Source: Raillietiella orientalis (Eukaryota). Taken from it: a DNA stretch of 64,000 nt. The notes beneath the pieces are model-generated. The model was not told the origin of the DNA, did not search any database, and saw nothing but the letters and a program-made list of their open reading frames with translations. Shown piece by piece: positions 1 through 64,000 of this stretch; within the stretch, counting starts at the first letter, position 1; each line of letters starts with the position of its first letter. The stretch covers positions 1,302,001 through 1,366,000 of the forward strand of contig JAYWIR010000022.1 of assembly GCA_036172245.1 (NCBI GenBank), given 5' to 3'. Position numbers and translations under genes: made by a program.

Positions 1-1189
1 GAATCCAATCATTGACGATCTTCGTTCGGAAGCAACACCATTGGTTCGCATATTTATTTATCGATAGTATCTGTTTTCTTTTATGTGAGTCTGCCGCTGT
101 GATTCTTTTATAATTCCGGAATTTGGAAGAATTCGAAACTGCACTCTATTATGAGGAACGCGTTTCCGTATCGAACTGAATCCAAGGCATTTGCTAGACT
201 TTCACTTTCTAAAGAATTCCCCATTTCTAAGATACAGAATCACCAACTGCACGAGCCTTCTGCGTAATATTCCTTGGTACTCCTTCACACAGTAGAAGCA
301 TTGTGATGACTGAAAGAATAAACATTGTCCAAAGGAGAGCAGTGTTACCACCTCTTCCTGGTTTCTTCCTTGTCGTCTAAGTTACCACTACCGTCCTCTG
401 CCAATCTCCATTACCAAAAAGTATTCATACACTCCTCACTGTAGTAAACAAGCAACAGTGATTATTTCTATAAACTTTAATACTGGTTGCCTATCGCAAC
501 TAATGAAGAGAAACCTGCTTGAAGACAGCTTAAAAAATGCCAACCAGCACCTGAACATTTTAAACTGTATCATTTTCTCATTTGCTACTCCATCTCTGCT
601 TGTTTAAGACGAATTTCTGTAGGATCACTCTAGACCAGCACTTGTATTTCTTCGAATTTCGTCTTTTTTTTGTATTTATGTCAGTCATGTTTTACGTACG
701 AGCCTTCTGCAACTGTAATTTTTTTAGTTTTTAAGTCTTGATTACCCAGAATGGGAATGCATCACCTCATTCCACATCTGAGATTCGTAGCCATTTTCCA
801 AATAAACAGCGTTTTAGCTCACAACTGCGTTCCATTCCTTGTTCTTAGTTTTGAAATAGTTTTCCCTGGTCACGAAACAGGACCCCCTCAATGGTCGCTC
901 ACAGAGTCTCTATTCCGTTCCAGTTCTCAGACACCTTTGCTACTTTGACCTTTTTTTTTTCCCGTCAAATGCTGGAATTACCTGTTAAAAACTCTTACTT
1001 GATTCATGAGCTCATTCAATTGTTCTATAGGTACTTCATTGCAAGAGATTTATGAACTAATTAACATTCATCACAAATGCGATCAGATTTCTCTATTTAG
1101 ACGGAGATACAGCTATTGAACCTTCAACATGCATTCATGGTTTTTACAAACTCAGAACGAATTCATCTAATAAGTAAGCATCCATTTAT

Positions 1190-3150
1190 AATCTACCAAC
1201 TGGAAATGTCATCTACAGGCCGGACAGGAATCAGTGCTCAAGAAAGATACCCGCCGAAACTTCGTTAAAGTATGTTGAGACAACATATCCATATCAACTT
1301 CGATGACGAACGCGTTAACGAATGTAAACAAAACAGTCAGAAACGCAAAACAAGAAATGATTACATTACAAAGGGAAATTTGTCACAGCATCATTTACTT
1401 CCCGAAACGATGCACCAGGTAATAAGAAAAGCTGCTATCACATTACGAATCACTTATGCTAAAATAAACCACATCCACTGAGGAGGCTGCACGAAAAAAG
1501 GAATGGAGCAATGTCTTCACTGCCTTATAACTACGCGGAAAGTTGAAGAATTTACTGAATCCAAAAGAGGCAATAATCTAAAAGAAGCATCCTTAATCGC
1601 ATGAACTGAGCATCTTCTGGTCGCTCGATGCAAAAGAGAAATAAGCAAATAGTGCAAACAGCTCAGGAAACGAAAAAAATTCTGAAATTCAAGAGAATCA
1701 CCAAACAAAACGGGAAAACTGAAATCAATACTACGAAATGGACTTTTATACGCATGGTCCATTAAAGAAACTGCTGCAAAAATCTAAACAAAGCTGAAAT
1801 ATAAGGTTGAGGAGCATCATGAAGAGCAAATCATTCAATCATTCAGTAACGTAATTACTAGTATTAAACTATCAGCAAACAAGCAATACAAAGAAAAGTT
1901 ATAACCACTTTGCAAACCCTCTGACTAATTCAGGCTTACAGCTTTAAATTTAGAACTTTGAGGACATTAGACATAAAATCTCATATCTCCAGATCTTTTC
2001 ATTTTAATCCTTTTAATTGTCTAATTTTGTCATGAAATCAGTGTAAAGAATGTTCAGAAATAGATAGAAGACCTCTAATTTTTTTCCATTGATACGATAC
2101 ATTAACTCAAAATGGATCTTGACGTGCAATCGAATCAAAATGACCACTGTTAATGCATGTTAGAGGAAAACACGTGGAATAGAAAACTTGCAAGGCATCC
2201 TTTGAAGAATTGATTTTACCACTCTGAAAACTGCGAATTCGTGGTACTTACCACCATCTAAATCAAAAATGGTCACAGCTAATAAACAGAGTCGTATACT
2301 GTTTAACAGAAGTGTACACTCTCAATCTATTCCATAAGTATGCTAAGAACCTATTCTTGGAACCAAAACCTGCACTGAATTTCTTGTTAGTGGAGCCAAA
2401 CATGATTTGGAGATAAAACAGTCAAGATAGACATTTAAGGAATCAAAAGCCAGCATCTTCTTTCGTCGTTTAGTATTACGCAGAATATGTCTAAGTACAC
2501 TCTTTAATTTTTGGTATGTATGCCTAAATTCCTAGTGTATTTTGGAGTGTGTAATCGAACTGAGCACTTTATAGTCGATATCCAAATATCGACAAGTTTG
2601 GAGGGCAAAAAGTTTTACTACAAGTGTAAATATAAAATAAAGATTTTTATGCTCTTTTGTAAGCGGTAAGTACTTTTCAAGAACGAGGAATTCAATGACT
2701 ACTTCTGTGATGAAAGACATGCAACCCGTTTTTTGTGGAGAATCATCTCGAATAACTGTTGAAATGACTCAGTTAATTGAACCTAAATTGTGGCTTCGAA
2801 ATCTCTCTACATGGCTTGGACGGCAACAAATATTCGTAGCAAACTGGCTGAGGACGAAGCAAACACATCTCGGAAAGACTCTTTCTGCCCATGGACGTTG
2901 TTCAAAACACCAAATGCCTCCGACCAAACAACTTTTATACGGAGAGGCTCCTTCGAAATGTATAGGGAATAACGAACATGGACCATGAGGACTCCGAGGT
3001 GCAATGCAGCTCTTTTCTCTTGCACTACTGACCAATGATTCAAATGAAGAGTTCCATTAGCAGTTTTAGAAGAGAAAAACAGAATTCCAAGGCCACTCGG
3101 AGATGTAAAAGTAAAAGAGGCAAAGAAAAGAGTTGAAGAAGCCAAAAATA
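1190..3150 (+). mobile_element. Decayed non-LTR retrotransposon (RTE-like) ORF2 remnant
   Basis: Broken translations follow LINE ORF2 order: STGRTGISAQE (~1210; cf. GPDGIxAE), NLSQHHLLP (~1377; cf. NYRPISLL), SNVFTAL...NLKEA (~1507-1590; cf. DxIFxL...DLxKAFD), RQVWRAK (~2590), VFCGESS...LWLRNL (~2727-2800; cf. LLYGCESW...CLRxI) and PTKQLLYGE (~2920; cf. LPKQLLYGEL). Many stops and frameshifts. Confidence 0.6.
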
Positions 3151-4877
3151 TCTTCGGGAAAATAAAATATTCGAATTAAAACTACCTATTTTATAATTAG
3201 GATTTCCAATTTTAGCATTTCGAAAATAATGGATGCAAAAATGTTGCGATAGCATTTCAAAAAGTTCAGCAAAATTTCATCAGTTAATTTTGCGGCAGAG
3301 GTACTTTCACTGACCTATTACGACTCGATTACAACCCACTTGTCTGTTGATTGCCCAACGGCTCCAACGGATACCATGTACTTTCCGCCTTCGCTTACTT
3401 GTTTACAAAGGTACAGTGATTTAGGCATCTAACGAATGTACAAATTCGTCGACACGTGAATCTCACCCTCCAGAAACTCTCAGACGCACTCTCAGATGAC
3501 CAAGAATTTTGACTCTTGCAAAACGGAAACATCCCCGAAATGGAAGAACGTTATGCCCATTGAATCGAAGACATTGAGCAAATATTGTAATCCATTCAAG
3601 AAATCTTACACGCCTCGCGGAATCGATGCTTCACACCTCGCAAATGGTTATTTGCTTAATGGGCAAAGATTCACACACCTACATCCCATTTGTGTGTTCG
3701 CTGCAGCAGCTGTGTATTGAATCATTGCTGTGAACCGTATTTGAGCTTAACAAGCCATTAGTAATATTATTATCCACACAAAAGATAAGCGAGATGTTTT
3801 CCTATTTTAAAAAACTTAATAAATTATAGTATGTTTATTATTTTTGCTTTCATGATGAATTCAGTAAACATCGTGTAACCAGTAGTTCACATATACAAGA
3901 TTTCTGCATCGAACTGGAGTATTAATTATTGGGTTAATAATGATAAAATAATTGATGATCCCTTCAACAGAATTTATTAATAACTATATTAATAAGATTC
4001 TTATCAAGGGGGCAGTTGGAGTAGTCTAATGAAGAGTTCAGCAGCCAAGATTACTGCAGTGTTGACATTTCAGTCTCAGGATGTATGAGTTACAATGAGT
4101 AACCACGATCAAAATTAGACGATTAGAATACTTCTAAAGAGCATTGAGGAATGAAAGTTATGTTGCTTTCGCCCACTTGGAAACGTGGTTTTCGTTTACA
4201 AATATTCCTTCAATGCTTTTATCCAATGTTCAAACCATCCTTCACTGCTTTAAAACTACGGTGATTAAAATACCTAAATTGAGCATATCTGAGGTTCTCA
4301 GTTTAGACGCATCACATTCACGGAGAAGGATCGGAAGAATACGTGCAGGAAGAATCTCCACCCCTCGCCCAATTACTACAAAATCGAAAGACACAGTTAA
4401 TGCAAAACGGACGCCATATGCCAATCCATGCTAACAAATCCTGGGTTCCATTTGGGTGTGAAGCAGCATAATTTTTTGAGCACGGGTTTTAATTATGATC
4501 ACTTGTGCTGACTCAGTCCGTATGGCATTTGAAACAGAATTGAAGTTGCCAAGTACGAAGCTAATTAAATACGAACGTGTCGATTCCGAGTCGTAATTTT
4601 CACTCACTTGCTTCACCTCTTGCAAGATACTATGGACGCTAATCTGGGAAATACAAGGTTGCTCGAGAACATGATTCCAATCAGAGAAGTTTCACGATTA
4701 GCTTCAAGATTAGATACCTTTAATTTTTACGTGTTTGTCGCATGTACTGTGTAGTAAAAAAAAAAAGAGTACACGAAATCACGATTTACAACTCAGATAC
4801 TGGCATATGCGGGGAAAAACAACATGAGAAATTCGCATTTATAAGTTTGCTTCTAAAAACGAAATGAAGAAACCTAC

Positions 4878-5255
4878 GTATTCTCCCAATGCTTTCATTC
4901 CTGAGGGAAATCGTTCAGGATCACCGTACAATCTTCCATCCTGGTCTCTATCTTTGGCCATCCAGCAGTCGTCCAAGATGATGGTGTCATAGCCAAAAGA
5001 CATATAATCGTCGTTTACTAAGTGATCGGCCATTGTCCGGTACAGATTTTCACTGAATCCAAGTAGCCCGTAACATCGATCACTTTTCCATCATACATAC
5101 CTGATGCAAACATCCGGACGTAGTTGGCAGCTTGTAATGCATCGAAATCTTTGCCATGACAACCATCCCATCGGGGGAGTTAAGGCGAGTCCGTTATCTA
5201 AGCCGTATGCAACATGTAAAATATAAAAATGCACATAAAATAGGAAATATGCCAT
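4878..5255 (-). CDS. NAGA: GH27 alpha-N-acetylgalactosaminidase / alpha-galactosidase, first two coding exons only (5255-5101, 5052-4878)
   Basis: Signal peptide followed by [21 protein letters not shown], a 48-nt GT-AG intron (5100-5053), then [13 protein letters not shown]...[35 protein letters not shown] and a GTAGGT donor at 4877. These are hallmark GH27 N-terminal motifs. NAGA versus GLA cannot be settled from this fragment. Confidence 0.9.
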
Positions 5256-8200
5256 CGTGATGGAAGTAATAAATGTATACAAAATACAATTATGTGTTTA
5301 ACTGCTCATAAAGGGTGGTGGTATAAACTGAAATATACGATTTTCGAATTAGAAATCTTCCGCCTGCAGATGAATACTTTTAAGACATCAGTCATGGATG
5401 AAAGACGATCTCGAAAAAATGGCACGCATCACTCATCTCCAGTGGCAGCCACTCACGATAGGGACGTAAACACGAAAAAACCTCAACCGAAATGATTTCA
5501 ACACTTTTAGGAAACGACGAACACAGTGAGACGACACAAAATAACAGTTGTGTCTTTGAGTTTTTCTTGAGCTTTTACTTTTAAGCCTCTCTGCACGTTG
5601 AAAACGAAAGATTCGATGTCATGCCCGTCGGACGAATGGATGGTAATCCGTCGTCGTCGTTGCATGGCTCGAACACGAGAACTTGTGAAAGGTATTACTC
5701 AAGTACTATCTGACACGAGTAGTTCACCATGCAGATAGTTCAAGAAAAGACGATCTCCGGAGAACGAATCACGTTAAAGATGGATCAAAAAACCAGGAAG
5801 TTGGCACAAATCCCAAGTCTCACATCATACAACACACTGTTGACCTTTAAAGCCAGAAATGGATGCACATTAGTTTCAATTCCAGTTCATTTATCATTAT
5901 TATTCGAATTGAAAAAAAATTGGCGTTGATAAAAGGTAAATTCAAATACACTTACATTTAGTACACTTGCAAAGTTAAATCGGAAACTACCCCAAAACAC
6001 GGACGATTAAAAAAAATAAAAGAAAATAGGAACAACGAAACACCGTTCCAAGTGTCCCATTAGAGAATGAAATATTTTCTCAGCAAACTCTAAATCCAAC
6101 GAGGAAGAGGACACATAAATGGATCACTGCAGCTCCACAGAACCCTCGACAAAATGTTGGTTCGGACACTCACGTGCGGAAGTTTACCACCGGCTTGTTG
6201 ATGAACAACATGCAAGACGAAACGACTTTCCAGAATTCATATATATAATGCATTATCATTAGGAAATACGTCAGATAGGAATAAAGTACTATGCACTCGA
6301 TTCTACCAATGATGAAGGAAAAATATGGAGATACCGGTTAAAACATTTACAACTGTACCAGACGTGTCAATTACTTCGGTACAAACTAAACACTGATTTG
6401 TTTCCCACTCGTTTGCACTCTAATACACATTTCAAGGATTCAATTAGTACAGAAATGCCAAACTAAATTAAATTTCAATCAATCCATTCGTTTCGAATTT
6501 GTAAAATTGCTGCTTAATTTCAGTGTTTTTGAAATTGTATCTTGAAACTTCCTCGCAAATTATAAAATATTTTGAAAAACATCGTGTTCTTTTATAATAC
6601 TTTGAACTCTTGTACAGCATCATAATTTTATCCACCAACAAATGGATCGCAAACCTTTCAAATCATAAGCTGTACATAGTGTTTAAATTGACGAAGATTT
6701 TCATGACTTATCTGACAATGAAACTCTGATTTGATTTTTGTTCATGAAACGCGGAAATGATCATCAAAAAAGTTGCTATCAAATATCGATGACATTTCTT
6801 AATTTAATAAGGATTCAAAATCTTGTAAAACCTAAGATTCTATGGATAGATACGATATGAACTTTTATAAATATTTTGAAAGTAGCAGATAATTATTAGG
6901 TTGCAAAACATTAAGCCAGTTAAGTAAAAAAAAAAAAAAAACAACAACACGCATACAAAAATTATAAGTTGATAGATGTAAACCAAAGCAGAATGAAATG
7001 ACGAATTCATTCGAGACTTTGCCTAAAAACACTCACAAGTAGCCATGGTTTTTTGAGAACACATATCAGGGCTTTCGGGTTGAGAGAGACGAATTTCTCC
7101 AGGAGAAATAGCTGATTCAACTGATGGATCACTGAAATTCCTGTTTCAGTAGGATAATGCAGTAGAAGGATATAGAATTATCAAATCCGATCAATACATC
7201 GAACAGTAATTCCCAAAATTTTTCCTTCTGATCCAGGTTTACAGCCTTCAGATCTGTGAAAGGACTTTTAGAGGGAGAGGTATCGGGAAACAAGTCCTTT
7301 GTTACCAGAATGCCAGGTTTAGGGGAATATCAAAGTTAGAAGTCTAACTGAGCTATCCATCACCAGACCTTTGAAACCTGATTTATCCCGATTGAAAACA
7401 ATAGAATAAATGACAAAGTATTCTCAGGGGCTCTAAGGTTCTAACATCTCAAGATCATTTAAAATTTCATTTTTTTTAAAAATTGTATTGGAATGTAATT
7501 GTATGTTGAGATTTCTAGCAGTATCACTTTCCTTTATCATGCTAATTCCATTTTTCAATGTATGAATAAAAAATAACGAATAATGTTTCCGTTCCTTTTT
7601 GGTGACATATGCTTCAGATTCCATGCTTCTATTTCAGCAATCTAGATTGCTAAAATTACCATTATTTAAAAAACTCGTGTAATATAGCAATGTAAATTCG
7701 ATTTATAACAACTTATGAGATAACCGTGACTATATTACATATAGTTCAAATTTACAATTGGTTCACTTTATAAGTCAGTGATCTGTGAAACTGATCCAAT
7801 AATGACAATCTCGGCATCAGTAATCATACTGATGCATAGGAAACTGTAGACGAACATGGCCATAATAATGAAATATAAACACAGTCATTCTATAAAAAAC
7901 GAAATTGAACTTGAGACAGATTTTTATATGCAAACGGCAATAGTTGGTGAGAATGGTACTGAAATATGAAATAACATGAAGACTAAACACTGATTTTCCA
8001 GCTTAAATGCTTCCAAATATGTAATTGTTCACATTTACATAAACGTTAGTGTTCATATTTCAATTATCAGCTCATTTCATTAAATCAATTCCACTGCTAT
8101 ATTTAATATTTTCTTGGAACACTGCAATCAGTATACTATTAAATAAATGGAGACTTCTTAGAATGACTTTTTAGAATCTCATTTTGAAAAGTAGAACTTG

Positions 8201-10479
8201 CATTGGAAAAAAAAAATTCTAATGACAACTCTGTCGTTGACTTTTGTATTCAAAGGATCATCTTTTATGATTGTCATGCATTTATGGTTAGCTGTGCTGA
8301 TCACAAGTCAACTTATGTCTGAAATCTCTGGCTTCGTTTTCTTGATTTCGGTCATTTTCCAGTGACTTTGAATACTGAACTGATAAGGTACGTCCTTTGT
8401 TTTCTTGTTGTACTCCAGCTGTGTTAGCATATTCCAATGCATTCACAATTTTCTTTCACGGATAAGTCTCTCAAATGTTTTCTTTAAGCTTCTTCACCAG
8501 ATGATATTTTCCCGATAACCATGCCTTTTCTGCAAAACTGACAGTTTCAATATAGTTTAAGTATTATTATCGAAGATTCAAAAGCACTCCTAACGTCTCG
8601 AATGAGGGTGTTTTTTTAAAAAAAAATTGCCTTCCCGATATTCGAAGATTATTTATCTAACATCGTAAAAGATAATTATGTTGAATACTCAGTAATTGAA
8701 ATGATTTTTAGGATTTTTCTTTCCAACTGAACAATATTTCGGCAGGAAATTCAATCCCTGTATTTCTTGAAATAAAATTTGCTTTCGCGAATGGATATTC
8801 TACCTTCCTAAATTCACTTCCATTTGAAATCCAGTTAGGAAAGATCTTCAAATTTATTAATTTAAATATTCCAATTATTTCATGCTTTGATCGTGGGTTG
8901 ATATTCATTAAATCAAGCATGCTGACTATTCGTTGATTAAAAATGCAATTGTCAGCCATGGTTTGGTTCCATGACATCAAAGCTGAACGTAAATGGCAAA
9001 AGTACATCTTCTAAAGATCATCGGAAAACATTTTCGGTTTCAAATATCGTTTGCTATAACATAATCTTACAGTGACCTTTTTTTATACAGACGTGGCAAG
9101 TTTCAGATTCTGTTGTGATGCAGTCTTCTCCATTAGAACAGAATTGCGAACTGTGGTCAGTCCCTGTACATCCTATTCTGAATGCTCTTATGACCGTATA
9201 TGACGTACTGTCATATTCCGATATTATTCATTGCATTGGATTTATCGGTTTTCCTTTAAGGTTTGCGTTCGTTTCTATTTTTTTCTTCTTATTCTATGTT
9301 CATTTTTTCCATTTTTGTCGAACTGATTGCAATGTACATTGTGAATTGTGAATTTCTTGATCATTTCTTATTCCAGAACGACGTGCAGGTGAATCGTTTT
9401 TTATCACGTAAAAAACAAATACAAGTCATTGTTCAGCAAGGTCTTGGAGATCAATTTTTTAATTATCTCTTTAAATATTTGCAATACATTGCAAAATCAT
9501 GTATTGAAAGCATGTATTAGGCATCACATAAGGTACCAAATGGTCGTTCATATCAGGGACTTATATACCAACTTTCTTTCCTTATGAAAGGCATTTTCTA
9601 ACTTTTATGATAATAGCATTCCTTCAGTCCTCTTATAAAGCTTCTCAATTGGAAGTTATTATTTTGGAAGGAACTGTCACGTTATATGGTAATGTTCAGT
9701 TAATTTATCAGGCCTTAATCGTCAAGAATGCACAACTTTTCTCAGGTGAACAGATACATTGAGTTCAATTTAAGGCTCCCAAAGTTATAAACAAGTGAAA
9801 CTCTTCAATGATTAAATGAACTGACTCTAGTTGTTGTCACACCCTCAATCCAATGTATTTACTTGCAATACAAGTAGAAAGACTTTTAATATAAAGTTTT
9901 CTTAATGAAATTTCATGTGGAAGTATTTAATATCAAAAAACTTTTAAAAGTAGGAATTGAAAGGAAAATAATTATTTTTTTGCAGTAAAACTAAGAACTA
10001 CTCTCAGAGTGCGTAGCTACAATATTAGTAAGGTAAAATTATGGTTGCAAACCTTTTAATAGTAAATGTGAAGGATAACGTTTTGGTATACAAAAGAGCA
10101 TTGGTTTAGACTCCAGTTCAGAAAAAATAAAGACACAATGAACAAAGAATTGCAAACATTCTTGGAATTTCTTGAAATGTTTTCCGATGAAATATGATTC
10201 TAGGCATGGCTCCATTTCTTCTTTTGTAAACTCCATAAAAGGTGTCAGCCAGATAGATGCGGAAAAATTGCAAATTTACTGACTTAACGATTTTCAGATT
10301 GTTGCTGCTGATTCCATGAATATTTCAGCATTTTTTTTAAAATAAACTTTTTTTTTTTTAGTTTACATATCCACTATGCAAGTATAAAGTTCATAGTCTG
10401 AACACCAGCATTTTGAAATATACTGCTCTTTCAGTGCAGTATTAGTGTTCTTTGAAATCTCGATGAAATTTGCATGTAT

Positions 10480-10820
10480 GCAACGCTCGAATCTTTGCTT
10501 TTGTTGTTTTCGTTTTCGTTTTCGTTTTTTTTTTTTTTTTATAAATTACAAGCTTGCAGCTCTAAAGTGCGAAAGCGTGGTTCGTCTATCGGACGAAATG
10601 TGCGTGGATACTTGGAATTAGAAGTACTGTTTTGCAAATAAGAGTGCATGTAATTTTCATTAATTTGTGATGGAAAACTAGTTTGGTTTTGAACTATCAA
10701 CTATTCTGTATACTAAAGCCCCCCATCCTTGCTTCTGATTTTCAAAAATGCTTGGAGGAATGGTATGTCTCGAGGTATCTTGAAACACTACGTTCGCAAG
10801 TGCGACGAGTTTGTAAAGGT
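10480..10820 (+). promoter_or_regulatory. CpG-rich putative promoter / first-exon region of FHIP1
   Basis: Local cluster of CG dinucleotides immediately before a strongly CpG-depleted gene body. Inferred from composition only. Confidence 0.45.
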
Positions 10821-13424
10821 GTGGTTCCTAAAAGGTGCTAAAAATAATGCATTAGGTCTTAACAGGAAATAAAGTTGTTTGAAAGAGTCCCCTAGAAGAA
10901 ACCGTAGAATAGCAGTAAATTTGGTAAATTTACTTTATCAAGAATAATGGGTAATTTATGCTGTTTCTTAGTTAAGTGCGCCTCAACGTAAATTGCATCC
11001 ACTGTTATCGACTCCAAGTGAATGGATTGTTATCAACTTCAACATGACCAAAGAATCATTAGACCCTAATGTATGTCTGTTAACCTTTTCCAAACACTGG
11101 AATGAAATTAATGAAATCATCAAAAGAAAGGTAAAGCATACGTGATCTTCCATACAAGGTTTCAGAGTAACAATTTGAAGACTTTATCTCTGAATTGTGT
11201 GTTTTTATTTACGAATATTTGTTTTAAGCATGTATTTAAATGTACAACTAATCATTTCTTTAAATGTTTAGGAAGTGGAAGATGATGAGATATTATCCAT
11301 GTTAAACCATGTACAACAAATATGCAACCTACTTGCTATGGCTGAAAACACAAGCATGGGCTTGCAACAGATGCTGTTATTGGAGATACAAAAACAAGAA
11401 GTCCTTAGCAAATTTGCCAAGTGGATGCATTATTGTCCAATAGAGTTTGCACCATGTTTACTTCAAGAGCAACTGAGATTACATAGCTTTGTTTTATCAG
11501 TTGGGATATATTTGTATTTGAGTAGTTCCTGTTTTTCTGCATTGTATCAGTTGCTGATTCTTTATCAGAAAATGGATGATCTCATATTTAGATCTGTTTT
11601 ATTAACATTAATGAGCCAAATTTTTTTACTATTGCATCAGCATCCTGAGTATTTGAAATTGTTACATTATCAAGATAAACCACAATTAGGAGATCGGTAA
11701 AGTTCTAAATAGTCATCCTTGCTGCTATATTTTGGTTTAGTGATCCTGACCTTTTGTATTCAGTGTTGGTTCCAATAATGTATGATAAATCTCCAGTTGG
11801 AGAGTGGGCACGAAATGTGCTCATCCTTGGAATCTCTTTATCTTGGAATGATCAAAATTTAGCCAATTATTTGGCTGAGAAATCTAATCTATTACATGTA
11901 AGGAAAATTTAGCAAATGATGGAATTCTTGATTGCTGCAGGTATTAGCCTCTGGACTCACAGGGCTATATTCCATGCTACCTCAAGAATTGCACATTAAC
12001 AATTCTGACTGGGGCCGATTCTCTCCCAAGGAAGTTAAGGAAGACCCAGAAATATCCCTGTTTGTTGCACATTGGCAGTTTTGTGAAAACTTATTAGAAA
12101 TTTCACCATCTGTAGTCCAGTGTAAATTTCTTGATTCATTGCATCAGATTTTTTTATTACCAATTCTTGTACCCAATGTTCTGCAGGTAAGAATAATGGA
12201 TTTTATTTTATCATTTCTATGATTGTGTTAGTTGCAAGTAGCGGTTGCTGCTACTTCGTATTTGGAGTTGTTGTTGCGTCATTCACATGTTAAAGTTCTC
12301 CAAAACACGTTGATAAAGTTGCTTTTGGATTCACAGCAGCCTGTTTTAGTCACCATCATGGCAAGGTTAAAGGATTCACATGAAGTATGTGTGGTTCTGA
12401 CATTTGCAACAAAAGTGACATGTTTGTGCTAGTTGGGTAGAGTCACTATCAGTTTGATGGAAACACTGATTCGACTTAACTGTGAGCAATTTACAAGAGC
12501 CATCATGCCTGATTGCCATTCAGTTTCTTCTCTGAAAACCTTGCCACAAAGTTTGCTGAACTTAACCCCATGTTGTTGTATTAAACCTATTCTTGCTGAA
12601 CTCAGTTATCTACCTTGGGCCATGGATACAGTACAGATGTATTCCCAAACTCATTATCAGGAATGTGGCTGGTCTGATTGTTCGCCTTCTGCAAGCAGTG
12701 GATATGAGAGTTCACATATACTTGATGAAAAATCTGCAAATCAGGCAGAACATTTGCACCTCATTGTAGAAGAGTTGGAGATACTTCTGGAACAGCTGTC
12801 CTGTCATGGTTCGGAAATTTCTGATACAGATGCTTGTGTTGTGCAGCAGCTCTCAAAGAGCAGTCATGTGACTGCATTGTTTTCCTGTGCATCAGCATTA
12901 TTCGTTTCCCTGCTCACTCCCTTGACATCCTTTTGGATGTTGAATATGTATTTCCTGTTGCAGTTGACAAGTGCTTGGAGTCACTTGATTGCCCAGCCAG
13001 GGGGACTAGTACTTCTACATGAGGAAGCTCCTTTATGGTGTTTGTTAACAGAACTCAAACGAGAAGTTGATGAACAGATTGCACAGATGCCTCAGTGTCC
13101 ATCACTGATGACAAAAGCTCAGGATTTTTTGCATGAAAGAGAGCAGTTTATATGTATGGGTCATGAATCAAGTGTGTTCTCCAAAAGAGATAAGCAGCAG
13201 AAGTTTAGTCACTGGTTTCACCAATCAATGAGAAAGCGTCAGATTACATTTGGTCGTCCCAAGTCAGTCCGTAGGTTAGTGTTAACAATATGAAAAGTCT
13301 ATATAATTTTTTATATAGTTCAGAAACTGTGTCCCGAATGGCTCGTATTCTTGTGTTTGCAGAATGGCTTCAAGAGCTAGCAGCTATAGTGTTTGCTCAA
13401 AATAAGTTGGTTGAAAATTGCTGA
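10765..13424 (+). CDS. FHIP1: FHF complex subunit HOOK-interacting protein 1 (FAM160A / RAI16-like family). Exons ~10765-10818 (tentative), 10972-11130, 11272-11696, 11741-11897, 11941-12186, 12232-12384, 12433-13274, 13319-13424
   Basis: DPNVCLLTFSKHWNEI (cf. DPETCLMVFKNHWSQV), LLYSVLVPIMYDKSPVGEWARNVLIL, VLASGLTGLYSMLP (cf. VLATGLSGLYSSLP) and C-terminal VFAEWLQELAAI (cf. IFPEFLKELAAI). Frame-consistent GT-AG introns of 43-48 nt. The start could alternatively be the ATG at 11044. Confidence 0.9.
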
Positions 13425-13900
13425 ATTTTGCATTTCGCACCCAGTGGGATCAGGTCCTGTTGATTATGCAGTCAGCTGCAGTGAATAGTGTGTTGTTCAC
13501 AAGTAGTTAGAACAGCATACTTTTTTGAGGCTACTGTTTAACAAATGTTTAATCAGAACTACACAGTAAAATGAACTGCTGGGGATTTGGCTTGGACCAT
13601 CAGCATTACAATAGCAGATGGAAAAGCAAGTGGGGTTAAAAGATGGCTTGGTAATTATGATGGTGTGCAATTCTAGAACTTTGCAAATTGGACACACAGT
13701 ATTGCAATAAACTATTAGGAAAAATCTCCAGGAAATCAATAGCCTAAGTTCATTTTAAGCGTTGTCACATACAGATTCAATCAAGAAAAATTCAGCAGTT
13801 TGCCATCATGATCATCATGAAAAATGAACTAAAAAAAGGATACCATAGCACTAAAAATATGTATTATGCATAACACAGTAAGAATCCCTCATCATAGAGG

Positions 13901-14851
13901 ATGACCCACTCACTGCACAAAACTAAGCAGTCCAAATGGTAAGCAACAAGTTTTAAAGTTGTGCTCCATGTTGATTTTAGTTTAAAAACATACGAGTGTG
14001 GTATCTGCCAAGCTGTATTTCACAGCCAACAAGCATGCCGCCTCCATAGTTATCATCATGTGAAAGACAAACCATTTAAGTGAGATAGATAGTTTCTACA
14101 GTGACTTTTTTAGTGCCAGATTGTAGGTGTACCACTGAAGGGTGTGGAAAGAGCTATGCACTACAGAGTCGCCTGCAGAGGCATTTGCTGACTCATAAAC
14201 TGCAGTATGCATGTGCTGTACAAAATTGCAACTTTGTCAGTAGCTCTTGGTTAGAATACAGGAAGCATCGTGCTCAAAGTCACAGTAAGTATAACAAGCT
14301 TCTATTACCACTATTTGCAGAGCATATATGTAATATTTGTGGCAAACAGTGTATCCGAGCACGACAATTACAGCTTCATCAAAAAACGCATGATGAAGAC
14401 AGAGAAATATTCTCATGTACATATGCTGATTGCAATCGTGTTTATCACTTTGAACGCAATTTAAGGCAGCATGTGCGTGTCTTCCATGAAGGTTTGCGAT
14501 ATAAATGCAATTACTTAGGTTGTAACAGACAACTCAGTTCCAAGGTATAACAGTTTGCAAAGGGATAGGTAATTTAGGGTTTTTATGTAGGCTAAATTGC
14601 AGGAACATGTAAACAAGCTTCATGGCAAACAGAAGCATACAAGCCACACTACCAAAAAGCCACGTAGCAAACGCAAGGATTTAGGGAAACCTCACAGAAG
14701 TATAGCAGAGGAGCTATCTGGAATTAAATTAGGACCAGCACTAAGCAGACAAGTTGCACAAAGAGCAAACATCCATACAGTAGATGTGCAAAAGATTGAA
14801 CTCCAATGGAATGAGGAGGAGGAGAATTGTCAGATGTTACAAATAATATGA
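13901..14851 (+). CDS. GTF3A: TFIIIA-like C2H2 zinc-finger protein with six fingers. Exons 13901-13938, 13981-14079, 14127-14284, 14321-14544, 14591-14851
   Basis: Fingers match TFIIIA F4-F9 in order: YECGIC..HSYHH, CTTEGCGKSYALQSRLQRH (F5 type), CAVQNCNFVSSSWLEYRKH (F6 with its diagnostic W), CNIC..HQKTH, CTYADCNRVYHFERNLRQHVRVFH (F8) and CNYLGC..HVNKLH. The basic tail KKPRSKRKD..RSIAEELSG resembles RSLASxLSG. The start codon is uncertain. Confidence 0.85.
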
Positions 14852-14867
14852 ATAAAAACTCTTGAAA

Positions 14868-15843
14868 TCAATTTTGATCTGATTTTTTTTGTGCACGCAA
14901 TATGTTTACAATTGTAGCATCAGAACGTTCTTGTGTTTTCATAATGAGTTCAGGAGTCATGCATTTTTTCAAATATTCAATCACCTATTGCAGAAATTTT
15001 TTTTCATGAGTTTATGCAATTTACTAACCAGAGACGGTTCCTTTCCTCGGATCTTTACTGTAAGTTCATGATCTTTATCAAGAAGTTTTTTCATCAGAGC
15101 TACTTTTGTTTCCAAGTCATGTGCTGATATTTGGGTTCGAATTTGAATTTCTTTCTTCTTCGTACTACTGCTAGAAAGTCTGATGTCAACATTCTTTACT
15201 AATTTATTTGTGCTCTGAATACCAACTTGCACCAACTAAAAGACTACATTGGGCTTCTTACCATCCTCAATGCTGCATTACCTTAAAAAATCCCTTCATG
15301 ATAGTCCATTTATGCACATCAACGTATTTCTTTCATCTGCATACTTTATTAGTGCATTCATGTTATTACAGATTTATCTACCAAAGAACTCCAGTGTACA
15401 ACATCAATATGGCTGAAGACGTTACCACTCTAGAACGCTAAAAACTGAAATGATAACTGATTACTAAAACGCTAGTCTCCTTGTTGTAACTTTCTTGTGG
15501 CTTCATACGCAATCGGTAATTAGTACAAGAATCTGAACGTAAATCCCTCGACACGCGTGATCATTTCAGAAATATTTTCACCAATGGCAAGTTAGGCACC
15601 AATGTATCACTACTGCACATGGTGAAGAAAACGCCCCAAACTGTGTAACTTTGCCGCAAATTTCTAACATGATCCACACCTCTCCAGAGTTTGTGTGCTG
15701 GCATGTTTTATCCCACTAAAGGACATACCAACAATTTTTTGTTCCTTTTTCCCTTGGCAATCTGGGTCAAAATCAGTAACCCCAATATGTATACATGTTT
15801 TTGCCATATGCAACACGGAACGCACACACCGAGGAAACGCCAT
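14868..15843 (-). CDS. MTIF3: Mitochondrial translation initiation factor 3. The 3' exons (~15235-15029 and 14984-14868) are well supported; the 5' exons are tentative (candidate ATG 15843, MAFPRCVRSVLHMAK)
   Basis: KKEIQIRTQISAHDLETKVALMKKLLDKDHELTVKIR matches the IF3 C-domain (cf. KELILSSNIGQHDLDTK). A 44-nt intron (15028-14985) leads to a final exon VIEYLKK...VNILRAQKKSDQN*. I could not assemble the N-terminal exons unambiguously. Confidence 0.75.
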
Positions 15844-16668
15844 GCACGCGAAACTGGTGTCAGCTTAGGTTTCCCAATCCAAGGTATCCGTTTTTTTAGT
15901 AAACGACCAGCATATTAATCAAAGGATTCTCATACATCAGAGATGCGAGCCCCCAAAATCCAACATGATGGCTTTTCGAATTCAGTTCTAAAAAGTCAGA
16001 AATTCCGACCATTAGAATGAATTGTATTTCGTTATTTAAAATTAAAGTCGGTTGGCTATACTACATATTCTTCATTAGAGTACACACTTCATGAATTAAA
16101 AACAAAATATGCACTTCCAAGCCATAAACTCGCGTTATTTGCCCATATATTTACTTCCAACAACTTTTTTTTGAAATGGGTTATTACGAGTGCAGGTATA
16201 ATAATTGAACATTGCGAATACCTAGTATCTATTAGGTTCCATTCCATTCCTCTACGAGTATTTACTTGAAAAGAAAACTTGAATTTCATTTCTGTAAGAC
16301 GAATTATTATTTTCTTTATTTCAAGAATTTCCCGGCTGTTAAAATGTATGTTTATATCAGTATTTCTCGAAGGTTACGCTTCAAAAGCACAATACACATT
16401 CCTGAAATATAGTAAACATTGGTTAATCTTTCCTTTTCAGCTTACCAACTTGTAATTAGAAAGCATTGAGAAACAAAGCATTTTGCAAAATGATGATGCA
16501 TCTTTAAAGTTGGGATTCCGCTTGCCAGTAAATTTGAAAATTTGCAAAGTGAAGACCACAACGCATTTCTACGTTTATGAGGTGGGAGCATGTATTTTTG
16601 CATGTTAGTAGCTTGTGCACAATTGCTGCTGGCAATTTTGCTGACATTTGTTCCATGTATCAGTACTC

Positions 16669-16726
16669 ATATCATCTGTTCCTATTTCAATGTCCATAAC
16701 ATCTGTTCCTGTTTCAACTTTCATAT
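16669..16726. repeat. Imperfect tandem duplication, ~27-bp unit x2 (CATA[T/A]CATCTGTTCCT[A/G]TTTCAA)
   Basis: Read directly from the sequence. Confidence 0.7.
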
Positions 16727-19079
16727 CTTAAAATGATCCACTACTTTCTCATGATGACGGATTGCTCCTCTCCCTCGTACAAAATTAATTTTACGTTATA
16801 AGGTTCCTGCGATTCCGTGTAAAGTTCATTAACCCAAACTCGCCATTGTGAATGTTTCCTTCATTGTGCCTACATCTCAACTGCACCAATTTCAAACAAG
16901 AATTTCGCGCAGCTCCTCCGCTTGCAGCTGCGAAAGAGATGAATCACAGACTCATTGAGGCACCGTTCCCTGACGAGCATTCCGTGGCGCGTTCTGGAAC
17001 TTGATTTCTTTGAAATTAAAATACGCAAATTTTCGTTTAATACATTCTAATAGATCAAATCTGTTAATCATCCTGAGAATAACTGCAACACTTAATGCAT
17101 ATATATGCTGAAGAAGAAGAGGACGTGCCGTCCTGATCGAACAAATAGCAAATCGAAAATAGCCGCAACCTAAAGGAGTGGTACTGTGAACCAAAAACAA
17201 GACAACGAGAATACAGAATAAAATCAAATTGCCATCTAGATATATTGGTGCAATCAGTCCCTTCAAATGCTTTCAGACCACGTGGAGAGCACATTAAACC
17301 AGTGAACTTTTAGCATTCCCATTTCTTCACAAAGAAAAAAAAATTTGCAATGCAGAATCTCAAGAGTGCATATTTCAAACCATGCTTAAGATTTTTAGTA
17401 AATTAAAGCATTAAGTGGAAGGTTGGAAACTCTCTGATTTGTAGTAGCCGTCTTTGTGAACGAGATAAACATCCAAAGGGGCAATAACAAGATCATTTCT
17501 ATATCTATCTTCGAAAGCACATAATCAATCATTGATCGTGCTGCTAAAATGGGTCATCCAGGGTCACAATTATGGAAAAATGGCACGATAAGTTTAAAAG
17601 AATGCTGTTATGTACTTAATTGCACGAAGGCCTCGATCAACATGAACAAAGATTAGTTTCTGGGCGCAAATTTTTAACTGAAGAAGCGAAATGAATTGGA
17701 AATGAATAACGGAAACATTCTGCATGGAAAAGATTCCTAGTGTATGCTATCCCGAGGTTTGATCCAAGATCAAAGGTATCGAACCTACACTGGAATCTCA
17801 GTACAACGAAGATAAAACTGACTGCTTCATTGATAGTATGATAGCAAAGGTTATTTTATCTGCTCGTTGATGAGATGTAGTGCATTACAGAATTGGGGGC
17901 ACGGGCAAAAATAATTTCGATTTCAAATCATTCTTTTGATTATGAAACACCGCTGTCATTTTTGGAGAGGCAAATCAACAAGTGATCTAAAATTCAGTGC
18001 TTCACCTATTGTGATAATTTATTCCCATACCATATAGCATTCTATAGTAATGTTTGTTTTTGTTTATTTCCCACCAAAGATAACTTGAAATTCTAAATTT
18101 CACGATCCAAAAATTTACTGCTTACATTTCATATTTACACATCCGCGTATTCCAGCTTTAATGCAGGAAATGACATTGATCATTTCTTTAAGCAGACAGA
18201 ATGTTACATATATGTAAACTGTAGCATACACCTGTGAGCAGGCTCATCGAAGTGAATCAGTTTTGCATAATTTTAGGAATGCAAATTGGTCGATAATATT
18301 AAAATGGACTGCCATGTATACAGTCCATGCCACAGGTTAATGAGTTCTCAGATGTTTCGTTTAAAATTGAACAGCAATGCATTGTTCACGCTTGCTATGT
18401 AATTCATGTCTTCGGATGACCTTTGTTTTGTTTTTAATTTTCATAATTTCACTGGGCAATTGAAATCTTCTCACAGCTACAGGAACACAGATAAAGTTCA
18501 TTTTTTTAAACTAATCTTAATGAAACATCCGATCTTTAAGCAATAACTGTAACTATAATAATACCAAAGAGAGGAGTCAGTATGCTCTCACTGAGTGATG
18601 GTCTTGGCGATGCCGAAAGTGTATACTTCAGTCAACTTTCCGGAATGTCTATGACCGCTATTGTTTTGCACTATGCATGGATCTGTTATACCGATATAAA
18701 CACATTCCAGTAATACTAAAATTGAGTGCACGTATTTGACACGCTGCACATTCATAGTAAAAAAGAAACGAAAACCACCAAATTGATGACTGGCTCAATA
18801 AATGCAACTGCTGTGATGCTGAATCGACTTTGGCAGGCAGTCTCCGTAACTGTTTTTAGTCTCGTGGAGCACTCGCAATGTTCCCAGGTGACGTTACTTT
18901 ATCGCCAACTTCACAGGCCGCAGAGGAATCCGGGGGAATTTTAATTAAGATTTCACTATCGCTTTCAGAGTTTGAATATTATAGTGCTGTACCTGTGAAA
19001 CACTCTAATAATTCTGAGTATATTGCTTTTAAGTTTCCAGTTTAAGTTGCCCAGTTTTCTTTGAAATATTTAATGTAAG

Positions 19080-19106
19080 GAGAAACAGTTTCTGAAACTG
19101 TTTCTC
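19080..19106. repeat. Perfect 13-bp inverted repeat with a 1-nt centre (GAGAAACAGTTTC-T-GAAACTGTTTCTC)
   Basis: Read directly. It ends 35 nt upstream of the ATG at 19142. Confidence 0.9.
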
Positions 19107-19141
19107 ATTTAATTGCTACATTCTAATTCAATTCAATATCC

Positions 19142-21491
19142 ATGGCAAAAATGTGCACTGGAATCAATATGAAGTATCTCATTATGAAGTGCCACTTTTA
19201 TTTATTTTTTGCTGGTATGTCTATAATTCTCAATAGTAAATCTATCATGCAAGGCATGGCAAAAACTGCCTGCAAGTTTTCAGATTGGTCAAGTGATTTC
19301 TAATCTTATAACAGAAAGAATTATAACGTAAACTACTAGAAAAATTATTCACCGAAACTGCATTGTATAGGAGATTCACATTCTGTAATTTTTGATGTGA
19401 AATAAAATGTATCTAACTGAAGAAAATCATGCTGCACTTTTCAAAGAATTTTGTTTTAGGTTCCGCCCCACTATTTACCTTCTTAACATTGGTTGCAAAA
19501 CAATTGGGACTGAATGAAGTTGCAGTTGGCATTTTATTTGGAACACTACCCATACTTGGTCTTATAAATAAGATTGTGTTTGGACTTTTGGCAGATCATT
19601 TTAAAGCTCATAAGTTGATTTTTCTAGTAGCTGTGCTAATTACTGCTTTACTACAATATGCCATACCTTTTTTACCACCCCTACCATTTACTGCCAGGAA
19701 CAGTCTCCACTGTGAAAATGGAAAAGCATTTGCATCCTTTATTGATCCTCCTCGTTATTTAAATGCAGATTTAGAGTGTTATTTGCAATGTTTTATACCT
19801 AAAGCTTCTTCACCAGATGATTGTGACCACAATCCTTACACAGAACAAATGACATTCATTGTGCAACTGCAAAATATTTCCCAAGCAGACTGCCATAATG
19901 ATACTGCATTATTTTTGCTGGCTTTCAAGGAGAAATATCCAGTCAGTTCTAGTAACTGTTTTCCCATTCCAGAAAATAGCAACTTTACTATATGTCCCTT
20001 TGAGAATTTAAACTGCTCCTTCACTTGCCCAGGAAGCCATCAGAAGATTCCAACAGCAGAAAATGCTGTATTTGAAATATCTACGTATGCATCAATTGAG
20101 TTTTTGTTATTGGTGTGTACTTTTTCCTTATTCTGGATGGCCATGGCTGTTGCTGTCAGTCTTGGGGATACTTTATGCATGGAGTTTGTTAGTAAGTTTA
20201 CTGGATAAATATGTCAAGTTAATATGCATTTCAGGTGATTCCTCTTTATATGGGAAACAGCGCTTGTTTGGTACATTAGGCTGGGGAACTAGTTCTATGT
20301 TGATAGGCTATCTCATCAACAAATACAGTTTCACTGCATGTCAGACAAATTACCTTCCAGCAGCTCTTTTGGGTGGCTCACTGCTTCTTGCTGACTTTAT
20401 CCTGTGTTGTGCGTATCTAAAGGTAATTATCATTACACTTAATGCAAGTCAATTTTCTCTAGATTCCAGAATTCAAAAGATCATCACATTCAATACAAAG
20501 TATGAGTCAGTTATTGTGTCAGGTGCCAGTCTTGACCATGTTTTTCCTCATTGTTGTTGTGGGAATAGGAACAAGTCTTATATGGCAATTTCTGTTCTGG
20601 TAAAAATAGTAAGTGTAGATGGAAAATCTAATGACTTTGCAGGTATGTTGATCACTTGACAGAAGCATGGAAAAGTAATTGGCAGAAACTTCTAGAAGGA
20701 CTTATAGTGGGAATACAGTGCATACTTGGAGAATTACCCTTTTTCTTCTTAGCAGGTATGTGAATTCCAACAAACAGGTGCAAATTTGATTCAAAAAGAA
20801 CAACATGATTTTTTTCTAAATCTCATGTTCCTTCAGGAAAATTTATCAAAATGCTTGGGCATCAAATGTGCATGACCTTAGTGCTCTTTGCTCTTGGAAT
20901 CCGATTTCTTTTGTATTCTGTGATATATAATCCATGGGTTGTACTTCCTGTTGAGATTTTACATGGTGTGTGTTTTGGTCTCTTCTATGCTACCATGGTA
21001 TCATTTTCCCACCATATTGCTACTGAAGGAAGTGCAGCCACAGTGCAGGGAATCAGTGGTGGACTATTTGAAGGTTTAGGTAAAAAAAACTCCTTTTTGT
21101 AGCTTTTGAGATTGAACTTTTATATCTCAAGGTGTGGCTGCTGGCAGCATGATTGCAGGAACTATGTTCAAAACACATGGAGACAGAGTCACTTTTTTCT
21201 GGTTTGGTGTTGCATTCCTTTTACTTGTATGCCTTCATTTATTGATACAATTAGCAAGAAGTCGTGTTTTCAAGCAAGGTAATTTTGATAGAAACATTGG
21301 CTTGCATGCAAAATATTGATAAAGGTTCAATTTTTTTAAAATATTAGTATCAAATTCCATGTTAAAGTAATACTTACCATACTAATATTTTTTAATTCCC
21401 AGAAAGAATACGCTCACTTTTCGTAGGATGGTTCAAGACAAGCCAAACTGGTAGTGATTCAACATTCGCGTGTATCCCTGAAGAAAAATGA
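19142..21491 (+). CDS. MFSD6-like major facilitator superfamily transporter, paralogue A. Exons 19142-19214, 19460-20191, 20235-20422, 20463-20599, 20643-20755, 20837-21079, 21132-21278, 21403-21491 (or an unspliced end at 21319)
   Basis: MKCHFYLFFAG-SAPLFTFLTLVAKQLGL, YGKQRLFGTLGWG, WQFLFWY, GELPFFFLAG and YNPWVVLPVEILHGVCFGLFY...ATVQG are MFSD6 / MFS_1_like motifs. It has a Cys-rich loop and frame-consistent introns. Confidence 0.92.
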
Positions 21492-22218
21492 TTTCTTCAA
21501 AGCAATAATTCTTTGTGTTTTAATTTCTCATTTGTTTTAATTTTAAGTCCCATTTAAAAAAAATACACTATTTAGTATTATTTTTTTGTGTGAACTATTG
21601 GTATTGTTTTCACATGGCACTATTGAGACAACAGTTTTACAAACCGAGAAAACTATTAAAAAGAATTATCTCGTAACAGTTGCAAGCGCATTATACAACG
21701 CTGCAAAAATGACATGCTGACACACCTACATCGGCTATTATTCAGGAATTCTTTAATGACTTGCTGCGATATTCCATTAATAATGGTGACGAAAAATCAT
21801 TAACATCAAGTCATTGATGCGAATACCTGAAATTGAAACTATTTGAATTTGATTAGGACCCGTACATACAATGTTGCGAGCTTCACACAGTGAACCTCGA
21901 ATTCAAGAACCTCCCATTGTGACCAGGAGAAGGACTATCAAAAATAAGAACAAACGCGTTAAACGAAAACTAATTAAAAGGCTTTTAATGCATGTTTCGT
22001 TAAACATGTCCTAAAAAACGACCTCGATGATATTCTTCTCCACTTATTAATTTTTCGTTTGCAGTCCCCTAGGTTCACGGGCGCACTCGGGGATTATCGT
22101 AGTGTGTGTGAACACTATGAAGGTCCACCTGGGGCTGATGAAGCCAACCTACTCGGATAAATTCATGATGTCTTGCTTAAGTTCTACGGCAAGTGTGCAA
22201 CCTAGTGATGAGGTAGCT

Positions 22219-22255
22219 CTACACTTTGATCTTAGCCAAAAGGCCGAGAAGTGAT
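22219..22255 (-). pseudogene. U2: U2 snRNA 5' fragment (nt 1-37), copy 1
   Basis: The reverse complement reads ATCACTTCTCGGCCTTTTGGCTAAGATCAAAGTGTAG, the U2 5' end with one mismatch at nt 4. No further U2 sequence (Sm site, 3' stems) follows. Confidence 0.93.
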
Positions 22256-22264
22256 GAGGTAGCT

Positions 22265-22301
22265 CTACACTTTGATCTTAGCCAAAAGGCCGAGAAGTGA
22301 T
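22265..22301 (-). pseudogene. U2: U2 snRNA 5' fragment (nt 1-37), copy 2
   Basis: Identical to copy 1, offset by 46 bp. Confidence 0.93.
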
Positions 22302-24875
22302 GAGGTAGCTCTACGTTTCCACTCGGAGCTTCTTGCGGTAGTACTGAAGTTCCCCATATTTATTTATGTCTTCATTCTCCGCTCCTAAGTTTCGTCTGTA
22401 GTCAGGCATCTTTTTTTTAAGGAAAGTTTTGTTTAAATGTGGTTCGGCAATTGGAGATGAAGACGAGCTTTTTAGGGGAGTTTGAATGTACACGCTGCAA
22501 ACGGTATATTATTATACACCATGAAGCTACAACTACTGGTAATGGAATAAGCAGGTTTTTTGCATTTTAATTACTGTAACATTACAAGATGCTCGAAGTT
22601 TTGATCTATAAAGCAACTGATATTTCACTAAAACATCTTTTCACTATTGATACCTAGCTCACAAACTTATGAGCTATGAGTGCTTATTTGCGTGCTGAAT
22701 CCAATCATTATCTTTATTTATTCACCATCTGCTATATATCCATTTGCGACACCTGAATACAAGATGCATTGCTATTTCAGTTTCGAGGAAAAAAGGGTTG
22801 CACACGAACTAGAACCTAATTATGGACTTTTTATTCACTTTTTCTTTAAACTTACCCGAAAAAGTGAATTCACTTTCGCATGTTTTTCGTACAGCCAGGC
22901 ACTATTTCCAGCTCATAATTATATCACGAATGCATGATTATATAAGTGACGATTTCATGTCACTTAATGATATTGTTCTGTATGTTGGTAGGAAGCCATA
23001 TTTTTTTGAATGTACGTAGGAAGTCTCAAAGTTATTTCTTAGTACTTTCTTTGGTATTGAAAACCGGAGGTACAATTAGGCAAGCTGTTTTCGTTTGTTT
23101 GAAATCAAGGTATAGAGCGGAATAGAGATCAGTATGCATTCAACAAAAGTACTTTAATAATTTTATAATTTTATGAATCATGAAATAATTTTCAACGATT
23201 TAATGCAATATGCGGTGGTCCTCATTATACACGATTCAGTTTCATACGTATTGCGTTCTGGAGTTGGCATTGGTACTCCTTTCGTTTCCTTTGATAGCAC
23301 TTAACATCCTGTTGATTATGATGTAAGCACTAACAAAATTCCTATGTCTGATTCTTTGAATTAATTTGGAACCTCTCATAGCAGAAGATTGTGTGCATTT
23401 TTCCCTCAAAATTCAATCAACAATGTGGTTGTTTGTCAGTATTCCACCTAGTGTCAGTGAATAAGTTTACTAATAAAAACGGGAAGATTAAAAAAAACAT
23501 ATTAGAAGAGGGGATTCCTAACATGATAGTAAAGGCGAGTTATGACCTTTAATTTGATCAATGGCTTGAATACAACTTTGTACCATGAGATCCACAATCT
23601 TCCTCGCAAGAGCGAAACACAAAGTATATCATCTTTGAAGTTTCCTTCCCCAGCAGGTCGCGCAGCGATGTGCTGACTAAAAGAAGCTTAAGGCCTCGAG
23701 AGAAATAATATTCGAGTGTGAGTGAAGTGAACTTGCTCACGTGTTGTATAAGAGTGCTTGTGGTTTGGTCATGTAGAAATACTTTCTAGTAGCAATCTCT
23801 TGAGACGAAAGCGGCTCATCCAGTCCACAGGGTTAGATGAGGCCAACGAAAAAGTTCATGTAGATCGAACGCAAAATGCTAAGAGCGGCAATGCACAACT
23901 TCTCACACAGTGAAGCACAACAGCAATACCCAGTTGAAACGGATTCCAGGACGAATCAAAGATTGAAAGCAATAGAAGAGACAGAAAGCAATAGAAAATA
24001 ATATAGAATATTGAGAGCAAGGGCATGGAAAACACTTCTGATTCCTCCTATTCTCATAACTAGTTTGCGATCTAAACATTCTAAGTTGAACACCCTAGAC
24101 TCGCACTTTAGTACATAATATGTTAGTTTAGTCCACCATAACGTTCACAAAGTCACAGCCGAATCCAAATCACAAGGCAAGCCATGAAAAATTCAGTGGC
24201 TTGCTTTCCCTTCTGTGCTACCAGATTTTAGGTGACACGACTCCGGTTTAACAAAACGAGGCATCGTAAGGGCATAGCACAACTTTACCGGCTGCATGGT
24301 GCCCTATGACAAGCATTACCCCGTTCCTTCATTCGTTAAGGTGGTAACATGAACCTTGTGGAGCCACCACGGAAATTGGCCCCCTGGAAGACATGCAAGT
24401 GCTTCATCTCGAGAGACCTTACAAGGATAGCGAGAAGAGCCAAGACTCTAGTTCTTTTTACGTCTCCGGGAGTGAGATCCTGGTCAGCCAATTATCCAAA
24501 GCATGTCCCGCAGGGCGAGATGCCTAATTTGGAAGCTCGATGCTGGGATCGTGGACACTTTTCCTACCAGAGAACCAGCAAACGGTTCCGTGCTTGTCCT
24601 CTCTAGACCACAAAGAGACAGTGGTGAACTGGAATGTAAGTCATGGTGCTGGTGACGATGACAACGATAGTGACAATCATGACATCTCTGTTTCCTAGCT
24701 AGATTAGTAAAGGGAGGAGAGGGTAACTTAGTGCGACCGCGTCGCTTCCCTGATTACTTCGGAGTCCAGATGTGCTCGTAGACTTGGAATTTGGCTCCAA
24801 TCGGGCGCACCTGATCCTGGAGAACCGCAGACTGCGTGTGTAGTATTGAAGTGATCCCCTACTCTCCCTTTTTAT

Positions 24876-27833
24876 TCATTCAACAGCACTAAGGGATTCC
24901 GGTCCGATTCCAGGACAAACGTCCTTCTTATCTTCTAGGGCAGAGCGATGAGATTGAGTCCTGCGGGCGCAGACTACCAGCAGCAGCTGAACAGCTCCTA
25001 GGGAGAACGCCGAGAAGATTATGAAGACACCGGCCCACCAGAAGGTGCGTTTTCCACCGAAGGTTCCATAGAGGACGCCAGCGACGATGCTGCCAACTCC
25101 GGTTCCTAGATCACCCAAGGGGAAGAGGAGAGTTGAAATCAACTCTGGAAGTACCTGTTAGAAGACGCTCTCACCCAGTGAGCCAAAGATCCCGTTGGCA
25201 ATAAACTGCATAGAAGCCGCTGCCCCTTCTGGGGAGATGTCATGGACATAGGATGTCAAGGAGGCAGCGAAGATCCCGAAGGCCGGTCCGTGGAGTAGCT
25301 CAATCGGAAGCAGCAGCCATGCGTTGTTCAGCCACGAGTAGGCTAAAAAGCGAAACCCCGAAGCCGCCAAGGAGACGAAGAAAGCTGCATGGTGGCCGAT
25401 GAGTCGTATGATGTGACCTAGGAGAGAGAAGGAGAGGAAAAGACAAGATGAATTGTCACCGAAGAGAATAAGACCACTCACCCGCTAGAAAAAAGCAAGG
25501 CATTTCTGCCAGGCACTCGATGGACAGCAGTAGTCCCTGGAGCAGTTTGATATGCGTCTGGTCCCCCCATTCGGAAGTCAGATCTTCTGCGTACCTTGAT
25601 AAAGGGAGTTGGTTGGATAGGAGAGCAGGAGCAGGCGCAGGGCCTCACCAAAACAAGAACTGCCACACGGCCCCCATTCCGGTGCCAGAGACGAAAAAGA
25701 TGATTAACGACGTCAGCACAGAGGGGGAGCGGAAGGTGGAGAGGACGTTGATAGCCAGTTTTTGGCTTTGGGGGAAACGGGGAATCTGCAACACGGAGGC
25801 GGCGCGCGTGCAGCACAGCACGTTGACGTGCTCTCTTTGCTCTCTTCCCTCCCACCCTCATACATGCCTGCCTTCCTCTTCTTTACCTTTATGAAAAAGA
25901 CCCACAGCAGTAGGTCAGCTGCAAGGAAGGCCGTAAGCAGCGAATAGGAAAGTAGATAACTCTTTATGGGGCAGCTGCCGTTGAGAATATCGAGGAGGCT
26001 ACCAGCCACAGGCACCATCACACCCCAACCCAGGGTACCCCACATCCTCTGCTTGCCGAAGTCGGACGGTCGGGCTTTGTGGAGCAAGGGATGGAGAAGA
26101 AGAAGAGGAAAATGAAGAGCATAAGACAGAGTCAGCAACATCCACCGCCCTTAACGTCACTCCCTCTCCCCTTTCTTCTCCCTTCTTACCGACCATATGG
26201 ACGCAAATGGTATCTGCAAGGGTGCTAACTACCGCTTCTGACACATTCCAGAGGCAGAGTATAGCGGCGAAGAGCCAGAAGCGAGACAGCAAGTGGACTG
26301 GAGGATTGGAGGGAGATGAGTCCTTGTCGTAGGGGCAGGTCACTTGGCACTGCAGCACCTTTGAGGAACATGGGAAAAAAGACTCAGGAGCTGGCAGACA
26401 GCACTCCTTGGGGGGGGCATTCAAACTGAGGTCCTCCACGGCCACCCACACGCTGTCTCCAAGTCCTCTGAGCGCTTCCACAAGATACGTGACCTCCTTG
26501 ACCTCCGTCATGTTCTGGCAGCCTGCGCTGCAGGTTGTTCTGGTAGTATTGTCGGGAGGGACCGAAGAGATAGGCAACTCGCACTGCATTTTGCAGAACG
26601 TGGCGGTCTCGCCTAGCAGAGGACAGTCCCTAGGCAGGGAAAAAGACCCGCCTCTGGCCGTGCATTGCAGCTGCACCTTTGCCGTGGGCAGAGGACCCAT
26701 CCTGGAGATGAGCAGGAGGAGGAACGGAAGCACGCCCGTGATGCTGATCGTCACCAGTAAAACCGCCTTGTGCAGCTGGAAGCGATCGATTAGCGGTCCC
26801 AGAAGAACCCTGGTCAGCAGCGCCAAAAAGGGGAAGCAGCCAAAAAGGATCCCTACGGTTACGTCTTGCACCCCCGCTTGTCGGGCAATGAGCGTCTGGA
26901 ACGGGTAAACGGGAGCGATTCCTGGAATAGAGGGAGTGATCTTCTGTCGAGAGATGGTATAGGGGAGTCTTTTCGGTGGCAGAGGAGGATGGTCTTAGCC
27001 TGCCTTCCTCAGAGACGGGAAAGAAAGGAGGAAGGAAAGAAGCGCTCAGGGCGTGTGGAAAGGATTGATTTTGTGACCCTCTCCGAGGTTGCGTGCATCC
27101 TTCGCGCTGCAAGTATCCCCTTCATCCCGCATTCCGCCTCAAGCCCTTTCGTAAGCATTTAGAGAAGAAAGGACGTGTTTTCGTGCCCCGAGACACTTTC
27201 AGATAGCAGCACAGACCGCCACGTACCATGGGGGTGGGAAGCGTGAAAGGAGGTTCCGGGGACAGAGGAGCGGAGGTAGTGCTTTTTCTTCCCTGAAGAC
27301 GGTCTGTTCCTCCTCTCTGCTCCGAAAAACGAACCCAGATTCCGGGTAATCCTTTTATTTTTCGAGACTCCAGATGCAGAATGTGACGTTCCGAACAGCA
27401 GCAGCTAGCAGGATTCTAAAAAAACGCCGCGGATCCCCACGAACGCGTTTTTTTTTCTTTTTTCTTTTGGAAACCTGTCTCGACTTCGCGAAGGGGGCAA
27501 TGAGTACGGTGCGGTGGTGGATGGAGTCGGGGTGGCGGAGAGAAGGAGGAGGAGCGTCTCGCTGGGGCGGATGACGTGCCGGTAGAGGCACGCTGCTGTT
27601 CGGAAACGTATCAGATACCAAAGTGCTGGGAGCGCGCTTCGCTATCGAGAGTCGCCAAGGAATGCTGCGAGAGATAGCGAAATAGCAACAAGGAAGCGAA
27701 GGAAGAGGAGGAAGGAAAGAAAAGCCAATTGGCGTGAAAATCCTTCGCTCTTACCTGCATAAAACACGAGGTAATGCAGTTTCATGGCGATCATGTTCTC
27801 AGGAGCACCGAGGGCCTTCATCACGGCCTTCAT
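24876..27833 (-). CDS. MFSD6-like MFS transporter, paralogue B (GC-rich). Exons 27833-27755, 26921-26190, 26074-25887, 25785-25649, 25594-25482, 25417-25175, 25105-24876
   Basis: MKLHYLVFYAG-IAPVYPFQTLIARQAGV, FGKQRMWGTLGWG, WQFLFWY, AEMPCFFLAG and NNAWLLLPIELLHGPAFGIF. All six introns match paralogue A in position and phase. Confidence 0.92.
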
Positions 27834-30800
27834 CCCGGTGAGCTGCTACTTCGGGTCTCGGTTTTCGCGTCTCTGGGAGCCTTCCGAACTCCGATACCTA
27901 TGATGAGTGCGCTCACTAATCTGAGATCCTTCAAGGTCGACCCAACACCACGACATCCTTTCCTCTTGTCTCTCTCACCCGCATTTCCGGGCATATCTTT
28001 CCTCTATTGTGAGATTCTTGGAGCTCTCTGAGAGCTTATATCTGAGAATTTCTCACATGCATTTCTCGCTTCTACCCTTTGCGTTCCCCGCGATGCCACC
28101 AGCAATTGGATCTTCTAGAAACGGTGAACAGGCTAACCATCCCGATCTGCATCCTAGACTCAATTTTCGGGTGCGAGCAGTCGAAAGATTTTTTTTCTGG
28201 ACTCTGGCGTCTTTGAGCAGCCTAGTAGGTGCTCTTCGACCCGACTAAAGAATAACAGAAACGCGAAGAGAGCTGGAAGTAGGGAGACCAATTGTGAGAA
28301 TTTTGGTTCCAATCAGAAGACCTGTGGAGAGGGAAAAGAAGTAGGAAAAATTCTGTGCGCTCCAGCAGCAAGAGAATTCCTATCCCGAGACAAGGAATCG
28401 AGAAGGGAAATGCCTTTATTGCAAAGAAAGACGCCATCCGTAGACCATGCCTGCATGTTTTTTCCCGAAATCTTACAAAATTTCTCGGATGATCAAGAGT
28501 TCATGGAGAGTTCAGATTGCGAGAGGTCAATAGCTTGTACTTGAGGGAGGAAGAACAGTGAACGATTTCAGGGACGCCAGTTTTGGACCATTCCCTAAAG
28601 AGTGGAACTTCCATATTCCCACTGCATTCAACCACTCCGTTCCAGATAGCAGATTGTTAATGTCCTGTGATGGTCCCTCCGACCAGGACTTGGACTACTG
28701 CCTAAGAACATATATTTTCTCGTCTCCTAGAACAAGCACCCAAGAAAGCACTGACTTTGGGAAATGTTGTTCAACAAGTGGGGACAGAGGGAAGGAAGAT
28801 GGAGACCATGGAAACGGATCTTTTCCATTGCGGCCCTTCAAGGTATCTTATTCAGGGATTCCCAAGTTTACTGGAGACAGCATTTCACTCTGCCTAGAAG
28901 TATAGTTTTATACAAACAATAGCTTGAAAATGGAGAAGAAAAAGTTTCCTCTTTTACCATCATTTGCAGATTCTTCCTGAAGCCTTTTCTAGGGTGGCTT
29001 TATTTTCCCAGGGATATTTCGGATACCAAAACCTAAAGATATAAGAGATAGAGATAAAAATAAACGCTTGCAGAATACAAAATCCTCTTTGGAATTCAGC
29101 TGCAGAAGCACAGAATAACTACTAATCTACAAGATGAGCAGTCTTTTAGAATCAGGATGCACAGCTGACACTATCGATATGAAAGCTAACCCTCCTGTAA
29201 AAAGTCCGACAACAAGTACTTAGCAGGATAATGAACAGGAATGTGTTATATTCTACGACTAACTAAAATCCAGAGATTTTATTTCCTGTTTATGCTGCTC
29301 TATGAGTCAATGCTACTTTTGCCATTGCGAATGCCTTTTCAAGAGGTGACCAGGGGTGACCAGAGTGCAAGTCTTTAAAAGCGCGACTTGATAGCCACTG
29401 ATAAAGGCTCTCATCAGAACAGACATCATTAGTTGCCTCTCTCGATTCATTTGGATGTTCTAACGTCCTGATGAAACCATGCTTATCATTTTGCATCATG
29501 GTCTATGCCACCATGATGAAAACATTATGTGAATGTTGATAAATCGAACGGAAGAATGACTTCACGAGCACATGCTCCCTATTCGACATAAAGGGGAATT
29601 CTCGATCTCAAGATACAAGCAACAACAAAGTACGACGATATACAAATGTAAGCAGATTGATTTTCTATGCAGACAAAAAGTAACCGAAACTGCCTAACTA
29701 CTCTGTAGTGTTTTTTTTTTAGATTGTATGCCATGATGAATCACACGATGGATGTGTGTTGTTTTATGAGTTCTAAAGTTGTTTTGCATAGTGTCTGAAT
29801 TCATGACTTTTCCCGCATGCTAAAATATACTTAGTTCTCGTAAACGGAATGATGATTCACGATCCATTAAGTAGACTGGATTGTATTCATCACTGCTACT
29901 GGTGGAACATTAGATAGATAGATAGCTTCCTCCATGTTCAAGATTAGGTTCACTACGATAGAAAATTGAAAACGACTTCATTCAAATTTTAGAAATTTAA
30001 GCTGAAATGAAATTCCACAAAGACAGTTAAGGACGAAACGTCAAACCATTTCCTACGCTTCCACAAATCCACCATCCTGCTTCATTCTCTAAGAAGCACA
30101 AAAATCTTTTCTACTCCCACTTATGCTTTTATGAATCTAGGCTCTGAGAAGAACCACCAATATCAATTTCCAGATAGTATAGAAATTTTGACTACATTCC
30201 TAAAATTCTCATAGGAATTCCTGAATTCTCGAAATTCCATTGAAGTTCTTGAATTCTCATGGTACTGATGAGAAAGAATAAAAAAATCACACTAATAAAG
30301 GTATGGGAGAGATGCCTGGTCAATGAGTTTTCAAGATGAGGGAAACAAGAGAAGCACTGTCGAAAGCAGCAACAGTTTTGGTCTTCGGTTGTGATTGAAT
30401 TCACTTTCAGTAAACGAATTGAACAGTTTTCGATATTTATCTAATTATTATCTAAGGTCAGTAAATATTGATAATTTGATATCGACTTGGTAGAAGGTAC
30501 TGGCTGTTCTTATAGATCCGCGAAGTCAGGATATCAGTGTTAAAACAGCACATCTGGAAACAGAAGAAACTGACTTCTGATAAGTCACATAACTTATAAG
30601 GGAAGGCAATCTCTCAAAGATTGGTTTGCATGCCTTTATCCGCGTATCCGATATCAGATGTTCCCATGAGGATATCTGAAAACATAGCCTTCCTTTAAAC
30701 TCCGTGAAATGCCTTCATTTTAATCAGACTTCATTTTTCGGACTCTTAAACCGTTTGTCAAAATTCCATTTTTGTCAGTTTACAAAACTTGAGCATTTCT

Positions 30801-32479
30801 CATTGCTTGCGTTAGCAAATTATACAGTTCGGTTATATTTGTCAAACTATTTGTCACACTATTACACAGATTTTCTCTTATTCCATTTTGAAATGCAATG
30901 ATATTTTATCATTCCGCTCAAGTAATTATCAGTCAGAGTAATTTGTGGTCGTAAGGTGTATTCAAAAGTATGCTTTCTACATTTTCGTTTTTCACTGCTG
31001 CTTGCGTTGTATTCGAAATTTCCAGCAACTTTATTGATTTCCTTTTGAAAGCATTGCAAGCATTTCCTTCCATGATTAATCATAAAAAAAGACTAGTTCA
31101 TTTCATGAGCATATGGCTGATAGGACACAAAAATGTTTATGAACTTCTGGAACGAACACATCCATGGGAAGTAGTCTGAACAGCATTCTTCGTTATGGAA
31201 ATCTAAAAACTTTATCAACCAAACTATTCAATCAGCAATTTAATTGAGGAAGTTCTTTATAGGTGCATTAGAACGATTCAATTACATATATAAAAAAATC
31301 ATTGCTCCGCAGTCTGGTCTACTTAACGATTTCAATAGTCAGTGCATATTAACAATATGCTGAACCACAACACAGAAAATTCCAAATGTCTGATAAATTA
31401 CTAGCAAACTCTCGAATTTCGAATTTTAAAAGTATTTTATCCTCAAGCAAAAAGCCGTCTGGGAACATCAAATCATGTTAGGACGATTCGTCGAAATGTG
31501 AAAAACCTCTTTCTGGACAACGAAAACGAGAAAATTTTGCAAAGGAATCTTCCGACAGTTTTCACGTTCTGCGCTGTAGGGCGATGTTTTCGAGCTTGTC
31601 GCCATAAAAGTTTTGACATGAAACTCATTTTCCCCTTGTCGTTACTGCCAAGATGCACTCATTTTAAAATAGAATCTAAGAAAATACTTTTAAACCTTGT
31701 CATATGAAGTTGGTTTGCAACACACGTTTTCTTTACTTTGTGCAATCTCAGCATGTACCTTGGCAGTAATCAGCTGCCAAAGGCCAAGTTTGCCAAAATC
31801 AACTCATCAAATTAATTAATGTATCTATGAACCATGATCTCAAAACAATAGTATAAATTTCGTAATAATGTAATTCCTAATAATATGAGTCATGTGACAA
31901 CAACTTTTGTCGTAACATAACTTCCGTAAGTTCAAAAAGAATATATCCCAGAATCCTGTATTCAGAGATATGGAAAACAGTCTTCCATTTGTTTAACATT
32001 TACATTCTTTCAAACTCAGAAAAGTTCCGAGTTCTCAAGAAATTTGAATATTGCATTTGCAGCCTACCAGTTTCAAACTGAGTTTTTGGAACATGGACTC
32101 TTCACCACCTTTAACGAACCATGAAGGGAAAGACGTTTCAGTACGTAGCAGAAAAGCATGATGATGCGAATGCATGTCCTTATGGACCAACAAATGAGCC
32201 TCACCTGATACTAACCATGCTGTTGTTCTTCAAGGACTGTCTTGTTGTTTATATTTGCAGAGTGGGTCAAGTTTTTTCAGTATCTAGTAATCTTGCTAAT
32301 TCAGTTTCTCCATCTCCACCGTTTCAAAGTCGTGAAATCCCCAGCACCTATCTTAGATAAGCCCCAATGGATTTTAAAATAATCGAAAGAAGTATAATCA
32401 GCATAAGGCATTTTCATTGGATGCAAATTGTCACTTTCCAGGCTCATTATTTTGTTGTAAAATTAACGGCCTAAGTAGA

Positions 32480-33060
32480 AAATGTGCCGCTTCCACGTTA
32501 TCTTGATGTTCTTACGTGTACGGCTTTCGAATCCATTTTTCAACCTCTTCCATTTCATTTTTCCTACTATCGAATTTGTGAACCCATAGCCAGAAAACCA
32601 GGTGGTCGCTCTTAAGGGTGCCACCGGAGGTCATTCGAAGATTTTCGAGGAAAATGACACAAACGGCGTCGTCGTTGTCGTCGCAGATGTCCCATGGTCT
32701 CCTTTTCCCAGACCCTCTGCCGCAGACACGGAGGGTCCTCCGAAAATTGCGAAGTACTCATTGTGAATCACCGGAGGAACGCCAGGATGCCACAGGATTT
32801 TTTTTTGTCGAAAATTTCGAATCTGATCAAAAGGACAAGAGCAGAAAGTGAACTTAAACGTATTCACTTCGGGTGAGCTGTGCGTTGAACATACTCAAGC
32901 ATGTGATTTTAAGATTTCTAACGTTTTCAAAGAAATTCAAGGTTCCTTCTCGTGATTGAGATGTTTGTCGTAAATACGAATAACTATTTGGAAATCATCC
33001 AGAGATTACTGTGCGAAAAGTGAATCCGGACTTACTGTTACGTGAAATGCAGTATTATAT
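32480..33060 (+). promoter_or_regulatory. CpG-rich putative promoter and non-coding first exon of fem-1 (candidate donor GG|GTGAG at ~32874)
   Basis: CpG cluster directly upstream of a CpG-poor gene body, with a consensus splice donor about 200 nt before the ATG. Confidence 0.5.
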
Positions 33061-33078
33061 GGTTACTCTTTGACTGTC

Positions 33079-35661
<2,583 letters not shown>

Positions 35662-35701
35662 ATAGTTAGCAAACTGCTAGTGTTGCTGTCATGGTGCTGT
35701 T

Positions 35702-35707
35702 AATAAA
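35702..35707 (+). terminator. AATAAA polyadenylation signal of fem-1 (putative)
   Basis: Canonical hexamer 40 nt after the stop codon. Confidence 0.6.
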
Positions 35708-35852
35708 CTTGTAGTGCTAAGGTGTACAAGTGGAGGGTGCATGCAAATTGTATAAGGGTGGCAACAGTAGTCAGTGTTGGTCTTGTCAGAATAGTTTTTC
35801 CGTTTTAGAAGTGAAAAAATGCTTTTGAGTTTGTAATCCTAACTGGTGGCTA

Positions 35853-36994
35853 ATGATGGAGCAATTATGTGCGCAATTAAATGATGCAGGAGTAAATGAT
35901 ATGAAAATTCGCCATCGCCTTCAACAATATAAAGCCAAATGCAGTCTTTCCAAACAGCAGACTAGGCGCTGCTCTATTCTTGCTATTCAAAAAAAGTAAG
36001 AGGGTCATGGGAATTATTATGAATCACAAATTTGAAAATATTTAGTAATCGGCAGGCTACAGTAGATTTGCTTCGACACCTTGAATGTTTGGATGAAGAT
36101 GAGCAACAACCGATGGATGTTACTACCATAGTTTGTACCACAGTTTGCATTTTGTCTTAGTTTCAAATTTTGCAGCGTCATAATCCATTTAAGAACCTGT
36201 TGATGCTTTCTGAATGGATGATAGATGTACCTCCAAATTTTTCAACTGATTGGCAAATGGTTCTCTGCCCATCAGGAAAAAGGTGCTTGATTGTGGCCTC
36301 AAAGGTTGGTACTGTGGAGTTTCAGCAATTTTGTTGATGTTGATCATTAGGGAGCAACTCGTGCATATAACAGAAAAGGTTTTCATTTGCAAACATTTGC
36401 TTCCCATCTGCCTGGAGGCAGCAGGCGTCAGAAAAAACGCCAAGTGGTTACCATGTTGGACTGTATAAGGGATGTAAAATCTAACACGTATTTCATATTG
36501 GATGTCTTGTTCTGGGCTAACATCTGTTTTTTGGATGGTGAAGTATGTTAAAGAATACTTAGATTCTTGATGATTTTTTTTGCTAGAGAAATCTTCGATT
36601 TTTCTGGATCCAGTCCAAGATACTGGAATATCCTGAACTGGAACAATGTAATTCCATACAAAGTTGCCATTTTAAGTTAGTTCCTGCTTTTTCTTGTGAT
36701 CCACATTCTATACAGACTGCATTAGAAAATGATTTACCTTTTGGTGTGCCATTGGATGGAATACTTTTTTATCACATTGCTGCCCACTATTATCATGGCT
36801 TGACTCCTTTAGTGGGTTGGCTCAAAGCATATATGATACCAGAAATTCTTGGTGTGGATATTCCTTCCAAATATATTCAAGCACGCCCAGCAAAATATGT
36901 CTCCTTAAAGCAATATTTGGAACATGTGTCAGCTATTAGATCAAATCAGGAACATCATGACACCCAGGAGGATAAAATGCAAATTGCTTCTTAA
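35853..36994 (+). CDS. SNUPN: Snurportin-1 (m3G-cap snRNP import adaptor). Exons ~35853-35995, 36046-36130, 36176-36303, 36351-36542, 36587-36994
   Basis: MEQLCAQL...HRLQQYKAK...QQTRR (IBB-like; cf. MEELSQAL..PRLSQYKSK), LMLSEWMIDVP..W..VLCPSGKRCLIVASKG, LPGG, YFILDVLFW, and DGILFYH..HYYHGLTPLVGWLKAYMIPEILGV. Confidence 0.95.
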
Positions 36995-38299
36995 ATCCTC
37001 AAGAACATGAGTTAAACATAATTTAAAACACTCATTTAGCTTCATGGTGAGCTTTTATCTAAGATCAAGGATTAAGTTACTGGCAGAAATACTACATTTG
37101 TTTAAGTTGCTTAACAGTAAGCAGTTTTTAAAAGCTGCATTAAATTGTGTGCATGCAGGCAATAAAAATAACAAGTGATCAATGTACTTCATGTATGCTC
37201 AGTTGTAAACAGACATTTGGCTGGTAACCTTTAAACATGTTTTTTGGCTTCAGATTTCCTTCAAAATGTGTGATATCAGCCTATGAATACATGTGTTGTG
37301 ACTGCAATTTCAGTCTCTTGTTAGATGCCATATAAACATTTTGAGAGAGAAATTCATTACAGGTCTGGAATATATGTAGTGAAACTTGCCATTCTACATT
37401 TCATAGTTCAGTGTTGGAATCAAGCATTGTTAAGGTTTTCGTTAGCATTTCAAGTTGTAAGTCATATCATATACTTCACAAAGCAAAAAGGGTATTAGGT
37501 CAAAGTGCTTTGTGCAGTTGATTGGTTGTAAAGCATTAAAGCAAAGGTTTTCCACAGTGAAGTCATTAAAATAAAAGCATTCGTGAAATTCCGGAGTGCT
37601 TCTACTAAGACAGCTTCCATATGCCTTTGCAAGTTATCACATGAAAGCTTTGGGATTAAATAAGCGACAGCATATGCGATTAGTAAGTACCCATTTTCCT
37701 GGTCTCTGAAAATTCCTTTTTGTAATGCATAGTTGATTATGAATCACAAGCTTTCATGTTCGGATTTTTGTGATGTCGATCTCTTTGAGAATTAAGAATG
37801 TGATTTACGGGTTTTCAGCATGCTTTGTTCATAAATAATTCATAAGTTTCAAAACTGAATTCTCATTCAGTGGCATTCTCATCCATAGTCACTCGTGTTT
37901 TGCATTGTCGGTTTTAATCACTTGTGTTGTATTAACCTACTGAGTTAGCTGATCGCTGTCCTGCCATGTGTGTTTCAAAGTTTCCAAACCAAACAGCAAA
38001 AACTCTAGGGAGGCAGAATACGAGTTGTATTTTTGTTTTGTTTTTAATGACTAGTGCGTAGTTTTGTTTGATTTGTGCATGGTGGTGGTTGGTATTTTTA
38101 GATTGCGTTTTTGCATTCAACGATTATTAGAGCAATGGAGATGTGTATGATGTAGTTATTCCTGTAATCGGTGTAATCAAGAGAAAAAGAACGAAGAAGG
38201 GAAATATTGGAAGGGAAGACTTTTCACACTGGTGTTCAATCAGCGTTTCTTCCTCTGCTCTTTTCGCAAAAAATGAGGCAGTTCTCGGTGGACTAGCGA

Positions 38300-38950
38300 C
38301 TATTAAAGAACACGAAACTTGCCTGCAAACGTCCAGTTTGATGTGTTGTCATTTCCAGATAAAAATACAGGAAGAGATGCATGCAGAAAGAAAGCTCATT
38401 CCGGCCAAAAGCCTTTGCAGAACATGTGACTTCACCTCCATCTCAAGATCTGCTCTCCCGACCGAGGTGCCTGGAATTCATCACCATTCGTCACCTACTC
38501 GTGAACTTGCTGTTCTTACGGTTTTACCCAACCCCCTTGGGGATCTCCAGACGTATAATTCGAAAAATCATTTTTGTAGCTACCTGATGGATTAAATTTT
38601 GGTTAGCATCTCGTTCATTCTCTCAGTCTTCAAAAGGATCGCGCGTGTTGGTGTGAAATACGAAGCCTTGTCTGTAGATCTTGCTCCATTTTATAAGGCT
38701 CTGTTCTGCGCGAGAAAAATAAGCATCAATAAAACGAATAACAGCAAGCATCACATGCTGCAGTGGTTTATTTATTTAGTATCTTGCAATGTAGCATGCA
38801 TCATAAGTTCTTGTGTCCCAGCTGTAGGATTGGAGGCTCAGTTTCGACTTGTGATTAGATAGACGAAGTTTCTGGTGTGTACACTAATGGTGACAAGTTT
38901 TCGCGGCCAGCCATCCCTAATTCTTGGATTCAAATCGAATTTTCTGCAAA
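38300..38950 (-). mobile_element. Possible decayed non-LTR RT remnant
   Basis: Weak motif order on the minus strand: DGWPRKLVTI, then NPTAGTQE, then AVIRFIDAY. Many stops. Confidence 0.3.
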
Positions 38951-39289
38951 CCTTGGCAGATTTATCGAGGATGGCAGTATGAAATTTGCCACAAAAAATG
39001 TAAAGCGCGATTTAGCTTACTTTAAACGGACACTTCCAATTGGCTAAGTCATGTCTTTGAAGTGTAATGTACAATGAGGTGTATGTAACTGTCATCAATG
39101 CATATTTTTCTTCACTGTTGGAGCTGGTCAGTGTCGATACAGCCGATTTTTCTTTTTTTTAGTTCCCAAAGTTCGGTAAACACACATGCCGGAGATCTTT
39201 TTGCTGACTTGGATGAAGCTCGTCATGGACCCCCATTTGCTGTGTACCAGGAAACTTTGCAGAAAGAGGGAATGGCATCATCTGATTAG

Positions 39290-39560
39290 TGAGAAACGAG
39301 CAGTCTACGTTTCTTAAACATCGTACGATAGCTTAACAGCAGCATTGCCGCATGTCTTGGAAAAGGCTGTGATGCTCGAGTTCTCACTCCAGCAACGAAT
39401 CCAAGCTCAGTTCCATGTGCAGCTGCCCCTGAAACAGATCGTTCATCTGGTTGCGTCTTACGGTCGCGTCTGCAACGAAGGCATTTCAGGTAGCTTTTTG
39501 AGGGTCGAGGACCTGAAGAACCCTTTATTATTGGCCGCATTATAAAGGTTAGGGAAGTAA
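39290..39560 (+). mobile_element. Possible decayed non-LTR RT remnant
   Basis: LPHVLEKAV...QAQF...FLRVEDLKNP resembles LxKVLEKxV...QxGF...FLDLxKAF. Confidence 0.35.
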
Positions 39561-42500
39561 CCGTCCTGCCCCATGATTTTGGTATCAGAAGCTGGAATAA
39601 GTGATGTGAAGACGTCGGTGCGAGTACGTTGTCACCATCATACGTGGATTTCCTTGCAGATTTCGAAAAGAGCGACTGTGCACTTCAAGGCGTGAACTTC
39701 GAATCGGATGCCTCCATTAGTGTTCTTCATTTTACTGATTCTTCTGAAAATGAGAGCTCTAAAGCGATCCACATTCTAGAACTTTCGGAGAGGAGTTCGC
39801 TCTCGCGGTGGTTTCAACCGTTTTGAATTTACTGCGGCTGTATTGGAGAACAAACTGTTCTGTTACGGTTTGCATTTCGAAAAAACTGTCTCACGTCGAA
39901 CTGAGGACTCTGTCTCGGAGTGAGTCGCACATGGAAGTGCTTGAAGGAAGCTCAGCTGATACCAATGTCAGCAACGGTTGTAGGAAAGAGTAAGCGTTAG
40001 ATATGACAGAGCATTCCTCTCTTTTGGCACATCTATCCACGTAGTTTACTCGTCATTCTTGAAGTGTTCCGTTATGTGTGTGCATCGAGGGCATTGAGAG
40101 ATGTCCACATGTGGTTCGGGAGAGTAGCAAGCCCAAGAGCTTTCATTAGGTAGTTCCAACAAAACTGTTCGTGTTCGTTGCAGGTTCTGCCGAATTCTGC
40201 AAAAGGCCCGGAGGGGACTCAGAGATTGCTAAATTATTATTACCGAGTGCCACTGTTCCTGTTGGAAGTAATCGTTATCGGATCGGTTCCCTGTTACTGA
40301 GAGTTGCTGCTGACATTATTGTTGATAAGCGGTATCGAGGGCTGAATTATTGTTTAATTAATGAAGGACATTAACGAGCACAAAGTCAAAACACGAAGGT
40401 GAATGCAAAAGGGGTGATGCGTCCAGCATCCTTGCTTCCCCGTGATCGTTCCCTATATTTCCCAAGCCAGGGTATCGAGAGAAAGCAGGCGCGGCGCACT
40501 CCAATACTTCGATCTGGTTGCAATCGGAAGGTGGGCGGGGCGCGACCGGCGAAGACTGCTAGAGCTGAGGAAGTGTCTCCTTGCTTGCGAAGTGGGTTGG
40601 ATGTCTGAGGCTGCACATGGGAGGAGGACCGAAAACTCTCGTGGTCTGCAAAGGGAAAGGGCTGCGCTCACGTTCGACTCGGTGGGTTGCCGGGAACGCT
40701 CTCAGTGAAGCATGAAGAATCCTCGAGGAGGAATCCCTACGGCCACGCTGACCTGCAGGCAGCAGGTCAATCGGCTGGGCGATTGCCTGCGTACGCCTGC
40801 TTGAAATCCCGAGATGCGGGGGTTCTCTTCCGAGGGGACCCTCCTGCTCGTTCTTTGGAGCTCCTGATGTATGCTGCTCTCCCGGTCGAGAAAAGGAGCA
40901 GACGCTGAAACGCTACCTTGCTCTTTCGGTTGCCTGGAACCACCTGACTGGAGGCTTCCTCCCCCTTGATTTCTCTTCTCCTGGGTGCTCTCTACGAGTT
41001 CAGATGCCCCCTTCCGACAGCCCAAAGGACCCGGGCTAGAAGCACTGGCGCTTCATTCCTTGGCTCTCGGAGGCGTTCCTTCTTGTTGGGCCAGCAAGTA
41101 GGGCAAGTTTACACTTGTCCCGGGCTCCTCCCCCCTTCCCAAGTAACTCTTGTGTGAGACGCATCCCGGGGATTATGAATTTGCAGGAATCTGCTCCCGT
41201 GTATTCGGTACCTTTGATGTCCGCTGGTGGCGGTGCTTGGGCGGAAAGGGACTCTCCCAAGCCGCCCACATACTCTGCTTCCCGCAGCGGAGGGCGCTAC
41301 TCCGCTCCGGCCTCCTCCATCCTTCCAGGCCGGCGTCTTCGACGATTCCGGATGTTACCTCTGTGACAGCAGTACGAGCGCGAGCATCCAGACTGCTGCC
41401 AGCTCCTGGGAGGCTCCTGGAACGGGAAGAGGAGTGACGTGCGCTGCCTCGCAGATGTCCTGGGGGACACATGCACGGACGGGTGAGGAAGACCTCGGGG
41501 AAAGAGCGGGTCCCTTCTTTGGGCACGCGGAACCTGGCGGGATACGCCTGCGAGCAGGGGAGGCGGGGGCTATCCGCGGCCGTCGGTTGCGCGCTCAAGT
41601 CTGGAAAGACCGGAAGTTTCGAGCGGCCGGAAGCACCATCGCGCAAGCTCTTCGGAGGAAACCTGGAAACCCCAGAACTAGGGGAGGAGGAAGGAGGAGG
41701 GTCGGAGGTCGACCTGGAGCTGGATGCGGTCCGAGCTACGAGCTCGCAACCCCTAGGTACTTCTTCCCGAAGATCGGAAAAGCCTTCTGAGAAGGAGACC
41801 CTGGAGGAGGTTGCTCTTTTTCAACTGCTCATCCGTCTTTCTCTACTCCCCAATCCGTTCCACTTCCTTTTCGGAAACATCTCTTTGGGGATGGGCGGGG
41901 AACGGAGGCAAGTGGGAAATCATCCCCACTTCTCGATCGGGCCCCCCTTCTCCAGTTCGCACTGCTTGGAAGCTCGAGGAGGGTCCGAGCCCCTCAGATG
42001 TGGGGCAACCATCCGCCGTACTTGCGTCTCGCGCAAACCACGTTGAGGGTGACAGCGACGGCGGCTTTCCCTCTCCCCGACCGAAAGGAGGAATGGGAAT
42101 CAGCTCAATTCCCGGGAAACTGCCGCCTTCAGTTTCCTTCTTGGAGTTGGGACGTGCGATGCGTGTCGTTCAGGCTCCAGGAGCGGGAAGAATCCCGGCG
42201 CGAGAGAACTTTGCGCACTGGCTCGCTCATCCGTTCCGACCGGTTCCATGTAGATTGAGGGAAGGGACATCTCTCCAGCGTGGGGATGCCGTTGCACCTA
42301 ACTCAACGGTCGTTTCCACAGTTAGTGGATGATGGCATCCGCCGGAAACCTCACGTGTGCCGGGTGGAGTCCCCATCTGGGAAGGATTGCTCGAGAAGAG
42401 GAAAAGCGCAAATGGGCAGTGGAGACGCACACGCTCGGTCACTTCTGATTCTTCTTTCGGTTACTTTTCCTTGGGTTTCCCAGGGACCCACCCGCGGTAA

Positions 42501-45500
42501 AAAAGGGACACAAGTGTCCGCATCCGGATCCTTTTTTGGATGTTTCCTTTTCGCGAAGTGTCCTGTAGGAAAGCAAACGATAACAAACGCGAAAGCTTAG
42601 CGTAAAGTTATGAATCGTAATACTGTGGTATGTAATCATAATGTGATAACGATGGAAACGAGAACAATCACAGTAAGGTACCCAGTGAATATTCCTCCAA
42701 TAATGTGCAGCTGAAATACACTTTGACCCGACTTTTTGACGTTTCTTCCCGAGTACTTGTGGCACCGCGCGAACGCGAGGTGGTCCACTCACGTGATAAA
42801 CTGACAAAATGGCACCTCACAGGGGTGCACGCGAAAACCGATTCACTACAATGTAGTCACAACAGATCGTACTGATAATCAAGACGATGTAACATTCTTC
42901 TGGATGCACGAATGCCTTTATATTCTGGGCACTTCTCTCGTCGTAATTTCTCACCGATAAAAGACCACAGATACTTTCGTAAGTCATTCGAATGGGGGGG
43001 AATGTTTGGAAGGAGACGCAAATCCGTCATTTCTGAACTAAGCTGTTGAGATAACCGAGCAGGTTGCGCTAGACGTAACACTCGCTCTTGGGAAGAGCAA
43101 TCTGGCTTATTTTTCAAACAGTAAACTGGTCTTTGAAAACGAATGCAAAACATGCTATCTCCTCAGGCTCAATGAACCCTTGTATATGAATAATCACATT
43201 CTTATGTGCCTTCGTTTTGTTCCCAAAATCATAAATCGTACATACACATACTGGTGAAACAAAACTCATCATTTTTAGGCTTTCAATTCCTCTTAAAATC
43301 ACTTTGTTGTATTGCCTTCAAGACTCATGGGCTTCCGTGGCTGAGATCCCCATGAAGGCGATCCGTAGAACATCCATCATGTTCATACGGAGGAGTAGCA
43401 TACGGAGATCGTAAATTATATTTCCCGATTGTTTATAGAAATTGGATAGAATAATAATAAAGTCCAGAGAAGATATCTACAGCAATGAATCCCATTAAAA
43501 TGTAAAGAGATGTTTCCAAGATAGTAAATTCTGTAGATAGATAGTTTTTTTGTAAGACTATACCGCGGTGGTATGCTTCGAAACTTTAACACTCCTTGTA
43601 GATGCCACAGTTCCCTCTCTGGATGCTCCAAATATATTGTTCAGTTCACTTTGAAAGATGGGCTGCCTGCCGCGATTTTTCAGGCCAATAAACGTTTCTG
43701 ACCAAATACACAGGAAGCAAGGAAAACAAGGCATCAAAACAATAACACCCGGGCAATGGAAACACAGTTGTCTTTCTGAATCCACGACTACCTTTCAAGA
43801 TTGAATGAAGGGAAGATTTACAGAGCTTTGAAGTTGTGCGAGAGCAAAATTCACTTTCTCTTTTCCACGATTAGTTTATTTTTTCTTCATTGTCTGTCTA
43901 TAATTAAGAAGGTTTTTCAATTCCCAAGCTTGAATGTCTTCAGCTCTTCTTTTTCATTTTAGGAATATGAATTCATAAAACTAGACGGGCATCATTTGTA
44001 CATACTTCGACTACGGAAAACCCTATTATCTAAGACCATTCAGTATTTTGGATGCAAATACTAAAACATGCTTCACGGAGGCTTCATAGAGATTAGGGGA
44101 GTGCTTCATTGTGCAGAGTGATAAAAAAACTACTCCTGAGTTAACGATTTCATATATGGATGTGTGGACATACATACATATATATGTATATGGAATAGAA
44201 ATATACCAAGTCATCATTTCACATTCTGCTAACATAATTTTATCCTGTACTACCTACAACTCCTAGTACCAGCGTAATTATGGAAACATATGCGTGCATG
44301 CCAAATGAAAGACAAAAACGAAAAATTCTATATTCCCATGCTAGAAGTGTAATATTGGTAATAAGAATATGGATTACTGTTAGAAGCATATTATTATAGA
44401 GAAGTAACACTTCTTCCTCCTAGTATCAGGAGATATACCAGTCTGGTGATTTTTGTTGAATGCAAGATGATACTGTGAAATATGAGAAAAACTTTTCCTG
44501 GAGAAATTATACTCTTCGCTCAATTCGTTGCTTATATTTTGAAAGGTTAGCAGAAGCAGTTTGTGGTAAGCGTGCGTTCAGAGTCAGGAAAATGGGAAGC
44601 CTAACCAGCTTAGTTGCTTTCCAAAGAAAACGGCTGAGAATGAAAAGAGAAAAAACAGAAAGACATCATTTTTTTTTTTTTACTCCAAATCCCTTAAAGG
44701 TTACGGGTGCTTTTTGAGGGGAAAAAAACATGAACCACCTAGAAAACAAGAATAGCTCAAGAGAGGGAGAACAAAAAGTGATTCATGAAATGAACCAATG
44801 GCGAGAACACGAGTTCAGAAGACAAAAAATTGAGGAAGAGACTTTAGTAACACTGGGTTTCATTCTTGCACGAAATTGCTGAGGAAGAAATAATACGACG
44901 ATTTAATCAATGACAAGCAAGCACACATCAACTCAGTGCACTTTCCATATGGCATATTCTTTGAGATGGCTTCTGGTTCCATTAACTGCATTTATCTTTG
45001 CTAAGGTGGAATTTATAGATAAAGCATTCATATTACCGTTTATTGAACCACCATTCTTGGAAAAATTAAAATGCCTGCAGTTAATATCTAATAATAATAA
45101 TGTATGTTTTAAAGTGCAAAAGTTAATAGAGAACGCACATAGCGTCTACTTTTAAGATGACGATGCAATCTTATCAGAAGTTTCAACATATGCGAAAAAC
45201 AGCGCTATTTGGGGGCCGAGCTGCTCATTCCACTTTATCTGGATCTCATGACAAAGTTACTAGAGTTGCTTGGATTAAATAGCATATTCTTGTTTCTTAT
45301 TCATCTTCCAATGGCAGAAAAAATGAAATTTTAAGCATACGAGGAGACGTGAAAGAGTCAGACAAAGAAGGATAAATAGAATCTTCCGATTTTAGGGTGA
45401 GAAAGAAAAGGATCGGAAGACGAAAATGCTGCCTTAGAAACAATAAACAAACAAAAAAAAAGCTTAAATAAACGATTGGTTCTAAATTATTTGAATACTC

Positions 45501-48419
45501 CAGACACAATGCTACGTCTGCATAATGTTAAACTACTTATCTATACACATATTCTGAAATGTCTTCAGATCCTTACAAATCTTCATGTACAAACGTCTTG
45601 CTTCTCAAGCTGTCGAATAAATCATTAAATATGTTGAAAATCGAATGCACGATTACATGCTTGTGGGTGTTATTTCTTCAATTATCAGTATTTGAACAAG
45701 ACTAGAATTCGGAAGTGAATTTCCATGTAGAGATGAAAAACGTAAGACCGAACCAATCCTTCAGTGGACAGAAGGATTCTATAATTCGTGGCTACCCTGT
45801 GGCTCAAATTACACGAGGGGAAAGCAAGTATTTGCAACCACGCTCGATTTCTGTGTGGGTAAACAAATGCTTTCATTTTATCACCGAGTTGAACGGTATT
45901 CAGTTCCTCCCCTTCTAGTTCTTCCTTCTAAAGAGAAGTCCCGAAATGATGGGATCCCATATTTTTCTTCTCAATATCAAATCTCTAAACATCTCTCCCT
46001 CCTCCTCCCCCTCTCCCCCTCTTCTCCTCCTAGAAAAAAAAAAAAAAAAAAAGGGAGAAGAGAAAATAAAAAATCATTCGTGCAAAAATGATTAATTTTC
46101 CAATACACCGAAACTTGTTTGCTGCCGCTCACTACTGCCTTTGTTTTTTGTAACTTGGTCCAATTCTGCTTCCGGGAAAGAAAAAAAAAAGAAAAGAAAA
46201 AGCGCGCCCAAAGAAAATGGCCTATTGTTACAGCTTCCGTGGTAGCATATTAAACACGTGATCCGTACCAAGAATTCCAAGCAGGATGTGAGCGAAAAGG
46301 AAAATCGACAAAGGTAAGAAAAAAAAAAAAAAATCTTTTGGATAGAATTGTGCTTCGTCGAAAGATACTTTCCGCGGTTACGTTACATGCAAGCCATACC
46401 ACTCTCATTATTATTGCCTTCCTTGCGGGGCCACAACTTGTTACGAAGAATCTGGAGATACAGAAACTTGGAACGCCAGATAACTTTCCATGCACACTGG
46501 ATTCTTGCTAGTAAAATATAATCCTCAGTTTACTAAATACTGTATATGGTGTTTATAAGTCAGCGCCGTGTGTTCTTAGTTTTATCCGTTCAACAAATGG
46601 GTTCTAAACATGGATAAGTACTGATCAAGACGTAGCCAATTCATTTCTTATCCCGAAGTGCATGGTTGCTGTAGGCGGACGTCTAATTTCAAAACTATTT
46701 CTCTGTGAAGAAGAAAGTTTGCCTAAGCAAATGCTCACAGAGGTGTGAGTAATCAATATGAAGTACGTCGTGTTTATAATTTCGATGTATCATTCAAGAG
46801 GACAGCTGATCAGATTAGACAGTGAGATTTTTGAGCACGACTGCGAAGAGTGTCAGGTGTTTAGTCGTTGACAGCTGTTAAGGCCAGAGACCAACTACTC
46901 GTTGATCGAGCACTCTGTGATTGTTTCTCCATGATACGTGATGCCTTCAATCACAAGAGCATTTCAGAAACTTGGAAGTGGTTATGGTGCATAATTTGGC
47001 TGATCCAAATTCTTTGTACACAGAAATGTCAGTAGCATCGGTAAAATAGTACACAAAACGCATTCCAGCACTCGAAAAACTCAAAGCATTTTCGGATGAT
47101 GGCAAATTCGTCAGGAATAAGTCTTAGGATACGGAGGTTCAGCATACATTTGTCTTTAAGACACACCAGCGTAGTAGAAAATAGTTTTTCTCTCTATGAT
47201 ATAGCAGAACTTCCATTTTTGCTTTCTTGGATTCAAATGCATGAATTAAGGAACCACTGATGTGGTAGTAATAACATATCAGTGGTTAATTGAACGTACA
47301 AGATCAGTGGGAAGCTATGAAAGACTTGCAAGTTTCTTCCGTATATTTTCTTTGCCTGAAGTCTTGAATGCAAGAAGAGAAGACAAAACCGTTTTCAGTT
47401 TATCCCATGAATGTCATGCCTCGTAAGGCTGCAGGAAGGCCATGATGCTCTTGTGAACATAACAGAAATGACACTATTTCGGCCACTAGAAGAGTTATAA
47501 ACAACTGCTTGTACCCTAGAAGTCGTCTCCAGAGTAGGATGGCAGGTACTGCATCCTGTAGATTCTACGGGAACGACGTTCCTGACGTTGTTGTTCGAAC
47601 AGCAGAATTCAGAAGCACACGACCTATTCAGAAAACATTTTTAGTCCTGATCTTCATTTTTCCAGAATTGAAATTTTATCCGTGAACTGTCTTTCTGGCA
47701 GAACTGAAAACCAGTTCTATCTAAAAGAAAGGTCGTGACGTACCAAGGGATCCTCATTTTGCTTCCAGTAGATGGGAAAAGTTTTTTTCTGATTTCCCCG
47801 TGCCTTAACGTTTAATTTGTATCCGGCTGAAAACTCTTTCAAGCTTCATAGGTGACAACAAAAATAAGGCGGTGGCTATGAATTTCTATTAACAAAAGTT
47901 CTAACAAATAAATAGAGTATCTCTTCCATAATTGTTCAAAGTAGAAAAATAGCCCTTCCCGATCCCTTCCCCAAAGATCCTTGTCTCTTTCGTGAAAATG
48001 CTCTTCCGTTTTCGTTCTCTTCCCCGAAATTAGTGGTTGCATTATCCTTGCAAAGGGTAATTTTTAGAGACCTTTGCTTCATTAAACAGTTCTTAGATAA
48101 TGTTTCTGCAGCTACTATAAAGCTTGAAGCAAAATTTGGAATTTCCACATGCATTCCTTTCCCCAAATTGCAATACTGTTCGAAAAAGCGAAAACCTTGG
48201 TAAATTTAGGGTGGATGCATTTTTAATACGACTTTGATCAAATTGTCCTTTACTGATCTTCTGATTATTCTCAAGCGAAAATTCTCAAGCAACAGTTTTA
48301 TTTTTGGTTTAGAGTAAAGTGCAATAAAAATCTTTTTGTTTTAAATTCACATCTTTTAATTTTATACCTTTGCTCTTTTCCTATCTCTTAGACAGGCCAG
48401 TCATGACCCCAAGAAAGGG

Positions 48420-48469
48420 TAGTCTCAGACTTCAGTGCTAGTCTCAGACTTCAGTGCTAGTCTCAGACT
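48420..48469. repeat. Perfect tandem repeat, 19-bp unit TAGTCTCAGACTTCAGTGC x2.6
   Basis: Read directly from the sequence. Confidence 0.95.
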
Positions 48470-48515
48470 CACAAGCTCTTTGAAGCGCTTATTCTGTTTT
48501 TAATTCAACTAGCAT

Positions 48516-48799
48516 TCAGAAATGAACACCATAAACTGGTAACTTCACAAAAAACACTCCTACCAATATTAAACCTTCTACTCCTAACCCCTCATCCCCC
48601 ATTCTAACAATCAACCCATCTTCTACAAAATTAATAACACCAATTAAAAACCATAAAGATCTAAAAACCGTATAAATAAATATATAAACCCTAGCTCTAA
48701 ATCGCTCCCTTTGATACCCTCACCATACAACAGTTAACACTATAGGAATCATCCTACCCTCAAAAAATACAACAAATATAAAAAAATCAACTCTCATAC
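48516..48799 (-). pseudogene. nad4: NUMT: fragment of mitochondrial NADH dehydrogenase subunit 4
   Basis: Abrupt A/C-rich, G-poor block on +. The minus strand in the invertebrate mitochondrial code reads FFMFVVFFEGSMIPMVLTVVWWGYQSERFSASVYMFIYTVFSS...VFFVKLPVYGVHFW, matching ND4 motifs FFE..LIP..WGYQxER and FxVKxP..HxW. In-frame TGA falls at conserved Trp positions. Confidence 0.93.
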
Positions 48800-49099
48800 G
48801 TGACAGACGCGAGTACTGCTGTTGGTATTCTGCTCGGATTTTTAATTTGCTTTTCACCTGTAGAACTGGATGGAGAGTTTGGCACATTTTGATTTATTCC
48901 TCGTTTTTTTTTCCTCCTCCCCTCTACTCAGTCGATCTTGCAGAGTTTCAGCAAAGGACTTGAAGTTTCGGTCCAGCAGTGTAAGAAATTAGCTCCAAGG
49001 CAGTCCGTGATTTCAATCAGTGGGCTAATTTGTGCATGCGTGTGTCTGCATGTAGGAATTGCTCATCATACCTAATAAGAAAACTGAGCTTAATAGCGC

Positions 49100-50030
49100 T
49101 AATATCTGTCGGAACGTTCGCGTGGTGGCCAAGGGAAACGTGAGAGATTGCATTCTACCTCAGAACTGGTTTCGGATCATATAACTCTGCATATGCGGCC
49201 ATGAGCTCTCTTCTCACCATACCAGTTTAAAAAAAATAACATTGGCTTCACGCTGTATTTATCCATAAGTCGTGTGTTTGTCGCACTAGTTCCTGGATGC
49301 ACTTTATGGGCAGCCCGCGTCGTGGGCCTAATACTGTTCCACGTCACTCGACAGTGCATGTAATTCTTCAAGATTGGGGGTACCCCGGGAGGGGTCCGCC
49401 CTATGAATCCAGGAAGGACTCGGAGTCCGTTCCTCTAACTCCTGGGGGGGGATCCCCGGAAATGGAGATCACCTCCACCCTGGTTGTCTACGAAGGGGAA
49501 TCCAGAAGGAAATCCTCCTTCCTTATTTTCTCCGGATGGCAACCCGGGGGGTCCGCTCCATTCTTTCTTTTCTGAAGGGAACCCGGAAAGGATCCGATCC
49601 TGGGATTTCTTCTCGGAGGGATCCCCCGCAAGGGATCCGCTCCTGTTTACTCCTCTGAAGAGAACCCAGAAGGGACGCTTCCGAACTTCAGAAGGGCGCT
49701 GCTTCCCCTAAGGGCGTGGCTCGCTTCCCTGCACTCTCTGGAGAGATGGTGGCGACACAGCTACTCCATCAGTACGACGCAGAGGGTCCCCCGGAATAGG
49801 AGTCCGCTCCTTCACAACTGGAAGGGAAGAACTCTCACTCCTTGATTGCTGGAAGGATCCGAAGGTCGACTCCCATTGCCCTGCCCCTCATTGGAGACAT
49901 CCTGTTTGAACCGCCACCAGTGCCTCACCCAAATGAATGTAGGCCAGCCAGCGTCATCTTGCAGGAGCAACTCGAACCCACGACGCACTCGGAGTCGATT
50001 GGTTTCGTAGTATAGGAACCCCACGACGCT
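49100..50030 (+). mobile_element. Decayed non-LTR RT remnant, homologous to 63170-63830
   Basis: RTGFGSYNSAYAA (QxGFR..ST..A), YLSISRVF (FLDISKAF), TVPRH..VILQDWGYPG, EGSPARDPLLF (QGSPLSPLLF), and a decayed ALYADD at ~49731. Clear nucleotide similarity to the copy at 63.2-63.8 kb. Confidence 0.65.
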
Positions 50031-50329
50031 TAGTTCCACGCGCGGACACCGCAGGAGTCACAGCGCCTCCGACGCGAAAAAAAGTAGCATTGAGGACAAC
50101 GGAACAGCCGCCACCCCACCCGCCACAGAACTCCCACTGTTGTGTAATCGGTCCCCAGATCATTCCTTCGAGTGAATCTCTCCTGCACGCCTCATTGTTG
50201 CTCATCAGCAAGAGATATTGCAGGCGGAATAACAGATCTTTTAGAGTTTCTTTGTTTTCTCCGTTTCTTCGCCTTCTTCATGGCGCGCATCAGACGCGCT
50301 TCGGAAGGAACATGAGAGCGGGCTATCTA

Positions 50330-50720
50330 ACTTGCGGCTCTCCAGCTTCACGTCCGAAAGTCTTCAGGCGTTCAAGGTCGAACAATGCTCAACAAGTACT
50401 TAACCGGATTGCATCGATAGTCTGCGTCTCATTAAGTAACGCCTGCTGCTCGTTATTGTGGAGAGCACCGACTGCCTCTTGCCATAATCACTGTTGTCTC
50501 TCCAAGAGCTCGATCTTTGAGACAGTCGAATCGAAGAAGAGAACGTTGCCTGCATATAAAGTGAAGAAGGTTTTCGAAACTTCAGCCTTGAGGTGAATTA
50601 GCGGAAGACATGGATGGAACGGCAAGCATTGTGAGATGTTGAAGAATTCCCAGTTCTGGGATCACGACACAATCCCGACTCCTTGGAATTTAATAACACT
50701 CGAAGAAACCAAACACGAAT
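50330..50720 (-). mobile_element. Decayed non-LTR RT remnant
   Basis: GV..CV..P..FFNI followed by TLYAGNVLFFDSTVSKIELLERQQ*LWQEAVG..LNETQT (cf. LYADD..LQxLL..W..GL..NxxKT). Confidence 0.5.
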
Positions 50721-50958
50721 TAAGAGGAAACGCCTTTTGCTACACTCATCCCAGGTAGAAGGCAAAAGTCAGGATGCACTTGATTTCTTTGAATCTGATC
50801 TTGCTTTTTAGAAACAAGTTGGAGTAACTCAGGATTGAGGTCATGCGTCAGTGTTGAGAATTTCCACAACTCTCCAGGTCGAAGATTTCGAATGCAGAAG
50901 GTCCTCGTCGTCGTGATACTGCTGTCAGAAAAAAACCGAATGAAGTGTCCATACCAGA

Positions 50959-50960
<2 letters not shown>

Positions 50961-50997
<37 letters not shown>

Positions 50998-51003
50998 TGT
51001 GTG
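50961..51003. repeat. (TG)n microsatellite with one interruption
   Basis: Read directly from the sequence. Confidence 0.97.
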
Positions 51004-51449
51004 TTTCCCGATCCGGTAAAGTCGGCAGAAATTTCCTAGGCACGAACATCAGAAACGTACTGGCGAAAATGAAGCAGAGGAATCTCGTGATTACTAAACA
51101 GGGACGGTCCAAGAATTTTTCCCGTTTATTCCCTGGCATAACCGGATATCCATCGAATTACGTGAATTTGTGTCAGGATCACTCCAGTTCTGAAATAAAT
51201 AAATTTCCGCGTTATTTCTCAATAAATTTTCCGACGCGCATTTTCGGGATGCCCACAATCGAATTCATGCCCTGCCGCGGGAGTGAGCGAAAGATCATCC
51301 GAAAGCCCAGGGAACGTGCCTGGGAAACTCAATCATTTAACGGCAGTTGACATGATCGTGACTCGAATACTGCCGCTCCATTTCTGAATAATTCGTCACT
51401 TTCATCCGGGTACGGTCGAATACCTGAATTGTTCCAGGAAACATAGTCC

Positions 51450-52020
51450 TCCTCTGTTTTTACACCGTTCCATCCCGAGCGGAGATAAGGTACCTGGATC
51501 TCTGAGGAAGAAACAAGTAATTATGGACAAATCCGTGCGAGTTCACGGAAAGCTTTACAAGAACTTGATCCGAATGCTAAGGGAGTTCCAGAGCAGACAC
51601 AAAAGAAAAATGGCACTTGGTTTGGGGAAACGCTCACCATTGAGGATTTGTTTCAACACTACAAAAGCAGATCTGCAATGCTATCAGTAAACAATGATTA
51701 ATCTGGTGGTAGTAACGTGGTGTATCATCAACCGCATCTCGTGGGCAAACACACGACTTCTACGTGTGCATGCGCGATGCGCTCCTGTCTAGATCCAGAG
51801 ATAAATTTCTCCGTACAGGGTGAGGATCCTGCTCTCCTGCGCTTTCTTGTTAAAGAATGCACGGACAATTTTCGCTAATGAAAAGCTGACTCCACGTAAC
51901 CATTCTTTTGCTCAACAGACTCTTCAAAGCCTCCGGATTTCATTCGAAGCACCCGATCTTAGGTACGAGTGGGTTGAGCGTGGGCTTAGCGTTCGCAACG
52001 TGGGATGCTCAGCTCACTGA
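51450..52020 (+). mobile_element. Decayed non-LTR RT remnant
   Basis: RKALQELD...LFQHYKSRSAMLSVNND*SG, then TIFANE...QQTLQSL...EWVERGLSV, in RT order. Confidence 0.45.
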
Positions 52021-52961
52021 AGACACCCTAGCGGGCTTCTATCTCAGCTTACCCATTTCCGACCTCTAGCCATCGTCGTATGCGATCGGTTTGTTTCCCA
52101 GCAACCGCTTTGATGGCATGCATTGCAGTTGTTGCCACCTCACCGTCAAAGTCTTTCGAATACGTCGTAAAGCCTCATTCTGGGGATTGCACTGTAATCG
52201 GCTGGATCGGCCTGAGAGGAAGACGCGAAGATGGCATGCGTTAACAAATAAAAAAGGTTTTCGAAGGCTCTCCCGAGAAATCGAAGAGGCCTCAGAAAAA
52301 TGATCTTACTGCATTCTCGAAAGCAAATGAGCTCGAGCATTCTCTCTGAAAGGCCATTAGATAAAACGCTGGTGCAAGACAAAACAAGCAGCGGATCGAT
52401 GCTCGCATACGAAATGATGTCATCAATCACGGGCGTGAAAACAAGGAAAGTAAAATGATGCGAGGGAAGCAAAGGTTAGGTGAGGGAAAGGCAATTTGCG
52501 TTCTTCATTCGAGCGATGAGCCAGGGAAGTGCCGCGTCAAGTGCTTGCAGAGGAGGCAGTCCAACGCTGGAGCTGCAAGAGCACTATGCAGTTTTTGATG
52601 CTGGCTTCCTCCCCTCCCCCCTCCCCACCCCGTTACGCACGCAGGGAAACACCGGCGCCGCAGATGCGGTCTCGTTTCCGGCACAAGCCTCAGGATGGGG
52701 GACACTGCTTTGGGGGAAAACGCTCGACACTCTCCGAACGGAATGCAGAGATCCCTCTTGAGAATGCAGTGCCGCTCTCATCCTGAGGGAACTTTTCGAA
52801 AAATCGTGGAGGGGACGCTGGAAACCCTACGAGGTAGTGAAGGAGAATCCTTCAGCGAGCATCCAGTGCATCGTGGAGCAGCACGGATGGCATTCTCCCC
52901 CCTCGATGGCACAGTGGCTGAACGGATTTGCAGCGACGCGGTGCGACCTCTGTTTTGAAAT

Positions 52962-52983
52962 CTGGGACTGGGACTGGGACTGG
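52962..52983. repeat. (CTGGGA)n short tandem repeat, ~3.7 units
   Basis: Read directly from the sequence. Confidence 0.85.
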
Positions 52984-53649
52984 CCTGCGAGCATCTGTTC
53001 GAATCCGTGGATTTGCCTTCTGCGGATACATCAGTGCCAGCGTCCCTGGTCACGCAATCACGCTGACTGGAGGCAACGGAACTCAGCGAGACAGGAGTTC
53101 GGTAAGAGGCAAGGAGGAAGGTAGAGGGCGTGGCTTCCCTTGCGAAAGGTGAAAATCGGTGTCAGGCATCAACGCACATTCGTCTTCCCTTTTTCGAGGG
53201 GGGCTCCAAATGCAGAGGCGAATCAATCGATACTCATCCTGGATGGGGGTTACTGCATCAGTGAACAGATGGGAAAAGGAATTTTGGTTCCAGAAGAGTT
53301 AAGAAGTATTGCTTATTCTGGCGGAAAAAAAAAGATCTTCGGCCATCAATGGAAAGTGCTTTTGCTGTCCTTCTTTTTTCCTCCTTCCACTGGTTTTTGT
53401 TTTTTAGAAGGGTGGATGTGATAAGGCACCCTTCTATAGAAATAAACGCGATGGACAAAAGAGATCGAAGGAGATTCGCCACATCCTGCGAGTGGCTTGA
53501 CGCGTCGCTGCACGGGTAAACTCAGCCACTGGTCTGAGGAGGTCCGTCTCATCATTGCTACGTGTGGTTCCTCTGCACGCGGCAGCGATGATCCTCGGTC
53601 ATCGTTCCCGCGCTGTAGGCTCGAAAAAATCGCCAAGCGCGATATCTGT

Positions 53650-53950
53650 GATGAGCACGGTGGTTCGTGGAGGGCGTAGGTCTGCCGCGGTCACGGTTGC
53701 ACACCACGATCTCAGAGGAGTGCACGACCCTTCGCAAAGTCGACCGGTGGAGGCAGGGTTGTCACTTCAACGACATGTGGACAGGGAGCAAGGAAGAAGC
53801 AGGGTCCGTGACAAGGAACGTCCTGGTTTCTCAGTATTCGCAGCAGGGGGAGACGCTGCCGACAGCGTTCTTCAGTGTCAGGTGTTTTGGTGGACAAGCA
53901 TGGCTGGACCAATGGATCGCGAGGAGGGAGCGCGGAACGTAACCCCTTCA
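53650..53950 (+). mobile_element. Possible decayed non-LTR RT remnant
   Basis: SQQGETLPTAFFSV resembles RQGDPLSPxLFxL. Confidence 0.35.
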
Positions 53951-55099
53951 GCCCCCGTATCGGTTAGCGAAGGGAAGCAGAGAGCTGAGGCGGATGGCGG
54001 AGGACTCCAAACGTGCCCAGAGCGGGAATGCTTCCCTGACGCGCTGGAGTCGGGGAATTCCCTTTCCTCAGCTTCCCTTCGCACGCGCTGCATCACCGCG
54101 CGCCCGATGTAGTCGCGCCGAGGGGCGCAGCGCGCGCGATCCACTGGTTACTGACTGGGCTCATGCTGGGCTCGGGATTTCGGCCCGGAGAATTCCTGCT
54201 CGCAACCACTTCCTTTGAGCTCTTGGAGTCCTCCTCGAGGGAGGGAGAGAGGGGAGGGTTTTGCATGGAAACATATCCTAGGGGAACTGTGTCACGGAGC
54301 CACGTGATTTCACCGCTGCTGGCATGCATCGTCGGGACGCCCAACCAGCGTCGATCGTCGGACTTCTGAAGGGCGGTGTTTTCCCATTCGCGCCGCTTCA
54401 CCGCCGAGAGGGATGACTTCCTTTTCGTCCCTTCGAAATCTCTGAAGTTCTTCCCATTCGTCTTCTCCCAAAGGGAGAACTCCTGAAGTGCAAAAAAGAG
54501 GGATGGTAGTGCCAGAGGAGGCGATTGAAGACAGGGCGCTGCCACTCCGGCAGCGCTCCCCGTCTTCAGAGAAGGGGAGGGAGGAGACGGTTTTGCATAA
54601 GAGCGGTTCCGCTGTTCCGTCGTGTGTGAAACCAAGAAAACGGCTGGCGCGAAAACTTGCAGGCGGCGGGGCAAAGTGACGGCTCCACCCTGCTCTGCGG
54701 TCCTCCGAGGATGAAGTCCAAGCCGAAGGATCCATCCCTTCTTGTGGAGGGAGAAAGTCTTCCCTGGTGCCTTCTCCCCCCTTCTTCTGCAGATCGCTTC
54801 GCTTCCACTTTTAAGGGATCCGGTAAGAGGACGAGTTGGTCTGTAGACCCGCTGCTGCTCTCCGTTCGATGTCTTCGGGGGAAGGTTCACACAGAGCTCT
54901 TCATACAACTCTTCGGTCTACCAGTTTTCTCCTTGCTTCCATGCTGTCCCCTGGGGACAGGAAGCCCCCAGAGCCGAAGTCTGCCAGCTCGAGCGATGGC
55001 CAGGCGGTTTTCCGGAGCGAAGAGAACACTCTCGGAGGACCCTGTTGGGGGGTGAGCCTCTCCTGGATTGATTCCCTGCAGCAGATGTCGCCAATACTC

Positions 55100-55620
55100 T
55101 GGCAGCCTCCCCCTTCACGCGGATAGATGGATTCGACCCCCCTTCGGAATTCGAAGCCTTCCATTGTCTGGCCCGAGTGCACCTTTCGGTGGTTTGAGGA
55201 GGCAGACGAAACATTCAGGAAGGGAGGGACGAGGGAAGAGGGGATTCCGACACGAAGGGGCCTCAAAAGGTGGGGAGTGATGCGACGCATCTGTGAGAGA
55301 AGGGCAGGGAACCGTAGCAACCGCGCGTGCCCCGTGACAGTGTAGGCCTGCTCTGGAACTCTCTCTAGCCGCGCGTCTGGTACGCTTTCATCTTCTCCTC
55401 CTCCTCCTCCCGGTTGGAGATACCGGCGAAAGGAGCGGCAGGGAGAATGGCAACCGGAAAGAGCCTCTTCCAAGACATGGGAGCGCTCGAGTCGCTGGAG
55501 ACGTGAGAGACGGGTGTCTTGGTGAATGTTCTGCATCCGCAACAGCAGCAGAGGCGTGGTTTTCTGAGATGGCTTTTGTGGATCGCAGGATCTTGTAAAG
55601 CTCGCTGTGATCCGTATGTT
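55100..55620 (-). mobile_element. Decayed non-LTR RT remnant within the 304-aa ORF 54901-55815
   Basis: RL..VLEEAL...SFRR, then RITPHLL..LRVGIPSSLV..FLNV...VHSGQTMEGFEFRRGVESIYP (cf. GIPxxLI..Y...V...SxxFxVxRGVRQGxP). Confidence 0.5.
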
Positions 55621-57563
55621 TGAAAAAAAAGAAAAAAAGACACGACGAAATATTCGGGGCGCAGCCTCTGAAACTTTGTGACGCAATATTTCTTCCGCTT
55701 CCGTGAATCCGGTTAGCGAGATGTGAATGCCGGGCTCCCTTCCCGAGAGAAATCCCGAATTTCGTGTGAGGGCCATCAATCTACCAGACCTCTTGCCCTC
55801 GCATGTAACCTGCACTTATAAGTTATTTAGCGGGAATGCTGACATTCCATTTGATTTCATTAAGTGTCTCCAATGGTTACGCAGATCTTCCCGACGGATC
55901 ACGGGAAGTATAAATAAGCGATTTTGACACGCGGGCTGGCTGGCTTCCCCGTTGCGCGCCGCCTTCCGCGTGGAGGGATCGAGGCGGGGAAAAGGGAGAA
56001 GAATGTCCCGGTGATGGAAGCGCGTGACGGGAATGGGGAAGCTCAAGGGAACCGGGCAGAGACCGCCGCATCGTGCGGATCGGATCCCGGAGATGAACTC
56101 GTCCACCCGCGGAGTGAGGCGGCTGGCGAGGCTGGGTTCACAATGGGACGCGAAATCGACTGAGAAAAGAAGATACGACGGTGAGGAGGCGGGCGGAATG
56201 ATTCCCTCGCCGGAGATACAGAAGAGGGGTGATTGTTCGCGCATCAGAGGTCAATCCGGCCTCCGCCCCAAACAAGGAAAGGGGGGGGGAGAGGTTGAAA
56301 AAGGACGAGAGAGGGAGGGAGGAGTAGGAGGCAGCAGCGGAGAAGCTGCCACGCATCACATGGAGCGGGAGGAATCTTCAGCTCGAAATCCGACGGTCTC
56401 CTGCGGAATCCTCGCCGGTTCCCAGCAGGTTCTTCCGCAAGGAGAGGGAAAAGGGGGAGGGGGAAGAGTTGTGAGACCCTCTCGCTGGGATCTGCAGGAG
56501 GTTTTCTCTCGACCTTATGGCCGTGCTTTCCAGGACATGGATCTCTCTCCTCCCCCAAATTCCTCTTCGGCGACTTCAAGATTCTCCGTAACCTCATTCT
56601 TTCCCTCCCTTAAGCCTCCTTGACTCGTTCCGGGGTCTTCGGGACTTTCTCCTTTCTCCGGCACGCGGAATCTCCCCCTCCCTGTTCCCCGATCTTTTCT
56701 TTCGGCTCGCGACAAGGCAGTGTCCGTCGCAGAACCTTCATCTTCACACCCACGCGCCGGCTGTACCGATACTGTCCAGAGAGGCGTCCCTGACCCAGCC
56801 AGATTATGGTGGCGTGCGAGACGCTTGGCGAGCCGTAACCAGGCGGAAGCGGGCATCCCATTTACGTTCGGCCCGAAGCTGCCCGGTTACTGCGGGGCGC
56901 CCCCGAGAGTGCTGAAAGGGGTGTAGAGGGACCTTTTCTGATGTCCGATTCGCTAGGGAGCATCCGTCACGGAACAGGGTGCCATGGAAACGCCGTGCGC
57001 CATCTGCCCTCTACGCTGCCGATTTCAGAGTTTATCGCGACCCACAGTGCTTGCCACTGCGTCCCAGTCGTCTCGCTCTGCCCAAGATTCCTCCTCCCAG
57101 GGGGCATTTTCCAGTGCTTTCCCTCCCAGGATCCGCTTTCCTGCTACAGAGTCGAGTGATGAATTAGCCTTGCGCTGACGAACGCCCACGAGTTGGCCCT
57201 TCAACTCCCTGGAGTCTTCGAAGAACCAACTTCAGGATCTCTTTCGTAGATCGCATCGTGTTGCCATGATAACGCGACCTCTTTTCGTGCTCCGAGCGTC
57301 CAGGTGGGAGGAGTAATCATGTTCGCGAGATAATACCTTCTGAACTGAAGAGGTAGCGGAAAGGGGGAGGGAGGGCGGAAGAAGGGTTCCCCTTGCTAAT
57401 TAAGTAACTTCTGGTAGGTTTTGGCATGAGAATCGTGGAATCCCCCCCCCCCCTAATGCAGCGTCCGTATCATTTACCTCGTTCGAGCGGTCTCTTCGAA
57501 CGCTTCAGCGTGGTGCAGTGATCCAGTCGGAGCTTAGCTTCGCGCTTTCCTCCGACAGTAAAA

Positions 57564-58145
57564 TTATGCTGAAGGACCGAAATGAATCTGGTAGCTCGCT
57601 CCAATGATGCTAAGCGCTATTATTCTGTGGGGTCTTGGAGCAAACACCGTGAACCTGGCATCCGCCACTTCAAATCGACCATCTTCGAGCGGCGTGCTTG
57701 ATAATTCGTCTTCTCCATCCATCCCCGTGCAGCCTGTTGGTGCGAGGTACGAGTCTGATAGTCCTCGGACTCTCTTTGCCCGGGTCGATGAAGCTCCTGG
57801 CAGATTCATCCTAGTCAACCCAGAGTAAAATCCTGGATCGGAAACTTCCTCACACATTCCTGATTCGGAGTGCCTTGCGGTAGCGCGCTCATGCATCCCA
57901 GCTCGCACCCTACGGCGATCTATACACCCCACAGGCACATCCAGAGACCTACCCGCATCTCTCAGATGCCAAGAGAGGTCATTCCTTTGTTCTGTTTTAA
58001 GAGATCCAAGCGTCACTCCTAAGCGTCTGTTGTTCGCTTGTCGTCCGGGTCGCGGGGGCGGGCGTACCCCGGCAAACGTATGATCCTCACCCTTTTCCCA
58101 AGACCCAGGGACCAACTCGTACTCCCTCAAGGGCAGGTAGTACAA
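57564..58145 (-). mobile_element. Decayed non-LTR RT core with an open frame of 193 codons
   Basis: Ordered degenerate motifs: AGVRP..RPGRQANN, SLDV..CIDR, RVRGLSDSYLAP..GMD and FEVADARFTVFA (cf. GFRPGR; LDxxKAFDxIDR; RGLxQGxxLSP; YADDxxLFA). The catalytic DD is lost. Confidence 0.5.
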
Positions 58146-60229
58146 CGGGACCAGGGATGAGGAGCGCGTAAAAAGAAGAGAACGGGATGAGGCTGCATGG
58201 CTGGACCCGATTAGAATACGTCAGCGAGTATGCTCGGGGAAAGGGAAGGTGGGGAAGCAGGTTTTCAGGCGGGGTAGCGGTGGAGCCGACCATAACGAGA
58301 GAAGTTAGTGGCGACGTGAGAACGTCCTGACGGATTGCTTGCTCAGCCCACAAAATCGTGGCGTTGCGAGGAAGCACTCCAAGCAAGCCGTTGACCAAGC
58401 AGCGTCTGGAGATGCGTCGATGACCTATTGTGGACGAAGAGCGCTGATCTGGTTCGCACTGATCCGACTGGCTGGGGAAGGAAAGGAGGGGAGGGAAGTG
58501 AGTAAGTGCACGGATTACGGTCGAAAGCTGTGCAACAAGACGGTGACTGTTCGCGAGTGTGTTCGCGAGTTTGCCAGCGGAGAAGAGGATATCACGGCCA
58601 CTAACTGAATTTCAAATATAGAAAGACCGCGAGTGACACAAAAGAGACATCTCACACGAAGAGGTGCAGATCTCTGGTTTCATGGTATGGAATCTTATAA
58701 GCCAGGATAGACAAGGAAATGAAATCAGCTATGAGGGGCATCTGACTTTATGAATTGAAGAGGGGAGAGGAAAGAAATCTGAGAAGAACAAAGGGATCTA
58801 GGAGGACGGTCGTGTCGGCAATTATGTTCGGAAAGATGCGAGAGGATAGGAGACGCAGGGATCCGCGCATCGCAAGCATCCCTCACACGACTCTTTGTTC
58901 TAAGAACGACAGCCAGAGACCGTGGTTATGTGACACTCCTTTGTTCTCTGCGCTCGGCTGTGCTTACTTTGAGTTCAGCTGTGAAACTGGGAACAACGGA
59001 CTTTTTTCCGGGCTGTCGCTCATTTTCTCACCAGGTTATTCTCTTAGCCGTAATAAAGATTTTTCTCTCTTTGTACAAAAGGTTCAAATGGTTAGAAATG
59101 CACGCTTAGTCAGCCGTGAAATTCTGGTCCCATCCAAGAAGGAGGAACGGAGAATACCAAGAAATTGTTCAGGATGGAGAGATCTTGGAAGACTCGTTGG
59201 CAGTGCTGTGATCCACAGCACGGTCTTACAAGAATCCCGGTTCCCCTCAGAGATCAACTCTTATGTAGCATCACGTATTTATGGTTGAAGGCGGAATGGA
59301 CCAGTCTGTTACTGCGGAGGTGAAGACTTCAAACAAGACAAAGAAAAAGAAAGAAAATGGTCAAGCTTTCAGCGCCGGAGCAGTCCGAATAGAGTCCCTA
59401 CATCATATGATGCTCTCGACGAAACGGGAATGACAGAAGACAGACATCGAAAAACCTGCCATTGGGAAGGAAGGATAGGCAGAGGAAAAAATGCGCATCG
59501 ATGTCCAAAGCAGCGAGGAAGGTTCTTAATTGATTGGAATTCCAGAGCTGCCGCGCTCAGAATGTCTGAGTGGTGATGTTTCCACGCGTCTGACATAGCA
59601 GCCTGAGTAAAATAAAGATGGCAAAGTAATCACTGAATCGGAGATAGCAGATGTGAGCAAGGAATTCATGTATTTCCTGAGCCAGCGGCAAGAAAACTTC
59701 ATCACCCCTTCCTGTAGATGGTAATTCTTTCTGATCTGGATCATTTTGTGTGGAAATCGCTTTCGAATTAGGAGCACACTCCAACAAGAGAAATAAGATC
59801 CGTGTATTGATTACAGCAGGGCGACAGGGAATTTACAAGAAAAAGTGACATGAAAAATCAAAATGAAAGCCAGTTGTAGGACAACTGAGTTTTTTCGTTC
59901 AGCACATCGTGGCAGCACACGCTACTGTTAGGCAAGGTCGGTCAGGTCACTGTGATTCCATAGATCGGCAACGCTGACCGCTCATCGGACAATCTTCTTT
60001 GTTCCGTTTTCATTCCAAAACTACAGAACTACTGAAACCATCATTTTCGTGTGTTTTCGATCTTTAGATTTCTCCACATGATGATAGAATTTCCAGGTAA
60101 CAGCTTCTGACCTTTCGAATACATGGAGCCTTCAGACAGCAAAAGAGGACAGTACCGTTCCTCCAAGTGAAAGAAAGTGCTTTGCCCGATAGTGGAGCAG
60201 CAACCCCCCCTTGATTTGTTTCGTTCTGC

Positions 60230-61350
60230 AACGTCCTGCAAACTATCTTCTAAAAAACATGGATGGAGTTTGCCATCCTACGACACTTCTACCATTCGGA
60301 GCGCTTGCCTCAGGTGAGGAGAGATGGGATGAAAGAATTATGGAGGGAAGAAATGCCTTGAAGCAGAATTCGCTCGCGAAAATGCCTGTGCATCAACTGT
60401 GCTGGGTTCAGTCAGAAAGAAGCACTCATCTGCATCTTCATTATCCCAATACCATCTAGATAATTCTATTTTCCTTCATTTTAGCAAAGTAGAATGACGT
60501 CATCTAGTGCTACGGAGCATGCAATTAGGTCTCGTTGTACTTCGAGGCACCAGGAAAGTTCGGTTACCTTCACAGGGAAGTTTTGCTGGTAATCGAATTA
60601 GGATCGAGTTCAAAAAAAAAAAAAAAAAAATCCTAGAGAAAAGCCAATTATCCCAATGATCCTTTACCCGAGCCGAAACTCAGCGTTCCACAAACCGGCG
60701 AGAATTTTAAAAAGCAAAACCCTGAAGTCTTATCGGGAATTAGCAAAGATTTACAGAGTGCTGCCTTGGGAGACGGTGGTGCGGTACCGAGGATGCGCTG
60801 CACTCTGCGCGTTAGGTCTCCGTGCAGCTCCCATCGCTGTGCACGGGTATGCGAATAGCCTCCGGAGCTACAGGCGATTCTCAGAGGACTGATCTACGTT
60901 TAGACCCGATGAAAGATGCAAGCAGCGAGAGTGCAAGAAATAGGAGAATCAGCAGCTTCCGTATGAACACGACCGTGGAACGCGCTTAGCGGATACTCAC
61001 TCGCTGATTTTCTCACTTCAAGAGGGATGGTTCCGTGGCGCTGGCACCACGGGAGACGCACAGTGAACATGGCATGCCACGTGCGTGTGCTTTCTCTGGC
61101 AGAGTCCAATGCATCTCACTCACCGCTGGTATTCGGAACTAAACTGGGAGTCTCTAAGGACCATGATGAAAATTCTGAATGGTGTGTCTGAAGAAGGGAT
61201 GACGACGAAAGACAGCGCAATCTGTTGCAGCATGCAATATCCGAGTTCACGACCGGCAAAAGACAGAATACGAGGTCTTATTAAACTTGGCTGCCATTCA
61301 TTGAGAATTTGGCCGTCAACTTCAAATAATGCTGTGCACCTCCAGACTTT
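60230..61350 (+). mobile_element. Decayed non-LTR RT remnant
   Basis: HPTTLL...ERIMEGR...HQ..VQSERSTHLHL, ELAKIYRVLPWETV (DLEKAYDxVPW), ADFLTSRGM, and LLQHA/NI...EVLLNL...EFGRQL, in RT order. Confidence 0.55.
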
Positions 61351-61729
61351 CATTAGCAGTCTCCTTTACCACATCGAGGATATCTGCCGGTTTTCTAATT
61401 CTTTCTTTTCATCCTCTTCTGAAAAATACGGCATCCTCTTGAGCTCTGAAGAAACGGCGTGCTAGCCATGTGTGCAACAGTGAACGGAAGAGATGCTTAC
61501 GCATCGAGTGGCTTTTCACAAAGTCCGTTTCTGGCTCGCTGAGACCCTCGCAGGAGAAGGGAAAAACTGCTCTCCTCACGTCGGAAGCTCGTTTGGGGAG
61601 CGCCAGATGCACCCAGTGCTCATGCTCGAAAAGAAGCGAAAGATCGAAAAGAGCTCCGACGAGACGGAGGGGTCTCAGAGAAAAAGTGGATTTTGAGGCT
61701 TTCCACTACTGAAGAGCCACAGAGGTTTC

Positions 61730-61990
61730 CCTGGCATGGTTCCACCAAGAATCGCTTCAACCGGAAAGATCGATTAAAAGCTGCAGTAATTTTCACTGCT
61801 CCTTCAACTTTCCTGCTCTCTGCATATCGGATGCGCCCAGAGCATCTGATGCACACTGCAAGAATCTTCTCAAGAATACGGCCCTATCCGCTAGGTAGGA
61901 TATTACCAATGCCGAGTGACTTCTGGTACCGGTCTCATTCAGTCACTTTTACAGTATGCACCGTTTCCAGGATTTTCAGCAGGCACATCC
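61730..61990 (+). mobile_element. Decayed non-LTR RT N-terminal remnant
   Basis: DRLKAAVIFTAP...SAYR...L...RIFSRI...ILP..SDFWYRSHS (cf. WKxAVIxPIPK..YRPISLL..KIFERI..LP..QFGFR..HS). Confidence 0.45.
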
Positions 61991-63169
61991 CGTCCTCGAC
62001 AACGCCAAGCTTTCCTCGGGAGCACAGGAGCGTGGAGGATGACGAATACGTTCGAATGCGTATGCGCACTTTGCCGCGCTCTTGTGGCCTCTGAACGCAT
62101 CTTTGATGCAGAGTACTTATGGAAACAGAGTACGGGTCGTCCTCAACACTCTTCGCCAAGAGATCGAAGCAACAACAAAAAAAGGAATTCTCATCTGAGC
62201 ATCTGCCTGTCGGCTGGGGAAATCAGGGAATCTCTCTCTCTGTGTGTGTGTGTCTCTCTCCTTTTATAGAGCTCCTTCGTTCACGTTCATCCCGTTTCGT
62301 TCGTCCCGAACAACCTGGCAATGCAATCGTTCGTGTGCAGTCTCCCGCTCGTCGCGTTTCTTGGAGCCTGTAGAAAGGGGAGCAGCCACCTCTCGCCTCT
62401 CCGGACGAACAAGGGAGACAGTCCCCTCACTCTGCGGCGGACGGCTGCTGGCAACGTGTGGGAAGCTGGAGTCGTCAGCCACAGGAGCAGTGGATCCGAG
62501 CAGGAGACAGAGGAGTCCTGGAAGCTTCCTCGTAGCAAGCGGGCGAAGCTCAGAGGGAGCGAGCGTCCATCGTCTGCCGCCTCGGGTGAGAGGCGTGGAG
62601 GACGCGCGTGCAAATGCGCGCTCTCTCTTTCTCACGGAGGAGGGTTGGCAGCTGCTGTCTGCGCGCCTGTGGCTGCCGTCGCGATTCGCGTTGGTCTCGA
62701 GTTCTGGGCTTGCTCCAGGCACTTCTGCCTTGCATCCGACGAGCAAGTCACCTCCTATGGAGCAGGTGCTCGCACGCAGCACATGTTCCTTCGCCCCTCG
62801 GATCCTTCGAAAGAACCTCCTCCAGAGATCCAGGGGTCCACAAACTCAGACCCGATTCCGATGGAAACTGCCCTATTCTCTGCCCTCCCCAGACTTTCCG
62901 TTCCGAGCACTCTGCGCGTGGAGGACCTATCGTATCGGGAGCAATCCCTTTCTCGAGATAAGCGATAGAAGACCCTTCGGGGATGCGGGATTTCGTGGCT
63001 CGACCATCTTTCCTAGGCAATGTCTTGGTTTTTTCTTAGGTTGGAGGAAGAAGGAGGAGGGAGGGGGTTCGAAAAAATTTGCACCCCGTGCTGCGTCGTC
63101 GTCAGACCTGCTCGATTCGTTCACGCGACCTCGTGGATCATTTGCCTCTCACCTCGGAGTCGCGCGCCT

Positions 63170-63830
63170 GGCGGCTCATGCAGCTCTTTGACGCTGTTCC
63201 ACGCTACCCGGAGGTGCATGTGATTCTTCATGATTGGGGAACCTGGGAGGGGACCATTCTGTGAATCCAGGAAGGGTTCGGAGTCCGTTCCTCTCGCGCC
63301 TGGGGAAGGATTACCGAAGGGAACCCTTCACCCCGGTTGTCTCCAGAGGGATCTCCGAAGAGGATCGCTCCATTTTTTTTTATCCAAAGGGAACCCGCAA
63401 GGGAACCGCTCTCGTTTACTCCTCTGAAGAAAACTTCGAAGGGATGCTTCCGAAATTTCTCAGAAGGGCGCTCTTTGAAGGAAACAGAACGCGTCTTTGC
63501 ACTCTGGAGAGGTAACATCAATCCGCCAGCTCCATGGTGCGAGACGGAGGGTCCACCCACAAGAGGGAGGTACGATGATTCCATTTGCACAACCGGAGGA
63601 GAACCCCGAAGGGAACTCCCACTCCTTGATTCTGTTTCCTGGAAGGATCCGGAGGGTCGACTGCAAATCCCAGCCACTCATTAGGAGCATCCGGTTTGAA
63701 CCGCTACCAGATCCTCACCCGAATAGTGGCCAACCATCGTCATCTTGCAGGAGGAACTCGAACCCACGACACACACCCCATCTCTCGGCGTCGATTCTTT
63801 CCGAGTATTCGAACCTGCGACGCTTGGAGG
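63170..63830 (+). mobile_element. Decayed non-LTR RT remnant, homologous to 49100-50030
   Basis: LFDAVPR..VILHDWG..GTIL, REPLSF, ALWRGNI (decayed ALYADDI) and RRNSNPRHT (cf. LxLNPxKT). Shares blocks with the 49.3-50.0 kb copy, such as TGAATCCAGGAAGG, CGGAGTCCGTTCCTCT, GTTTACTCCTCTGAAGA and CGTCATCTTGCAGGAG. Confidence 0.65.
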
Positions 63831-64000
63831 TGCCAAATGCGGCGGCCGCAGGCACATGACCTCCGACCTAGAGTGCTTATGTGTCTTCGTGAGCTTCGCC
63901 TCTCGGAGCAGAGAATGCCGCCGTTATCCCCCCCCCCCCCTCTCACTGCCACTTGCACGCCCTCCTTGTGCATCTTCTTTTACCAAGATACCCTGCAGCT

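Follow-up and report, generated by a model that had tools for sequence, protein, structure and literature searches.

The window is a stretch of 64,000 nucleotides from Raillietiella orientalis (GenBank assembly GCA_036172245.1), and its forward strand carries an FHIP1-like gene followed by a TFIIIA-like gene. The upstream gene (RAI16-like, with KELAA just below its cut-off) ends in an exon at 13319-13424, with the stop codon at 13422-13424. The TFIIIA-like gene was predicted from the DNA sequence as five exons separated by GT-AG introns of 42, 47, 36 and 46 nt, giving an intact frame of 259 amino acids. Predicted exon 1, the first coding one (13901-13938), contains the ATG, 12 codons and a phase-2 donor. 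Exon 2 (13981-14079) encodes F4 (13997-14059), with a C-x2-C and a decayed recognition helix. F5 (14128-14196) and F6 (14212-14283), the latter with the conserved Trp, are in exon 3 (14127-14284), and exon 4 (14321-14544) holds F7 (14329-14391), F8 (14416-14487) and the start of F9 (from 14506). The final exon (14591-14851) completes F9 (to 14623) and encodes a basic stretch and RSxAxxLSG tail (14654-14722). Its stop codon is at 14849-14851, with an AATAAA at 14851-14856. Most introns of the neighbouring FHIP1 gene, read off the sequence, are of similar length, and the introns before F5, after F6 and inside F9 presumably match the positions in vertebrate TFIIIA. The predicted first exon is not unique and the 5′ end is ambiguous: an alternative start (ATG 13866, intron 13878-13930, 8-nt micro-exon 13931-13938) is also in frame and adds no finger.

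Between the FHIP1 stop codon and the ATG lies a gap of 476 nt (13425-13900) without F1-F3 coding. It contains a single AATAAA (13706-13711), 189 nt before the ATG, which is likely the FHIP1 poly(A) signal. Close to the ATG (13878-13897) are a GTAAG donor-like site at 13878 and an unpaired AG at 13896-13897; the latter, 3 nt before the ATG, is a candidate acceptor of a 5′-UTR or leader splice. The gap was searched with a splice-aware profile-to-DNA aligner, which in control runs found the true introns again, scoring 102 bits for F4-F6 and 142 bits for F7-F9. With introns allowed, F1-F3 scored 14.6 bits against a null of 14.9 ± 2.0 (n=60), and with one frameshift allowed 17.4 bits against 15.6-21.2 in five control stretches. 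This agrees with the earlier note on this DNA, which had seen no finger coding in the 0.5 kb back to the FHIP1 stop. A hexapeptide with H-x4-H at 13751-13768 was at chance level and was rejected.

Downstream, a mitochondrial IF3-like gene at 14981-15235 on the reverse strand (IF3_C, E 7.6e-6) converges on the TFIIIA-like gene and ends about 130 nt from its stop codon, and the two 3′ UTRs probably overlap. Further along the window, FEM-1 (34141-35661, forward strand) is followed by a snurportin-like gene from 35854, with an AATAAA and an acceptor-like site between them, a junction similar in kind to that between FHIP1 and TFIIIA. The best identity of the FEM-1 protein was 48% over its full length, and no close relative was found; the lineage is a long-branch one among animals. 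Two related transporter-like frames, at 19417-20659 (forward) and 25713-26994 (reverse), face each other and have very different GC content.

Finger identity and homology to TFIIIA

The predicted protein has exactly six C2H2 motifs, with all 24 zinc ligands intact. Homologs were collected by querying 1.84 billion representative proteins with the F5-F9 frame, which listed 150 matches, and per-finger profiles were built from 30 of them that are shorter than 700 amino acids and possess nine fingers and the F6 Trp. The best profiles followed in order: F4 (20.9 bits), F5 (46.6), F6 (31.3), F7 (21.3), F8 (55.8) and F9 (33.8). Single finger assignments are not all sharp by these profiles (F5 scored 41.8 bits as F2, and F7 17.3 bits as F2 or F5); the order of the fingers and the F6 and F8 calls are. 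The region after F9 fits the basic and RS-x-A-x-x-LSG pattern of the 30 homologs and closely resembles the tail of several nine-finger homologs. The order of the profiles and the tail comparison thus bear out the earlier one-to-one reading of the six fingers as F4-F9 followed by a TFIIIA tail. The leader before the first Cys, 18 amino acids long, is inside the homolog range.

The Pfam family TFIIIA_zf-C2H2 (PF22110) was over its cut-off (29.2 vs 27). The best match among solved structures was the Xenopus-type TFIIIA 1tf6 (E 1e-12), with YY1 narrowly second (1.2e-12). Most full-length homologs recovered have nine fingers. A few of those listed begin near F3 or F4 (P0063, P0145, P0147) and may be partial predictions. 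A word-index protein search with the F5-F9 frame gave no match either at longer lengths (91 candidates, E<=1e-10) or at near lengths (eight candidates, E<=1e-5). The one locus recovered from 105 candidates in a metagenome scan was an unrelated single finger and was rejected, and an Atlas search returned generic C2H2 clusters, the TFIIIA cluster being at rank 14 with a recognition value below threshold.

The six-finger feature is real in this assembly. As judged from the sequence, the protein is a TFIIIA by descent that departs from the nine-finger layout: it has the F4-F9 signatures in order and an activation-type tail and is the best and only TFIIIA match in its genome (the counts being lower bounds), and it does not have nine fingers including the box C-binding F1-F3.

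Searches for F1-F3 and for a second TFIIIA

The assembly searched comprises 210 Mb in 491 contigs. This locus was the sole genome match of an F5-F6 query, and an F7-F9 query matched it with E 3e-47 and other places with 3e-4 or worse. A foreign F4-F9 query and a nine-finger query ranked it first (E 3.3e-22 and 2.3e-16, respectively), and PF22110 exceeded its cut-off only here. Two side matches to PF22110 (C21:474244-477339 and C1:8741265-8744366) were rejected as TFIIIA; from their motifs, we take both to be MTF-1-like genes. A gene which we take, also from motifs, to be ferritin-like converges on the one on C21.

By protein, family and DNA searches of the assembly the TFIIIA-like gene was single-copy, and neither a second F5-F9 copy nor a nine-finger TFIIIA was found. 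The six-finger gene is likely the animal's only TFIIIA, a premise that the earlier note had put conditionally and that is supported by the locus being the single or top match in every search of its own genome. The dominant-negative paralogue also suggested there would be left without a partner, no nine-finger copy having been found.

It had also been suggested that the first exons lie elsewhere. This found no support within C22:1,002,001-1,466,000 (464 kb), where F1-F3 gave nothing above chance on either strand. Outside the gene no score exceeded 27.5 bits, reached by a 9-mer in non-coding DNA; chance gives about 15-27 bits, and in calibration of the aligner seven held-out TFIIIA F1-F3 modules scored 102-200 bits. 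A finger-like spliced join 110 kb upstream and an F1-like 9-mer 105 kb downstream were rejected as look-alikes.

Across the genome, F1-F3-type protein queries from six homologs gave 25, 94, 136, 13, 11 and 142 matches; for three of the six, the best 150 of 166, 223 and 162 candidates were scored. Only other zinc-finger families were present at the inspected loci, about ten weak places lying outside the inspection. The top inspected loci reached up to 113 bits, overlapping the low end of true F1-F3 modules. We take these high-scoring loci, from their motifs, to be Sp, KLF, MTF-1, YY1 and similar genes.

Five motif scans of the assembly were exhaustive for exact matches. The first F2 motif, present as searched in 39 of 45 homologs, had 45 matches compared with 41 in the control; all 45 were inspected and none was a TFIIIA F2. 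Counts for the second F2 motif were 5 (control 6), for the first F1 motif 279 (control 212; 100 listed, of which four were inspected and all rejected), for the other F1 motif 82 (control 92) and for the F3 motif 60 (control 41), an excess due partly to one repeated element. That element, found on C1, C26, C28, C68, C73, C89 and C92, has a His-x4-His helix and makes up 9 of the 60 F3-motif matches; presumably it is a transposon zinc finger. Besides the four F1-motif matches, two further matches and an F2-like 16-mer on C2 were rejected as look-alikes. No correctly ordered pair of F1, F2 and F3 motifs was found within 30 kb; only 26 of the 45 homologs would show two of the three motifs.

The best remaining candidate for a separate F1-F3 module is at C1:3974910-3974941 on the forward strand. 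It is an exact match to the second F2 motif and reads like an F2 helix (CRKSYSRSVHL), and it was absent among the matches of two F2-aimed queries. The genome search never listed the gene's own single-finger F4 exon, and the window protein itself carries only two of five comparable consensus motifs. Diverged one-finger exons could therefore escape such searches, and the genome-wide negative for F1-F3, and with it for first exons elsewhere, is incomplete.

5S rRNA genes and conservation of the retained fingers

A genome search for 5S rRNA genes gave at least 43 matches, from 47 candidates scored. Among the 22 copies without gaps, box A starts at +50 and box C starts at +80, with the box C core GGATGGG intact in 21 of the 22. 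Inspection of box C, which the earlier note had proposed as a check, therefore found it unchanged. Judged by their sequence, the 5S promoters look like ordinary type 1 promoters with canonical box A and box C. Private substitutions gave no sign of extra selection on box C, being not clearly rarer there (9 in 18 sites, and 1 in 7 in the core) than outside the control region (32 in 62). No tRNA gene, whether as a tRNA-5S fusion or as a leader, was present at the ten loci tested of the 43 listed. Comparison of 5S upstream regions with those of two U6 genes gave 0 of 8 above shuffles, a weak test, as the two U6 regions resemble one another only at chance level. Since the boxes are canonical, and neither a tRNA gene nor a U6-like upstream region was found at the loci tested, the 5S genes require a factor of the TFIIIA type. 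In many copies there is an A-rich stretch near -30.

The 5S genes fall into two classes that differ at their ends and at +88, where a minor class (C23, C1) has A and a clustered class (C24, C40, C109, C12) has C. They are reminiscent of somatic and oocyte classes. Several unrelated upstream types occur among the 5S loci, and a decayed 5S copy lies about 440 bp before some of the genes. For U6 there were 48 matches among 48 scored; only two of the 12 inspected combine an intact end with a TATA-like stretch at -30; the other inspected copies look like retrocopies.

Leave-one-out z-scores against the 30 homologs were +0.35 for F8, -0.61 for F5, -0.86 for F9, -1.40 for F7, -1.82 for F6 and -2.25 for F4, the last being biased low because the homologs were gathered with an F5-F9 query. 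F8 is of average conservation, above 17 of the 30 homologs. The window F4 has no helix His, which is present in 17 of the 30, and F6 has kept its Trp. On these scores F4 and F6 appear the most decayed fingers and F8 the best kept.

The roles of these fingers have been described in several systems. F4-F7 form the RNA-binding module of TFIIIA (PMC5100589, PMC2566860), and its two base-specific RNA contacts in all come from F4 and F6 (PMC5100589). In Xenopus, transcription suffers when F7, F8 or F9 is broken or 14 tail residues are deleted, and it tolerates a break in any one of F1-F6; an F3 mutant that binds 27-fold more weakly gave wild-type 5S synthesis in vitro, and weak DNA binding is buffered by the complex with TFIIIC (PMC1950542). 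In the yeast structure, F1-F3, F5 and F9 lie in the major groove, and tau138 is touched by F6-F8, F1 and the C-terminal helix (PMC10245719). Human F3 and F7 variants lower promoter binding (PMC13345412). Set beside these reports, the parts retained in the window protein would be the TFIIIC-docking and activation parts.

Interpretation and comparison with known systems

We think it rather probable that 5S transcription in this animal lineage relies on a TFIIIA without the whole box C-reading module, acting alone or as one half of a split factor. Our leading explanation, held tentatively, is that the gene encodes an intact TFIIIA of six fingers (F4-F9) and tail, likely the only one, which likely serves as an adaptor bringing TFIIIC to the 5S genes. 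On this reading, F5 and F9 would grip the promoter at the intermediate element and on the box A side, and docking of TFIIIC would fall to F6-F8 and the tail. Stabilisation within the TFIIIA-TFIIIC-TFIIIB complex may make up for the missing grip on box C, perhaps with help from the A-rich stretch that many 5S genes have near -30. The gene would likely have arisen through loss of the exons for F1-F3, a short leader being retained. The open frame, zinc ligands, splice sites, single copy and kept F8 and tail are consistent with such an adaptor. Several points speak against it. F1 of yeast is essential and is required for TFIIIC recruitment (PMC1950542). The plant TFIIIA-7ZF, which lacks F1-F2 alone, is reported, partly on unpublished data, not to bind 5S rDNA (PMC6164485). 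Box C is unchanged, with no visible compensation, and our literature search, with most subscription papers outside its reach, found neither a natural F4-F9 TFIIIA nor a report of an F4-F9 protein supporting transcription.

How a six-finger protein finds box C is left unexplained by the adaptor, and for that reason we retain, as an unlikely alternative yet the nearest one, a split TFIIIA whose F1-F3 are at another locus, which either makes a polypeptide of its own for binding box C or contributes exons through trans- or very long-range splicing, the two halves doing the work together. The fully canonical box C, the unpaired AG before the ATG, the F2-helix-like match on C1 and the single-finger exons missed by the genome search are in its favour. 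Against it, the 464 kb of contig held nothing above chance on either strand, the six F1-F3 queries found only other zinc-finger families at inspected loci, the first F2 motif gave no TFIIIA F2 and no ordered motif matches were found within 30 kb. The C1 site itself is one of five matches where the control had six. Less probable still is a derived paralog that stores 5S rRNA, like p43 or the plant TFIIIA-7ZF, the nine-finger TFIIIA having been missed or being missing from the assembly. Such a role would suit the kept F4-F7 RNA-binding module with its F6 Trp, the two 5S sequence classes in the genome and the known occurrence of p43 and of paralogous TFIIIA genes among fish and frogs (PMC4178482). 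It is at odds with the single F5-F9 copy found in the assembly and with the retention of F8 and the tail, which serve transcription. The decay of F4 and F6 and the good state of F8 favour a reduced transcription factor over RNA storage, so the storage derivative proposed in the earlier note is disfavoured.

About as improbable as storage is an artefact or private allele: the assembly would have dropped the exons for F1-F3 in error, or the haplotype that was assembled would be the only one to lack them. The analysis rests on one assembly, most full-length homologs have nine fingers, as does Daphnia TFIIIA (PMC2889900), and the 476-nt gap would be about the length that F1-F3 with short introns need. 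The site, however, is 1.3 Mb inside a 3.2-Mb contig in a region without N, the first intron is of ordinary length and ends, and the junction has no repeat, no duplicate elsewhere in the assembly and no finger remnant; the 18-residue leader is also of usual length. These checks gave no sign of an assembly deletion at ~13.5-13.9 kb, evidence of which the earlier note had named as fatal to its reading. We regard as very improbable a TFIIIA-independent transcription of 5S genes from an upstream or read-through promoter, with the TFIIIA-like gene under relaxed selection as a minor RNA chaperone. The decay of F4, F6 and F7 would fit this, and in Yarrowia tRNA-5S fusions are reported to make TFIIIA dispensable (PMC2566860). 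It is opposed by the absence of a tRNA gene at all ten tested 5S loci, by the intact F8, tail and zinc ligands, and by the absence of an upstream motif common to the 5S and two U6 genes, although this last test is weak, the U6 pair itself matching only at chance.

Almost every TFIIIA has the nine-finger layout, and textbook accounts name F1-F3 as its main grip on DNA. A TFIIIA without them, whether working alone or as half of a split factor, would if true contradict the rule that type 1 Pol III promoters cannot do without F1-F3 as their anchor. Work in Xenopus and in yeast disagrees on how important that grip is once TFIIIC joins, and a natural F4-F9 protein on canonical 5S genes would test the minimum contacts for a type 1 promoter. 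A split factor, if true, would add a new architecture to those of Pol III initiation; an assembly loss, if true, would be an annotation warning only.

Compared with canonical nine-finger TFIIIA (Xenopus, PDB 1tf6/1un6; yeast, PDB 8ffz; human GTF3A), the window protein has the same F4-F9 order, F6 Trp, F8 signature and tail, but is without the box C-binding F1-F3 and has a decayed F4 helix. The plant TFIIIA-7ZF is likewise N-terminally shortened, with RNA-binding fingers and C-terminus kept, but it has two fingers fewer (F1-F2) and is an alternative splice product of a gene from which the nine-finger form is made as well (PMC6164485). In the window gene, by contrast, three fingers are absent from the gene itself, there being no F1-F3 exons at the locus, and a nine-finger form was not found. 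The TFIIIA-related 42Sp43 (p43, thesaurin b) of frogs and fish resembles the window protein in that the latter, too, could bind 5S RNA without gripping the gene; p43, however, has nine fingers, coexists with TFIIIA and binds RNA only (PMC4178482), whereas the window protein has six fingers and a TFIIIA tail, and no separate TFIIIA gene was found in its genome. The one TFIIIA of Daphnia has nine fingers, and in worms no TFIIIA had been identified (PMC2889900). Giardia is described as without TFIIIA and without a 5S control region (PMC3369914). In Yarrowia lipolytica, the usual requirement for TFIIIA is relaxed through tRNA-5S fusions (PMC2566860). Unlike in that yeast, no such fusion was present at the ten loci tested here, and it is TFIIIA itself that is altered.

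Follow-up and report, generated by a model that had tools for sequence, protein, structure and literature searches.

In C. elegans, the genes of SL2-type operons lie on one strand, and the intercistronic distance is about 100 bp (PMC7986045). A different arrangement is seen in Ciona and Oikopleura, whose operons use a single spliced leader (SL) and have an intercistronic region that is absent or very short: the median distance is 1 bp in Ciona and 31–33 bp in Oikopleura, with cut-offs of 60–84 bp (PMC7986045). Ciona combines gene-body methylation with such SL operons (PMC3827831, PMC4691747). Copepods, amphipods and rotifers possess spliced leaders, yet the available text of PMC7986045 gives operons as unreported in all three. 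The original prediction had pointed to SL trans-splicing in copepods and amphipods, in agreement with that source, and for copepods it is firmly shown in calanoids (PMC4664967).

Tight spacing also exists outside operons. Dimorphilus gyrociliatus has a compact annelid genome with short intergenic regions and introns and conventional promoters, described in the available text as having neither operons nor trans-splicing (PMC7854359). In Drosophila, snurportin itself (Snup, CG42303) lies in tight tandem with an unrelated gene, CG42304. Snurportin is there the upstream ORF and its partner a DNTTIP1 homologue; RT-PCR and 5'-RACE support separate start sites, and the linkage is given as restricted to drosophilids (PMC3771954).

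Here we describe a tandem pair in a window of 64 kb (the whole stretch of DNA that was analysed), which holds eukaryotic, spliced genes. A fem-1 gene is followed on the same strand by the gene for snurportin-1, with 191 nt from stop codon to ATG and 100 nt from an AATAAA to an acceptor-like AG. As in SL2-type operons of C. elegans, the genes share a strand, an AATAAA lies 100 nt before a strong acceptor, a consensus donor is missing, and the acceptor lies 45 nt before the ATG. Unlike those operons, the pair is known from DNA alone. C. elegans is not known to have the gene-body CpG depletion that this window shows. Set against the nematodes, moreover, the organism is not closely related to any sequenced one (best fem-1 identity 48%). 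Nor is the arrangement of the Ciona/Oikopleura type, as the intercistronic region spans some 80–100 nt: the AG lies 100 nt past the AATAAA and about 80 nt past the point where cleavage is presumed. In contrast to the Drosophila locus, snurportin is downstream, behind fem-1, and an AATAAA stands between the two; in contrast to Dimorphilus, the window is not uniformly compact, with spacers of up to several kb.

We found no description of a fem-1/snurportin unit in the literature. No snurportin relative stood beside fem-1 in any of 80 environmental (metagenome) fem-1 loci; 52 of these reach the fem-1 C-terminus and 13 of the 52 have at least 1.5 kb downstream, so that adjacency was seen in 0 of the 13 loci with enough flank to judge. 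Does snurportin-1 nevertheless share a transcript with fem-1, or does it have a start site of its own?

The fem-1 and snurportin-1 genes

The two genes and their outer flanks comprise the following features.

32250..33050 (+): CpG-normal region 5' of fem-1, CpG observed/expected (o/e) 1.0–1.25; putative promoter and non-coding leader
33079..35661 (+): fem-1 coding region, 644 aa, stop TAG at 35659–35661
33079–33144, 33430–33589, 33911–34111, 34154–35661 (+): the four fem-1 coding exons
35853..36994 (+): snurportin-1 coding region, 318 aa
35853–35995, 36046–36130, 36176–36304, 36351–36542, 36587–36994 (+): the five snurportin-1 exons
37161..37166 (+): first AATAAA past the snurportin stop, located in the sequence

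The fem-1 exon model was picked among 12 stop-free combinations by its match to the fem-1 alignment consensus, and has inferred introns of 285, 321 and 42 nt. Its product matches Ank families of Pfam and is an ankyrin-repeat protein with full-length kinship to fem-1 A/C. The large exon has 1542 relatives in a collection of 5.8 billion clusters, which does not include the window's own protein; the top one is 48% identical over 99% of the exon, and no relative in that collection exceeds 48%. In a quick tree the branch of this fem-1 measures 1.55, against a median of 0.19, and is placed beside Collembola with a weak support of 74. In the CpG-normal region upstream, a donor-like CGG/GTGAGC occurs at 32874/32875, and an acceptor-like site at 33051–2 has 5 of 12 pyrimidines. 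The fem-1 promoter, the leader exon and the 32874/32875 donor are all putative elements.

Snurportin-1 was recognised by an N-terminal IBB-like region together with an m3G-cap-binding domain. The Snurportin1 IBB domain (PF11538) scores below threshold (E 0.0045, 17.5 bits against a Pfam cut-off of 22.1), while SPN1_m3Gcap_bd (PF21974) matches two exons, with E values of 1.4e-13 and 3.3e-21. Exon 5 had three matches, all from caridean shrimp, at 41–47% identity; the relatives of snurportin are thinly sampled, the queries having been single exons and not the spliced protein. The ATG at 35853 is the start codon, because an in-frame stop lies directly 5' of it (ORF 35829–35999). Inferred introns measure 50, 45, 46 and 44 nt. 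Pfam domains and relatives thus bear out both gene identities that had been proposed earlier. Judged by its proteins, the source organism is a fast-evolving animal without a close relative in the databases, perhaps with an affinity to the arthropod side, as hinted at by the weak fem-1 placement and the shrimp-only snurportin matches.

Intron length across 33079–36994 is bimodal, with five of the seven inferred introns at 42–50 nt and the other two at 285 and 321 nt. The inferred donors of this region are degenerate (GTTTGT, GTTGGT, GTAACT).

Signals in the 191-nt gap

Between the two coding regions, and reaching into the first exons of snurportin, we distinguish these elements.

35662..35852 (+): intergenic gap, 191 nt, CpG o/e 0.16
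35702..35707 (+): AATAAA, presumed to be the poly(A) signal of fem-1 and located 41 nt past its stop
35741..35775 (+): promoter-like motifs, namely ATGCAAATTG at 35741–35750, TATAAG at 35751–35756 and TCAGT at 35771–35775
35795..35808 (+): acceptor-like tract TTTTTCCGTTTTAG, pyrimidines at 11 of 12 positions before the AG; candidate trans- or cis-splice acceptor
35801..36177 (no strand): local rise in CpG over snurportin exons 1–3, with 9 CpG and an o/e of about 0.7, the remainder of the block having 0.23
35819..35836 (+): upstream ATG opening a uORF of 5 codons in a frame other than that of snurportin

The layout of the junction proposed from the bare sequence was largely confirmed. The distance from the fem-1 stop (35659–35661) to the ATG at 35853 is 191 nt; the AATAAA at 35702–35707 is the single one in the gap; the AG at 35807–8 lies 100 nt after it and 45 nt before the ATG; one CpG occurs in the gap, at 35801; and GTAAG, GTGAG and GTRAGT are all absent from 35600–35900. 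The ~100 bp quoted for the C. elegans intercistronic distance likewise agrees with the literature. Within the window the gap is a local outlier, other spacers reaching several kb.

The AATAAA probably serves as the poly(A) signal of fem-1, and a G+T-rich stretch follows it (65% G+T in 35708–35806). AATAAA occurs 0.6–0.7 times per kb, but fem-1 requires some poly(A) signal regardless. From the presumed cleavage site of fem-1 it is only about 125 nt to the snurportin ATG. The acceptor stands out: an AG preceded by pyrimidines at 11 or more of 12 positions occurs 0.5–0.6 times per kb per strand, so that ~0.1 is expected in the gap, and the tract outscores all eight inferred cis acceptors of fem-1 and snurportin (4–10 of 12). 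The acceptor had been called unpaired. This holds for donors of the GTRAGT type, none of which is found in the gap, but is less certain in view of weak GT sites: those at 35750, 35758 and 35767 would give potential introns of 59, 51 and 42 nt to 35808, within or near the local class of 42–50 nt. There are three ATGs in the gap, and the one at 35819 is retained in any mRNA leader whose 5' end is at or before 35809.

The gap had also been described as devoid of a promoter signature. It does hold an octamer-like motif (ATGCAAAT at 35741) as well as TATA- and Inr-like motifs, 80–110 nt upstream of the snurportin ATG, yet these are not above chance. The usual spacing from TATA to Inr is about 30 nt; the 22 nt from TATA to the Inr A found here are shorter.

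ATGCAAATTG has four exact copies in the window (18279, 32421, 35741 and 36977), all on the + strand. Three stand before the MFS gene, fem-1 and snurportin, and the fourth where snurportin ends; upstream of the TFIIIA-like gene the motif occurs in a 9-mer version. The flanks of the copies are mutually unrelated. As a common promoter motif ATGCAAATTG was rejected, its recurrence being matched by 52% of 2000 random 191-nt AT-rich segments that were scored for a 10-mer with at least four copies in the window; the promoter-like motifs are thus no more than a lead.

No Rfam family, SL RNA included, reached the gathering score within the 64-kb window. At E≤1 the Rfam matches there were confined to a U2 fragment and a miRNA family, both weak, again without an SL RNA, and the published amphipod and copepod SL cores had no match in it, a result of little weight for so small a region.

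The U2 fragment, at 22208–22301 (−), is a 46-nt unit, repeated about twice in tandem, that holds the first ~36 nt of U2 snRNA. It scores 37.8 bits against the 46-bit Rfam cut-off for U2. The U2 sequence breaks off after GTGTAG, so that the 3' half is missing, as is an Sm site. The fragment is unlike the copepod and amphipod SLs in the available part of the published descriptions.

CpG mosaic of the window

Background CpG o/e is 0.82, as measured in 29 AT-rich 1-kb bins of the window. Against it stand three CpG-depleted blocks with an o/e of about 0.23 (0.12–0.39), located at 11–15 kb (FHIP and a TFIIIA-like gene), 19–21 kb (MFS) and 33–38 kb (fem-1 and snurportin). Two of the three blocks thus hold a tight tandem gene pair. 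Such a mosaic suggests that some of the genes have methylated bodies in the germline. A rule for reading it comes from Ciona, whose genome is the best studied of those with mosaic methylation: gene-body methylation drops at the ends of transcription units, and active promoters are unmethylated even inside methylated gene bodies, as far as the available text of PMC3827831 describes.

The original prediction saw CpG depletion running unbroken from 33.2 to 37.5 kb. At the 1-kb scale it does (o/e 0.22–0.37), stopping near 37.5 kb, but not at the 400-nt scale, where 35800–36199 reaches an o/e of 0.67, the top value of 23 sliding windows in the block. An interval of ~390 nt, 35790–36180, contains 9 CpG (o/e 0.71; P(≥9) = 0.003 at the depleted rate, for bounds picked post hoc after inspection of the data). 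Its CpG level is consistent with the background of 0.82 and inconsistent with the depleted value of 0.23. An independent start site would leave just such a stretch of normal CpG where its gene begins. The fem-1/snurportin gap, on the other hand, is CpG-poor, with one CpG (P(≤1) = 0.035 at the background rate), as is the FHIP/TFIIIA-like gap (2 CpG in 476 nt, P = 0.0003 against background). By the Ciona methylation rule, both tight gaps resemble the interior of a transcription unit. As evidence, the CpG-poor gap and the return of CpG at the start of snurportin roughly cancel out.

The FHIP to TFIIIA-like junction, 13294–13905, is the second tight pair of the window, with a tentative TFIIIA-like ATG at 13901. 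FHIP carries a RAI16-like domain at 11709–12219. The gap has an AATAAA at 13706, and its final 95 nt up to the start contain five ATGs. Five nt before the TFIIIA-like ATG lies an acceptor-like AG (pyrimidines 9 of 12). Given these ATGs and this AG, the leader must be very short or spliced. The C-terminal exon of FHIP, 12433–13290 (+), encodes 286 aa without a Pfam family, while the upstream exons match RAI16-like; a search among 1.84 billion representative proteins returned no relatives of the C-terminal exon.

Two MFS_1_like paralogues, at 19417–20659 (+) and 25713–26994 (−), are 31% identical and lie 5 kb apart. They differ strongly in composition, one being CpG-depleted at 33–37% GC and the other having 54–56% GC and an o/e of 0.6–0.7. 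A protein search with an MFS exon gave no matches. GC-rich blocks at 24000–28000, 40000–43000 and 49000–64000 (48–61% GC) alternate on the kb scale with DNA of 32–40% GC. These blocks contain long open frames on both strands, with a Pfam match only for the MFS paralogue at 25.7–27.0 kb; seven other frames in them matched no Pfam family.

Own start site or shared transcript

How is snurportin-1 expressed? We give a probability of roughly 0.45 to an ordinary, very tight head-to-tail pair, with snurportin transcribed from its own start site. The fem-1 mRNA would end about 20 nt past the AATAAA at 35702. Snurportin would be transcribed from a small start site within the final ~100 nt of the gap (about 35760–35850), with regulatory DNA overlapping the fem-1 3' end and without leader addition. 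The pyrimidine-AG tract would then have arisen by chance in a T-rich leader, or would act as an acceptor for occasional read-through transcripts only. This is the default arrangement in animals. Gene-body methylation, suggested here by a clear mosaic of CpG-depleted gene bodies, is absent from most operon-bearing lineages (Ciona is the exception), which speaks for an own start site and against an operon. The near-background CpG over the first ~390 nt of snurportin fits the unmethylated promoters that Ciona keeps within methylated gene bodies (PMC3827831). The octamer-, TATA- and Inr-like motifs upstream of the ATG point the same way, although they are non-significant and the TATA-to-Inr spacing is off. 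Dimorphilus shows that tight spacing exists without operons (PMC7854359), and Drosophila Snup/CG42304 has one start site per ORF (PMC3771954). The window lacks an SL RNA gene and an amphipod or copepod SL core, and the fem-1/snurportin adjacency was absent from all 80 environmental fem-1 loci, 13 of which have at least 1.5 kb downstream. Against an own start site stand the CpG-poor gap, since a housekeeping-type unmethylated promoter should show more CpG, the unusually strong acceptor exactly 100 nt past the AATAAA, the scant room between fem-1 cleavage and the ATG, and the second tight pair, FHIP/TFIIIA-like, with its likewise CpG-poor gap.

Several of these same features would be accounted for by an SL-resolved operon of the C. 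elegans type, which we regard as a tentative possibility. One precursor, transcribed from the fem-1 promoter, would span both genes; the AATAAA would set the fem-1 3' end, and trans-splicing would join to 35809 a spliced leader donated by a separate SL RNA, giving snurportin its cap. Fast evolution and very short introns often go with SL trans-splicing, and this lineage is fast-evolving, with introns of 42–50 nt. The acceptor is stronger than any inferred cis acceptor of either gene, the gap is without a consensus donor and much shorter than other spacers of the window, which reach several kb, and it is CpG-poor like the gene body, within a single depleted block over both genes; the FHIP/TFIIIA-like pair has the same CpG continuity. 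The 100 nt from AATAAA to AG equal the ~100-bp intercistronic distance of C. elegans (PMC7986045). Yet a spliced leader in this organism is hypothetical, with no SL RNA gene within the 64-kb window, itself a small sample. A return of CpG where snurportin begins would be unexpected in the middle of a transcription unit, the ATG at 35819 would fall inside the trans-spliced leader, and if the organism is an arthropod, operons are unreported there in the available text of PMC7986045. Doubtful is the fuller proposal of an SL operon with a nematode-like region of ~100 nt in a fast-evolving, gene-body-methylated and possibly arthropod-related lineage, with FHIP/TFIIIA-like as a second case. The acceptor, the scarcity of CpG in the gap and the one depleted block over both genes would also fit a shared promoter with cis-splicing. 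Read-through RNA from the fem-1 promoter would then join the non-coding leader exon of fem-1, through its donor at 32874/5, or a different donor of that gene, to 35808 and skip the fem-1 coding exons, as at loci with a common 5' exon. That such a route is used here is unlikely. It has a good donor in CGG/GTGAGC and needs no spliced leader, but loci with a shared 5' exon are rare, an intron of ~2.9 kb would be required against 42–321 nt for the seven inferred introns, the canonical AATAAA must be bypassed, the renewed CpG at the start of snurportin speaks against it, and the fem-1 leader exon is itself putative. Reinitiation after an upstream frame as long as 644 codons is unlikely. This, together with the three ATGs in the gap, makes very improbable an unprocessed dicistronic mRNA on which translation of snurportin would depend on reinitiation or internal entry, a mode put forward for some gene pairs of Drosophila. 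At the sequence level, too, the canonical AATAAA between the frames sets the pair apart from such an mRNA. The short gap would suit it, and Drosophila snurportin is annotated within a dicistronic gene, though not together with fem-1; even that locus, however, has one start site per ORF (PMC3771954). Hybrids or other readings take up the remaining probability. An own start site for snurportin is at least as likely as the operon, and DNA alone cannot decide whether a transcript is shared.

The junction is real, and an operon is a reasonable hypothesis for it that the DNA does not favour over an ordinary tight tandem pair. All mechanisms considered are of known kinds. If snurportin has its own start site, fem-1 and snurportin form a plain tight tandem pair, and the locus cautions that an AATAAA with an acceptor ~100 nt further on can arise without an operon. 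If snurportin lacks its own promoter, the lineage would join the few animal groups with polycistronic transcription, and the CpG mosaic would provide a DNA-only way to delimit transcription units. Should the SL operon hold true, it would represent an independent origin of operons in a lineage where they have never been reported, and would open the question of how gene-body methylation treats polycistronic units.
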